The position numbers and the translations under genes are program-made. The notes under the pieces are model-generated. The model did no database searches and was not told the origin of the DNA. It worked only from the letters and a program-made list of their open reading frames with translations. Positions 1 through 64,000 of a stretch of DNA of 64,000 bases are shown here, in pieces (position 1 is the stretch's first letter; every line of letters starts with the position of its first letter). This stretch comes from Octopus bimaculoides (taxonomy: Eukaryota): assembly GCF_001194135.2 (NCBI RefSeq), contig NC_068990.1, positions 89,360,056 through 89,424,055 of the forward strand. Direction: 5' to 3'.

Positions 1-95
1 GAGAAAGACAAGGAATTTTCCACGACCGTCACCTTGTACACGCCGAAGTTCAGCTCTCCCGGGGCGCCTGCAACCCTAGGGCCCGCCCTGAATGT

Positions 96-132
<37 letters not shown>

Positions 133-389
133 AAATAGAGGAGTAAATGAACGTTGGTTGGTGCATACGCATGTGTGTGTATTTTTGCCGAAACCTCAAT
201 TAAAATCTACCCTCTCTGTGACCTCTAATGTTATGTAAACAGAACAAAACAGTTTGGCTAATTCTGATAACACCGTTTAAGAGAAATTATATAAAAATGA
301 ACTGCTTAGCTTTTACCCATTTCAACTTCTTTTTCTCGATTGTGTACCCTAACATTATATATATATATACACACACATGCATACATACT

Positions 390-673
390 GCCCTAGTGAT
401 TTGGGTGTTGCACTCACGATCGCTAGATCGTGATTTCAATTCCTAGACCGGGTGGTGTATTGTGTTCCTGAGCAAAACACTTCACCTCACGTTGCTCTTA
501 TACTTCGACACCTGATGCGTGGTACACTGTTCACCTGTTCAGATAGCGTCGATTTGATGGTGAGAGCTAACGTGCGGCACGAACGTTCGATCACAAAACA
601 AATCCTTTGTGCAGGTCGTTCGGCGAAAGCTGAATGCTCATACGTCTTCGACGGAGGGTCCATCATCATCATC
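390..673 (+). mobile_element. tRNA-derived SINE
   Basis: tRNA-like head with B-box-like GATTTCAATTCC, core GTGTTCCTGAGCAAAACACTTCACCTCAC, (CAT)n tail. A homologous copy is inverted at about 55385-55550. Confidence 0.7.
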
Positions 674-719
674 ACACACACATATATATATATAGAGAAA
701 ACAAAGAATATTGGAAAAA

Positions 720-1372
720 TAGGTATTCTTTTGTTACAAATGAAAGAATACCGAAAAATAGAAGTTGAAAATGCACTGAGAATAGTTAAAATATTTTTTA
801 TTATTATATTTAAAGATTTAATCAGTTTAACAGTTTTCACTAATTTTCAAAAATTTCAAATAGAAACACGTGGCTTAATGTTGCTGCTGTTTTGCTTCTG
901 ACTAGTGTTTGAAGTAGAGTGGACAGGAGTCGTTTGTATGGCTAAAGTTTAGGTTGTTAGGCTTACACGGTTGACTGAACAAGTTGAGTGATAGTACCAT
1001 GTTCAGTCAACCGTGTAAGCCTTAGCTTACGACACTAAACATTGTCACTTGATACTAACACACTGACATAGTGGGGAACCTACGAAAATTTCTAAGACCA
1101 GTCATGTGACTATTCTCTACCAATCAAACCCTGTTCAAAACATATACTAGTTTGAGCCATGAACTCCCTTTAAAAATAGGACAAGCTTCAAACATTAGTC
1201 AGAAGTAAGACAACTGCAACATAAGCCACGTCTTTCTATTTGAACCTTTTTGAAAATCAGTGTTAACTGTTAAACTGATTAAATTTTTAAATAAAAAAAT
1301 ATTTTAACTATTCTCAGTGCATTTTCAACTTCTATTTTTGCTACATATATATATAACAAAACAAGAACCTGA
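720..1372. mobile_element. MITE-like element with about 190-bp terminal inverted repeats and an internal perfect hairpin
   Basis: About 720-917 is the reverse complement of about 1185-1372 (e.g. aaaaatagaagttgaaaatgcactgagaatagttaaaatattttt). Internal 23-bp perfect stem 959-981/1000-1022. Confidence 0.75.
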
Positions 1373-1991
1373 AAAATTTATTGGTATCATTTATTCACCA
1401 TTACACATGTTTCATTTGCTAATAGGAATTACAAAGATTTACATGTTAGATGGACATGTAAAGAGTTTCCTATCAGAAATTTTTCAGATGGAGTAATTAA
1501 ATAATACTGTTTGATTTAGAAGACAGAGACCTGGTAGTGGTGTTGTTGTTGAGACCCAGAAAACACTATTGGTAACAGCTAATGACCCCAGCTCACAACA
1601 TCTCGACTGCTGTGTATCTAGGTACAATTTACATGATGGGTTTCAATACAGTTTCCATCTATTGAGTTACACTTCCAAGCTATAGATTGACCTAAAGCTA
1701 TAGAAAATGACATTTGCCTTTAGATGCCATGCAGTCGAATTGAACCTGAGATCTTGTGGTTACAAAGTGAACTTCTTTACCATTTAACCATACTGTGGCT
1801 GTACTGTAGATACACTGTCTCTTTATAAAAGGCTACATGGTCACAACTTGACCGTCTTTGGTCATAGCTCTTCCCGGTTAGGACTGACTTGGTGTTAATC
1901 AACAACTTCTTTAACAACATTTAATTATCTCATTTTTTTTTTATATCCATTTGTGACTAACATGGTGATATTTTAGTGTTTTCTGTTTCAG

Positions 1992-6363
<4,372 letters not shown>

Positions 6364-7019
6364 TAATAACTATATTGATGGTTTATAACAAATGAAAAAC
6401 TTAATTTTTTTTACACAATTGTAACGACAGATTTGTTTATTTATTTATAAATATTTGTAAATACAGTTTTTTGTTTATTTTTAAAAAAAATATATTGAAC
6501 TGAATGTTTTTATTTCTTTGTTGCCTTTGCCACATTTCTATCAATAACACTTTGACTACTGTTGCCATGACCATTATTTTCTCCATCAGGCATAGGCATG
6601 ACTGTGAGGTCCAAAAGTTTGGTTCCTAACCCCATGCATTCTGGTTCAGTTCCATTGCACAGCGCTTTGGGTAAATGACTTCTGCTGTAACCCTGGGCTG
6701 ACCTAAGCTTTGTGAGTAGATTTGGTAGAACGGAAACTAAAAGCTCAATGAATATACACACACACGAGTTGGCAAACAAAGAAAAGTAGCACTCAACACA
6801 TAGCTGGAGTTCTATTTATTAACTTGAAAATTCCATCCTACCTGTGCAAGCATGGAAAAGTGAACCTTAAGATGACGATGATGATGGTGATTATCTATAC
6901 TTAGTAACAGGTTAACTTAGCCTCTTGTGTTGCTTAAAGTTTCATGGTCATGTTTTTTTCATCTCATTATAAACTTTAAGTAACATGAGGAGCTAAATCA
7001 ACCTGTTATATATCATCTT

Positions 7020-7255
7020 CATCATCACCGACAGTCAAATGGGATCATATCAGGAAAATAGGGAGATTGATCAACCAGTTCAAAGTCACAATCACATACA
7101 GCAATCATTGAATCCAAGGACTCATGTGTAGGAGCATTTTCCAGATGAAATGAAACCCCTTTTGTCAGTTTTCCTGGGCATTTGGTCTTGATAGCCTTTT
7201 GTAATTGCCTTAGCAAATTGACATAATACTCTCTATTAATGGTGTGGCCCTTTTC
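7020..7255 (-). mobile_element. Mariner transposase remnant
   Basis: [46 protein letters not shown] is a decayed form of the mariner HQDNAP..H / [12 protein letters not shown] motifs. Confidence 0.8.
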
Positions 7256-7415
7256 CCCACAGAATAGCTTTTGACATTAATATGGTTGCTCTTCTGTATG
7301 AATGCACATGTGTAGTGAATTGACTTCTTTTAGAAAATAACTGACAAACATCACATTGTTGTGGTTTCTCCTTTCAGAATGCATTTGATGTCCAAAGAAT
7401 GTTTTAGCAGAGACA

Positions 7416-8690
7416 TTAGTGAGAAGATTTCTGTCTTGTACGAATGCATTTGTGTTTATTTAACTGGCTTGACTGAGCAAATGATCTACTGCAGATATTA
7501 CAGTGAAATGGCTTCTCTCCTGTATGAATACGTATGTGTTTAATTAGGTGTTGATTTAGTGAGAATGATTTGCCACAGATATCACAGTGATACGGCTTCT
7601 CTCCAGTATGAATGCGTTTGTGTTTAGTTAAACCACTACTCCCTGATAATGTTTTACCACAGATATCACACTGATACGGCTTTTCTCCTGTATGAATGTA
7701 TCTGTGTTCAGTTAAATGATCATTTCGAGCGAATGACTCACTACAAATGTCACAGTGATACGGCTTCTCTCCTGTATGAATGCGTTTGTGTATAGTTAAG
7801 CTGCTTGATACCGTAAATGATTTACCACAGATATCACAGTGATATGGTTTCTCTCCTGTATGAGTCCGTTTATGTTCACTTAACTGATCACTCCGAGAGA
7901 CTGATTTACCACAGATATCACACTGATATGGGTATACTCCTGTATGAATACGTTTATGTATAGTTACTTGACCAACTTGAGAGAATGATCTGCCACAGAT
8001 ATCACAGTGATATGGCTTCAGTCCTGTATGAATATACTTGTGGGAAGTTAAGGTACTTCCATGAGAGAATGATTTGCCACAAATATCACAGTGATATGGC
8101 TTCTCTCCTGTATGAATACGTTTATGAATATTTAAGACACCTTTTTCAGAGAATGTTTTACCACAGATATCACAGTGATATGGTTTTTCTCCTGTATGAA
8201 TGCGTTTGTGTATAGCTAAACGAATACTTTGTGAGAATGATAAACCACAGATATCACAGTGATATGGTTTTTCTCCTGTATGAATACGTTTGTGAATAGT
8301 TAAGGTGCTTCCACAAGAGAATGATTTACCACAGACGTCACAGTGATATGGTTTCTCTCCTGTATGAACACGTTTGTGTTTGGTCAAGCTATCACTTCGA
8401 GAGAATGACTTACCACAGGTATCACAGTTGTGTGGTTTCCCAACTTTATGAGTACGTTTGTGTCGAGTTAAATAATTCATTTGAGAGTATGATTTGCTGC
8501 AAATGTCACAACGATATATTCTTTCTCCTACATGAATACATTTGTGAGTGGTGGGGTTACCTCTTTCAGAGAACGGTATTTTGCATATATCACAGTGGTA
8601 AGATGTTATTCCTATCTCTTTCAGCTTATCAGGAATATTTTTAGACTCTGTTTTAAGTTCAATTTGGTTCTCACACAATTCATTTTCCAT
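7416..8690 (-). CDS. C2H2 zinc-finger protein, 424 aa, 13 canonical fingers plus 1 degenerate finger, single coding exon
   Basis: First in-frame ATG at 8690 (MENELCENQ..); an in-frame TAG lies upstream at 8766-8768. Tandem [16 protein letters not shown] fingers with TGEKP linkers. Acceptor tttctctatttcag| at 9037 places the exon start at 9036. Confidence 0.95.
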
Positions 8691-11600
8691 AATTCTTCTG
8701 CTCTTATCACAATATTTAGAAGTTTTGGTTTTTTTATATTTTATTTCCAACAAATCATTCTTCTGCTATGATTCCATCTGGAATGCAGCAAATTCTTTTG
8801 TTTGGCAAAATATAATTAGAATGCAAAATCATCTTGCACATATTCCACACAGTGGAGTAGAGAAATTTTGCTATTAATCTCAATCCAAGAGAAATATTTC
8901 ACAATAATTCTACCATAGATTTATATAAATATGTTTATATTTGTTTTGTATAACATTTTCATTTGGTCTTTAACAAATGAGAATAAAGGATGCAGTTGAA
9001 GCAAAGAATTCTTTCATCTGAATGTCATTCAACAGTCTGAAATAGAGAAACATTATAAAATACAGAAAATACTTAGAAAAGTGGAAATTTTACATCTCTA
9101 AACTGATAAGATACCTTCACCAAACAACTGATTTATAACTAACTAAAAAATTACATCACACTTTTTTTTAGTTCCGTTTTCTATGCAGGCACAAGGGACT
9201 GGCAAGCCAGGAGGCTGCACCAGGCTCCAATCTGATCTGGCAATGTTTCTACAGTTGGATGCCCTTCCTAACACCAACCACTCTGAGAGTGTAGTGGGTG
9301 CTTCTTACATGCCACTGGCATGGGAGCTAGTCAAGCAGCACTAGCATCGGCCATGTTTGGATGATGCTTTTTACATGCTACCGGCACAGGAGCCAGTCGG
9401 GGCAGGGGAGCTGGAATTGACTGCCATCCGGAGTGGGGGTGGGGGCATCGACCAACCAACTTTGTGTAATGTCAACACATTTGTTGAATACAAGATATAC
9501 TTTCAGATCATGTTAATATCATTATATGTTAAACTCTAAAATATTGGATGATAACATTCTTTACTGTTGTTTAACTCCTTGTCAACTCTGACAGAAAAGA
9601 CTTATAATAAAAGAAGCCTTCCTGCCATGACCATCTTGTCTATCTCTGAGATATGGAATATCTAGACGTTAAGGTGTAATTCAAAGTAGATTTAGCTGCT
9701 ATTTCTTACAAGTCCAGTGACCATGTAGAAACTCCATCATTGGCTCATTCTTGTTTAGACCTAGGCTAGTCTCAGCTGAATAACCTTATGACCAAATGTC
9801 GGTTGTTTTCAAGGATGCTACAAATTTCTAAGAGATTAATCTAAAAGAACATTATATTGATGAATGACGAAAAAATGATTGAATGAATGAAGTAAAATAT
9901 TAAAAAAAGTACATTATATAAATCTCCTTCAGTGAATGACAACTGAATTTGTAAAAAATGACTCGATTTCTATCCTTCATTACCTCATAATTGTTGCAGC
10001 TCATTCACAATAATTTTATTGTAGGTGTATTTTATGAATATACATCAGATGTATAATTGATCAACTTTGATTAAGTGATTAGACATACGACATATGAAAG
10101 TGGAGGAGTCAATAAAATATGGTCTGTCGTAGCAAAAAATTACTGCAATATGTATCCAAATGTGTATATGTGAGCGTATACACACACACAGATAGATAGA
10201 TAGATAGAGCTGCTGTAACAGGTAAAAGACATACTTAAAGTTTGTAAGAGAGCATTATGAAGTCATAAGAAGGGAAACTAGACATCAGGTATAATTAGCT
10301 GCAGATTCTGCAACATGAGGATCTGAGACATCAGGTGTACAAGATTGCAACACTGTGTTAGAAAGAACTGAAATCACACAAGAGAAGTGCTATTATGAAA
10401 TGTGAAGAATGAATAGAACAAAGAAGGGCGACCTCAGTGCAGGAAAACATGGCACAAATGATAGTTCAGCATCTCATGTTCACTCTACAGATGGACTAGC
10501 AACTGTGCAGACTACAGGTCCATCAGAGATAGTTGCTTTATCTGAGATGTTTGAAGTATCTGGCATGGTAATACATGATAGTCACACCCAGTGACAAGCA
10601 TAGCAGTGTCACTGAAAACTGCTACGATTTGTAGGGTAGGTGTAAGGGGCCAGTTTGAACGTAAAACAGGTAGAACATTTGCACTGGATAAGGCCAGTTT
10701 AAATTTTGTTTGATAATGAAGATTCAGTTGTTCACTCAAGTGGAATACCTGCTCATTGAATTAGCATTGATGTGGTTGAATATTTCACAAGCCTTAATAT
10801 AATTCTCAGGTACAATCAATATGACAAGGCTGTACTGGTCCATCCACCAGGCTTCCACACAGTTTCTGTCTAACAAAGTTCGCTCACAAAGGTAAAAGAC
10901 ACTCTGTACAGAGGAGGGTGTGTGATCAAGAAGTTTGCTTTTCAACTATTTGGTTTCTGGTTCGATCCTATTACACTGCACAGTGGGCATCTATTATAGC
11001 CTCAGACCGACCAAAGCCTTCTGAATGCTTTTCGTAAATGGAAACTAAAGGAAGCCCGTCGTATACACACACATATATGCATATGTGTGTGGTTGTGTTT
11101 CTTTGTCTTAACATCGCATGATAGTTAACAAACGACATCGTTATACATGTAATGCGGCAACAGGAGGGACATCCAGCTATAGAAATTCTTCTTCAACGAA
11201 TGCCGTCCGACACATACGAACACAGAAAAGTGGACGTTAAAACAATGAAGTGCAGAAGATAAACATGTCGTGAGATCCAATCCGCAGTCTAGTGATTATG
11301 AAGAGAACTGCTTTATCATTCGGCCATGCTGCGTCATAAAATGATTTCAAATTTTAGCAGAAGTATAGCAATTTTGAGGGGAGCTTAATCGAAGCCTTCG
11401 ATCCCAATAATCGACAGATACTTTATTTTATCGACCCTGGAGGGAAAAATGGAAAAGTTGATCCCGACAGAATCTGAACTCAGAACGTAATGAATTCGGA
11501 ATATCGCTATGCATAAAATACTTAACAGAGAAAATATCAAACTGTTTTCCTTCCTTTTACATACACAAGGATATATTTGTTTCACATATTCAAAATGAAA

Positions 11601-11882
11601 TGAAATTTAATTTTGAAACGTGGGGTAATACTTGTATTTACATACGACAATATTTATACTCCACTGTCTAAACACTGAATGGAAATGTGATGAGGGGCAA
11701 CAACTACAAAAGGGCCTCCACGCCTTGGTTAAATCTGTTGGTAAAGTTTTACCATCTGTTTGAGTTATTTCGTAAAGCGAGCTTGAGAATATAATATTGT
11801 CTGACGAGCAAGAACTAAATATTTTTACCTACAGATGCTGACAGACTTTTATTTATTTTAAAATATATGTTATAAAACTTAC

Positions 11883-11985
11883 TTGTTCTAGCATAAAAGT
11901 GTTTAACGGTGAAACATGCTTCTATAAACATCAAATATTCGACTCTCAACACAAGATGGCAAAAGCGGAAACGGAAATAATGTAA
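11883..11985 (-). promoter_or_regulatory. Probable promoter / non-coding first exon of the C2H2 gene
   Basis: Minus strand reads TTTCCGTTTCCGC (two ETS-like TTCCG cores), then GCCATCTTG (YY1-like), then a consensus donor GAACAA|GTAAGT at 11883/11882. The TSS is inferred. Confidence 0.55.
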
Positions 11986-14525
11986 CTTCTCTAATAAATA
12001 AAACCACAAAACATGTCACGGGGGAGGGAGGGAGGACAAACGAAACAATAAAATAAATCTTGAAAAAAAAATCAATAAAATAATAAAATATACTACAATA
12101 ATATATTTTGATTTAGATCACCATGGTTACCATCTGGTGATAATAACCTAGTTTTCAAAAGTATCGTTACAGGTTATTTTAGGCTTGTTATATGTCTATC
12201 AACTACTTTTGTTATAGTGATGGTGACAGGTGTAGTGGGGATCAGATAGAGGTAGGGACGATGGTGGTGGTGATTATATTCCATCAACGCCTTGATGGTT
12301 TTTAATAAGCAGTCCGGCTATAAGGGTGTTGTACAGACCTAGGTTAACCCTGACGGAACAGGTGCCGGTGACGGTGGTCATCATGGCTGTAGACATTAAT
12401 GTTTGAAGATGTTGGTGGAGGTGATTGCGTTATCCCCTGTAGTCCTATTGCATGCAGATACTCGGACAAATGACGAGGCTGGACCCACTTGGTCCTCTTC
12501 GGGGAGGGGGGGGAACTGTTGTTACTCCTCGGCACTTAATGGTGGTGGCGTGGAACCCAACATGGGGTTGGAGACTTGTGAGGTTATTGATGTTGCTAAT
12601 ATTTCTGTTTGTATCAATTTTCTCCATATTGCAATACGCCTGTCTGGAGAATTGGTACCTACCGTCTGCACATTACAACACACTTTCATCACCTTTTTTT
12701 TTCAGATGCCAATATCAAGGTCACTATTCTGCATAAATTGGAATATATAATGTTCAGCTGACCTTTCATTTCATTTACATTGGATGGAAATTACATTATC
12801 ACATTTTACAAAACATATTCCATTCAGTTTCTTCGTCTAATTATCCTCCTCCTCCTCATCATCATCTTTTGGCGTTCACCTTCCATGCTGGTATGGGTTG
12901 GTTGGTTTAACAGGATCATATGGGTCCAACATCTGCATCATGCTCCAATGTCTGCTTTGGTATGGTTTCTAAGACTGGATGCCCTTCCGAACACTAAGCA
13001 TTTTACAGAACATACTAGGTGCTTTTTTTTTTGTGACCCCAGTACTACATGCATCTCACAAGAATTAGACCCCTTTCAACTGAGTGGGGCTACAGTAGAG
13101 GGAAGTAGCTTTATGCTAGGAGATGAGGGGTTAAAGTGTGAGAGAAGATGCCAAATCAGAAATGGTTTCTTTATAGTAAAGGAAGGAGTTACATGACTGC
13201 TGACATCATAGAAGGGTGGATGAGAGGTAATCAGGGTGGAGTTGGGAAGGGAGATAGAAAATTGTGATGAAGAGTTGTCAGGGAGAGCCCACAAGATGAA
13301 GTGAGTAGGGACAGAGGAACAGGAAGTGTGAGTGTATAAAGGTTGCAAGGGTGTATAGGGAGAGTGAGGGATGGTTGGAAATGGGTTGGGGTGAGGGTTT
13401 ATAATGACTTATAAACAAGGATCTAGGGGTAATAAATATACATCAGAGGGAGGGAAGGTAGGGAAATGTAGGTGATGACTAGAGATTTGCCAATTTGTTA
13501 TCATTCATCAATCAAGTTTCTCTGCCATTCAGTATCATTCTGTTTGTCCTTTACATAGCTGTCCCTAAATGTATTCCACTCCTTTATCCTTCTGACTTTG
13601 ATGTTTTTAACACAACTTGGCTGCAAATTAGCAGAAACATTAGAGCTTAAGACAAAATCATTTGCAAGATTTGTTCTGGCCCTTTGCACCCTGATTTCAT
13701 ATCCTGTTGCAGGTAACTTTGCTTTTCATCATTTGAAGATCAATCGTATTAGCTACCAATCTAGAGCAGTGAATCATTAGCAGAATATAGCATGAGACAA
13801 CACAGGTTGTAGTATTTGCTGTGGCTCTTTGTGTTCTGAATTCTTGGATGGTAGACTTAATCCATTGCCCCTGTTACTTGGTTGCCTTTAGTGAGGTTCA
13901 CTTTGTTACAAGTAGTCGGAGCAGGACTCTCAGTTTGAGGATTACTTTCTCTCTTCTAGTCATTGGTTGTAGAGAACCAGGATACAAAAAAATTGGGGCT
14001 TGGACACTGCCTTTCTCCATTAACAAAGTAGTTAAAAAATAAACACTTTTATCAATAATTAAATTGCCTTAGTAGGAGAAACTAATGATAACTTCTAGTG
14101 AGTATCTGACATAGTCTTCATTCTCTTAATTATAGCCTTTGATCTCATGATATCAGCCTTTGTACCTAGTTGAAAAAAACCCAACAACTTAAGGTCTACT
14201 GGAAATTATCTTTTTTATGAACATTTCTGGAATTTAATGTTTATGAAGAAAAAAGTGGTGACCTGGCACAAGTGCTAGCATGCTGGTCAAAGTGTTTAAT
14301 GGCACTTCATTTATCTTTACACTCTGAGTTCAAATTCAATCAAGGTTGACTTTGGCTTTCATCCTTTTGGGGTCAATAAAATAAGTATCAATTAAACACT
14401 GGGGTCAATATAATCAACTATTCCCTCCCCCAAAATTGTTGGCCTTGTGCCAAAATTTGAAACCAGTATTTATGGAAAAGACATAAATAAGAGCAAAACA
14501 GCAACAACAAAAATTCTACATGGTT

Positions 14526-17500
14526 TTACTTTTTATATGTAACTTTACATGTGGCAAGATTAGACCAATCTAAATGGTATTTTTCAAATGATATTTTAGC
14601 AGAGGTGTAATAAGATTTATTATTAACTTTCTCTTTTGATTTATCTAAGTAGTTTTCGCTTTTTATGGTGGGTACTTCTATTTTGTTGAAATGTTTACCT
14701 GGAAAACAAAACATAAAAAAAAAGCAAGTAAGAAAGAAAAGATAAAAAGAAGAAAACAAAGCTAATTCAATGTGAACGATATACAAAGCATTGTAATTTA
14801 TTATTACCTACGCCTTACTGAAGGTGGAGGTATTGTTTCAGTTGCGTTTGTTTGTTTGTCTGTCCGTGGACAAGGTATCTCAAGAACCGCTGGATGGATT
14901 TGGATGAAACTTTCAGGGATGTTTGGCCTTGTAACTGGCATGAACTGATTAGATTTTCAGATTGATCTGGAACCAGACAAAGATTCTGGATTATTTTTCC
15001 TGTTTTTTTACTTAATGTTTGAGAGCAGTCAGGTTCATTTTTAGTATTCTCGTTTGTGAGAACAGTCGAGTTTATTTCAGATATTCTCATTTTAAAAATC
15101 ATCTCTGGCTAATCGTTGAGAGGATGTTGGTGTTGCCTTGGCAGAGGTTTGCACTCTCTGAGTGCTCTTGTTTAAAATTTCATTAGATTTCACTCATCCC
15201 TCCCTTTCCAAATGCCAATGATAGTAGCTAAAGGCTATTTATTCAAACATAGACATGCATATGTACAAGCATAGGCACAGGACACATATGCATAAACATG
15301 AACTCATTTACATAGTCTTACAAGAATTTTTAGTTGAATGGATCAATCCCAGGACTTATTTTCTTTCTTCTCTTTTTTGGAAGCCTAGTACTTCATTTCT
15401 CAGTCTCTTTTGCCGAACAGCTTCGTTATGGGGATGTAAGCACACCAGTTGTTGAGCAGCAGTGGGCAACAAACACACACACAAACACACACCACACACA
15501 CACTCAGAGATTTTCATGGAGGTAATGACAAGTGATTGAGACCTTTGTTGTTTTGCTGTGCTTGAGAAGACACATCAAGCCAAGTGAACTTGTAGTCGTG
15601 GCCAGCGCTAGTGACACATAAAAGGCACCCATGCCACTGACATGCAAAAAACACCTACTACACTCTAGGAGTGGTTGGTGTTAGGAAGAGCATCCAGCCA
15701 TTGAAACCAAGCCAAATCAGAAACCAATGTCAGCATGGAAAACAGATGCTAAATGGTGATGATATGTGTTTTTGTGTGATGGGCTTCTTTCAGTTTCCAT
15801 CAATCAAATCCACTCTAAAGGCTTTGGTTGGCCCAAGTCTATGGTAGAAGACACTTCCCCAAGGTGCCACACAGTGGAACTGAACCTGGAACCATGTGGT
15901 TGGGAAGCAAACTTCTTACCACATGTATATTTATTTATTCATAACCCATGCTGTGTAAGTACTGGAATAATAACTGACAGGCTGTACAGTTCACTTGAAT
16001 GGGTCACGAAAATGACACCTTATGTCTCATATATGCATGGAACAACTGCACAAAAAAAAAAAGAAAAGAAAAAACAAAAAAAAACACTAGCTGATACTAG
16101 CTTAGGTCATGAAGAAATGAAGAAATGAAGAACACGGTCTTGTTAAATGGGTTTGAACTCACAACTCTCACATTAAAACTGATGATCTACCAATTGAACC
16201 GTGTTCTATCTTTAGTTTACTCCTTAAATGCAACAGAAATTATCAAGATTTTTGCTGCTCACCTTCAATTGTCTGACTATTCATCACGCAGTCAGTAGCA
16301 ATTTGTTTGTAAGCATGGGGCAGGTATAAAAGCATCTGTTTCGCAGAAGAGTTTACGGCATTCTCCAAAACAGGGTTTGAAAGTAGGTTCTGCAATAACA
16401 AACAGCAAAGCATTGAATGAAAATTTTAAGTTAGATTCTCTGAAAAATTTGCTTGCCATTCAACCTGCAAATTCATAAACCATAACTGGGTCTTCTGGCT
16501 GTTTACCAAAATAGTCTCTCCCATTCTTTTCCCAATCACCTTAGTCACCACTCTTCAATCAAGGAAATTCAATAAACAACACTTCCACTGACAAACTCTT
16601 TGCATTTGCAATCTGTACTCAACAAAATTGGCTCATTTGTAGGTAGTTGTTGGAAGACATGTAGAGTGATGGAAAAGAGTTTGTCACTTTAGTGTAGTTA
16701 GGTTGGTGTTTCACCACACTGAATTCTCATCCACTCATGGCTATTTTAAAACCCAAAATCATTCAAATAAGGACATTCATTCATGAGATTCTAGCTCCAC
16801 TCTGTGTGGTATAAACTGACCTCATATCAAATCAAATGAAACCATTATGGCTTTGGGTTCAATCCCCATCTGAAACCAGCCATGGAAGCCACCAAATTAA
16901 AAAAAAAGGGTCGCATCTACTACACTTTCTTCTCTGACCAACTTATTTAAATAAAAGGAAAATATGAAATGAGACACATTACTTGAACATATAAAAGGAT
17001 GTTTAAAACGTAGAGTCCCTTCTTTTCTATTAAACCAAAATCCAACTGAACCTTTCCATTTGCAGGATCAACTGAAATGAAACATTGGAATCAAGAATTA
17101 ACAACAACAACAACAATCCTTTCTGCTATAAGCACAAGGCCTGAAATTCTGGGGGTGGGGTATAATTGATTATATCAACCCCAGTGCTCAACTGGTACTC
17201 GTTTCATCAACCCAAAAAGGATGAAAAGCAAAGCTGATCTCGATGGAATTTGAACTCAGAATGTAAAGAACAATGAAATATCACTAAGCATTTTTGCCTG
17301 GCATGCTAACGGTTCTGCCAACTCACTGCCTTAGCAATAATTTTGGCACAAGGCCAGCAATTGTGGGAGGGGAGATAAGTCAATTTCACCGACCCCCCAG
17401 TACTCAACTGGTACTTATTTTATCAACCCCAAAGGGATGAAAGGCTAAGTCCATCTAGGCAGATTTTGAATTCAGAATGTAAAGACATACGAAATATCAC

Positions 17501-19893
17501 TGAGCATTTTTCCTTAACGATTCTGCTGGCTTGCTACTTTATCAATAATAACGATAATGATAAATTAATTAATGAAGTGAAATTTGGTTGACAAAGAGAG
17601 AATGGAAGGCCACTGGGAGGACTGTTCCTGTTCTTGGATGGTAGGTTTAATCCATAGCTCAGTTTGATGTCACCTGGTCTGTGGGTGCCTTTAGCAGAGT
17701 CCATTCTGATGTAAACATTTGGATCAGATACCCAGTCTGATAATAACTGTCTCCTTCCCTCCCACCAGTTTCGAAAACACCAAAAAAGGGTCACTGGTGA
17801 CTCCCTTCCCTTTTTGACCAAGTCATTAAGCCCCNNNNNNNNNNNNNNNNNNNNNNNNNNNNNNNNNNNNNNNNNNNNNNNNNNNNNNNNNNNNNNNNNN
17901 GAAAAGATAGCCTTTAGAGCAAGTAACTTGATTACTTACCATTCGGGTGGAATGGTATGGTGCAGAATGAGATTTCAGGTTCCCTTATTGCTTTATTGGG
18001 TGAAAACTGAAGGAATAGAGTGAAAACACCACCTGATAAAGAGAAGGGTTATCAGTATCATTATCATCATCATCACCATCACTTACACCACCACCTCTGC
18101 CAATACCACCACCACCACCGCCACTGCTGCCACCATCATCACCACTGCAGTCACCATCACCACTACCATTATCGTTGTTGCCATAGCTACTGCCACTGCT
18201 ACCACCACCGTCTTTTTTATTAATGCTAGTATGTGGTTTGTCAATCTACTAGAAATAGTAGCCAAATATCAATCTATTATTTAGTTTTTTTTTTTAAAGA
18301 AGACAGACGTATTAGGTAATACAGCCCTAAAAGATGCAATGCCTGGAATAAAGGGGGAATGGTCATGTCTGGAATACCTTGGAATTAGATAAAACACAGC
18401 AGCAGTTGCCACTGCCGTTGCCGCCATCATCATTATATTGATCAGTTATAGTATCATAATTATGACTGTAAGTAACAAGAACACTATAAACATCACCTCA
18501 TTACCATAATTATCATCATCATTGTTATGATCATTATCATATCATCATCATCATCATCACTGCTGCTGGCCACCACCACCATTATCAGCATCAACTCTTT
18601 ATAGTAACCACTATCTTCGTAATTGTCATCGTCATCATAAGAATCCTTACGATCGACAAGAGCACCATCACTATGAAATTCCTTGCTGCTGTCATATTAC
18701 ATGAGGAGGTGAGCAGGAGGCTTTTTCTGGATGGATTTGCAGGCAAATGCACAGGTTTGTGTGGTTTCCAGGGCATTATTACCAAGATCACACCCAACAC
18801 TTAGTAACATCTACGGAAATCTGATACCAATATCCCTCAAGCTAAAGCAGAGGAAACGACTACAATCTGCTGGCCTCTGTCGTCGAGCAGAGAAAGAGGT
18901 TGTCTCATCCCTGCTCCTATGGCATCCCTCTGGAAGTGTTTTCTCCAGGAAACTGACATTTCCAGATCCTATATCTCAGGACTCAAGGATGAAAGGCAAA
19001 GTCAGCCTTGGTGGAATTTGAACTCAGAAAGTAAAGACGGATGAATTGCCACAAAGCATTTTGCCCAGTGTGGTAACGATTCTGCCAGCTCACCACCTTA
19101 TATAACAACAACAACAACAACAACAACAATAATATTTACCATTCCAAAGTGAACTTCTTAAACCTTTTATCTTGGCAACCCAATCAAAAATGTTGTCAGG
19201 AGAAATCAGACTGACTTCAATTCCCTTGAAAGGAAAGAAAACAGAAATTAGTTCTAAAAATTTTATTACCTTCCAATATGTTGATTAAACACCAGTCAAC
19301 TCTCACCCAGCAGACTTATGATCAAAGGCGTTCCAACCATGACCATCCTGTCAGTCAGTAGATATATATTCCCTGGTAGCACCAATGTTGTTTGGCAGTG
19401 TTGGAAGGATATAGCTTTTATTTTTTACTTGTTTCAGTCATTAGATTGTGGCCATGCTGGGGCACCATCTCAAAGAATTTTTAGTCGAATGAATTGATCC
19501 CAGGACTTATTTTTTGTTTAAGCCTGGTATTTGTTCTATTGGCCTCTTAGGCTGAACCACAAAGTCACCAGGATGTAAACACACCAACACCAGTTGTCAA
19601 AGTGGTGGTGGGGAACAAACACAGACAAAAAGAAACACACACACACACACACGACAGGCTTCTTTCAGTTTCTGTCTACCAAACCCCACCTACAAGGATT
19701 TGATTGGCCGGAGGCTATAGTAGAAAACACTTGTCCAAGGTGCCATGCAGTGGGACTGAACTTAGAACCATGTGGTTGGGAAGCAAGCTTCTTACCAAAC
19801 AGCCAAGCCTGTACCTGAAATCATCTCCATGCCGGGAATTGAACCTGGGTCACCTCGATGAAAGCCAGGAAGCCTAAATACTAGACTATATAT

Positions 19894-19954
<61 letters not shown>

Positions 19955-20022
19955 TATGTATNNNNNNNNNNNNNNNNNNNNNNNNNNNNNNNNNNNNNNN
20001 NNNNNNNNNNNNNNNNNNNNNN

Positions 20023-20084
<62 letters not shown>

Positions 20085-21060
20085 CAGCTGTGGCCAAAAG
20101 TTTGGAACATTTGTTTAAAAATTAAAATTGTTATGCCCAAGTACAACACAATTCAAATACATACAACGTGGAGATATACTTACCTAACAATTGATCTGAT
20201 TGTTCAATATCTAGAAGAGAAAATAGGCAAAATCAAAAATATAGTTCTAGACCAAATTGCTTACTTTTAATTTAACTTTAGGCATTTAATATAAAATTCT
20301 AATTTTCAAACCTATGTTCCAAACCTTTGGTCATGACTGTAAATATACATCAAAATATATGTGTATATAATATTCGTTTATGTATTTGTTTTGAAAGATT
20401 CTTGATGTGAATTCATGTGTTGAAACAGATATTGTTGTATTTGTAGATGGTTGTGTTGCCAGTTTAGCCAATGAAAACACACACACTATATTATATTCGG
20501 TGTTCACTTGCTTCAGCTTTATTTCATATTAATCGTATTTCAGCCAGAGTTCTTTCGTCACACTTCTGTGACCTCATAAGTGGTCCTTTGCTTTTTACTT
20601 TCTTTTTTGTCTCCCCTTCCTAATGCTTTGCTATTTTGTATTCCTGTTGTATGTGTCTTTATTTGTGTATGCATATAACCCCCAAATACAACAATATATA
20701 TATATATGGAGATAGATAGATGCATATGTGTGTGTGTGTGCATGTATAGTTTTGGTGATGCAAACAAGAAAATAGAATTCAAATGTTGCATACAGTTGAT
20801 CCAATCAATAGAACAGCCTGCTCATGAAATTAATATACAAGTGGCTTAGCACTCCACAAACATGTGTACCCTAATGTATTTATGAAGTGATCTTCTTAAG
20901 CATGCAGCTGTTACTGAAGAATTAAAATATAGACAAAAAGAAGAAAAAGATACAAGAAATAAATAGAACAAAAGATCAGTTGTGTTTGTGGAATAGTTAC
21001 CCAGGTGGAAAACTTTTGGATAGCACTGAACTCTTTCTCAAGTAATGCACTGGACAACAT
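14526..21060 (-). CDS. UBE2U: UBE2U-like ubiquitin-conjugating (UBC-fold) protein lacking the catalytic cysteine, about 208 aa, 6 coding exons
   Basis: Exons (-): 21060-21001, 19224-19140, 18032-17940, 17071-16983, 16389-16263, 14698-14526, all GT-AG with phases 0,1,1,0,1. Protein MLSSALLEKEFSAIQKFSTWGIEVSLISPDNIFDWVAKIKGLRSSLWNGGVFTLFLQFSPNKAIREPEISFCTIPFHPNVDPANGKVQLDFGLIEKKGLYVLNILLYVQNLLSNPVLENAVNSSAKQMLLYLPHAYKQIATDCVMNSQTIEGKHF..KISFEKYHLDWSNLATCKVTYKK*. TIPFHPNVDP, LSNPVLEN.VN and ISF..Y...WS..AT match my recollection of UBE2U. The 3' end is uncertain (alternative donors at 14549 and about 14529). Confidence 0.85.
14804..15172 (+). mobile_element. Helentron-associated non-autonomous element (HINE/DINE-1-like)
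   Basis: Begins ttattacctacgcc..ggtggaggt followed by (GTTT)n-gtctgtcc and gatggatttggatgaaacttt; ends ttggcagaggtttgcactctctgagtgctcttgtt. This is the typical architecture of the family. Confidence 0.6.
15330..15925 (-). mobile_element. tRNA-derived SINE (family A) interrupted by an RTE-LINE 3' fragment
   Basis: SINE tail 15330-15500 and head 15770-15925 on minus, separated by about 15510-15765 matching the RTE 3' UTR seen at 43620-44080. Confidence 0.6.
17120..17535 (-). mobile_element. Two tandem SINE family B copies
   Basis: Both match the reverse complement of 63719-63932 (gaatttgaactcagaatgtaaag, ccccagtactcaactggtact). Confidence 0.75.
19418..19812 (-). mobile_element. Full-length tRNA-derived SINE (family A)
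   Basis: Colinear with the reverse complement of 44123-44530 (head, CA-rich middle, gactgaaacaagtaaaa tail). Confidence 0.75.
19825..19896 (-). pseudogene. tRNA-Glu(TTC) pseudogene
   Basis: Minus: ACCATATATAGTCTAGTATTTAGGCTTCCTGGCTTTCATCGAGGTGACCCAGGTTCAATTCCCGGCATGGAG. Close to eukaryotic tRNA-Glu with anticodon loop CTTTCAT, but the D-loop GG is lost and the acceptor and anticodon stems have mismatches. Confidence 0.75.
20085..20339. mobile_element. Tc1/mariner-type MITE
   Basis: TIRs cagctgtggccaaaagtttggaaca / tgttccaaacctttggtcatgactg flanked by TA on both sides (20083-84, 20340-41). Confidence 0.85.
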
Positions 21061-21194
21061 TTTGGGAACTGTAGATGTTATCATAAATAATATTGAACTT
21101 TCTTCCTAGTTCATGACAGCAATTTATTAATCATTATTCTTCATATGAGCAGAGTAAAAGGCTGAAATACATAAATAAACAATATATACAAACA

Positions 21195-21225
<31 letters not shown>

Positions 21226-21467
21226 CACACACACACGCACGCACACACACATATATATATCATCATCATCATCATCAGGTGACTCTATGTGTGTTAAGAG
21301 ACTAAAATATGATTGGACAGGAACAGTGGTCTTTCGTATGTCTGTATGTATGCACATGTGTATGTATGTATGTATGTATGCATGTATGCATGTACGTACG
21401 TACGTATATGGCATTAGATAGCTGTATGAAGTGTTTAAATCAATATAAGTACTTGTAAGACATCCAT

Positions 21468-21704
21468 GGTATTACTTCAGAGTGGACCGACGTACGCACA
21501 CGCGCACGCGTCAGTGACACCTACGATAAAAAAAATCCTCCACACGTATAAAGATGTCTAAACTGTAAATTGGGAGGTGGAGGGGGGGGAATTTGTGTAC
21601 TCCCATCATACTCTTGAATCTGCGTTTTGCATTTTTCCAGTAACATTCAATTGAGTTTCAAAATTTGTTTCATTTTCATTCATTCAGTTGGTTGTTTGTT
21701 TTAT

Positions 21705-21747
<43 letters not shown>

Positions 21748-21944
21748 GTAGGTAGGTAGATAGATAAAAATTCCACCCCACCCGATTTACAGTTTACACA
21801 TCTTTATACGTGTGGATGTTTTTTTTTATTTTTTATCGCGGGTGTCACTGACTTGCGTGCGTCCGTCTAGTGACTGACGCGGGTGCGCACGTCCACTGAG
21901 TAGCGCGGGTGCGCGCATCGGGTCCACTCTTTTTAAGTAGTACC
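21468..21944. mobile_element. Non-autonomous DNA transposon with GGTA..TACC termini and an 8-9-bp TSD (Merlin- or MULE-like)
   Basis: Long imperfect TIRs (about 150 bp). Flanks gacatccat (21459-21467) and gacatccac (21945-21953); (GATA)n in the centre. Confidence 0.7.
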
Positions 21945-22345
21945 GACATCCACCATTAATTACACAGTATATAATTGCAAATGGAATCAGGGTTCAAGAA
22001 GAAAGAAATCCGGGTATGATAACTGAGGAATTGGAAAAGGACCCCCAAATCGAGCTGATGTAGATAGGCATTGGAAGAAAAAAGAAAAAAAGACATTTTT
22101 AACCGGGGAATCTCAAAAGGCTTTGCGAAAAAAGTTAAAAGCAGTAAATTAACCGAGGGTGGATTTGAACATTTTGTAAAGACAGTACCCCACCCTACTC
22201 ACCCTAAATAAATAAAAAATGAGTTGGGTGGTTCTTTGACACGTTCGCTTGGCAGTTGAAATATTTCCATTGTCAATTTGTGATTACAAAAGCGAAATAA
22301 TTTATATAAAGACACACTCTACTAAGAGAGAGAAAGAGAGAGGGA

Positions 22346-22349
<4 letters not shown>

Positions 22350-22393
<44 letters not shown>
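22350..22393. repeat. (AG)n microsatellite
   Basis: Direct observation. Confidence 0.95.
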
Positions 22394-22397
<4 letters not shown>

Positions 22398-22469
22398 TTC
22401 CTGCTCATTAATATACCCTGATAGGCATAGTTAATAATTGGAACATAGGCATAAGGCAAACGAACTTAC

Positions 22470-22727
22470 TGACCGAGGACAGGAAAAATTCTTCATTCTT
22501 TTTCTCGTTCGGCGTTAATGTCTGTATGCGAATCTTTCCAATGTCAGTCAGAAAAGATCCATTTATGTTCTGTTCTGTGTTCCGCAAGACAGACCAGGGA
22601 ATCTAAAATGGAGTTTTCAACTCCTGCAATCGGACTTGTTTTGTTGACATTTGGCTTCTATGGCAACACTGTTGTTAACGAGAGAGTGTGTCAAAGGGAG
22701 AGAGAGAGTTCCTCCCCTTCTCGTTGA
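22470..22727 (-). other. Probable 5' UTR exon of the UBE2U-like gene
   Basis: Acceptor tcgtttctctttcggccag| at 22728 and donor GTCA|GTAAGT at 22470/22469. All three frames contain stops. The next exon (21068-21001) has its own acceptor 8 nt before the ATG. Confidence 0.55.
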
Positions 22728-23079
22728 CTGGCCGAAAGAGAAACGACTAAATTTAATGAAACGCTAGCCACTGGAGACACGCATCGAAATTAACATCAAG
22801 CTACTAATATGAGGACCGTGCCTGAACACTGAATGGTGAAAGTAATTCAGAAAATATTATAGAGCTGTGCGGTTAAGTTCGCATCGCAAGCATGTGAATC
22901 CGTATTCGGTTTCACTGAACGGCAAATTCGTCAATATGAATAGAATTTGGTCAACAGAAAATACGCAGAAGCCCATTACACACACACACGCACACGCGTG
23001 CGCACGCACGCACGCACACACCTCTTTCTATCACTCTCTCTTAGTGTGTAAGTTAGTTTACTAGTGTTGTATAGTATAT

Positions 23080-23395
23080 TGTCAGCATGGCTCAATGGTT
23101 GGAGCGTCAGGTTCACAATCATGAGATAGTGAGTTCGATTCCCAGACCTTAATTTTACATTGCTCCAGTTCACTCAGCTGTAGAAATGAGTTGTAACGTC
23201 ACTGGTGCCAAGCTGTATGGACCCCTTTACCTTTCCCTTGGACAACATCGGTGGCATGGAGAGGGGAGGATGATATGCATGGAAGACTCCTGGTCTTCCA
23301 TAAACAACCTTGCTGGGACTTGTGCCTCGGAGGATAACTCTCTAGGTGCAATCCCATGGTCATTTATGATCGAAGAGGTCTTTACCCATTACCCT
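23080..23395 (+). mobile_element. tRNA-derived SINE
   Basis: Head tggctcaatggttggagcgtc..gagttcgattcc (A and B boxes), body with cagctgtagaaatgagt, short repeat tail ttacccattaccc. Confidence 0.7.
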
Positions 23396-24272
23396 AATTT
23401 AATCGACAAACACAGATCATCTGCAAAATAAATGCCAGATCGAAAATTAGTGTGATCGATACGAACAGGCTGTATTGGAATCACTTTTATTCTCTTGTGG
23501 GAATTAATCAGAAACTTTATGCCATTTTGTTAGAATGCAAAAGTCACCAATTTGAGACAGAGGACATTTTCAAAATTGTCTTGAAAAGTCAACCAAAGTT
23601 GAAGGTGCCATTTATTTTCAGGGATCGACCAACCATCATTAAGATCCTTCAATTTATGGAGGCTGCAAAAAGATATGAGAAACATTTCACTATTAGTCGT
23701 GTTTTCTTTCTCCATCTTTCTCCTTTCTCGTTTTTTTTTGTGCTTTTATTTTTAGTTCATTGTTTTGTATAACTAAATAAATAAAAACCCTTTTTCCTTT
23801 TATCCACAGAGAGAAACGTTTCATGTTATGGAATTTGAGATTAAAAGATTTCCAAGAGTTTCGTAACGTGAGGGTGGTCCATAGTGTGAAGACAAGTCAC
23901 GTGATTGTTTGCTTTTTAGCAGACGATACACGGCCTGACGATTTGATACAATCGTCAACCATCAAGAGTAAATGTGCTAAAACAAAACAAACGAATATGA
24001 AAAAACATACATATACATACTTTCGTGTTTGTTGGTAATTAGTTGAAAGTATAACTTCCTCTCTCGAATCATTTGTTTTCATATTCGTTTTCTACACGTT
24101 TTTTTTTTTTTTTTACACCGATTAGACTATTTTTTGTTTTCGTTTTTGTGACCGGGTGCTAAACTAGACCCTGAAAGTTACGAGGGAAAAAAATGGATCG
24201 AGTGAATTTTCTTCCAATCCCTTCGAAAAAATAGTGTAATAGGTGTAAAACAACTTGCTGTAAACGAATATG

Positions 24273-24305
<33 letters not shown>

Positions 24306-25383
24306 GTGAGCGGATGTTTTTAGCAAAACGATTAACGAATAAGAGAAATAAAATTCTTTGGCGAGACTTTTGTGTTATAGATAACAGACAAAATAAATCT
24401 GACTGAAGAAGTTGCTGCGAATTTGCTCTCCAAAATGAGAATAAACGAAAGAATTTCAGCATATTCCGACTGATTGGGCGGTAAATTAAGTTAAATAATA
24501 AAGCTTTATACTCTTGAATGGCATCTAATAACCGATAATTGAATGATCCCTACAAATTTTAATCAATACTTTCCAAATCCCTGAGGCGTGAAATAATACA
24601 GATGACGGTAGCACAGAAATGAATTATTTTTCCGTGCTTCGAGTTTTGGTTGATATCATTTGTCAGTAATCGCTACTTTGACTGCTTGACTGGCAGACAC
24701 GTTAGTATATTACATCACCGTATCTAGTTATAACACTACGTGCCGAGTTCAAATCCCGCAGAGGAGGATATGGTTGATCAACTCAGTACTTGTCTGGTAC
24801 TTTGTTTAACCGGCCTCAGAATTAGACACAAGGCTACAGACTTTTGGGAAGGATATTGTCAATGAAATCCAATCTGCTTGATTGTAGGTACAACCGAAAG
24901 GGAATATCACAGTATAATCAAATATCAGTTATGGGAGCCATAATAATACTGATTCCTAACATTGGCACAGAACCACACATTTAAAGGACGGGTGTAGTCT
25001 ATTAAACCGATCTAGTATTTGATGGATGTTTTATTTTGCCTTGCCTTGTGCTCTCAACTTATTGATGGAGTCGTCGGAACGCTGTTGTAATATACGGCGT
25101 GACTGAGCATTTTTAGACCTGACGGGGACCATCCCACTCCAGATCTGAGCACAGCCGATTTCTTCTAGAAAGAGAGAAATGCGGACAGAAAAAATGAAAA
25201 AAATAAGAGTACAGGAGTGGTACCCCATTTTATCGATCTCTGGGAGATGAGAAGCAAATTCAATTTCAGCAGGATCAGAACGAAAAATGACGTAATACCT
25301 GTTACATAATATAATAATAATAATAATAATAATAATCCCTGAGAACAAATAAGACGTTATAAAATATAAAGCAAAATTATATA

Positions 25384-25815
25384 NNNNNNNNNNNNNNNNN
25401 NNNNNNNNNNNNNNNNNNNNNNNNNNNNNNNNNNNNNNNNNNNNNNNNNNNNNNNNNNNNNNNNNNNNNNNNNNNNNNNNNNNNNNNNNNNNNNNNNNNN
25501 NNNNNNNNNNNNNNNNNNNNNNNNNNNNNNNNNNNNNNNNNNNNNNNNNNNNNNNNNNNNNNNNNNNNNNNNNNNNNNNNNNNNNNNNNNNNNNNNNNNN
25601 NNNNNNNNNNNNNNNNNNNNNNNNNNNNNNNNNNNNNNNNNNNNNNNNNNNNNNNNNNNNNNNNNNNNNNNNNNNNNNNNNNNNNNNNNNNNNNNNNNNN
25701 NNNNNNNNNNNNNNNNNNNNNNNNNNNNNNNNNNNNNNNNNNNNNNNNNNNNNNNNNNNNNNNNNNNNNNNNNNNNNNNNNNNNNNNNNNNNNNNNNNNN
25801 NNNNNNNNNNNNNNN
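25384..25815. other. Assembly gap between the UBE2U-like and ZGLP1-like genes (other gaps include 17835-17900, 56011-56251, 60754-60988)
   Basis: Run of N. Confidence 1.
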
Positions 25816-26434
25816 ATATATATATATATAAAAACTTGGACCTCTACCTCCAGAAAAGTTTATTAGCTCAAGAAAGTAATAAATAGTACTGATTTTTTTT
25901 TTATATTGACACAAAGCCAAAGGTTTGGGGGCAATGGGGTCGATTTAATCGACCTCAGTATTTGTCTGGGTATACCGACGCTGACAATAAATAATATTAA
26001 AAAACAAAAACAACAACCATAATAACAATTATGATAGTAATAAATTTTATACCATAAGTATATGCCGCAAAATTTAGAGAAAGATGTTAATCGATTACAT
26101 CGACTCCAATTCTTGACTAGTACTTTATTTTTACCGACCCTGAAAGATAAAAGGTAAAAATGGCCTCGGCGGGATTTGAACTCAAGAGCCGAAGCAACAA
26201 TTTTAATAATAATTTTTATTATTTTGTAAGAAATTATTGTTATATTTTAGAAATCCTTCTTTTCTTCAACATAATTATTATGGTGATTATTATTATTATT
26301 ATCGAAAAAAATTAAAATGCAAATAATAATTCGTAATAATCCGTGATTGTCGGTAGAGAGCCGTCTTGTCATTTGCATATGAATCCCCGATTCTATGGGA
26401 AGACGTTTATAATGGTTCAGAAGCTTCTTTCGAA

Positions 26435-28043
26435 ATGGAGGAAACGAAGTGTGTGTCATATAGAATGATGATGCCAAATGGAATTTTACTCAACACCTGT
26501 GACAATTCTTTACCAGTCATTGACAATCCATCCCAAAATGAGCTCATTTTACCCAAAGAGACAGGGTTAGTATGTATGTATGTATGTATGTATGTATGTA
26601 TATATAAATATATATATATATATGTATGTATATGTATAATATGTTATTGTTTAGTCTCAATGTCTTTGATATCTGATCGAGATCTATGATCAAAAGGTTC
26701 CTAGCCATGATCATCACCCCTTTATGTAGGGGCCAGTATTATTTATCTAGGATGTATGATGTCTTCTTTTCAAGGCGTTAGGGGTATGATTTGATGGAGT
26801 TCTTTCTGCACTGAATTTCCCTCTGATCTTGTGTGTTTGTGGATATATAGATGTGTATAAAAATGTATGTAGATGTGTGAAAAGATGTATGCTTAGATGT
26901 GTTAAACACGTTTACATAGAGGTGTATATAAACTGTATATAAATATGTAGATGTGTGAAGATGTATGTGTATCTTTTTGGTCACCTAATCCATGTCAAGT
27001 TTGTAAAGACTTAATAATTAAAAACTACGAAATGAAATATAAAAAGTGGATCGCGATTTATTTGACATTCTTTTAGAACCCAAGCATTCATATCTTAAGA
27101 TCACCAGAAGGGTTTTAACATATTTATTAACTGAGATATGTTGTAATCTAAGAATTATGGTGAGCAGTTGTTCTTTCTCCAAGAAACCTAGTTCCGCTTA
27201 AACCAAGCATCAGTCATTGAGCTAATGTTTTCTTCTCACCACCACATTTTTATTTTTAAATATAACATATAAACATGTTCATCTTTTAGAGCATTGTCAT
27301 TTTATAAGATTTTGCAGGCAAATTTTAAAATTAACATAAACATTTATTTGCATGAAAGAAAATTACCAGAGAACTTCCATCTAATTCTTCCAAATCTTTC
27401 TGTTAAAACTATTGAAACCATTTGTGGGGAATTTTTTTTTTTTTATTACAGCAACTGGAAATATTATATTTTGTATTGTAATTACACTGAATTAGCAATT
27501 TTACAAAAAATATACATCATTTACACTGGTATTGTGTCGGTGATCAGGTCGTAGTTGTGCGACGAAATTTTTGACATTTCCTGAAATAAATTTCAAGTTA
27601 ATTTAACAGTTTTGTATGTTATCAAATGACTATCCCAAAGGCTTAGCTGCAAATGTAAATGGACAATGGCAATAAAACTTGTTCAGAAAGGTCCACACAT
27701 TCCCTAAATTAATCAAAAGAAGGAATACTACCGTTTCTCTCAAAATTAATCATATATATTCCTTTATTATATTTAATTAAGATGGATGGCTCTGACACAA
27801 CTTACATTCTGAACCCAACAGGTTGATATATATATTACTGTCTTTTCAAAAAGTATAAAGCTGAAAGTGTATTCTGGGTTGTTCATTTGTAAATGTCTAT
27901 AATTTATGTATTTATAGGGGACCCTTTTTTTACATTTTTGTTACCTGCAAAGAAAAAAGGGTTTGTTATTAATGGTGTTAGTGCTTGCAATTTTGCGAGA
28001 GACTTTTTGACGTACCGCCCACCCATCTGTGTGTGTGTGTGTA

Positions 28044-28079
<36 letters not shown>

Positions 28080-31000
28080 GTGGGTGTGGGTGTGTGAGAT
28101 TTAATTCTATTAAAGTTTCGTTTCCGATTTATTGATATTTTAACTATCTTTGTTGAAGCGAGTGCAAGTTGAAATAGATTTCAGTCTATGAAAAAACATG
28201 TGTTTGGTTTAAACAAATATAGCGTAAATTAAATTCTGCTTCGTTAGTTTCAAAACCATTGAAGAACTTTTTTTTTTTCCAAAGAAACGATTTTCTCAGA
28301 AGACCAAGTCTTGTCTACTTCAGACTTTTGATATTTTGCCAATGAGCCCTAAAACTAACCCTAACCCTGACCCTAAAACCCTAACTCTCACATCCTAGTG
28401 AAGATCGTGCGGGTGTTAATCTGAAAAATTACCGTTAATGATAAAAGTTTCTAACATTGAGAGGCCAGGGATTTTAGGGGAAGTGTCTATGCAAATCACA
28501 TCAACCTTCATTCAGTATTTGTTTGCTTTGTCGACATAAGCGATATATGAAAGATAAAAATAAGATAATGACATTCATAATATATGCAACTTAATAGTTT
28601 ATCTAGACAACTCATTCCTCTCTATTCCCCTCCACTCGTACTTTTTTTCTGTTCGCCATTTATTCACAAGACTGGAGTAAAAACCTACGAAATACTTTAT
28701 ATAACATCTATTAAGGTCTTGGTAATTGTGAATTCATGCGAAAAAAAAGTTTAAGAAACACAGAGACTGAGAATTGGAAGTAAAGAATTAACATTTTTTT
28801 AAAAAGTAATTAAATTAATGATTTGGTTGGGAAATTAATAGAAAATCATTTCTATTAGTTTCCTGATTTCTGCAACTGAAATTCTTTCTCAAACTGAGGT
28901 TTCTCTAATAAATAACAATGTTTCACTACCGTAAATATTTCTCCCTGGCACAATAACACCATATATGGCTTCTTTCCATTCTTTTATAGAATTTCAACGC
29001 ATCTCTTTTCCGACCGCTTTTCGTATGCCAAGCGATTAGTGGAGGCGAAAGGCATACCACAAGCTTCTCAGGACCGTTTGGAGGAACAACAGGCTTCCCC
29101 TTTGTCGTTCACAAGTCCCACCTTCAACCTTCCTTCTTCCCCGACTTCGATCTATTCTTCACCTTCTCCTCCAACATCAAATGTTAAAGTGAACCGGAGG
29201 AAGTCATCTGTTCCCCACAAAAGTCCAGCGAGGTTTGATCCAAATTTTCGTGGAGTAGTACTTGGATTTCATATGAAACTGGTGAATAACGAAAGCCAGT
29301 TAACCATTGAAACATTGTCTAAGTAAGTTTAATTCATTATACTTTTTCCTTCTGTTTATCAACCAATCAACAATAGTGGGATTGAATTAATGAAAACAAA
29401 TTAATTGAATTAAAACTATTACAGCTGATTTCTTTGCTTGTTTCGCTAGTCTAACTTCTTACCATATTGTCACAATGGCTCCATGTGGCCAATTACCACA
29501 GAAATATAGCTGCTTTTTTTTTTTTTTTTTTTTTTTTTTTCCGAATAAAATATAGCTTACCTGTTTTTTCTTCGTTCGTTGTGTTTTCTCCTTCAATATT
29601 TTTTCGTAATGGTTTAAGGTATGAACTGGCAGAATCGTTAGCACGCCTGGACCACTGGAATCGGCCATGACTAATATTCTCAATAACTTATTGGAATTTT
29701 CTCCGTCTGTAATCTGATTGCAGCCATTTTATTTTAGTTCAGCTTCTGATCTAATGTTAAGGCAAATCATCAATATAGCTTTTATACAATTGAGATTTTG
29801 CTACGTCTAACAAATCAATATGTAAAAATGGATACAAATGTTTTCTAAAAAATTTTTTACACTCGTTGAACATTATATAGTTTAATAGGCACATTAACGT
29901 TGCCACACACACAGGTTCAGTTTTAAGACTGGCTTCTGCATTATGTCCTAGAACAAGGTGCTTCAGGCTACTTAGCTCAAAATGGATACCAGTCTACTAA
30001 TGGTACACCCCTTTCTTCCTCCTGTTTTCACGGCCTTGCAGGGACAAAGCAGCAGGGTCAAGAGAGCATCTTTGTCTAGCTTTACCTTCCAGTCTCCTTT
30101 ACCTAAGATTTTCTGTTTTAATTCTACACCAAATTTACTTCCAATATTCTGCTGACCCCAAACTCTACTTTATTAATATCATTTTCTGTCATTGTCTCCT
30201 TTTCTTTCCCCTCCTCTTCCCTCACAGACTACTGATTTGGTATATCAACTACACCTCTTTTAGTCTAACAATAGTAATCGGTCCTTGTATATATCTAGAC
30301 ACCTGCTATGAGGCTGAAAAGTTCTTGTGGGATGTAACCAAATGAGGATTCTTCCATTGGTATTTCATGGCTTGGATTCAAATTAGTGAAGAAATTTCAA
30401 CAGCAGATGTCATCAGCATTGTGATGCTGTTTTCTAACCAAGTGTTTTTTTTTCATGTTGGGGAACAGATGATAGTCCAATGGGGCCAGATCAGGAGAAT
30501 AAGGAGGGAGATCAACTAGTTGAAAGCCACAGTCAAGCACAACAGACATTGAAAACAAAGACTTGTGTACTTGCGCATTGTCCAGATGAAACAAAACTCC
30601 TTTCGTAAGTTTCCCTGGGCATATGGTTTTGATAACCTTTTGTTACTGCCTCACCAAGTTGGCACAGTACCCTCCATTAATGGCATGGCTCTGTTGGAGA
30701 TGGTCAATAAACACAATGCCTTTTGCATCTCATAAAAACTGATGCCATTGCTTTCCCTTTCGATGAAACGACCTTCAGAAACAGAGACAATCCTTCCGAA
30801 GAAGGCAAAGGTCGTTTCACCTATGCACTATACCATCGCATCACTTCTCCCCATCACGCTCTCTGTTAGTCTCTCACTCCTTTCTATTCACAATCCTCAC
30901 AGTTTCCCCTCATCATGGTCTCATTCCAATCAGTCTCTTCCCCATTATACTCTCATCCCCACAATCTGCTATTCGTCCTCTTGGTCATGTTTCCTTGAGC

Positions 31001-34000
31001 AAACAGACTCTGTAGGGTAGTGATGATTCTTTCATCTTGTGGATCACAAAACAAACTCAATATCATGGTGGTACCTTGATAAAATACGCCCAGTATACAA
31101 ATGGTTAGCAAATCAGTGGAAACAATACAGTATTAAGAGGACCATTCTTCTCTTTCTCTGTAAACAGTTGCCTCTCTAATGCTTATACAATGATAAAATG
31201 CATCAAGTATATTTTGTAAAGTGCTTGATGTTAGGAACTTCATCCACTATCAAAAATAGAATGCTTTAAGGGAGAGAGAAAGAAATAGAGTAGCAAAAGT
31301 GAGAGTAATGTCAACAAGTGATAAAAGAGGAATGAGAAACAGATGAATACCAAAGAAGATGGGTGATGGTAAGAGAGTAGTTTGATGGTTGTCAGTAATG
31401 AGTGATAGGAGGAAACAGTCATGGAAATGATTTGCAATAAAGGAGGGGATTGAATATAGGCAGATCCAATGTGATATTATCCTTTGTGCAGGCAGCATGA
31501 TGGGAGAGAGAGAGAGAGAGAGTTATACTAGAGAGGCAGTGATAGATGAGAGTAACAAAGAGGGAGATTTAATATGAATGCAAAGGTTGATAGTCATGGT
31601 TGTAGATACACAGCCTGATTTCTATTACAGCTGTCACAGATAGCAGGTCCGTCTGTTCTTGTGCTGTTAACTATTTTTTTCAGATCATTATTTCCTTTGC
31701 TAATTATGTTTCTTGGTTAATAGAAGCTATGAATTATTTAGAGCAATAAAATAGCTTAGGTTGGTGTGTGTGTGTGTATATATGTATATATCTATATTGT
31801 TTGTCTGATATATTCCTGTTGTATATGATGTGCATATACCCTTTCTTTGTTTAACACAACCGCATGGCTAGTCCAGGCTCACAGAACGAAGTTCTTGTGA
31901 TGACATGGTGCAATAACACATTCTGTACTTCCTTACATTTCTAAAGATAAAGCTCACTGGCCACTGTTCCCTTCTCTTCTCTAACATCTGTGCTCTCCAA
32001 TCCAACTTGGCCCCTATATACTATTTCCTACTAACATGCAAACTGCACATCCTCTTCCCATCTGTGATGTGACACTTTCAACAATAGTATACCTGTGGTG
32101 TATCTGTTAAATTCCTTCCCCTCTCCACTGGCTACCACTTTTGAAACCTTGTGAACTCACCTGCCTACCCGCCCTCTCCAATCCCTAGTCTGCTCCACTA
32201 TATACCACCCTGTAACTTGGGTGTACAGCCCCTAATCACCTTTCTCTCACATCTTCACCATCTTTCTCTCCTATCTTTCTCCTCCATCTGAGGAAGCCAT
32301 GTCTCTGTTCCAATGCAAGTACCCTTTCTGTCCTACTACTCTCTGTCCCAGTTGAGGGGATCATCGTGACCTCACTGCTGCTGGTGCCACATAAAAATCA
32401 TCCATTCCACACTCTTTAATGTAGTTGGCATTAGGAAGTGCGGCAGTCAGCCACAGAAACCATGCCAAAGCAGACAGCAGAGCTTGGTGTAGATTTTTGA
32501 CTTGCCAGTTCCTGCCAAACCATCCTACCCATTCCAGCAAGGAAAATGGATGTTCATTAATGATGGTTATGACCTTTTGATTCTTTTAAATGTTTTCTGA
32601 CATATTTTCAACAACTAGAAACTGCTTGTTTGTTTGCTTAATTTCCATAATAATCACTAATTTCAAACAATTTAGTCTATCAACTGATTTATTTGCTGTT
32701 TGGAATACAATTTAATATATACTGTGTAATTTTTTGTATAACAATGGTGATTCAATTAAGATTTTGATTTGAAAACGAAGAATGTAAGAGATTTGGTTTC
32801 AATTGGTTTGTTATTAAAAGAAATTAATGATTTATTTATTGATAATTATGTGTTATATTTGAACTTTAGGAACTTCAAAGAAAAGCAGTTACATCGAAAA
32901 GAAAAAACTGTTAATCACTCAGATACATTGAGTGGTTCCGAGATGGAGAACTCCCCAAAAAGTATTTCTGAACCTATACATACCGAATCCTGTGAGCATC
33001 ATAGTAAGTAGAGCAACTTTGTTGGACTTAGTCATTTCCAAATCCCTGAATCTTCATATATAACTCAATGTGTAGTTTAATTTTACTAATGGCATTTGTT
33101 GAACAAATAATGTTTTACTAGCAGGACTTGTGGAAATTCCATGATATAAGTCAACACATCTGAAAACATTATGTCAGTATATTAAACACAAGCAAGGAGT
33201 TCCAAAAACATTCATTTCATATCCTGTCATTTAATCAAAGCGGTGCTTTTAAATATAATTGAAGGAATAAACATGAGCTTACTCACTGAGTTAGATACAA
33301 ATGGGACTATATTACAAACCTTCCACATTACAAATGGGACTATACAAACTGTATGTACAGAAAAAAAAACGAACTAATTTAAATATTTACATTATTTACA
33401 TTTGACGGATATTTGTCCTCATCTTTTTTGTTGTTAACACAACGTTTCGGCTGATATACCCTCCAGCCTTCGTCAGGTGTCTTGGGGAAATTTCGAACCT
33501 GGGTTCTCATTCCTAACGATGTTACTATTATTATATTATTATTATTACTATTACGGTATTGAGGAAGGATAGAAAAATAATAGATTTATAAGCCTTAAAA
33601 TTCACCCCATAATTGCCCACGGGCATATGGCGTGGTTATGAGCGCGGGCTACTAACCCCAAGGTTCCGAGTTCGATTCATGGCAGCGACCTAATTAATAA
33701 TAGTAATAATAATAATAATATAATAATAGTAACATCGTAAGGAATGAGAACCGAGGTTCGAAATTTCCCCAAGACCCCTGACGAAGGCTGGAGGGTATAT
33801 CAGCCGAAACGTTGTGTTAACAACAAAAAAGATGAGGACAAATATCTGTCAAATGTAAATAATTCCTCATCTCTTAAATATAGAACTGTAATTTAAATAT
33901 GTATGAAATAGGCATTATGTGATCACGGAAAATACTTTACAAGGTATATATGAACTGACTGTAATATGAATGGCATACATATGCAGGAGATTAATAAAAC

Positions 34001-35432
34001 TCTAGATTTACTCTGTCAGCACTTCATTATACACAATGTTTTTTGTAAGAATTTGTTTTCTTGTTTGTCTTGTCTGTTGGTCTCAACAACTCTTACTGTC
34101 ACATTAGATAGTTTCCCGATCCTAGCAAATGCCACATATAATTACCCATGGCTGAACACAGGATGTGGCAAATATATTCCAATATTGTTAAATGTCTGTC
34201 CCTGTGCCTTATTTATTGTCAGTGAGTAGGACAGCCTTACAGGAAACAGAACTCCTTTACAAAATGAAAGGAAGGTTGGAATCATCTGCAGCCAGTATCA
34301 TGCAAGGTATTAGGAAATGCATTCCTTCTTGTGCACTTGTCATTGAAGTGGCTTCAATGTAATTATTGTGGAGGCTGACACATTCTACATGTAGCACATG
34401 CTTATTTTTTGTAAAAATAATCTTTTCCGTTCTTTCTCTTTTTAGCTAATGTCATCTGTCATTGTCCTTATTTTATAAACAAATGTTTCAATTGAACTGC
34501 ACCTTGTATTAACTTATCTTTGCAGTCAAAGTGTGTGAATCATGTAAAACAAAGAAAACTCCTTTGTGGCGAGAGGCTGAAGATGGGACACCATTGTGTA
34601 ATGCTTGTGGGATCAGGTATGTCTATACTTGAAGTTCTTTTACTCATTTCATTTCTGTTATTGATCTGTGATCAGGCTGGGGCATCATCTTGAAGGGGTT
34701 CATTCGTCAAATTGACCTCAGTACTTTTGGTAAGCCAGGAGTTATTCTATTGGTGTCTTTTCACTCATACAGCATACCTCTGCATGTTCTATCTACAAAA
34801 TTCACCCACAAGACATTGGTCAGCCTGCGCCTATAGTAGAAGACACTTTCTATCAAAGTACTGTAGAATGGGACTGAACCTGAAATCATGTGGTTGCAAA
34901 GTGAACTTCTTAACCACATCGCCAGGCCTGCACCTAGACAATGGTTACAGACCTTTCAGTGCTGATAACATTCTTTCTTTATTGTTAACATCATCCAGCT
35001 TTAGAAACCATGCCAAAGCATATACTGGAGCCTGATGCAGTTTCTGAGACCACTGAATCCTGTCAAGCTGATTTATGCTAGCATAGAACCGGTATCTGTT
35101 TAAGTAACTAACCAACTGACAAGGTGGGAGTGTCTGTCCATGATACAAATATTTGTGGATTTTTCTGGGGAGGGAATTTTCAAAGGAGAAAATAGCCCGT
35201 GGATCGAGATGGAAGGAAAAAGTGAGTTAAGGTCTCTAGAAGACATGCTACTCCTCATAGTTGAAAACCATGAGAGTAGAATTAAACATCTTTCCTGGAA
35301 ACACACTGAAAATATCTACAGTGGAATGTGACCTCGTAGTCTGTTTATAGTCAGATAAATTATTTTGTTTGTTGCATCTTGATATAAAGTAAAAAGATAT
35401 ACAGGGTGGGGCAGAAAGGACGAATGTTCTTT

Positions 35433-35477
<45 letters not shown>

Positions 35478-35478
35478 A

Positions 35479-35519
<41 letters not shown>

Positions 35520-35540
35520 ATCTCTCTCTANNNNNNNNNN

Positions 35541-35615
<75 letters not shown>

Positions 35616-36442
35616 GACCAGCTCATTTCCAGGTTTGCTGACTTTCCTTGGCCCTCTTAGTCCCCTTATTTGTCCAGGTGTGATTGTTTCTTGTGCGGGG
35701 AAACCTCAAAGCATGTGTGTATATACATTGGATGATTTGAAGGAAGCTATTCATGTGGAAGTCGCTCAAATCGACAGAGCAACGCTGGAGAGAGTGGATG
35801 CCTTCAGAAATGCATCAATGAAACTGGACACCACATGATGAATATTGTTTTACACACTTGATTTTGATGTCAAAATTTGTTTGCAGCTAAAATTAATGAT
35901 TTTTGTGAATCTTTCAAAAAACGTCCATCCTCTCTGCCTCAGCTTGTATAACTGTTATGTCTCAAGCTACTGCTATCTAGCACCTTAGGATGACCGCTAC
36001 ACAACTGCTACTTAACACTCCTACCACGGCCAGACTACCTCTATTTATGTCTTGGGAGATCCTACTTCTTTGCCTGGGGGCGTCAAGGCAACAATAACAA
36101 AAGAAAACAAGCAAATTTAAGGTTCTTCATTCTCAATCTCTCAGTCCATTAAGAAAATGTTTTATTGATAATGTAGTGTCACTTTGGTATTGCAATGCTT
36201 ATTGTCAATGTGTATTGTTTTTCTTCTTTAAAACGGTTCATTAAGAAATTTTTCAACAATGCTTTCTAAACAAGTTTTATATATTTTTAGTTTTGTGTCT
36301 TTTCCATATTTTTTACAGGTACAAAAAATACAGAATTCGTTGCAGTGAATGTTGGCACGTTCCCAAAAAGGATGACAAGACCTACCCCAAGTGTCTTCGC
36401 TGTGATTCAATGTTGCGATTTACAACGAACCGAAGAAACTAA
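26435..36442 (+). CDS. ZGLP1: ZGLP1-like GATA-type zinc-finger protein, about 270 aa, 5 coding exons
   Basis: Exons 26435-26565 (ATG chosen as first in-frame; start uncertain), 28990-29322, 32870-33003, 34526-34616, 36319-36442, phases 2,2,1,2. It contains [28 protein letters not shown] (ZGLP1-type DPxFxGV motif) and [58 protein letters not shown]: a single GATA finger followed by the ZGLP1-type CxxC..CxxC unit. Confidence 0.9.
30305..30815 (-). mobile_element. Mariner transposase remnant with one terminal repeat
   Basis: [48 protein letters not shown]; TIR-like tatgaggctgaaaagtt at about 30306. Same family as 7020-7255. Confidence 0.85.
33436..33481 (-). ncRNA. Minimal type I hammerhead ribozyme motif (intact)
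   Basis: RNA: GACAC CUGACGA A GGCUG-(10-nt loop)-CAGCC GAAA CGUU^GUGUU. Conserved core, 5-bp stem II, palindromic AACGUU stem III, and stem I GACAC/GUGUU. Confidence 0.75.
33773..33818 (+). ncRNA. Minimal type I hammerhead ribozyme motif (one stem I mismatch)
   Basis: GACCC CUGACGA A GGCUG..CAGCC GAAA CGUU^GUGUU; same as the minus copy except A>C at 33776, creating a C-U mismatch in stem I. Confidence 0.65.
35424..35612. repeat. (CT)n/(CTAT)n microsatellite with a 10-N gap
   Basis: Direct observation. Confidence 0.95.
35955..36088. repeat. Unclassified about 135-bp interspersed repeat (second copy at about 49425-49560)
   Basis: Both copies share gctactgctatctagcacctt..gtcttgggagatcctacttcttt.cctggggg in the same orientation. 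Confidence 0.75.
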
Positions 36443-37491
36443 ATCATTTACTTGTAAAAGATACTTTAATATGACAACTGCTTTACTTGCCACTTCAATA
36501 AAAAAATTGTACACAAGTCTGTCTGGTAAATATGCTACTAGGATAAGATATATATTCCAACTTTGTTTCTGAAAGTGAAGGGCAGAAAATAATGATTTAC
36601 ATAATTGCCAGAAAATAAAGCTGCTGAGATTATTTTACCTGCTCCAGGAACAAATATTTCCATTCAACATCGGGTGTAACATATATATATATATATANNN
36701 NNNNNNNNNNNNNNNNNNNNNNNNNNNNNNNNNNNNNNNNNNNNNNNNATAAGTTTTTAAAATTAAGCACCTTTTGTTCAAATTCCAGCTTATGGTGGTA
36801 GCAATGGCTAATTCAGTAGAATGGCAGACAGAATTTGTTACATTTCATCCTCTCAGTTTTGGGTTCAAGAACTGTCAGGATCAGCATTGTTTTCTGTCCA
36901 TTCAGATGTTTGATTGAACAATTAGTAATCAGATATTTGGGTGGACAAATCCATTCATCTTTCTAATATATCCCACTCTACCAATTTTTTTTGCCAACAT
37001 CAGTGTGATGTTTCATTCAGAGCAGGAGCAAACTGTTGCAAGTGTAGAGTAGTGGACTAAATATCTTAGAATATTTAGTTTCATCTCCTTTCATCCTTAA
37101 TTCAAATCCTATTGGAATTGACTAAACCTTTTCTCTACCCACGATTGATGGGTATTAATATACTGGGATTGATTCAGTCAGTTCTATCCCTTCTTTACAA
37201 ACACTGGCCTTGTAAAGACTTAAAAGCCATTATTATGTTGTAAAGTTTATAATACCTCAGACTTCTAGTCTTTTGAATTTGGTATGTATTTTGCCATATT
37301 TCTTATAAAGAATAAGAAAGAATTTTAATTCTGTCTTTGTTATAGTTTAACAATTTTTTTTTCTCAGGATTTTATTTTATTATGGATTTATGTTTTTATT
37401 TTTGAAGCTGATAACTTCAACAGGGAATTACTTAAGTACTTGAGCTTTGCATCTCTACTTTGTAAATTCAGATGCACTTCGACTCTGTCTG

Positions 37492-37531
<40 letters not shown>

Positions 37532-37629
37532 TACTTCTGAATATTCTGACATCAATATAAAAAATCTTTTTGTTGCACCCAAGGGTACACCAAATACTCC
37601 CATTTAAAAATTGTAATTTATGTTATGTG

Positions 37630-37669
<40 letters not shown>

Positions 37670-38141
37670 GTGTGTGTTTTAAAACAAGGGTATATGAAAA
37701 ATCTTAATACAAACAATTAAAATTGAAGTTTACTGTCAATGAATTGTGTGACTTATTGCGGAATCTTAGGAAATTTATGTATTTATTACTTTATTGGAAC
37801 TCTGTATATTTGAAATATTGTCTCTGGGGTCATTGATGGACATATCTAGAAACCACATTTTTATTTATTTTTTCCTTCATGCAGGACATGATTTGTTTAT
37901 TTTTTTTTCTCACTTCACTCTCAAAGTGATAAAACCTTATTTCCTTTAACACTTGAAATCTCAGTTCAAAAAAGAATCTGTTATCCTTACAAAATTTCAA
38001 TATAATTTCGATTGCAAAATACCAAATTGGTATCTAAAGACAAAAAAGTTAAAAGAAATAATCACTTAATTAAACCATTTCTTTCAAATACATTTAAGTT
38101 TGGGAACAAATCTGAGATTAAAAGTATAATTTATCTCATTT

Positions 38142-38174
<33 letters not shown>

Positions 38175-38399
38175 CCAAATGTATAAAGAAAAAACCCCTT
38201 TCAATTTGGAGAATAAATATACCCCAAATCCAAGAAGTGGTGTACATACTTTATTTGTTCCCTTTCTTAATTCATTAGAAAACAGTAAATATTTTGATGT
38301 ATTTAATAAAATAAATACCAATTGTTTCCAATTTGTTTTTTTTATCTGTTCACAAAGATGACATTGTTCTAAAGCACTAAGGTGTTTTATACCAAGCAT

Positions 38400-39116
38400 C
38401 GTCCATGTTTAATAGGTCAAAGATATTTCTTTGTGCCTTCACTCCAATAACAGTGTTTGTCATCATATTCTCAAGGATGGCAGAAAATTACTGAAGGTGT
38501 GCATTGGCGGCAAATAACCAAAGAAATGTGACTGAAAATATAGTTAGAATGATGGAAAGTCAAGATGATCATCATGATGTTTGTATCCTCATAATCACTG
38601 CCCCATTTACCATTCTCCCAAGCACACCCTGTAAAATTCAAGAAAGGATGAGCTTAACGTCACCTACCCATACATTAATCTATCCAAATTACAATATCGA
38701 TTCAGACCACTGCATTCAACCTCATCACTCTATTCATAAACTCAATGCAGAATACATGATGGCTTCTACAATTAAAAAAAACCCCTCCCACATTTACCAT
38801 TCTAATTTCCATTAACAATGCTTTCAACCCCCTATGTGAGGAGAAATGTTGGCTAATTTCAAGAAGTATGGAATTCTTGAAGGATGCAGTGTCCTGATGG
38901 CTAACAATCACTGTCAGTTTATTCCATGCTTCAACAATTTGGAGCATGAGTCATGGGTACTGCACAGATAGTTGAGTTTATAAGCATGTCTGCAGCTGGT
39001 AGAGATGTTGGATTGAAAAAAAGTGACTATTTTAATGGAAAATTCAGAGTTCTTCTAAAAAGCCACACATTAAGGGCCCCAAGGGCTGTAGGTTTCCCAC
39101 TCCTGATTTACACTTA
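38400..39116 (-). mobile_element. Possible hAT (Charlie-like) element remnant
   Basis: Minus terminus caggagtgggaaacctacagccc..ggggccc..tgtggc resembles hAT CAGGGGTGGGCAACCT ends. The inner boundary is a guess and no transposase motif was resolved. Confidence 0.3.
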
Positions 39117-39269
39117 CAAATATGACAAGCTAACGAAGGGGTCTTAGTATGGTTGCTTGAATATTTAGAAATAGCAGTCAAATCTTTCTTAAACTATCAT
39201 CATTTACATTTACTTTTCCATGCTGGCAAGAGTTGGCAGGTTATATGACTGGATGCTTCTGGAAGGGTG

Positions 39270-39660
39270 CTGCTATGTTTATTCAGACATCCTAGACCAC
39301 ATTCAGAAAAGGGCCATCCAACTGATTGGTATGAGGTCACTCACAGACACATCTCCCACCTCAGGCCTACTGGTGAGCTCTTCCTCTCTCTGATTTTTGT
39401 ATGGTACTATAATGTCATCTGCTCCTCAGAGCCAGCTGGGGTCATTCTACCTCACTCATATTCTGACCCTATTTGCCTCTTGTCCTCTCCCCTACTCAGG
39501 GCCTACATCAAGTGTTACCTTTTTAAAACCTTGAACCCTCTGGGATTCCCTCCCTGTTCATGATCTTCCTCACAGATATTGGCTTGCAATGGTTCAAGTG
39601 GAATATTAACAACATCAATATCGCAGGTCATGCAGGGCCTGTGAAGGCCTTGGGAACTGC
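39270..39660 (+). mobile_element. Decayed CR1-group LINE 3' fragment
   Basis: DILDHIQKRAIQLIG followed by a SLSL.F..YYN..CSSE-like segment; homologous to 63480-63690. Confidence 0.5.
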
Positions 39661-40147
39661 CCCTTTCTCTGAAACTAGTAAAATAAAAAATTAAAAAAAA
39701 AAAAGTAACTTTATTCCTCAACTTAAATTGTAATTTAGCCAGGTTAGTGAAGCTATCACTTCTGTCAACTGCAGAGAAAACGAACAGGAGAAATTGATTT
39801 ACTATCATCACCATCATCATCATCATCATCATCACCAACAGCAATATTATACCATCCCAGTCATCACAACCAGTTATTAATGTCACCCATCAACCACTAC
39901 CATTGTCATTTACCATCACTATCACCATCACCAACACGATCAACATCTCCCACCAAAATCACTTTCGTCACCCCGTCACCCTCAATCACCACCACCACTA
40001 TCCTCCTCCCTCATCATTACATTCGCTGTCACCGGAAGAAAGAGGGTGGCGGGAAAGGGAAGAGCTCTCTAAATCGCAAATCCAAAGTTTATAGTGAATG
40101 TCGGCAGAGTTACGTCCCTTGTCAATCTGTTATCATCAATAACAGAA

Positions 40148-40771
40148 ATGGCAGATATAAATGCTCAACAGAAATTGATGAAATGTCGAGCTTATTTAGA
40201 AGGCAATCCAACCGACGTTAAGGTTAATATCAACATTAATATTTAAAAAACAAAATCCATTACGTTACAGTTCATTGTTTTTATAGATTTCCATTTAGAT
40301 TTAAAAAAACACATCGTAAGCAAAATTATAGATATTTCTTTATTATTTTTATAATTTATAGGAAAGGACCCATTCTTCTTTCATCGTGTTTATATATTTT
40401 TCCATTCGATCTTCTTATGATTTTTCTATCACGTTAGACTCTTCGTTGATTGTTGGGACTAATTAATATTGTTCAGGTGTGTATATCCAACCCGATTACA
40501 TGTTTAACTTGGATTCAACAAACACCGATGACTATTATACACACCAAAATGCAATATATTTGTGTCGTTATATATACATTTCTATTTCAATCGCCCCTCC
40601 CTCTCTTTATAAATAGAAGTGCGTTTATCTCTATATACCTACAGTATATCTATCTATCTATCTATCTATCTATATGATTGTAATGTTATCTACCTGTCTT
40701 TCACACACGCATACATATATACACACACACACACGCATACATACATACATACATATATATANNNNNNNNNN

Positions 40772-40815
<44 letters not shown>

Positions 40816-41344
40816 CAAATATCTATATGTAAATGTGTGTGTTTCTGCAGTTTAATTTCTTAGCAATTCTGAGTTCGTTGTAATACAATACTGGAGATGA
40901 TAATTGAAGTTCTCTTCTGAGACGAGACTTGTTTCTGTTACGATTCCTGGTTCAAACGTTTTACATCTCTTTACGTCACCAGAAAATTTCCCTTATATAA
41001 TAAACGAAACTACCCACTCTCTCTCCTCCCTCTCAGCGTCGTCCTGATCTGATTACAAGAAAAAAAACTTTTGCACTATAAACCTAACCGGATATGAGCT
41101 AACAATGGTTCGAATCCAGTTAGGGTTGGTTAAAAAGTTGGGTCTGTTTTGATTTTGATGTCGATCAATTATACCATACTCATATCAATTTTAAGGTCTT
41201 GTCTGCAAAGGCAAGGCTTCAGAAATTAAGATTCCACCCAAATGGTTTCGATTTTCTGCCATAGCTGTTCACTTTACTTTCGTATATTTTTTATGTTTTC
41301 AAAGTCTAAAATTTTCACATACGATTAATTTATTGGCTACGTAG

Positions 41345-41382
<38 letters not shown>

Positions 41383-44300
41383 ATATTATTCGAATTGTAA
41401 TTGCTACATCTTAGTCCATATGAAGCTGCTTATTATAATCAGCAATAAAAGTTAATGTTATCAAGATCAATAGATCGCAGACTATCCGGTGGATACTATT
41501 AATAAGTTTTGTCCCAAAGCGATCGCAATAAGCAGCTTCCACACACACTCTGGTGTGAGTGGGTGGGTGTATGTATGTATGTATGCATATATGTGTGTCA
41601 TTATTCAGTTTATTTCAAGGTTTCTTGCTAATAGAGAAAGAACCGGTTTCTAACCTAGATCCAAGGCTCCTTCATTGGAATTTCAACACCAACAACGGTA
41701 TTTTTGTATGTATATATGCAGACTTGTATGTTTTGTTTTATGTATGTACTCTCATGCATATAGTTGCATGTCTAGACATGTTCATATATACTTAAATGAT
41801 AAACTTCTGGAAAGTTTTACAGATTTTTACAGTTCCTGTGGTGGCTTGAATCTGTAATCTTCAAATCAGCTTTCTCCTTTCCAGTTTTGAGAAGCCTAAT
41901 TTCTCAAGATTGGTGTTTAGGCAGTGTGTTACATAACCCAGTGACCCAATAATTACAGGTATAAATCTGAACTTGTAATCTGGATAGAGTAACAGTAGAT
42001 TTTTCAATAATTCAGCATAGGTATTTTCTTTTTTACTGATCTTTAGCTCTATGTTAACATCCGCTGATTTCCACAACTGTACACAGTTTCTCTTTATCCC
42101 AAATCACCATCTCAGTTCTATTGTCTTTACATTTTACTGAGGTTTTCACTGGGATATTCCACCAGCACTCCTTTTTATTATGAGAGGCTATGGCTTCTAC
42201 CACACTGTGGGTTCTTATTTCTTTGGCCTTGGGGTTATCCTTCTGATGGATCTCATTATATAGTGTCCTAGCTACAACATCATGTCTCATCGGTAAATAA
42301 TACTGTGGTATGTATGTATGTATGCATGCATGTATGCATCAATCAATCAATCATCGTCATCGCTTTAATGTCTAGTTTTTCATGCTGCATGGGTCAGACA
42401 ATTTGTTGAGGCAATTTTCTATGGCCAGATGTCCTTCTGTTTGTCTTCCCTTGTTTCCAAGTAAGGTAATTTTCCCTCATTGTTGAACATGTTTTTACAG
42501 TAGATTGTAAGCAAAAGGCACTACTTTACAGTGTCAAGACAAGGAGACACCTCCTTGCAAAGGTAAAAGAGTAAAAGAGTATGTCTATTAAAGGTAAAAG
42601 AGTATGTCTATTACAATTGATATACACGGGTGCTGAAATCGGAAGGAGAATAAGAGCAGGATGGAAGGCATTTACAAAAAACTGCCCAAGACTCTATGTG
42701 CCAGACTCTTCAACAGCACTGTCCTACCTCTGTGAGCTACTCTGAAGAGGAGAAAAACATTGATTGGCTACAATACAAAGGGCAATAGAAATATCATTGC
42801 AAGAACACATCTGGAATAAGATAATTTGAGACTGGTGTAGAGTGAAATACTGACAGCACAAGTTCTGGTGGGGCTGGATATGCTGCAAGATTCACAGACA
42901 ACAGGTGGACCCATGCAATTGCTAAGTGGTATCCAAGAGAAGGCCTCCATGATGATAGGAAGGTGATTTAGTCAAACTATTTGGCCAAGGAAAAAAATGG
43001 TGCAGTGAAGAAAGAATTGGAAACATATCATCATCAAAGACATGTAATAACATCTGATAGTCTGGTGAGACAGTGATCAGTGCAACATGGTCTGTGACTA
43101 CAGAGGAATTGCAAAGGCTTGGAAGAAATGAAGCTAGCATGCTCCACTGGATGGGTAATATCAATGTGCACACACGACTGAATGTAAATGATTTAAGAGG
43201 AAAACTGCGTATAAGGGGCATCAGATGTAGTGTTCAAGAAAGGAGACTGCTAGTTTGATCATATTGATGGGGATAGCTGCTTAAAAAAGGGGTGAGAAAG
43301 GATCTTCAGATGTTAGGCCTCACTGGACCTCATGTGCAATTTCAGTGTGTATGTTTGACAGTATGTAAGCATCTTAACAGAAAAAGTTAGGCATAAGAGG
43401 TATCAGATGTGGTGTGCAAGAGAGATGACTGTCCTGGTATGGTCATGTAATGTGTATGGATGAGGACAGCCATGTAAAGAAGTGCTGATCTCTAACTGTG
43501 GAGGACACCTGTGGTAGAGGTAGACCCAGGAAGACATGTGATGAAGTGGTGAAGCATGATCTTTGAACTTTGAGCCTCACAGAAGCAATGACTGGTGACC
43601 AAGACCTTCAGCTATATGCTGTGCTTAAGAAGATCCCTCAAGCCAAGTGAAATTGTAGTCATAGCAGATGCTGGTGTCATGTAACTGGCACTCGTGCCAT
43701 TGGCATGTAAAGAGCACCTTTTGAGAGTTGGGCCTCATGGAGGCAAAGTGGCTGAGTTCTTTTCAAGCATTGGGCCTCATAGAGGCAATGACTAAGAGTT
43801 TTGGCATTATGTTATGTTTGAGGAGAAGAGCCATCAAACCAAGCAAAATCGTAGTTGTAGCAGATACTGGTATCACACAAATGGCACTTGTGCCAGTGGC
43901 ATGTAAAAACACCCATTATACTCTCGGAGTGGTTGGCATTAGGAGGGGCATCCAGCTGTTGAAAACTATGCCAAATCAGACTGGAGTCTGATGCAGCCTT
44001 CCAGCTTACCAGCCCTGGTCAAACAGTCCAACCCATGCCAGCATGGACAACGGACACTAAATAATGATGATGATGATGATATATATATATATATATATAT
44101 ACATGCAATAATTATACATATAGGCGTAGGAGTGGCTGTGTGGTAAGTAGCTTGCTTACCAACCACATGGTCCCGGGTTCAGTCCCACTGCGTGGCATCT
44201 TGGGCAAGTGCCTTCTACTATAGCCTCGGGCCGACCAATGCCTTGTGAGTGGATTTGGTAGACGGAAACTGAAAGAAGCCCGTCGTATATGTGTATATAT

Positions 44301-47300
44301 ATGTGTATGTGTGTGTGTGTTTGTATGTCTGTGTTTGTCCCCCCAACATCGCCTGACAACCGATGCTGGTGTGTTTATGTCCCCGTAACTTAGTGGTTCG
44401 GCTATAGAGACCGATAGAATAAGTACTAGGCTTCCAAAGAATAAGTCCTGGGGTCGATTTCTTCGACTAAAGGCGGTGCTCCAGCATGGCCGCAGTCAAA
44501 TGACTGAAACAAGTAAAAGAGTAAAAGAGTATAGGATATATGTATAGGTATTGCTTCAAGATGTGTCATCCAACCCATGTCAACAGAGAAAACCAGATGT
44601 AAAATGATGAGGATGTTATATACATGTATGTATATGTATCTTATAAAGATGATTATGCATCAGTGTGTATATACGTAACTGAAATAACTTCTCTTTCTAT
44701 TCACCTCCCTAAACTTACACCATTTCTAAAGGCAAGCACTTTGTTGAAGTAATGGACTGATTATTTTACTTGTTCATCAACCAATGTGTCTATTTTTCTT
44801 TTCTCTATCAAATTGATGTTTATCATAAGTTTATCTTTAAAAAGTGTGTATTTTTAGAGCATGAATTAAACAATTTTTTTGATTTCTTGATTTCTCATTG
44901 CAGTTGCTTTACATTTTTAACAAATTATTACGGTTCCCAGTTACTATTGATATTTTACAGGTAAGAACATTGATAATTATGTTTATTCATTGTGTTATTA
45001 TTCTAAGGTGGTAAGCTGGCAGAATCATTAGCGTGACTGGCAAAATACTTAGTGGTTTAAACCTTAATACAAAAAGTCATTGCTTTATTTTTCTTGCTCA
45101 TAGCACATATTCTGCTTGATTTTATGCTCCAGCCTTATTTCACAGTTGAATGGTTAAAAATAGGAAGGGTATTGCAAAGTTGAAAAAACAATTGTGCCAA
45201 TAAGAAAACCGTCTCATTTTCTTTGATGGCGTAGGTTGAATAGGTTGTTGCAGTCCAAGTCAGTCCTTGGTGAGCTCCCTAGCTGGGTCTAAGGTTCTTC
45301 ATTCAAATCTAATCCAGAACCTAGTGCATATCCTGGAAAGTTCTGAACATCTGATGACAATCAGGCAGCAAACTATAGCACAGATATATAACAATAATAA
45401 ATAGTAAATACACACTTTAAAGATGAGATTGATTGTCTTGTTAATTGTAATGTTAGTAATAACAAACACCTGAGACATTGAGTTAGATGAAATGTCTATC
45501 GATCCACTTCATTTAACAAAACAGAACACAAGTCCTATATCTACTGTGATTAGTAGTAGCGAAAGGGCATCTATTTTTATTGGCTCCAGTAAAAATGAAA
45601 TAATTTCACTCATTTTTGGAGGGTAGGCACCCATAACTACTGCAGGTTGGTGAAGTTGATGATGTTGCTGTCCAGTTTCAACATCTGCATTTCGATGCCT
45701 ATAATTGTGTATTCAGCACTGTTGATAATTAATTGGAAAAAAAGTTTATCAGAATGGTAAACTGAAGAACCATATATTTTTTGTCTTTTTGTTTGTTTTT
45801 AACAACTTGACATGGTTACCCCTTTTGATATTAACTTACATGAAACAACCTTTAGTTGTACGATACAAATTGCCTGTTTTAAATTGATCTAAATTGAAAC
45901 TTTCCATTAAAATTTTGTGTCAAACTATATTCCAGACACAATTCTAATAATGAAAAAGTTATTGTAATAAAGCCTTCATTATTTTCAAAATAAAAATTGA
46001 AACAAAGGTCAATAAATACCATGCCAGTCCAAACGGGTGATTTTGGGAATTATTAGAGCATTGGATGAGATGACTTGTGGTATTTTTTCTGTTCATTGTG
46101 TTTTGAGGTCAAATTCTACCTAAGGTGCTGATGTGTAGAGCTAATTACTCAACTACAAAAGTGCTCTGGTCAACCTGCAGTTGGCCAATGTTGGTTTAGA
46201 GACAGGTTGGCTTATAGTTAGAACCTCCATTGGACAAAGTCGACCATTTATCCATAGATGTATGTATAGGCTTAGGCAAGATTTTTTGAGGAAGACTGCC
46301 AGTTGCCCATGTTAGCATGTCTCCCCTCTCCATGACACCGGTGTTTAGCTAAGGGAACGGCTGCTGACTTAGGCTGATACAGTTTGGCACTGGTCTCGTC
46401 ACAGATGTTGCTGTCAGAATGTAAAGAGCCAGAGCAGATACCAATCTTCTAACCTTTGATTTGTACTTTTTGTCCTGAAACTATGCAGGACAAAGGTGAC
46501 CTTAGGCAAAATTTGAATTTAAAGTACAAAGAGTCAGAACAAGTGATGCAAGCCATACTGTCCGATGCTCCAATGACTTCACTGCCTTGCTGGGCTTATA
46601 ACCACCATAGATAAGTTGGTAATGGTATGCTGAAGCCATCAGTCAGCAGTAGAACAACACTAATTGAATGGAACTAATGTAGGTAATGTTTTTTCTTATG
46701 TTATTGTTTTTTTGTCATTTTGCCAGATGACTGGAATTGGAAAAGCTGTCAACTCATTTAGAAAGCGTGAAGGTGAGATTGGGGAGAAAGCACGAGCAGT
46801 GGTAACTTTGTGGAAATCTCTAGTGTCAAAACAAGAAAACAATCTCACAGACAAACGGTCAGTAAGTAGTAGTTCATCTCCATATAATTCCACATCCACG
46901 GAACAATCTGGCAAGACTTCATCTGATGATGAGAAAACCACTCCTTGCCGAACAAAACGTCAGTCTTCTCCTCAATCTTCTCCTCAATCTTCTCCTCAAC
47001 CAAGATCTTCCACAAAAGAATGTGATAAAACTTCTGAAAATATCAAAGAGAGGAAAAAGCACCAGAGCAGCAAAAGCAATTCAGAGACTTCCCAATCACC
47101 AGAAAAGAAAAACAAAACTGCCAGTGATTCAAGCAAAGAACATCATCACAGTTCAAAGAGTAAAAGTGAGTCTGAGAGCAAAACAAAAGTAAAGAAATCA
47201 CAGAATCTCAAAGGGAAGAAAAAATCTGCAGAAGATGGCTTGAGTTTTGAGGACTTTATGAACTATGATGATTCATCAATGAAGAAAAAGTTTAAGAAAA

Positions 47301-50300
47301 GGAAACATGACAAAGATGATAGTAGTAAGTCTTCAAAAGAAAGGAAAGAATTGAACTCTTCTAAAGTTAGTAGTAAAAGTCATTCTTCAAAATCTTCATC
47401 TTCTTCCTGTTTACAATTAAGTAAAAAATCCAAAGAGCCTAAAAGTAGCACATCTCAGGTTTTACATGTGCCTTCAGCTTCCAAAGAGGTAAGTCTTAAA
47501 ATCATTTTGTTATAATTAAAAGCAGCGGATGATGAATTGAACTGATAAACACAGTTCTATATTTTAAGAGATGAGCAATTATGTACATTATTTACATTTG
47601 ACGGATATTTGTCCCCATCTTGTTTGTTGTGAACACAATGTTTTGGCTGATATACCCTCCAGCCTTCATACCAGGTGTCTTGGGAAAATTTTGAACCTGG
47701 GTTCTCATTCTAAAAAAAAAAAAGGACCATGGGTATATCTATCCCTCTATCATACTCTAACCTCTCACCTGGCATACAACCACTTGCCTTGGTCCCGCTC
47801 TCAACTAAGCGAACCTTGTCTTGCAAGTTTCTCGGTGACCCCTGTAGTGCCATGTAAAACAGCACCTGTGCCAGAAACAGTTAAAAAGCACTTGTACCAG
47901 TGCTACACTACCCATAGCCCCCAGTACTCTCTGCACAGTGTTTGGCATTAGGAGTGACATCTAGCCATAGAAACCATGCCAAAACAGACAATTGGGATCT
48001 GGACAGCACTCCAGCTGGCCAGCTCCTGTCAAACTGTCCAACCCATGCCAGCATGGAAAATGGACGTTAAATGATAGTGATGAAGGATCATCAGTCTTTT
48101 TTCAGAATAAAAGGGCAAGAGAAAAAGATGTAGAGAGTTTAGTAATGAAGTGTAGAGTGTATCGATTTTTCCCTCAGCGTCTTTTCCTTCTCTTTCTTTT
48201 GTTCTTCTAGCTAGAAGGATGTATCATAACAGAGAGAGAGAGAGAGAAATGGTGTGTGTGTGTCCGTGTTTGTGTGTATAAGGAAGAGAGAGGAAAAGAG
48301 AGTGAGAGAAATGGGAATAAAAAGGGAGTAAGGGATATGGGAGAAAGAGAGTGATCTGAAGTATTTATGTATTGCTATTTTAGGGAAAATGCAAAATATA
48401 TAAATGTTCTTTGAATTAACTAATCTCCTGGTTCTGTTCCTTTATCTTTGATTCTTCCAGCTTCTTCCTTCTGAATCTGAAATATTGAGTTCTTTACCAG
48501 AAACTCAGGCCCATTACCATCCATGGAGACTCAGTGATGCTAACAAAGTAGAACGGAAAGCAGTGACAAACAGTAAGTAACTTATCAATGAATTGATACG
48601 GTTTTCGGTGTAAATTCCTTTCTTATCAAGTCTTTTGTGTGATGATGAAAAGCTTGGTGGAAACAGGGCCACACTGTGAATGTTCCTGACCCTTCCAGTG
48701 TAAATGAAGCCTAGCACAGGCCTGGCTGCCCTGTTAAGAAATTTGCTTTGCAACAACGTTGTTTAAGGTTTGATCTCATAGAGCACTTTGAGCTAATGTT
48801 TACTACTGCAACCAATGTCACATGAGTGGATTCTTATTGATGGAAACCTGATGTGTATATACATACTACATATGCACATACCTAAACATGCACACACATG
48901 TGCATTCTGTTTGTGCTTGTTGATAAATTCACCAACTGAAAGAACTCAGTACATTGGGGTGTTATGAATATTTTATAAGCAGTGTCTTAAATGGTATCTG
49001 ACAACAACTTGAGTTTCACATCTGAGGGCAGATATCTGGCTTGGTTTGGGTCAATCCAAAGTCTCTCCACCTTTTCCAATTCTCAGACTGCCTTGTTTCA
49101 TTACACAAAATAGCTGGTGGTAATGTGAATGACTGATAAGCAAGGCAGGTGGAAAGTGCTGAACAACTTTTGGTAAACAAAGTGAAGAAAAATATTGCTG
49201 AAGCCTTCTTGGCTTGATACAAAGAGGCATTTAATTCTATTCATCACTCATAGTTGCTGGAGATACCATACTTAATGAAAGCACCTTAATTGCTGCTATT
49301 GAAAGTCTCTCAAAGACCAGTTTAACATTCCTTGAATTTGTGACTGGATGTAGAAAGGTTGTCTTCAGTACTTTAAATCTTTCAAAAGCAATATGTCACA
49401 GTAACAATTGATTTTTCTTTCTGTTATGTCTAAACGCTACTGCTATCTAGCACCTTCGGATGATCTCTACTCAACCGCTACTCAACACACTACCACGGCT
49501 AGGCCACCTCTATTTATATGTCTTGGGAGATCCTACTTCTTTACCTGGGGGTGTCGACACAACACTTTCAGTAATTTTTAATAGTCTGGGCAACTGTTCT
49601 TTGCAAATAGTAGTCCTTTAATGTTGGTCCAAGTCACCAAGTGCCCTTGAGTCACCTGTAGTATTGTCAAACATTCATAAAATGTTAAAATCCAAATTTA
49701 GTGACTCACAGCATCTGTTGGCCCTGGGAGAGAAACAATTCTTGAACCATTCTTTAAATACAGATTTTGCAACCAGAGCTGGGAACCATTGTTATGTCAG
49801 TTGTAAACATGTCAATCTTCAATTTTTATCCTCTGCTAGATTTCAATATTCACATACATACATTTATATACACACACAAACACATATATATATTTGAGGT
49901 TTCTGTTAATTACTGGGATGTCCCTCTCGTTTTTTTCTCTTTAGGTGGTGATGATCTCGATTCTGTGCTTATTGGAATTAAATCAAGAACACGAGAATGT
50001 GTGTATTCTGGGAAGAAAGCAGCTTTAAAAGGTAACTGGTTTCATTTTATACACTCTACCCTCATTTCACTTATATATATCCCGGTCTTACTTCATACAT
50101 ACTCTGGACTCATTTTACACATTACCCACTTTACCATTGTATTTCTTTGTGCACTGTTATGAAGTAAATGATTCAACTATGACCGAATATATTTTTATAA
50201 CAAATATATATTATTATGTAGCTTTCAAGTTTTATTCAGCTGTAAGTCCATACATTCTTCATCCAGTTCAGGCAGCTCTTTGGGGGCCTCTGGGACTGAT

Positions 50301-51050
50301 GGGAATGAGGAAGAATTTTATCCACAGACCTGATCCAAATGTTTGTAGCCTCTGTTAAAAGAATCCAATGTTTCTATATTTGCATTTTCTTTTTTTGTAA
50401 AAGTTAAAAAAATAAGGATGTTGTCAATCAGTTTATTCAGGGCACCAACAGCCTGGGTAGTTGTAAAAAAACAATAGAATAAGGCCTTAGCTAACCAAGA
50501 GTGTGAGGATAGAAGGCCTTGCTACTGTTCTTTTCTGTGAGGATAAGATATAAATAAAGGGTTCTAAATTGCAAAGCAGTGTGTTTGTGTGAACCAGGGT
50601 GTCATTGGGGTGGGGGTATGAGAATGTGGCTGAAATGATACTGGTACATTTGACCTGAGTGACAATGAAAAGAAACAAACATAAAAGCTTTCCTTTAGGG
50701 GTCATTGTTGACTGAAGAATAATTTAACTATTTATTAACACGTGCACAGAGAGGGAGACAAAAGATTGATGTAAAGTTTTGGCTAGGGGTCTGCTTCTCA
50801 GAGAGTGTGCATGTGTGTGTGTGTGTGTGTGTGTGCGTGTGTGTGTGTGTGTGTGAGAGAGAAGGAGATGTAATGTTCTATTATTTAACACACTTACACT
50901 ATATATTTTTTCTATTCTAGAAGTACCAACGTTATTTTCTGCCTGTATTCAAGTCCTGATTGAAAATATCGATGGTAAGAGAGATCTTTCGTTTTATTAG
51001 AAATTGAAAATATTTTATACTTTACTTCCTTTGATCACTTCCATTTATTT

Positions 51051-51085
<35 letters not shown>

Positions 51086-54000
51086 AATACTGAGTTAAAC
51101 CCCCACTTTTGAATGGAAAAAGTCAAAGATGTTTGCAGATGTGGGTTTGAGTCCCTTCTCAGCAGCCTTCAACTTTTCCATCCAAGGAGTCTCATCATCA
51201 TCATCGTTTAACGTCCGCTTTCCATGCTGGCATGGGTTGGACGGTTTGACTGAGTGCTGGCGAGCCAGAAGGTTCCAATCTGATCTGGCAGAGTTTCTAC
51301 AGCTGGATGCCCTTCCTAACGCCAACCACTCTGAGAGTGTAGTGGGTGCTTTGGAGAGATATTACTTACCTTGGAAACAGATGAGGGCTGGTGACAGAAA
51401 GAGCATCCAGCCATAGTTTATCTGCTTTAACAAATTCCGTCTGACACTTGCAAGTATGGAAAAATGGGTGTTAAAACAGATGTGATAATGATGAGAGAGA
51501 AAGAGATATTCACACACACACTCTTGTATTTATGAGTGTGTCTCTATCCACGTCTGTTTATATTTACTGGTGTAAACTAGTGTATCAAGTTACCTCCCTT
51601 TATGTCTTAAATATACACAATTTAACATTCTGATAGGCAGACGTAAGTAAAGACGTTGATATAATTGACCAAATTCCTTGAATTCAGTGCCCCAGCATGG
51701 CCATTATCCAATAATTGATAACTGGAAAAGTGTAAACCAATTTGAGATTTTTTAAAGTTTTGATTTTATTTTTGATTTCTTACTTAATTTTTTATAATTG
51801 CAGGTCTTGAATATGTTGGTGGTATACCATTTCAAATCCTTCAGCCAGTTCTGGAGCGCTGTACTGTATCTCAGCTTTATACTTTAGAAGACTACAACCC
51901 GGTAAACACAGCTTGTTCTCTGCCCTCCTTAGTAATTCCTTAGGAATTTCATCAACATCCATCATTATTCTAATGTTATTGTTTAGCCCCAAGTCAACCA
52001 TGGTCTAGTGTAGCTCTGATCTAAGTCATTCCAGCTGTGACCATCTAGTTTTTTTTTTATTCAGATGTAGCATACCTAGGACTACATTATGTTTATTTCC
52101 ATTTGCTATGGTGATAGGATGGGTTGAAAGAGACTTAGCTGCTATTTCCAGACTGAAAGACACTTAGCTGCTATTACTGCAATACTTGCTTCAGGGTTGA
52201 GATATTTGCCTCTTTTAACTGAACATTAAATAGAAATGACGTTTACATAAAATATGAGTACGTTTATTCTTACATGTTTCAGTTACTGGACTCTGGCCAT
52301 GCTGGGGCACTTCTTTGACGGGTTTAGTTGAATAAATCATCTCCTCCACTCATGTTTTCAGCCTGGAAATTATTCTGATTAAATGCTTTCATAAAACTGC
52401 TGCTTCCACTAGTGTCGTTGTCTTCATCATCATCATCATCATTTCTTTTTATCCATTAAGATATGTGTCTAATGATTCCATGTCTCTACTTTCAGCATTT
52501 CCTTGAAGACTCGGACAAACTATGGAAAATTCATTGTCAACGGAAGTTTCGTGGTTATGAACCAGATGAGATGGAATCCTGGAGAGAAATGTATTTAGTA
52601 AGAATGATTTGTTATTAGGTAGTATTAGCTCTCAGAGATTTGTCTTAGAATGGTAATGGAATTCAGTAGCATTCATGCCCACTTCTCTCTCTCTCTCTCT
52701 CTCTCTTTCTGTTTCTTTCTCTGTCTGTCTGTCTCTTTCTTTCGAGGGCATTATCAATGTTTTCAATGAAAAAAAAACGTTGATTTTTATCTAGGGAGCC
52801 TTTCCCTATTTTAGGGACTTTTTTGATTTATAGGAAAGTGAAGCAATTAGAATGTAAGAGCATGAGAGAAAGAGAAAGAGAGAAATATTCATATGACATT
52901 ACATGCATGAATTGATACACACACACATACAAACACAAAGACACAGACATACACACAGACACACACACAGACACATACCCACACATGCATGCACACAACA
53001 CACACACACACAAACACACAGAGACACACACACAGACACACACTAACACAGACACACACGCAATCACACAGACACACAGAGACACACATACAAAGACACC
53101 CCCCCCCATCTCCAAACAAAACACATAAATATATCAAAGATACATTTCTGCTTATACAAAAAACAGGCTGACTCTTTATTTCATGGTTGGTTTAGCTGTA
53201 GGAAGCTAAGACATTTTATTGTAATTTTGTTTTTATATTAACAGAGAAAGTTTGATGAGCGTGAAGCGAAATTAAAAGTGGTTAAGGCTAGTATTTCAGC
53301 CTCAATGTCCAAGGTTACTCCAGGTAGGTAACTTGGAATTCTTTTCACTTTTCTTTGTTTTTATAAGTTGATGAGAAGAGAAAGTGCAGTGTCCATCTCT
53401 TCTTCATGCCCTCTTTCTCAAATTCAATGTCACTTCTTGCTTTGTTCTGTGGTATTCTATCCCTTCATTTGTCCATTCTAAAACACCCACCGTAGAGATT
53501 CTGTACTAAAACTTCTGACCAGTTTCCCTTCCCGTAACTACTTCTAGAACCTCACTTCCTCTCTATGTTTTTCCCTGCAGCCTTTCAAACTGAAAATTTG
53601 GCAGTGGCTGTGAGGCTAAAATGATGAACTTCTGACCTGATGGTTGTAAGTTCAAACTATAGCTCTTCTGCAACCATTGTGTTGTTCACTTTGATATATG
53701 ACACACAACTCTGCATATTTCATAGTTCGATGGTCAACAATCAAAAGGTCTCCCAGCTGGAAAAAAGAAATTGTCTCCAATCTGAGTTTATAAGGTGTAA
53801 AATGGCTGTAAAGCATCAAGAAATACTACAACATTTAAAAAAAAATTTTGTTTTATTTGAAATGTAAGAAAATCAAAAATTAAAATGAAAGCTTCATGTT
53901 TTGTATCTGATTGTCTAACAGCAATATCGGTGTATTTGAACATCTTGGTAACTTTGTTATTAATTAATAATACAGCAACTGCAATACAGAATTTCAGATG

Positions 54001-55731
54001 AAACCTCTTGCCAAATTTAAGCAAGAGAGAAATAACCAATTCTCAGATCAAATCTCTAATTAAAAATATACAAGGAGGATTAATAAAACCTCAGATTTAC
54101 ACATAATTTCAGATGAAATCCATTACTACAACTCTACAGTAGCAGGCATAAAGAAAAAAATTCTGATTAAATTTCTTTGCTAAAAGTATACAGAAAAAAA
54201 CCTGCAAAAATTGATATCCTTTTAATATTTCAGATTCAAAAAATATTTTCTCAATGATGGTTAGTTTTTTTTTTGTTTCTCTGATTTTTTTAGAGAGAAC
54301 AGTTAAGATGGCATTTGTAGAAGCACCTGCAAAACCTCCACGAGAAGTTCGTCGTAAGCAGTTGAAGTATGGAACAGGGACCATCACTAAGGATGCTTTA
54401 GGCCCATATCGTACATATAAACCGGTTGTCAATAACAAACTTCAGGCTCCCACTGCTGCCTCCCACATCTCTGCAGGTCCTTCTTCAGCGAGAATACAGG
54501 TTTCTCAACAACATCGCAGTAAGTTGACCTTTCTGCTTTATACATTGCGTTGTGCACCGAGCACAGCACCCAGCTTTATACTGTTGCCTAGTCCTTGGGT
54601 TTGTTTAGTGAGATTTATCCTGTTGTAAGTATTCAAATAGAGCGTGAGTGGAAATGCTTTAAAATTGAGAAAAAGTTAACTTATTAATTCACAATACTAA
54701 GTTCAATATTTCTTCTTAGTATAACACAGAGAGGGAGCTTTGTCTGATCAAATCACATTCTATCATCTTGGGGAAGAAAATGGCATTTTGGATAATGTAG
54801 TGCAAGACATATTTCGAAAATGATGGTCATGACTGGAATGCCTTAGATCATAGTTCTGTTCTGTCAAGACTGGTTTGTGGCTGGAGAAAGATGAGTTCTG
54901 TCTCTTTTGCCCTACACACACTAATTGAAGACCTATGTATTTAGTGGTGTCCCTATTGATTTAATATGGTATGGGGCCTTTCAGTTGCTGCTGTTGTCGT
55001 CATCTGTTACCTGTCTAACTGTTTGTCTGCTTTTCCATTCTGGCATGGATTGGACAACTTTTCTGAAACAGTTTTTGTACGACTAAATGCCTTTCCTCTT
55101 GACAATCCATTTTATTGCCTCTGACAAGTAACTGGTGTACTTCTTCAACTGGTTTACACAGTTACCAAAGGGAAAATTGGTTTGTCTATAAAGTTCAGAC
55201 TTTTGAAGAAATATTTCTCTCCCTTTAAAATATCCAAAGAAATATTTCCAATTTCGAAGAAATATCTTTTAAGTAAGAGAGATATTTCCTTAACAACAGT
55301 TATAATTTATAAGAAAGCTGTTCTGACAATTTACGAAGTAAACACCACAAGTCAGAGACGCACATTAGGTCACTCTCTCCATCAAATCAACATTGTCTGA
55401 ACAGGTGGTGCACAGGTGTACCTCACGTCAGGTGTCAAGGTGATTGTAGAGCAACGTGAGGTGAAGTGTTTTGCTCAAGAACACAACACACCACCCGGTC
55501 TAGGAATTGAAATCATGATCTTGCGGTCGTGAGTCCAACTCCCTAATCACTATATATGTGTGTGTGTGTGTGTGTGTTTGTGAATGTTCTTTTTGCTTCT
55601 TAATTGGATATTATTGTTTGTTCATATACGACAACTATATCTACATGTTTCTTTCCATTTCAGCCACAAAAGTCATTGCACCAATGATGCAGAAGACAAT
55701 GAAAATGATTAAAAAGATGCAGAGACGATGA
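40148..55731 (+). CDS. ELOA: Elongin A (RNA Pol II elongation factor / Cul5 substrate receptor), 572 aa, 11 exons
   Basis: Exons 40148-40222, 44904-44960, 46727-47488, 48461-48572, 49945-50031, 50921-50974, 51804-51901, 52496-52597, 53245-53323, 54294-54518, 55664-55731 sum to 1719 nt in one frame. TFIIS-N domain ([32 protein letters not shown]), Ser/Lys-rich linker, BC-box [33 protein letters not shown]-terminus [18 protein letters not shown]. Confidence 0.96.
41850..42290 (-). mobile_element. R4/Dong-like non-LTR retrotransposon, restriction-like endonuclease fragment
   Basis: [64 protein letters not shown] matches the RHD / NRPD / K..KY RLE pattern, frameshifted. Confidence 0.8.
42615..42960 (+). 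mobile_element. Old RTE-clade LINE fragment
   Basis: [46 protein letters not shown], frameshifted. Confidence 0.65.
43060..44080 (+). mobile_element. 5'-truncated RTE LINE with 3' UTR and (GAT)n tail
   Basis: [43 protein letters not shown], then a 3' UTR ending caacccatgccagcatgg..aatgatgatgatgatgat. Short 3'-end copies occur at about 2632, 3085, 9180, 12860, 32380, 42355, 47880, 51198 and 59255. Confidence 0.85.
44123..44530 (+). mobile_element. Full-length tRNA-derived SINE (family A), well-preserved copy
   Basis: Head ggctgtgtggtaagtagcttgc..gggttcagtccc, core cttgggcaagtg.cttctactatagc, tail gactgaaacaagtaaaagagtaaaagag. Partial copies at about 1638, 6580, 10940, 34790, 58735, 59545, 59750 and 61701. 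Confidence 0.85.
47551..47711 (-). mobile_element. 5'-truncated copy of the hammerhead-bearing element, core mutated
   Basis: Same tail (acagttctatat..gagatgag..tttacatttgacggatatttgtcc). Core reads CCUGGUAUGA..CAGCCAAAACAUU, so CUGA and GAAA are both broken. Confidence 0.8.
49100..49420 (+). mobile_element. Decayed R4/Dong-like RT fragment
   Basis: tggcttgatacaaagaggcatttaattctattcatcactca reads [13 protein letters not shown] with one frameshift, resembling WLDYKKAFDSVPHS. Confidence 0.4.
52915..53095. repeat. Degenerate (CA)n/(CAGA)n tract
   Basis: Direct observation; it explains spurious CV-rich ORFs. Confidence 0.9.
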
Positions 55732-56451
55732 AAAGAAAAAAAAACCCCACTTGAAAAGAATGATTATGACAAAATCATTTGCCCTTAATATTTTTTCTCA
55801 AGTTTTTATTTTAATTCTAACTTCACGCCCTCTCTCTTCTTACTCTCTTCAAATCCCTCGTCACATTTTAAATTATCATTTACCTAATTTATATAAGTTT
55901 TTTTTATAATTTCTATATAAAATTGTATAATAATATTTTTCTGATTTAAAAAAGAATCAAATTTTTTCTTTCTTTCTGTTTTTTTTTTGTAACTGGAACT
56001 CTTGAAAATGNNNNNNNNNNNNNNNNNNNNNNNNNNNNNNNNNNNNNNNNNNNNNNNNNNNNNNNNNNNNNNNNNNNNNNNNNNNNNNNNNNNNNNNNNN
56101 NNNNNNNNNNNNNNNNNNNNNNNNNNNNNNNNNNNNNNNNNNNNNNNNNNNNNNNNNNNNNNNNNNNNNNNNNNNNNNNNNNNNNNNNNNNNNNNNNNNN
56201 NNNNNNNNNNNNNNNNNNNNNNNNNNNNNNNNNNNNNNNNNNNNNNNNNNNGGGCCTGCTATAAATTATCATTAATACCATTATTGAGAATGGAACAAAG
56301 AAGTGTTAAGCTCCTGGCAAGGCAAGTCAAGTGGTTTGGTTTCAATTCCTAGCCAAAGCCAGCTTACTTATGCCATTAACATCTTTGATAAACACATTAA
56401 CATCACCTCCTCCCTTCCTCCAAAAGTTGCAGCCTCGTGGGTAAGTTAATG

Positions 56452-56489
<38 letters not shown>

Positions 56490-57538
56490 AATAAGGATGG
56501 TGGATAGCAGAGGTCTGTGGAACAGTGGGGGACAAAATGCCATACAGTTATGACCCTTCATGTTCTTAGTTTAAATCTCTCTGGGTTTGGCCTAGCCTTT
56601 CTTTCTTTTAAGGGGTTGAAGTAAGTACTAGTCAAACACAGAGGTCAGTGGAATCAACTGTTCCCTTGCTTCCAAATTTCTGGTCATGTGCCTCTGTTAA
56701 AAACCATCTTCCCCTTCCTCAGCATCATCCTCATTGTCATTATTAAATTTGAAATATGCAAATTATGATAAGAATTATGTAAATATAATTTACATCAAAG
56801 GCCGGTCTCCAGCTTCTTTACAGTGAGCTGTCATACTTTATTAGCATTTCAACAAGCTAACCACATATTTAGATTCTCAGTCTGAAAGAAAGACATTCTC
56901 CCCTTTTTTCTTATAGTGCCAAAGATCACATGACAGAAATTCTATGAAATTGACTAGTCAACGAGAAGGGGTATTGGGTGGTATAACATCCTACATCAGT
57001 GCTTTGTCTTTAATGAATGGCACTGCAGTCACATTGTCCAGACACAGTCTGTTGGCATTGAAAACATTTGATGGTTGTTTTATTTTTAAATTCCTTGTTG
57101 GGTAGTGGATTGGTAGAATCATTAGGAGCATTGGACAAAATTCTTTGCAGTATTTAATTACGACTTTTTACATTCTGAGTTCAAGTCTTACTATGGTTAA
57201 CTTTGCGTTTCATCTTTCTGTGGGTTGATAAAAGTAAAGTACCAGTTGTCTTTCTGGTGTGTGACAAAATAACTAAGATTCAGGTATCCCATAAAACTGT
57301 GGCCTTGATCATATGTCAGAAACAACTGGCAAACTGACAGAATTATTTGTACATCAAGTAAAAATGCTTAGTAACATTTCTTCTGGTTGTTTATGTTTTA
57401 AGTTCAAATGCTGCCGAGTTTGACTTTGCCTTTCGTCCTTTGAGGCTCAATAAAATAAATACCAGTTGGAACATTGGGTCGATGTAATTGACCAATCCTA
57501 TCCCCCAAATTTCAAATCTTGTTCTTATTTTAGAAACA

Positions 57539-57571
<33 letters not shown>

Positions 57572-57573
57572 GA

Positions 57574-58115
57574 GTGAGAGAGCAGTGCATGCCATCAAAG
57601 TGACACTGGGGTACAAATATACGAAGCCCAATATATCCATCATGACTACCCATCTGATAAGGGTACACCAGGCACATGCATCACAGCCATACGTGTGTGA
57701 CATGCTGATCTAATATCAAGGTAAACAGTGCATGACCTTACGGGTGGGGGCCCAGTTAGAATTTTCTTCAGGTTGAGCCTGTCCCACTCAAAAGGTCCCT
57801 TTTGAGTTTGTTTAAGGCTGATGAATAAAACACCTGTTTCCAGAGGTGAATTACTTAAACCCCAAAGAATTCCTCTCCACACATGGCTATGATGCTCTCT
57901 CACTACTCCTGCTTGTGGTCAGTGATGCACATATCGTCAGCCACCAAGGGACATGCTCAACTGGTTAAGGTCAAACAACTGACAAACAAATCTGTGGTAT
58001 TGAGCAGAATATTTGCTGTAGCCCATTTTTTATACCAAGACAAAACAATGTACATGATAACACTTATAATTAGTTAAGATCCGAACCATGAGAGCCACTG
58101 CTTGGTACTGCTGCT
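57574..58115. repeat. Unclassified about 540-bp element next to (ATT)n
   Basis: Complex, higher-GC block bounded by (ATT)n and (GCT/GTT)n tracts; no ORF of note. Repetitive status is inferred, with no second copy in the window. Confidence 0.3.
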
Positions 58116-59161
58116 GCTGCTGTTGCTGTTGCTGTTGTTGTTGTTGTTGTTGAGGAAGAGGAGGAGGTGGTGAGCTGGCAGAATCGTTAGCACACTGGAT
58201 GAAATGTTTAGCGATGTTTCACCTGTTGCTACCTTCTGAGTTCAAATTCTCCTAAGGTAGACTTTGCCTTTAATCCTTTCAAGATTGATAAATTAAGTAC
58301 CAGTGAAACACTGGGGTCGATGTAATCAACTTACCCCTGCCTTGTGCCTATAGTAGAATAGATTATTATTATTATTATTATTAAAGTGATGAGCTGGCAG
58401 AATCATTAGACACACACATGCGCACACACATGCACACACACATGCACATACACACACACACACACACGTATATATATATATATTGTATACAATGGACTTC
58501 CACACAGTTTCCACCAACCACATTCTTTTCTACTCTAGGCACAAGGCCTGAAATTCTTGGGAAGGGGGCCAGTCGATTAGATCGACCCCAGTACGCAACT
58601 GGTACTTAATTTATCAACCCTGAAAAGATGAAAGGCAAAGTCAACCTCAATGGAATTTGAACTCGGAATGTAAAGACAGACGAAATACTGCTCAGCATCT
58701 CGCCCGTCATGCTAACATTTCTGGCAGCTCGCAGCCTTTCCATCAACCACATTCACTCACAGGGCATTGGTCAGTCTAGGACTATAGTAGAAGACACTTG
58801 CCCAAGGTGCTGCACAGTGGGACTGAACCCAAAACACTGCCATTTCAAAGTGAGCCTTGTAATGTACACATGCATTCCTTTGTTAAAATTCTGTGATCAA
58901 ATCTTGCTTTGGCTGACTATTTTTTTTTTGAGAAGCATGGAAGCAACAAAGTCAGTTTTTGTGAACTTTGAACATAGAATGTGAAAGGTTTGAACTAGGA
59001 ATCTGCAGACTTTAAATCTGGTGCTCAACTGATCTTGTGGGTTTCTCGCTTGAACTGCACAGATGAACTTACAACATAGTGACATAGGGTGTAAGGGGCT
59101 GAGCCACTTACTAGCTTGTAGTTCTTGTTCAAATACACTGTGAGCATTTTATTTTGTATTA

Positions 59162-59260
59162 CATCATCGTCATCATCACCATCATCATCGTCATCATCAC
59201 TATCATCATCGTCGTCACCACCATCATCGCCATCATCTTCATCATCATCATCATCATCAT
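59162..59260. repeat. (CAT)n-type trinucleotide tract (also 18056-18200, 56452-56489)
   Basis: Direct observation; this is the expanded tail of the adjacent minus-strand RTE fragment. Confidence 0.9.
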
Positions 59261-60989
59261 TGTTTTAACGTTCGCTTTTCCATGTTTGCATGGGTCAGGT
59301 GGAATTCGTTAAGGCACATTCTCTACGGCCGGATGCTCTTCCTGTTATCAAACCTCATCTGTTTCCAAGCAAGATAATATTTCCCCATGGCCATGCATGT
59401 TTCTATGGAATATTGGAAATTAACAACACTGCTAGTATGACAGTGACACTTGTTTACAACTATCATGCAATGTCAAGGCACAAAACACACACATACACAC
59501 ACACATACACGCATGCTTACAGACATATGTATATAGGACAGGCTTCTTTCAATATCCATCTACCAAATTCCCATACAAGGCTTTGGTCAGTCCTGGGGCT
59601 ATATTAGAAGGCATTTGCTGATGGTGCCATGCAGTTGGATTGAACCTGAAACTACATGGTTGGGAAGTGAACTTCTTAACCACACAACCATGCCGACACC
59701 TAACACATCTCAGCATATAGAAGTAGGTATTAGCATATGTGCCACAGCATGGCCACATTGTTAAGAAGTTTACTTGGTAACTGCATAGTTTCAGGTTCAA
59801 TACCACTGCATGTCACCCTAAGCAAGTGACTTCTTCTCTAACCTAGTTTTGATCAATGTTTTGTGAGTGAAATTTGGTTGACAGGAACCATTTGGTAAAC
59901 CATCAGGAGGGATTGATTTTCATCTTCCGTACTGGACTTCATTACTTGGTTGTTGGGTGTCTCCAGTAGAGCACCCATTGCTACAAGTACTGGCAGCCTC
60001 TGCATTAGGGGAAGAAGGTGTTCTAGAAGATCTTGCTAAAACATAGAATTGAGCATTAAGCCTATTTTCTATTGACCTCCATGTTACATGGGCATCAATG
60101 GACATTGAAGCTAATGTTTAATGTAACAAAATTCTGTATTATGGTAGGATTTTCAGGAAAAACAGCACTTCTATAATAGAAGATGCTTATATTTGGGACA
60201 GATCTCTGGTCCGAGGATAATTTTCTCTTTTGTTTCCACTCATCATGGAGGCCCCGAAGAAAGGTCACGAACTCTCCCCTTCCTCTTACTAAATCGTTAA
60301 AAAAAAACCCTTCATCTCTTCCTCCCAGATGGACTGGTGTTGTTATCAAGAGGAAGGTTTATCTTATGGATTGTTCAGTGTCACAAAAGCTTGTGTGTCC
60401 CAAGGGCTACTTAGCTGTGTTTTTGAGATTCTGTTATGAGAAGACATGCAGAAATAAAGACAACAATAGTAGCTAAATACATAATGTTATTATTGGCTTT
60501 CATGTCACTGAAGACTGGGTCTTTGGAATCGTTTATACCACATCCCTGGCTATATCATCCATTAATTCCTGCCAGGCCCTCAGTTAATAATATTTAGGCT
60601 CTTGTATCGTAAAAGTTTAAAGAAATAAAAGACATTTTTTTTTAGTCTGAATATGTAGATGGCATTGCAAGTGAGAGGCGTGAAACATCTCAACCAGTCA
60701 TAAATAAATAAAAATTCAAGTAAAATAGAAGAAAAAATAGTTTTCTTTTTTTTNNNNNNNNNNNNNNNNNNNNNNNNNNNNNNNNNNNNNNNNNNNNNNN
60801 NNNNNNNNNNNNNNNNNNNNNNNNNNNNNNNNNNNNNNNNNNNNNNNNNNNNNNNNNNNNNNNNNNNNNNNNNNNNNNNNNNNNNNNNNNNNNNNNNNNN
60901 NNNNNNNNNNNNNNNNNNNNNNNNNNNNNNNNNNNNNNNNNNNNNNNNNNNNNNNNNNNNNNNNNNNNNNNNNNNNNNNNNNNNNNNNC

Positions 60990-61622
60990 GATCCCAGTCG
61001 GAGTCGATGCGTGACCTGGGTATCCACACGAGTAATGATGCATCATTCTATGTGCATATTACCAAGATGGCAACACTGTGCAGGCGAGCGGCTGAATGGA
61101 TTCTGAAATCCTGCAGAACCATGAAAAACGATACCATGCTACTCCAATGGAGAACTTTCGCTCCCAGTCGTCTGGATTATTGCTCCCAACTGTTGTTACA
61201 GCAGAGCGTCGAACTGGGGGCAGAACTTGAGGCACTTCAGCGCCACAAAGAAGGTTGACCAAGGTGAAACAGATGCGGTACCGGGAGAGGCCACAAGAAC
61301 TGAAACTCTGTTCTCTCTCCCTTGAGAGATACGAAAGATATGCAGAAACGGAAGATCCGGGAAGGTCTAGCTCAAAGCTATAGCATCCAGCAAACTGGAC
61401 GGCACTGCATAGTACCAAAGATTCCGTCTGGAATAAGGACCCAGTACTATAACAGCTTGAGTTCCAAGGGTCCACAGCTTTTCAACATTCTGCTAAACAA
61501 CTTGAGAGATTTGCGAGGTGTAGATGAGGAGGCCTTCAAAGAGCGCCTGGACAAACTTTAATCTGAGAAACCAGATGAGCCCACGTTGTGGCAGGAGGCA
61601 TAAAGAAGAGCTGCGCTGTCCA
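60990..61622 (+). mobile_element. CR1-group LINE 3' fragment
   Basis: MRDLGIHTSNDASFYVHI..RTFAPSRLDYCSQL, ELEALQR, YYNSLSSKGPQLFNILLNNLRDLRGVDEEAFKERLDKL; frameshifted and bounded by N gaps. Confidence 0.8.
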
Positions 61623-61848
61623 NNNNNNNNNNTGAAAGAGAACTAATCACACTAAACGTAATGCCTCAGCCTCTGCTTGAAATCAGTGAAAAGTAAAAGA
61701 TGTGGCTGTGTGGTAAGAAGCTTGCTTCCCAACCACATGGTTCCGGGTTCAGTCCCACTGTGTGGAACCTTGAGTAAGTGTCTTCTACTATAGCCTCAGA
61801 CCGATCAAAACCTTGTGAGTGGATTTGGTAGACTGAAACTGAAAGAAG

Positions 61849-62765
61849 ACGAGTGATTGGTAAGAGCTGTACAAGCCCTGTACAGGTATGCTGTCAGTAA
61901 GGTGAGGGTTGGCAACGAGTATAGTGAAGAATTCTGGGTAGAAGTAGGGGTTCACCAAAGATCAGTCCTCAGCCCCCTCTTATTCATTATAGCCCTCCAG
62001 GTAATAAAGGAATTCAAGATAGGCTACCCCTGGGAGCTCCTCTATGCTGATGACCTTGCTCTAATAGCCGAGTCACTGCCAGAACTAGAGACGAAGTTTA
62101 GAGTGCAGAAGCAAGGTCTAGAATCGAAGGGCTTTAGGACTAACCTAGCAAAAACCAAAGTCTTAGTAAGTAGGAAGGCTGACAAATCATAAACCCCTTC
62201 AGGTAGATGGCCCTGCTCGATCTGTAGAAAAGGCGTGGGTACGATGTACCCGTTGCAAGCTATGGACACAAAAGGTGCAGCAATATCAAAGGAAGGTTAA
62301 CCGAGAAGATAGTTTTTGTATGTGGCAGGTGCACAGGGGCAATGAGCACTGAAGTTGTACAGAAAACAGATTCCACCACATGCCAGGGGGAAAAACTAGA
62401 AGTAGTTGATAGCTTCCGCTATATAGGCGACCAAGTCTGTAGTGGGGGTGGTTGCTCTGAGAGTGTAGTGGCTAGAATAAGAATAACCTGGGCAAAGTTC
62501 AGAGAGCTCCTACCTCTGTTGGTAACAAAGAACCTCTCATTCAGATTGAAAGGCAGACTGTATGATGCCTGTGTGCGAACAGTCATACTGCATGGCAGTG
62601 AAATATGGGGTGTGACTGCTGAGGACATGCGTAGGCTTGAAAGAAATAAAGCTAGTATGATCCGCTGGATGTGTAATGTCTGTGTGCATACGTGACAGTG
62701 TGTGAGCGCCCTGAGAGAAAAGTTGGACATAAGAAGCCACGAATATTGCATGAAGAAGCGAGAGA
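61849..62765 (+). mobile_element. RTE LINE reverse-transcriptase fragment (stops and frameshifts)
   Basis: VEVGVHQRSVLSPLLFII, WELLYADDLALIAES, LEVVDSFRYIGD, KGRLYDACVRTVILHGSEIW, RRLERNKASMIRWMC. Confidence 0.92.
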
Positions 62766-62819
62766 CGAGATTGCCTTTCATCCTTTCGGGGTCGATAAAT
62801 TAAGTACCAGTTACGCACC

Positions 62820-63690
62820 AGTTACACACATCAAACTACCTAGAGAATCTTCCTACCTTTGGTCCTCACCTATCTCGCATCTCTTGGTTCGGTAACATTC
62901 TTTCTGTTCGCCCTGTTGCCACATGAGTTGACGGATTTCTCTCTGTCCCTCGTTCTCTCAGTTTCTGTATGACCCAGGATTCGGTTTTGTCTCTAATTCT
63001 CTTCCTTCCACACAACTTGCTGCCACATCTAACAACATCCACTGTTATGCAGATGGCACTGTCTTTCAATCCTCCCCAACATGACCAGTCACACAACACC
63101 AACTCGCAACTTAGACACACGACAAACCCAATCTATGAGCAAAGACCTTGAAAGCTTCCGCCAATGGGAATTTGTTAATCTTGTCTCTTTTAACAGCAAG
63201 AAAATAAGCATTGTAGCTGTGGAGGAAACATCAACGCACCACAGCCACCTTAATATAAACAGCACTCAACTAGAGCTCTCAGAAGCGCATACCCTCACTA
63301 AAGACCTCTTCTGGTTAAAGTACATCCTTAACATAACTGGAACAGTATTCCTCCGAGTGGCTCTTCTCTTTATGACTAGAAGGTACTTTAGTCTCCTTCA
63401 ATTATTGAGACTTAACAAGAGGTCAAGTGAGGTTTAAATGCTCTAACTTCTTGGACGGTGTTGCTGTTCTACGCACAGATATCTTAGATACAACTAAAAA
63501 AGGGTCATTGACATAAAGTCGCTCACATGCAAGACACAGCCTCTGATCCTCAGGTTCGCTGATGCCTTTTTCTGCCATTGCTTATCGCTACTAATGACCT
63601 CTACCCGTCGGAGTTGGCTGGATTCATGCCATCTCCAGTCAAGCATTCCTATCCTACTCGTCTCTCTTCTCAGCAGCATTTGTTGTGTCC
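62820..63690 (+). mobile_element. Decayed CR1-group LINE RT fragment
   Basis: TQDSVLSLILFL (PQGSVL), NIHCYADGT (YADD), SKDLESFRQW..NLVSFNSKK. Confidence 0.7.
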
Positions 63691-63718
63691 GCATATGTAC
63701 AATATATATTTAGTCTAA

Positions 63719-63932
63719 GGCAGCGAGCTGAGAGAAACGTTAGTACGCCGTGCGAAATGCTTAGTAGTATTTTGTCTGTCTTTACGTTCTGAGTTCAAAT
63801 TCCGCCGAGGTCAACTTTGCCTCTCATCCTTTCGGGGTCGATAAATTAAGTATCAGTTGTATACTGGGATCGATCTAATCAACTGGTCCCCTCCCCCAAA
63901 ATTTCGGGCCTTGTGCCTAGAGTAGAAAAGAA
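63719..63932 (+). mobile_element. tRNA-derived SINE (family B), near-complete
   Basis: ggcagcgagctg..gagttcaaattcc (B box)..catcctttcggggtcgataaattaagta..gggccttgtgcct tail. Other copies at about 5220, 11370, 14270, 18960, 26070, 57110-57540, 58170 and 58530. Confidence 0.85.
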
Positions 63933-63941
63933 TATATATGC

Positions 63942-64000
63942 ACAGTTCTATATTTAGCAGATGAGGAATTATGTACATTATTTACATTATTTACATTTGA
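63942..64000 (-). mobile_element. 3' tail of another copy of the same element, cut by the window edge
   Basis: acagttctatatttagcagatgaggaattatgtacattatttacattatttacatttga matches the tails at 47551 and 33846-33888. Confidence 0.7.

What the first reader, a model, noticed from the sequence alone, without database searches (positions are those of the whole stretch)
16983..17071. UBE2U-like E2 with Gln in place of the catalytic Cys: a candidate pseudo-enzyme hidden from the ORF track
Seen: the spliced product reads HPNVDPANGKV-Q-LDF. Established: in E2s the active Cys follows HPN at this position (UBE2U-type HPNVDPxTGxP-C-IDF), and Cys-less UEV proteins act as scaffolds or ubiquitin binders. The codon is CAG (17048-17046), which differs from TGT at three positions and from TGC at three, so it is not a single-base error, and A-to-I editing would give Arg. 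The downstream Trp and the Y-x3-PP motif are also lost, but HPN, six exons, all splice sites and the frame are intact. Inference: a maintained, catalytically dead UBE2U derivative, possibly a lineage-specific UEV-like protein; I know of no description of one.
Basis: partly seen in the sequence, partly recalled or inferred. Interest (0 to 1): 0.85.

Follow-up and report, generated by a model that had tools for sequence, protein, structure and literature searches.

The report
Cysteine-less UBE2U gene in octopus
The octopus copy of the ubiquitin-conjugating enzyme gene UBE2U really has glutamine where the catalytic cysteine should be. Other octopods and a cuttlefish also lack the cysteine, so this is probably an old, still-intact but fast-evolving non-enzymatic relative of an enzyme, and many other UBE2U lineages have lost the cysteine too.

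Summary
Window 17071-16983 (minus strand) is exon 4 of a six-exon gene. Its product is identical to NCBI's Octopus bimaculoides "ubiquitin-conjugating enzyme E2 U isoform X1". Codon CAG (17048-17046) aligns with the catalytic Cys of human UBE2U (PDB 1YRV).

The change is not an error or a missing exon:
- O. sinensis and Argonauta hians have the same exon lengths, GT-AG sites and a CAG at this position.
- The 66-N gap in intron 3 corresponds to about 25 bp in O. sinensis.

A cuttlefish ortholog has Gly (GGA) at this position and is found as spliced mRNA. The Cys loss therefore probably predates octopods. Octopods additionally lost the YN..PP loop, the Trp loop and about 115 C-terminal residues.

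Constraint is real but weak:
- Octopus versus Argonauta: dN about 0.4, with synonymous sites saturated.
- Between the two Octopus species: dN/dS 0.39-0.66, not clearly below neutral, but no indels where 5.7 were expected.
- A Cys-retaining mussel pair: 0.04-0.07.

The case is not unique. 32 of 102 UBE2U-family cluster representatives lack the Cys, including rodents (Ser), rotifers, a sponge and flagellated fungi.

Verdict: a new, undescribed member of the Cys-less E2 (pseudo-E2) kind. Octopus transcription and function are unverified.

The parts
21001..21084 (-). Exon 1, coding part. The NCBI isoform X1 start ATG is at 21084 (MITSTVPK...). The ATG conserved in O. sinensis and Argonauta is at 21060 (MLSSALLEKEFSAIQKFSTW). 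The donor is gtaact.
   Evidence: start of P0001 compared with P0002/P0004
19140..19224 (-). Exon 2 (85 nt), encoding GIEVSLISPDNIFDWVAKIKGLRSSLWN+G. It has an AG acceptor and a gtaaat donor.
   Evidence: the exon is 85 nt in O. sinensis, Argonauta and Sepia as well
17940..18032 (-). Exon 3 (93 nt), encoding GGVFTLFLQFSPNKAIREPEISFCTIPFHPN+G. It carries the retained HPN motif. The canonical E-x-Y-N-x-x-P-P loop (L4) is replaced by SPNKAIREP. NCBI isoform X2 skips this exon.
17835..17900 (.). A 66-N assembly gap inside intron 3, between the HPN exon and the Gln exon.
   Evidence: The orthologous O. sinensis intron has no gap; the N run plus 32 unaligned bases beside it correspond to only about 25 bp there. 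The Argonauta intron 3 is 495 bp with no N.
16983..17071 (-). Exon 4 (89 nt), the flagged feature, encoding (V)DPANGKVQLDFGLIEKKGLYVLNILLYVQ. It is 6 nt shorter than the Sepia exon (95 nt), and the Trp loop (L7) is lost.
17046..17048 (-). The CAG (Gln) codon at the position of the catalytic Cys.
   Evidence: The same CAG is present in O. sinensis and Argonauta. Sepia has GGA.
16263..16389 (-). Exon 5 (127 nt), encoding NLLSNPVLENAVNSSAKQMLLYLPHAYKQIATDCVMNSQTIE+G. The LLSNPVLENAVN stretch is identical to that of vertebrate UBE2U.
14526..14698 (-). Exon 6, coding part (173 nt). It holds a disordered linker, the family-specific motif ISFEKYHLDWSNLATCK, and a TAA stop at 14528-14526. The stop is at the equivalent position in all three octopods. 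Sepia continues for three more exons.
   Evidence: tblastn finds no trace of the Sepia or Mytilus C-terminal exons downstream.

Best explanation
This is the Octopus bimaculoides ortholog of UBE2U. It has become a non-catalytic UBC-fold protein, a pseudo-E2 that resembles UEV proteins in kind but arose independently of them.

Shown:
- The canonical thioester Cys is replaced by Gln in three octopods and by Gly in a cuttlefish.
- The UBC fold, the HPN loop, the LLSNPxLxxAxN segment beside the former active-site cleft, and the family-specific C-terminal motif SFxxYHxxWxxxATCK are all retained.
- The gene structure and reading frame are conserved across octopods.

Inferred:
- The Cys was lost first, in or before the common ancestor of cuttlefish and octopods, or twice in parallel.
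- Octopods then lost surfaces that an enzyme needs and a scaffold does not. These are the conserved Arg and two residues of helix 1, the YN..PP loop L4, and the Trp loop L7. From established knowledge of E2s, these are the usual E1 and RING contact sites. Octopods also lost the last roughly 115 residues.
- The protein therefore cannot carry ubiquitin at the canonical site.
- It most likely acts by binding a partner through the conserved cleft region and the C-terminal motif. By analogy with mammalian UBE2U expression, this would probably be in reproductive tissue.
- It is under much weaker constraint than catalytic orthologs.
For: - Identity and anatomy.
- Predicted UBC fold: pLDDT about 88-96 over residues 11-150, and TM-score up to 0.87 (normalised to the target) against solved E2 structures.
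- Gln (CAG) in O. bimaculoides, O. sinensis and Argonauta, with identical exon lengths 60/85/93/89/127 and all introns GT-AG.
- No hidden or alternative Cys exon.
- Long-term constraint: Octopus versus Argonauta has pN 0.31 against pS 0.76-0.79 (saturated), 47-49% amino-acid identity and no frame disruption.
- Recent constraint: no indels in the coding sequence against 5.7 expected from introns, P = 0.003.
- The cuttlefish ortholog has Gly (GGA). It is 330 aa with 9 exons and shares its first five intron positions with octopus. It is present as spliced mRNA contigs in at least 6 sequencing runs.
- Stepwise loss of motifs.
- All 26 non-cephalopod UBE2U proteins from the first search keep Cys, Trp and YN..PP.
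- The Pfam score falls from 114-115 bits (mussel, amphioxus) to 105 (Sepia) and 65-72 (octopods).
- Relaxed selection: dN/dS 0.39-0.66 (Octopus pair) and 0.33-0.51 (Sepia pair), against 0.04-0.07 for a Cys-retaining mussel pair.
- In human UBE2U, mutating the Cys (C89A) did not affect RING (MDM2) binding, so non-catalytic binding is plausible for this family (PMC2736652).
Against: - No biochemical test: loss of charging is inferred from the missing Cys alone.
- Transcription of the octopus gene was not verified. No Logan cDNA contig encodes the octopus protein, whereas the cuttlefish protein has many.
- Between the two Octopus species, amino-acid-level constraint is statistically indistinguishable from neutral. 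The gene could therefore be decaying in that genus.
- NCBI's exon-3-skipping isoform and a chimeric O. vulgaris gene model may indicate sloppy expression.
- Both RING-contact loops are remodelled in octopods, so the binding partner cannot be inferred from human data.
- No squid, Vampyroteuthis or Nautilus sequence was obtained, so a single ancestral loss is not proven.
Confidence: 0.62

Rival explanations
1. The gene is a relic on its way to becoming a pseudogene. It lost its function with the Cys and is now drifting in Octopus. The open frame survives only because not enough time has passed, or because of weak residual selection.
For: - The Octopus pair has dN/dS 0.39-0.66. Nonsynonymous changes are 27 of 43 against 0.718 expected (P about 0.07-0.13). 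Coding divergence is 6.9% against 8.2% in introns.
- This is roughly 6-10 times more relaxed than the mussel orthologs.
- Motifs and the C-terminal third have been lost progressively.
- No octopus cDNA contig is in the collection.
- There is an exon-skipping isoform and a chimeric O. vulgaris model.
Against: - The frame, the exon lengths and all ten splice sites are intact in three species whose synonymous sites are saturated relative to each other.
- The stop codon is at the equivalent position in all three.
- There are no indels against 5.7 expected (P = 0.003).
- Long blocks (TIPFHPNV, LLSNP, ISFE.YH.DW.N.ATCK) are still conserved from Octopus to Argonauta.
- The Cys-less cuttlefish ortholog is expressed and spliced.
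Confidence: 0.22
2. The protein is still an enzyme and uses a different nucleophile. Candidates are the cephalopod-specific Cys in the C-terminal motif (ATCK instead of ATSK) and the octopod-specific Cys in ISFCTIPFHPN. Either would relocate the ubiquitin-accepting residue.
For: - Among about 145 family sequences that carry the motif, a Cys after A-T occurs only in the cephalopod sequences, which are exactly the ones that lost the canonical Cys to Gln or Gly.
- HPN and the LLSNP loop around the cleft are retained.
Against: - There is no structural evidence that the motif reaches the cleft. It has only pLDDT about 53-55 in the model.
- Sepia lacks the ISFC Cys.
- Other Cys-less lineages, such as rodents, rotifers and fungi, show no such compensating Cys.
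- In octopods the helix-1, L4 and L7 surfaces that an enzyme needs for E1 and E3 contact are degraded.
- To my own knowledge, no E2 with a relocated active-site Cys has been described.
Confidence: 0.06
3. The finding is an artefact. Either the Gln is a sequencing or assembly error, or the true Cys-bearing exon lies in the assembly gap or elsewhere.
For: A 66-N gap lies in the intron immediately upstream of the Gln exon.
Against: - The same codon and exon are present in two independent genome assemblies of other species.
- The gap region corresponds to about 25 bp in O. sinensis.
- tblastn with canonical exon-4 peptides from human, mussel, snail and cuttlefish finds only this exon in the window and in both orthologous loci.
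Confidence: 0.01

Closest known systems
Human UBE2U (PDB 1YRV), a class III E2 with a C-terminal extension
   Same: It is orthologous. It is the best PDB sequence match (E 5.7e-22). It shares the TIPFHPNVDP, LLSNPVLENxVN and SFxxYxxxWxxIATxK motifs. The named best hits are all UBE2U.
   Different: The octopus protein has Gln instead of Cys89. It lacks the Trp loop and the YNYAPP loop. It ends after the first C-terminal motif, at 208-216 aa against 321 aa (length of the human protein from PMC2736652).
UEV proteins (UBE2V1/UEV1A, UBE2V2/MMS2) and the TSG101 UEV domain
   Same: They have a UBC fold without the catalytic Cys and act by binding rather than catalysis (established knowledge). PMC2736652 notes that UBE2V1 and UBE2V2 lack the Cys.
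   Different: The origin is independent. The octopus protein is closest to UBE2U, keeps HPN and all four helices, and matches only Pfam UQ_con, not the UEV family. No Ubc13-like partner is known.
UBE2NL, a lineage-restricted UBE2N-like human protein that lacks the ubiquitin-accepting Cys
   Same: It is a young, lineage-specific Cys-less derivative of an otherwise catalytic E2 family (PMC2736652).
   Different: It comes from a different parent family. The cephalopod case is the ortholog itself: no Cys-retaining UBE2U copy was found in octopus among the database hits.
Other natural Cys-less UBE2U orthologs found here
   Same: They belong to the same family and keep the HPN and C-terminal motifs while the catalytic Cys is replaced. 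They are:
- rodents with Ser: Mesocricetus, Dipodomys, Acomys, Grammomys, Thomomys
- cuttlefish with Gly
- bdelloid rotifers with Lys or Gly
- the annelid Dimorphilus with Ser
- the sponge Oopsacas with Asn
- the flagellated fungi Sorochytrium and Blastocladiella with Ser, and Paraphysoderma with His
   Different: Almost all of them keep the Trp, the YN..PP loop and the long C-terminus. Ser variants could in principle still form an oxyester. Among the named taxa, only the octopods combine Cys loss with erosion of L4, L7 and helix 1 and truncation.

Membership tests
UBC / E2 superfamily (Pfam PF00179 UQ_con) | A significant match to the UBC-core profile over its full length | tested here: met
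   72.5 bits against a cut-off of 27, E 3.4e-20, profile positions 2-139 of 140.
UBC / E2 superfamily (Pfam PF00179 UQ_con) | The UBC fold: N-terminal helix, four-stranded sheet and C-terminal helices | tested here: met
   The AlphaFold2 model has pLDDT about 88-96 in the core. Foldseek matches E2 structures with TM-score up to 0.87 normalised to the target, probability 1.00. This is a prediction, not a solved structure.
Catalytically active E2 enzyme | An active-site Cys about 8-10 residues after HPN | tested here: not met
   Gln (CAG 17048-17046) is aligned to the Cys of 1YRV and of 26 UBE2U orthologs.
Catalytically active E2 enzyme | The HPN triad | tested here: met
   TIPFHPNV is invariant in all cephalopod and other orthologs.
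Catalytically active E2 enzyme | Formation of a ubiquitin or ubiquitin-like thioester with E1 | not testable with these tools
   This needs an in vitro charging assay.
UBE2U family | Closest relatives are UBE2U orthologs rather than other E2 families | tested here: met
   All named hits are UBE2U. 1YRV has E 5.7e-22 and the next E2 has 1.7e-14.
UBE2U family | The family-specific motif SFxxYxxxWxxxAT(S/T)K after the UBC core | tested here: met
   The octopus motif is ISFEKYHLDWSNLATCK. S196, Y200, W204, A208 and T209 are invariant across 29 orthologs.
UBE2U family | Gene structure shared with a bona fide UBE2U | tested here: met
   The first five introns are at the same positions and phases as in Sepia pharaonis UBE2U.
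UBE2U family | The long C-terminal extension ending in ExEVxxLxxWxxxL | tested here: not met
   It is absent from all three octopods, and no remnant was found downstream.
UEV family (UBE2V1/2 and TSG101 type) | A UBC-like fold lacking the catalytic Cys | tested here: met
UEV family (UBE2V1/2 and TSG101 type) | Specific sequence homology to UEV proteins or the Pfam UEV family | tested here: not met
   Only UQ_con is matched, and the nearest relatives are UBE2U. The protein therefore works like a UEV at most; it is not a member.
Unitary pseudogene | Frame disruptions, lost splice sites or premature stops | tested here: not met
   There are none in O. bimaculoides, O. sinensis or Argonauta. No indels were found against 5.7 expected.
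Unitary pseudogene | Neutral substitution pattern (dN/dS about 1) | tested here: inconclusive
   The Octopus pair gives 0.39-0.66, and the empirical test is not significant. Octopus versus Argonauta is clearly below 1.
Unitary pseudogene | No transcription | not testable with these tools
   No RNA-seq mapping tool was available. Only the cuttlefish ortholog was shown to be a spliced mRNA.

The most novel reading that the evidence does not exclude
The conserved job of the UBE2U family as a whole does not depend on thioester catalysis. The catalytic Cys has been replaced independently in many lineages: coleoid cephalopods, rodents, bdelloid rotifers, an annelid, a glass sponge, chytrid and blastocladian fungi, and many unnamed microbial eukaryotes. 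That is 32 of 102 family clusters. Meanwhile HPN, LLSNP and the C-terminal SFxxYxxxWxxxATSK motif stay nearly invariant. The octopod protein would then be the most reduced natural 'minimal' version, and it would show which parts carry the non-catalytic function. The family's presence in flagellated fungi and its reported testis and urogenital expression in mammals hint at a role in flagellated cells.
Probability: 0.3. Interest if true: 0.65.

Novelty: new member of a known kind. Interest (0 to 1): 0.45.

Why it matters
UBE2U is one of the least understood E2s. In 2009 it had no reported conjugating activity, yet it was the most connected RING interactor in a human two-hybrid screen (PMC2736652). 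A natural series now exists: Cys retained (mussel), Cys lost with everything else kept (cuttlefish, rodents), and Cys lost with the E1/E3-contact loops and the tail eroded (octopods). This series points to which surfaces matter for a non-catalytic role. It offers ready-made constructs for charging and binding assays. It also warns that automated 'ubiquitin-conjugating enzyme E2 U' annotations in cephalopods, rodents and other lineages name proteins that probably cannot conjugate through a thioester.

Tried and rejected
1. Alternative or mutually exclusive Cys-bearing exon. I ran tblastn of the human (from memory, used only as a lead), mussel, snail and cuttlefish proteins against the whole window and against the O. 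sinensis and Argonauta loci. Only the Gln exon and chance hits containing stops were found.
2. Hidden exon in the 66-N gap. The orthologous O. sinensis intron is gapless, and the gap region corresponds to about 25 bp there.
3. Sequencing error. Rejected, because three species agree.
4. Dating the loss with squid or Nautilus. The second and third homolog searches, with the Sepia protein and with its UBC core, returned almost nothing: 2 hits and 1 hit. The second was run with an E-value cut-off that was too strict, and the third did not even recover the query. No decapodiform other than Sepia was obtained, and no Nautilus.
5. The unnamed Ser-type protein P0049, which was the second hit of the Sepia search. 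Its identities show it is not specifically cephalopod-like.
6. Octopus transcripts in Logan. The exact-sequence clusters of the O. bimaculoides and O. sinensis proteins contain only the genome records. Transcription therefore remains unverified.
7. Divergence time of Argonauta and Octopus. It was not stated in the paper I opened, so I rely on saturated synonymous sites instead.
8. Selection on the Gln itself. At 47% overall identity, conservation of one residue is not informative.
9. tRNA scan of the window. It found nothing.
Full report
**1. Observation**

On the minus strand, positions 17071-16983 form an 89-nt exon flanked by ...tttcag| and |gtaatg. It reads (G)TT GAT CCT GCA AAT GGA AAG GTT CAG TTG GAT TTT..., with CAG at 17048-17046. 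The upstream exon (18032-17940) ends in ...ACC ATA CCA TTC CAC CCG AAT G|gtaagt, so the spliced product is TIPFHPN-V-DPANGKVQLDF.

I located six exons at 21060-21001, 19224-19140, 18032-17940, 17071-16983, 16389-16263 and 14698-14526. All introns are GT-AG, and the ORF is 627 nt.

The first database search showed that the window comes from Octopus bimaculoides. My model is identical to NCBI's 'ubiquitin-conjugating enzyme E2 U isoform X1', which starts 8 codons further upstream at 21084. The gene is therefore annotated. What is not annotated is that its product lacks the catalytic residue.

**2. Family assignment**

- Pfam UQ_con is matched end to end (72.5 bits, cut-off 27).
- The best solved structure by sequence is human UBE2U, 1YRV (E 5.7e-22, with the next E2 at 1.7e-14). 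Gln is aligned to its Cys.
- An AlphaFold2 model built on 29 orthologs gives a confident UBC core (pLDDT about 88-96 for residues 11-150). The linker is disordered, and there is a short low-confidence helix over the C-terminal motif.
- Foldseek finds E2 structures with TM-score up to 0.87 normalised to the target.

**3. Is the Gln real, and is a Cys supplied from elsewhere?**

I fetched the orthologous loci of O. sinensis (89% identity) and Argonauta hians (47-49%) and rebuilt their coding sequences.

- Both have exon lengths 60/85/93/89/127, canonical splice sites, a stop at the equivalent position and CAG at the Cys position.
- A 66-N assembly gap lies in intron 3, just upstream of the Gln exon (17835-17900). 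The O. sinensis intron has no gap, and the missing stretch corresponds to about 25 bp. The Argonauta intron 3 is 495 bp with no N.
- tblastn with canonical UBE2U proteins found no second exon-4-like sequence in the window or in either locus.

Error and missing-exon explanations are therefore excluded.

**4. Comparison with other UBE2U proteins**

All 26 non-cephalopod orthologs from the first search have Cys, the downstream Trp and the Y-N-x-x-P-P loop. These come from corals, bivalves, a snail, amphioxus and vertebrates. The three octopods lack all three features.

An exhaustive profile search of 1.84 billion cluster representatives placed a cuttlefish protein as the closest non-octopod relative. 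This is UBE2U of Acanthosepion/Sepia pharaonis plus 96%-identical sequences from sequencing runs.

- It is full length (330 aa) and keeps Trp, YN..PP and the C-terminal domain, but it has Gly (GGA) at the Cys position.
- Contigs of about 2 kb from at least six runs encode it without interruption. One of them maps onto nine exons of the S. pharaonis genome, so it is a spliced mRNA.
- Its first five introns are at the same positions as in octopus. Exon 4 is 95 nt in Sepia against 89 nt in octopus, and exon 5 is 130 nt against 127 nt.

Cuttlefish and octopods also share two derived states: a Leu in GIExxL, and a Cys in the motif ...IATCK. In my sample of about 145 motif-bearing sequences, that Cys is found only in cephalopods.

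The simplest history is as follows. The Cys was lost in or before the coleoid ancestor, although two parallel losses are not excluded. On the octopod stem there followed:
- loss of the conserved Arg and two residues in helix 1;
- loss of the L4 loop;
- loss of the L7 loop with its Trp;
- loss of exons 7-9, about 115 residues.

**5. Selection**

| Comparison | Result |
|---|---|
| Octopus vs Argonauta | pN 0.31, dN about 0.4; pS 0.76-0.79 (saturated) |
| O. bimaculoides vs O. sinensis | dN/dS 0.39 (NG86), 0.42 (LWL85), 0.56 (ML), 0.66 (YN00) |
| Sepia pair | dN/dS 0.33-0.51 |
| Cys-retaining mytilid pair | dN/dS 0.04-0.07 (0.036 in the UBC core) |

The frame and gene structure have clearly been protected over a long time. 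Within the genus Octopus the signal is weak. I used the substitution spectrum of 4,035 aligned intron bases as the neutral model, which expects 71.8% nonsynonymous changes. The observed value is about 27 of 43 (P about 0.07-0.13). Coding divergence is 6.9% against 8.2% in introns. Introns carry 0.92 gap openings per 100 bp, so 5.7 indels are expected in the coding sequence. None is seen (P = 0.003).

The cephalopod genes are thus intact and frame-constrained, but several-fold more relaxed than catalytic orthologs. This is what is expected after an enzymatic function is lost and a less demanding one remains. It is also what is expected early in decay.

**6. The loss of Cys is not peculiar to cephalopods**

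Among 102 cluster representatives (50% identity) that carry both HPN and the family-specific C-terminal motif, 70 have Cys and 32 do not. Of the 32, 17 have Ser and the rest have Gly, Asn, Val, His, Gln, Ala, Trp, Lys, Thr or Glu, or a gap. Named examples:
- five rodents (hamster, kangaroo rat, spiny mouse, Grammomys, pocket gopher), all Ser;
- bdelloid rotifers, Lys or Gly;
- the annelid Dimorphilus, Ser;
- the sponge Oopsacas, Asn;
- the flagellated fungi Sorochytrium and Blastocladiella, Ser, and Paraphysoderma, His.

Their taxonomic scatter among Cys-retaining relatives implies several independent losses. That is my inference; I built no tree.

**7. Literature**

- No paper in the library holds both UBE2U and octopus.
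- The single paper holding both UBE2U and 'pseudoenzyme' uses the two terms in unrelated sections.
- van Wijk et al. 2009 (PMC2736652) reported that human UBE2U had no described conjugating activity at that time. It was the top RING interactor (52 partners), bound MDM2 equally well as the C89A mutant, and is expressed in the urogenital tract.
- Later papers report mouse Ube2u expression in testis and muscle but not in brain.
- I found no description of natural Cys-less UBE2U proteins.

**8. Mechanism**

- Shown: there is no canonical thioester residue, while the fold, HPN, the LLSNP segment next to the cleft and the C-terminal motif are retained.
- Inferred: the protein cannot be charged by E1 at the canonical site. 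It acts, if it acts, as a binding or scaffold subunit, like UEV proteins in kind but independent of them in origin. In octopods the classical E1/RING contact surfaces (helix 1, L4, L7; established E2 knowledge) are no longer conserved. The partner is therefore more likely to be engaged through the conserved cleft region and the C-terminal motif than through RING binding.

My confidence in the non-catalytic, still-functional reading is about 0.6. The ongoing-decay reading gets about 0.2, a relocated nucleophile about 0.06, and artefact about 0.01.

**9. Verdict**

However, the gene is already annotated, the Cys loss is older and wider than octopus, constraint is weak, and Cys-less UBE2U proteins turn out to be common. 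It is a new, apparently undescribed member of the known class of Cys-less E2-fold proteins. The family-wide pattern is the more interesting lead.

Noticed in passing
P0033-P0178; named: About a third (32 of 102) of UBE2U-family cluster representatives lack the catalytic Cys while keeping HPN and the C-terminal motif. This includes five rodent species (Ser), bdelloid rotifers, an annelid, a sponge, and chytrid and blastocladian fungi. I found no description of this in the searchable literature.
   Followed up: partly
window 14541-14555 (minus strand; LATCK); Sepia P0179 residue 211: In a sample of about 145 sequences, the conserved C-terminal motif ...IAT(S/T)K carries a Cys (ATCK) only in cephalopods. 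This is the lineage that lost the canonical Cys to Gln or Gly. It may be coincidence or compensation.
   Followed up: partly
window 17940-18032 (exon 3); P0003: NCBI isoform X2 of the O. bimaculoides gene skips the 93-nt HPN exon in frame, giving 185 aa. I could not check whether this reflects real alternative splicing.
   Followed up: no
P0009 (Octopus vulgaris): An O. vulgaris 'hypothetical protein' is a chimera. A DUF7041 segment (Pfam E 3.1e-10) is joined to UBE2U exon 3 and exon 6, without exons 4-5. It is probably a gene-model artefact or an aberrant transcript.
   Followed up: partly
window 14526-14531 (minus strand: AAG TAA): The octopod stop codon lies only 5 codons after ATCK, whereas Sepia exon 6 runs 8 codons further and is followed by three more exons. 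AAAAA|GTAAAA at the octopus stop also resembles a splice donor. No downstream exon remnants were detected.
   Followed up: partly
window 7416-8753 (minus strand): A 445-aa single-exon ORF made of tandem C2H2 zinc fingers (Pfam zf-H2C2_2 E 6.6e-104, 12 stretches) lies downstream of the UBE2U gene.
   Followed up: partly
window 46664-47515 (plus strand): A 283-aa Ser/Lys-rich ORF has an N-terminal TFIIS helical-bundle (Med26) domain (E 1.7e-07). It is probably one exon of a larger gene.
   Followed up: partly
window 2168-2177, 17835-17900, 19962-20022, 25384-25815, 35531-35540, 36698-36748, 40762-40771, 56011-56251, 60754-60988, 61623-61632: There are ten runs of N (assembly gaps) in the window. 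Two of them lie inside introns 1 and 3 of the UBE2U gene.
   Followed up: yes
window about 16860-16900 and 17180-17300, 17420-17540 (introns 3-4): Repeated interspersed elements in the introns have tRNA-like ends (for example ...ggattgaacccaaagcc...). (GTT)n and (GGT/GAT)n microsatellites abut exons 2-4. ARAGORN finds no intact tRNA.
   Followed up: partly
The word-indexed homolog search returned almost nothing for the Sepia UBE2U queries and did not recover the query's own cluster. Absence of hits from that tool is therefore not evidence of absence.
   Followed up: no
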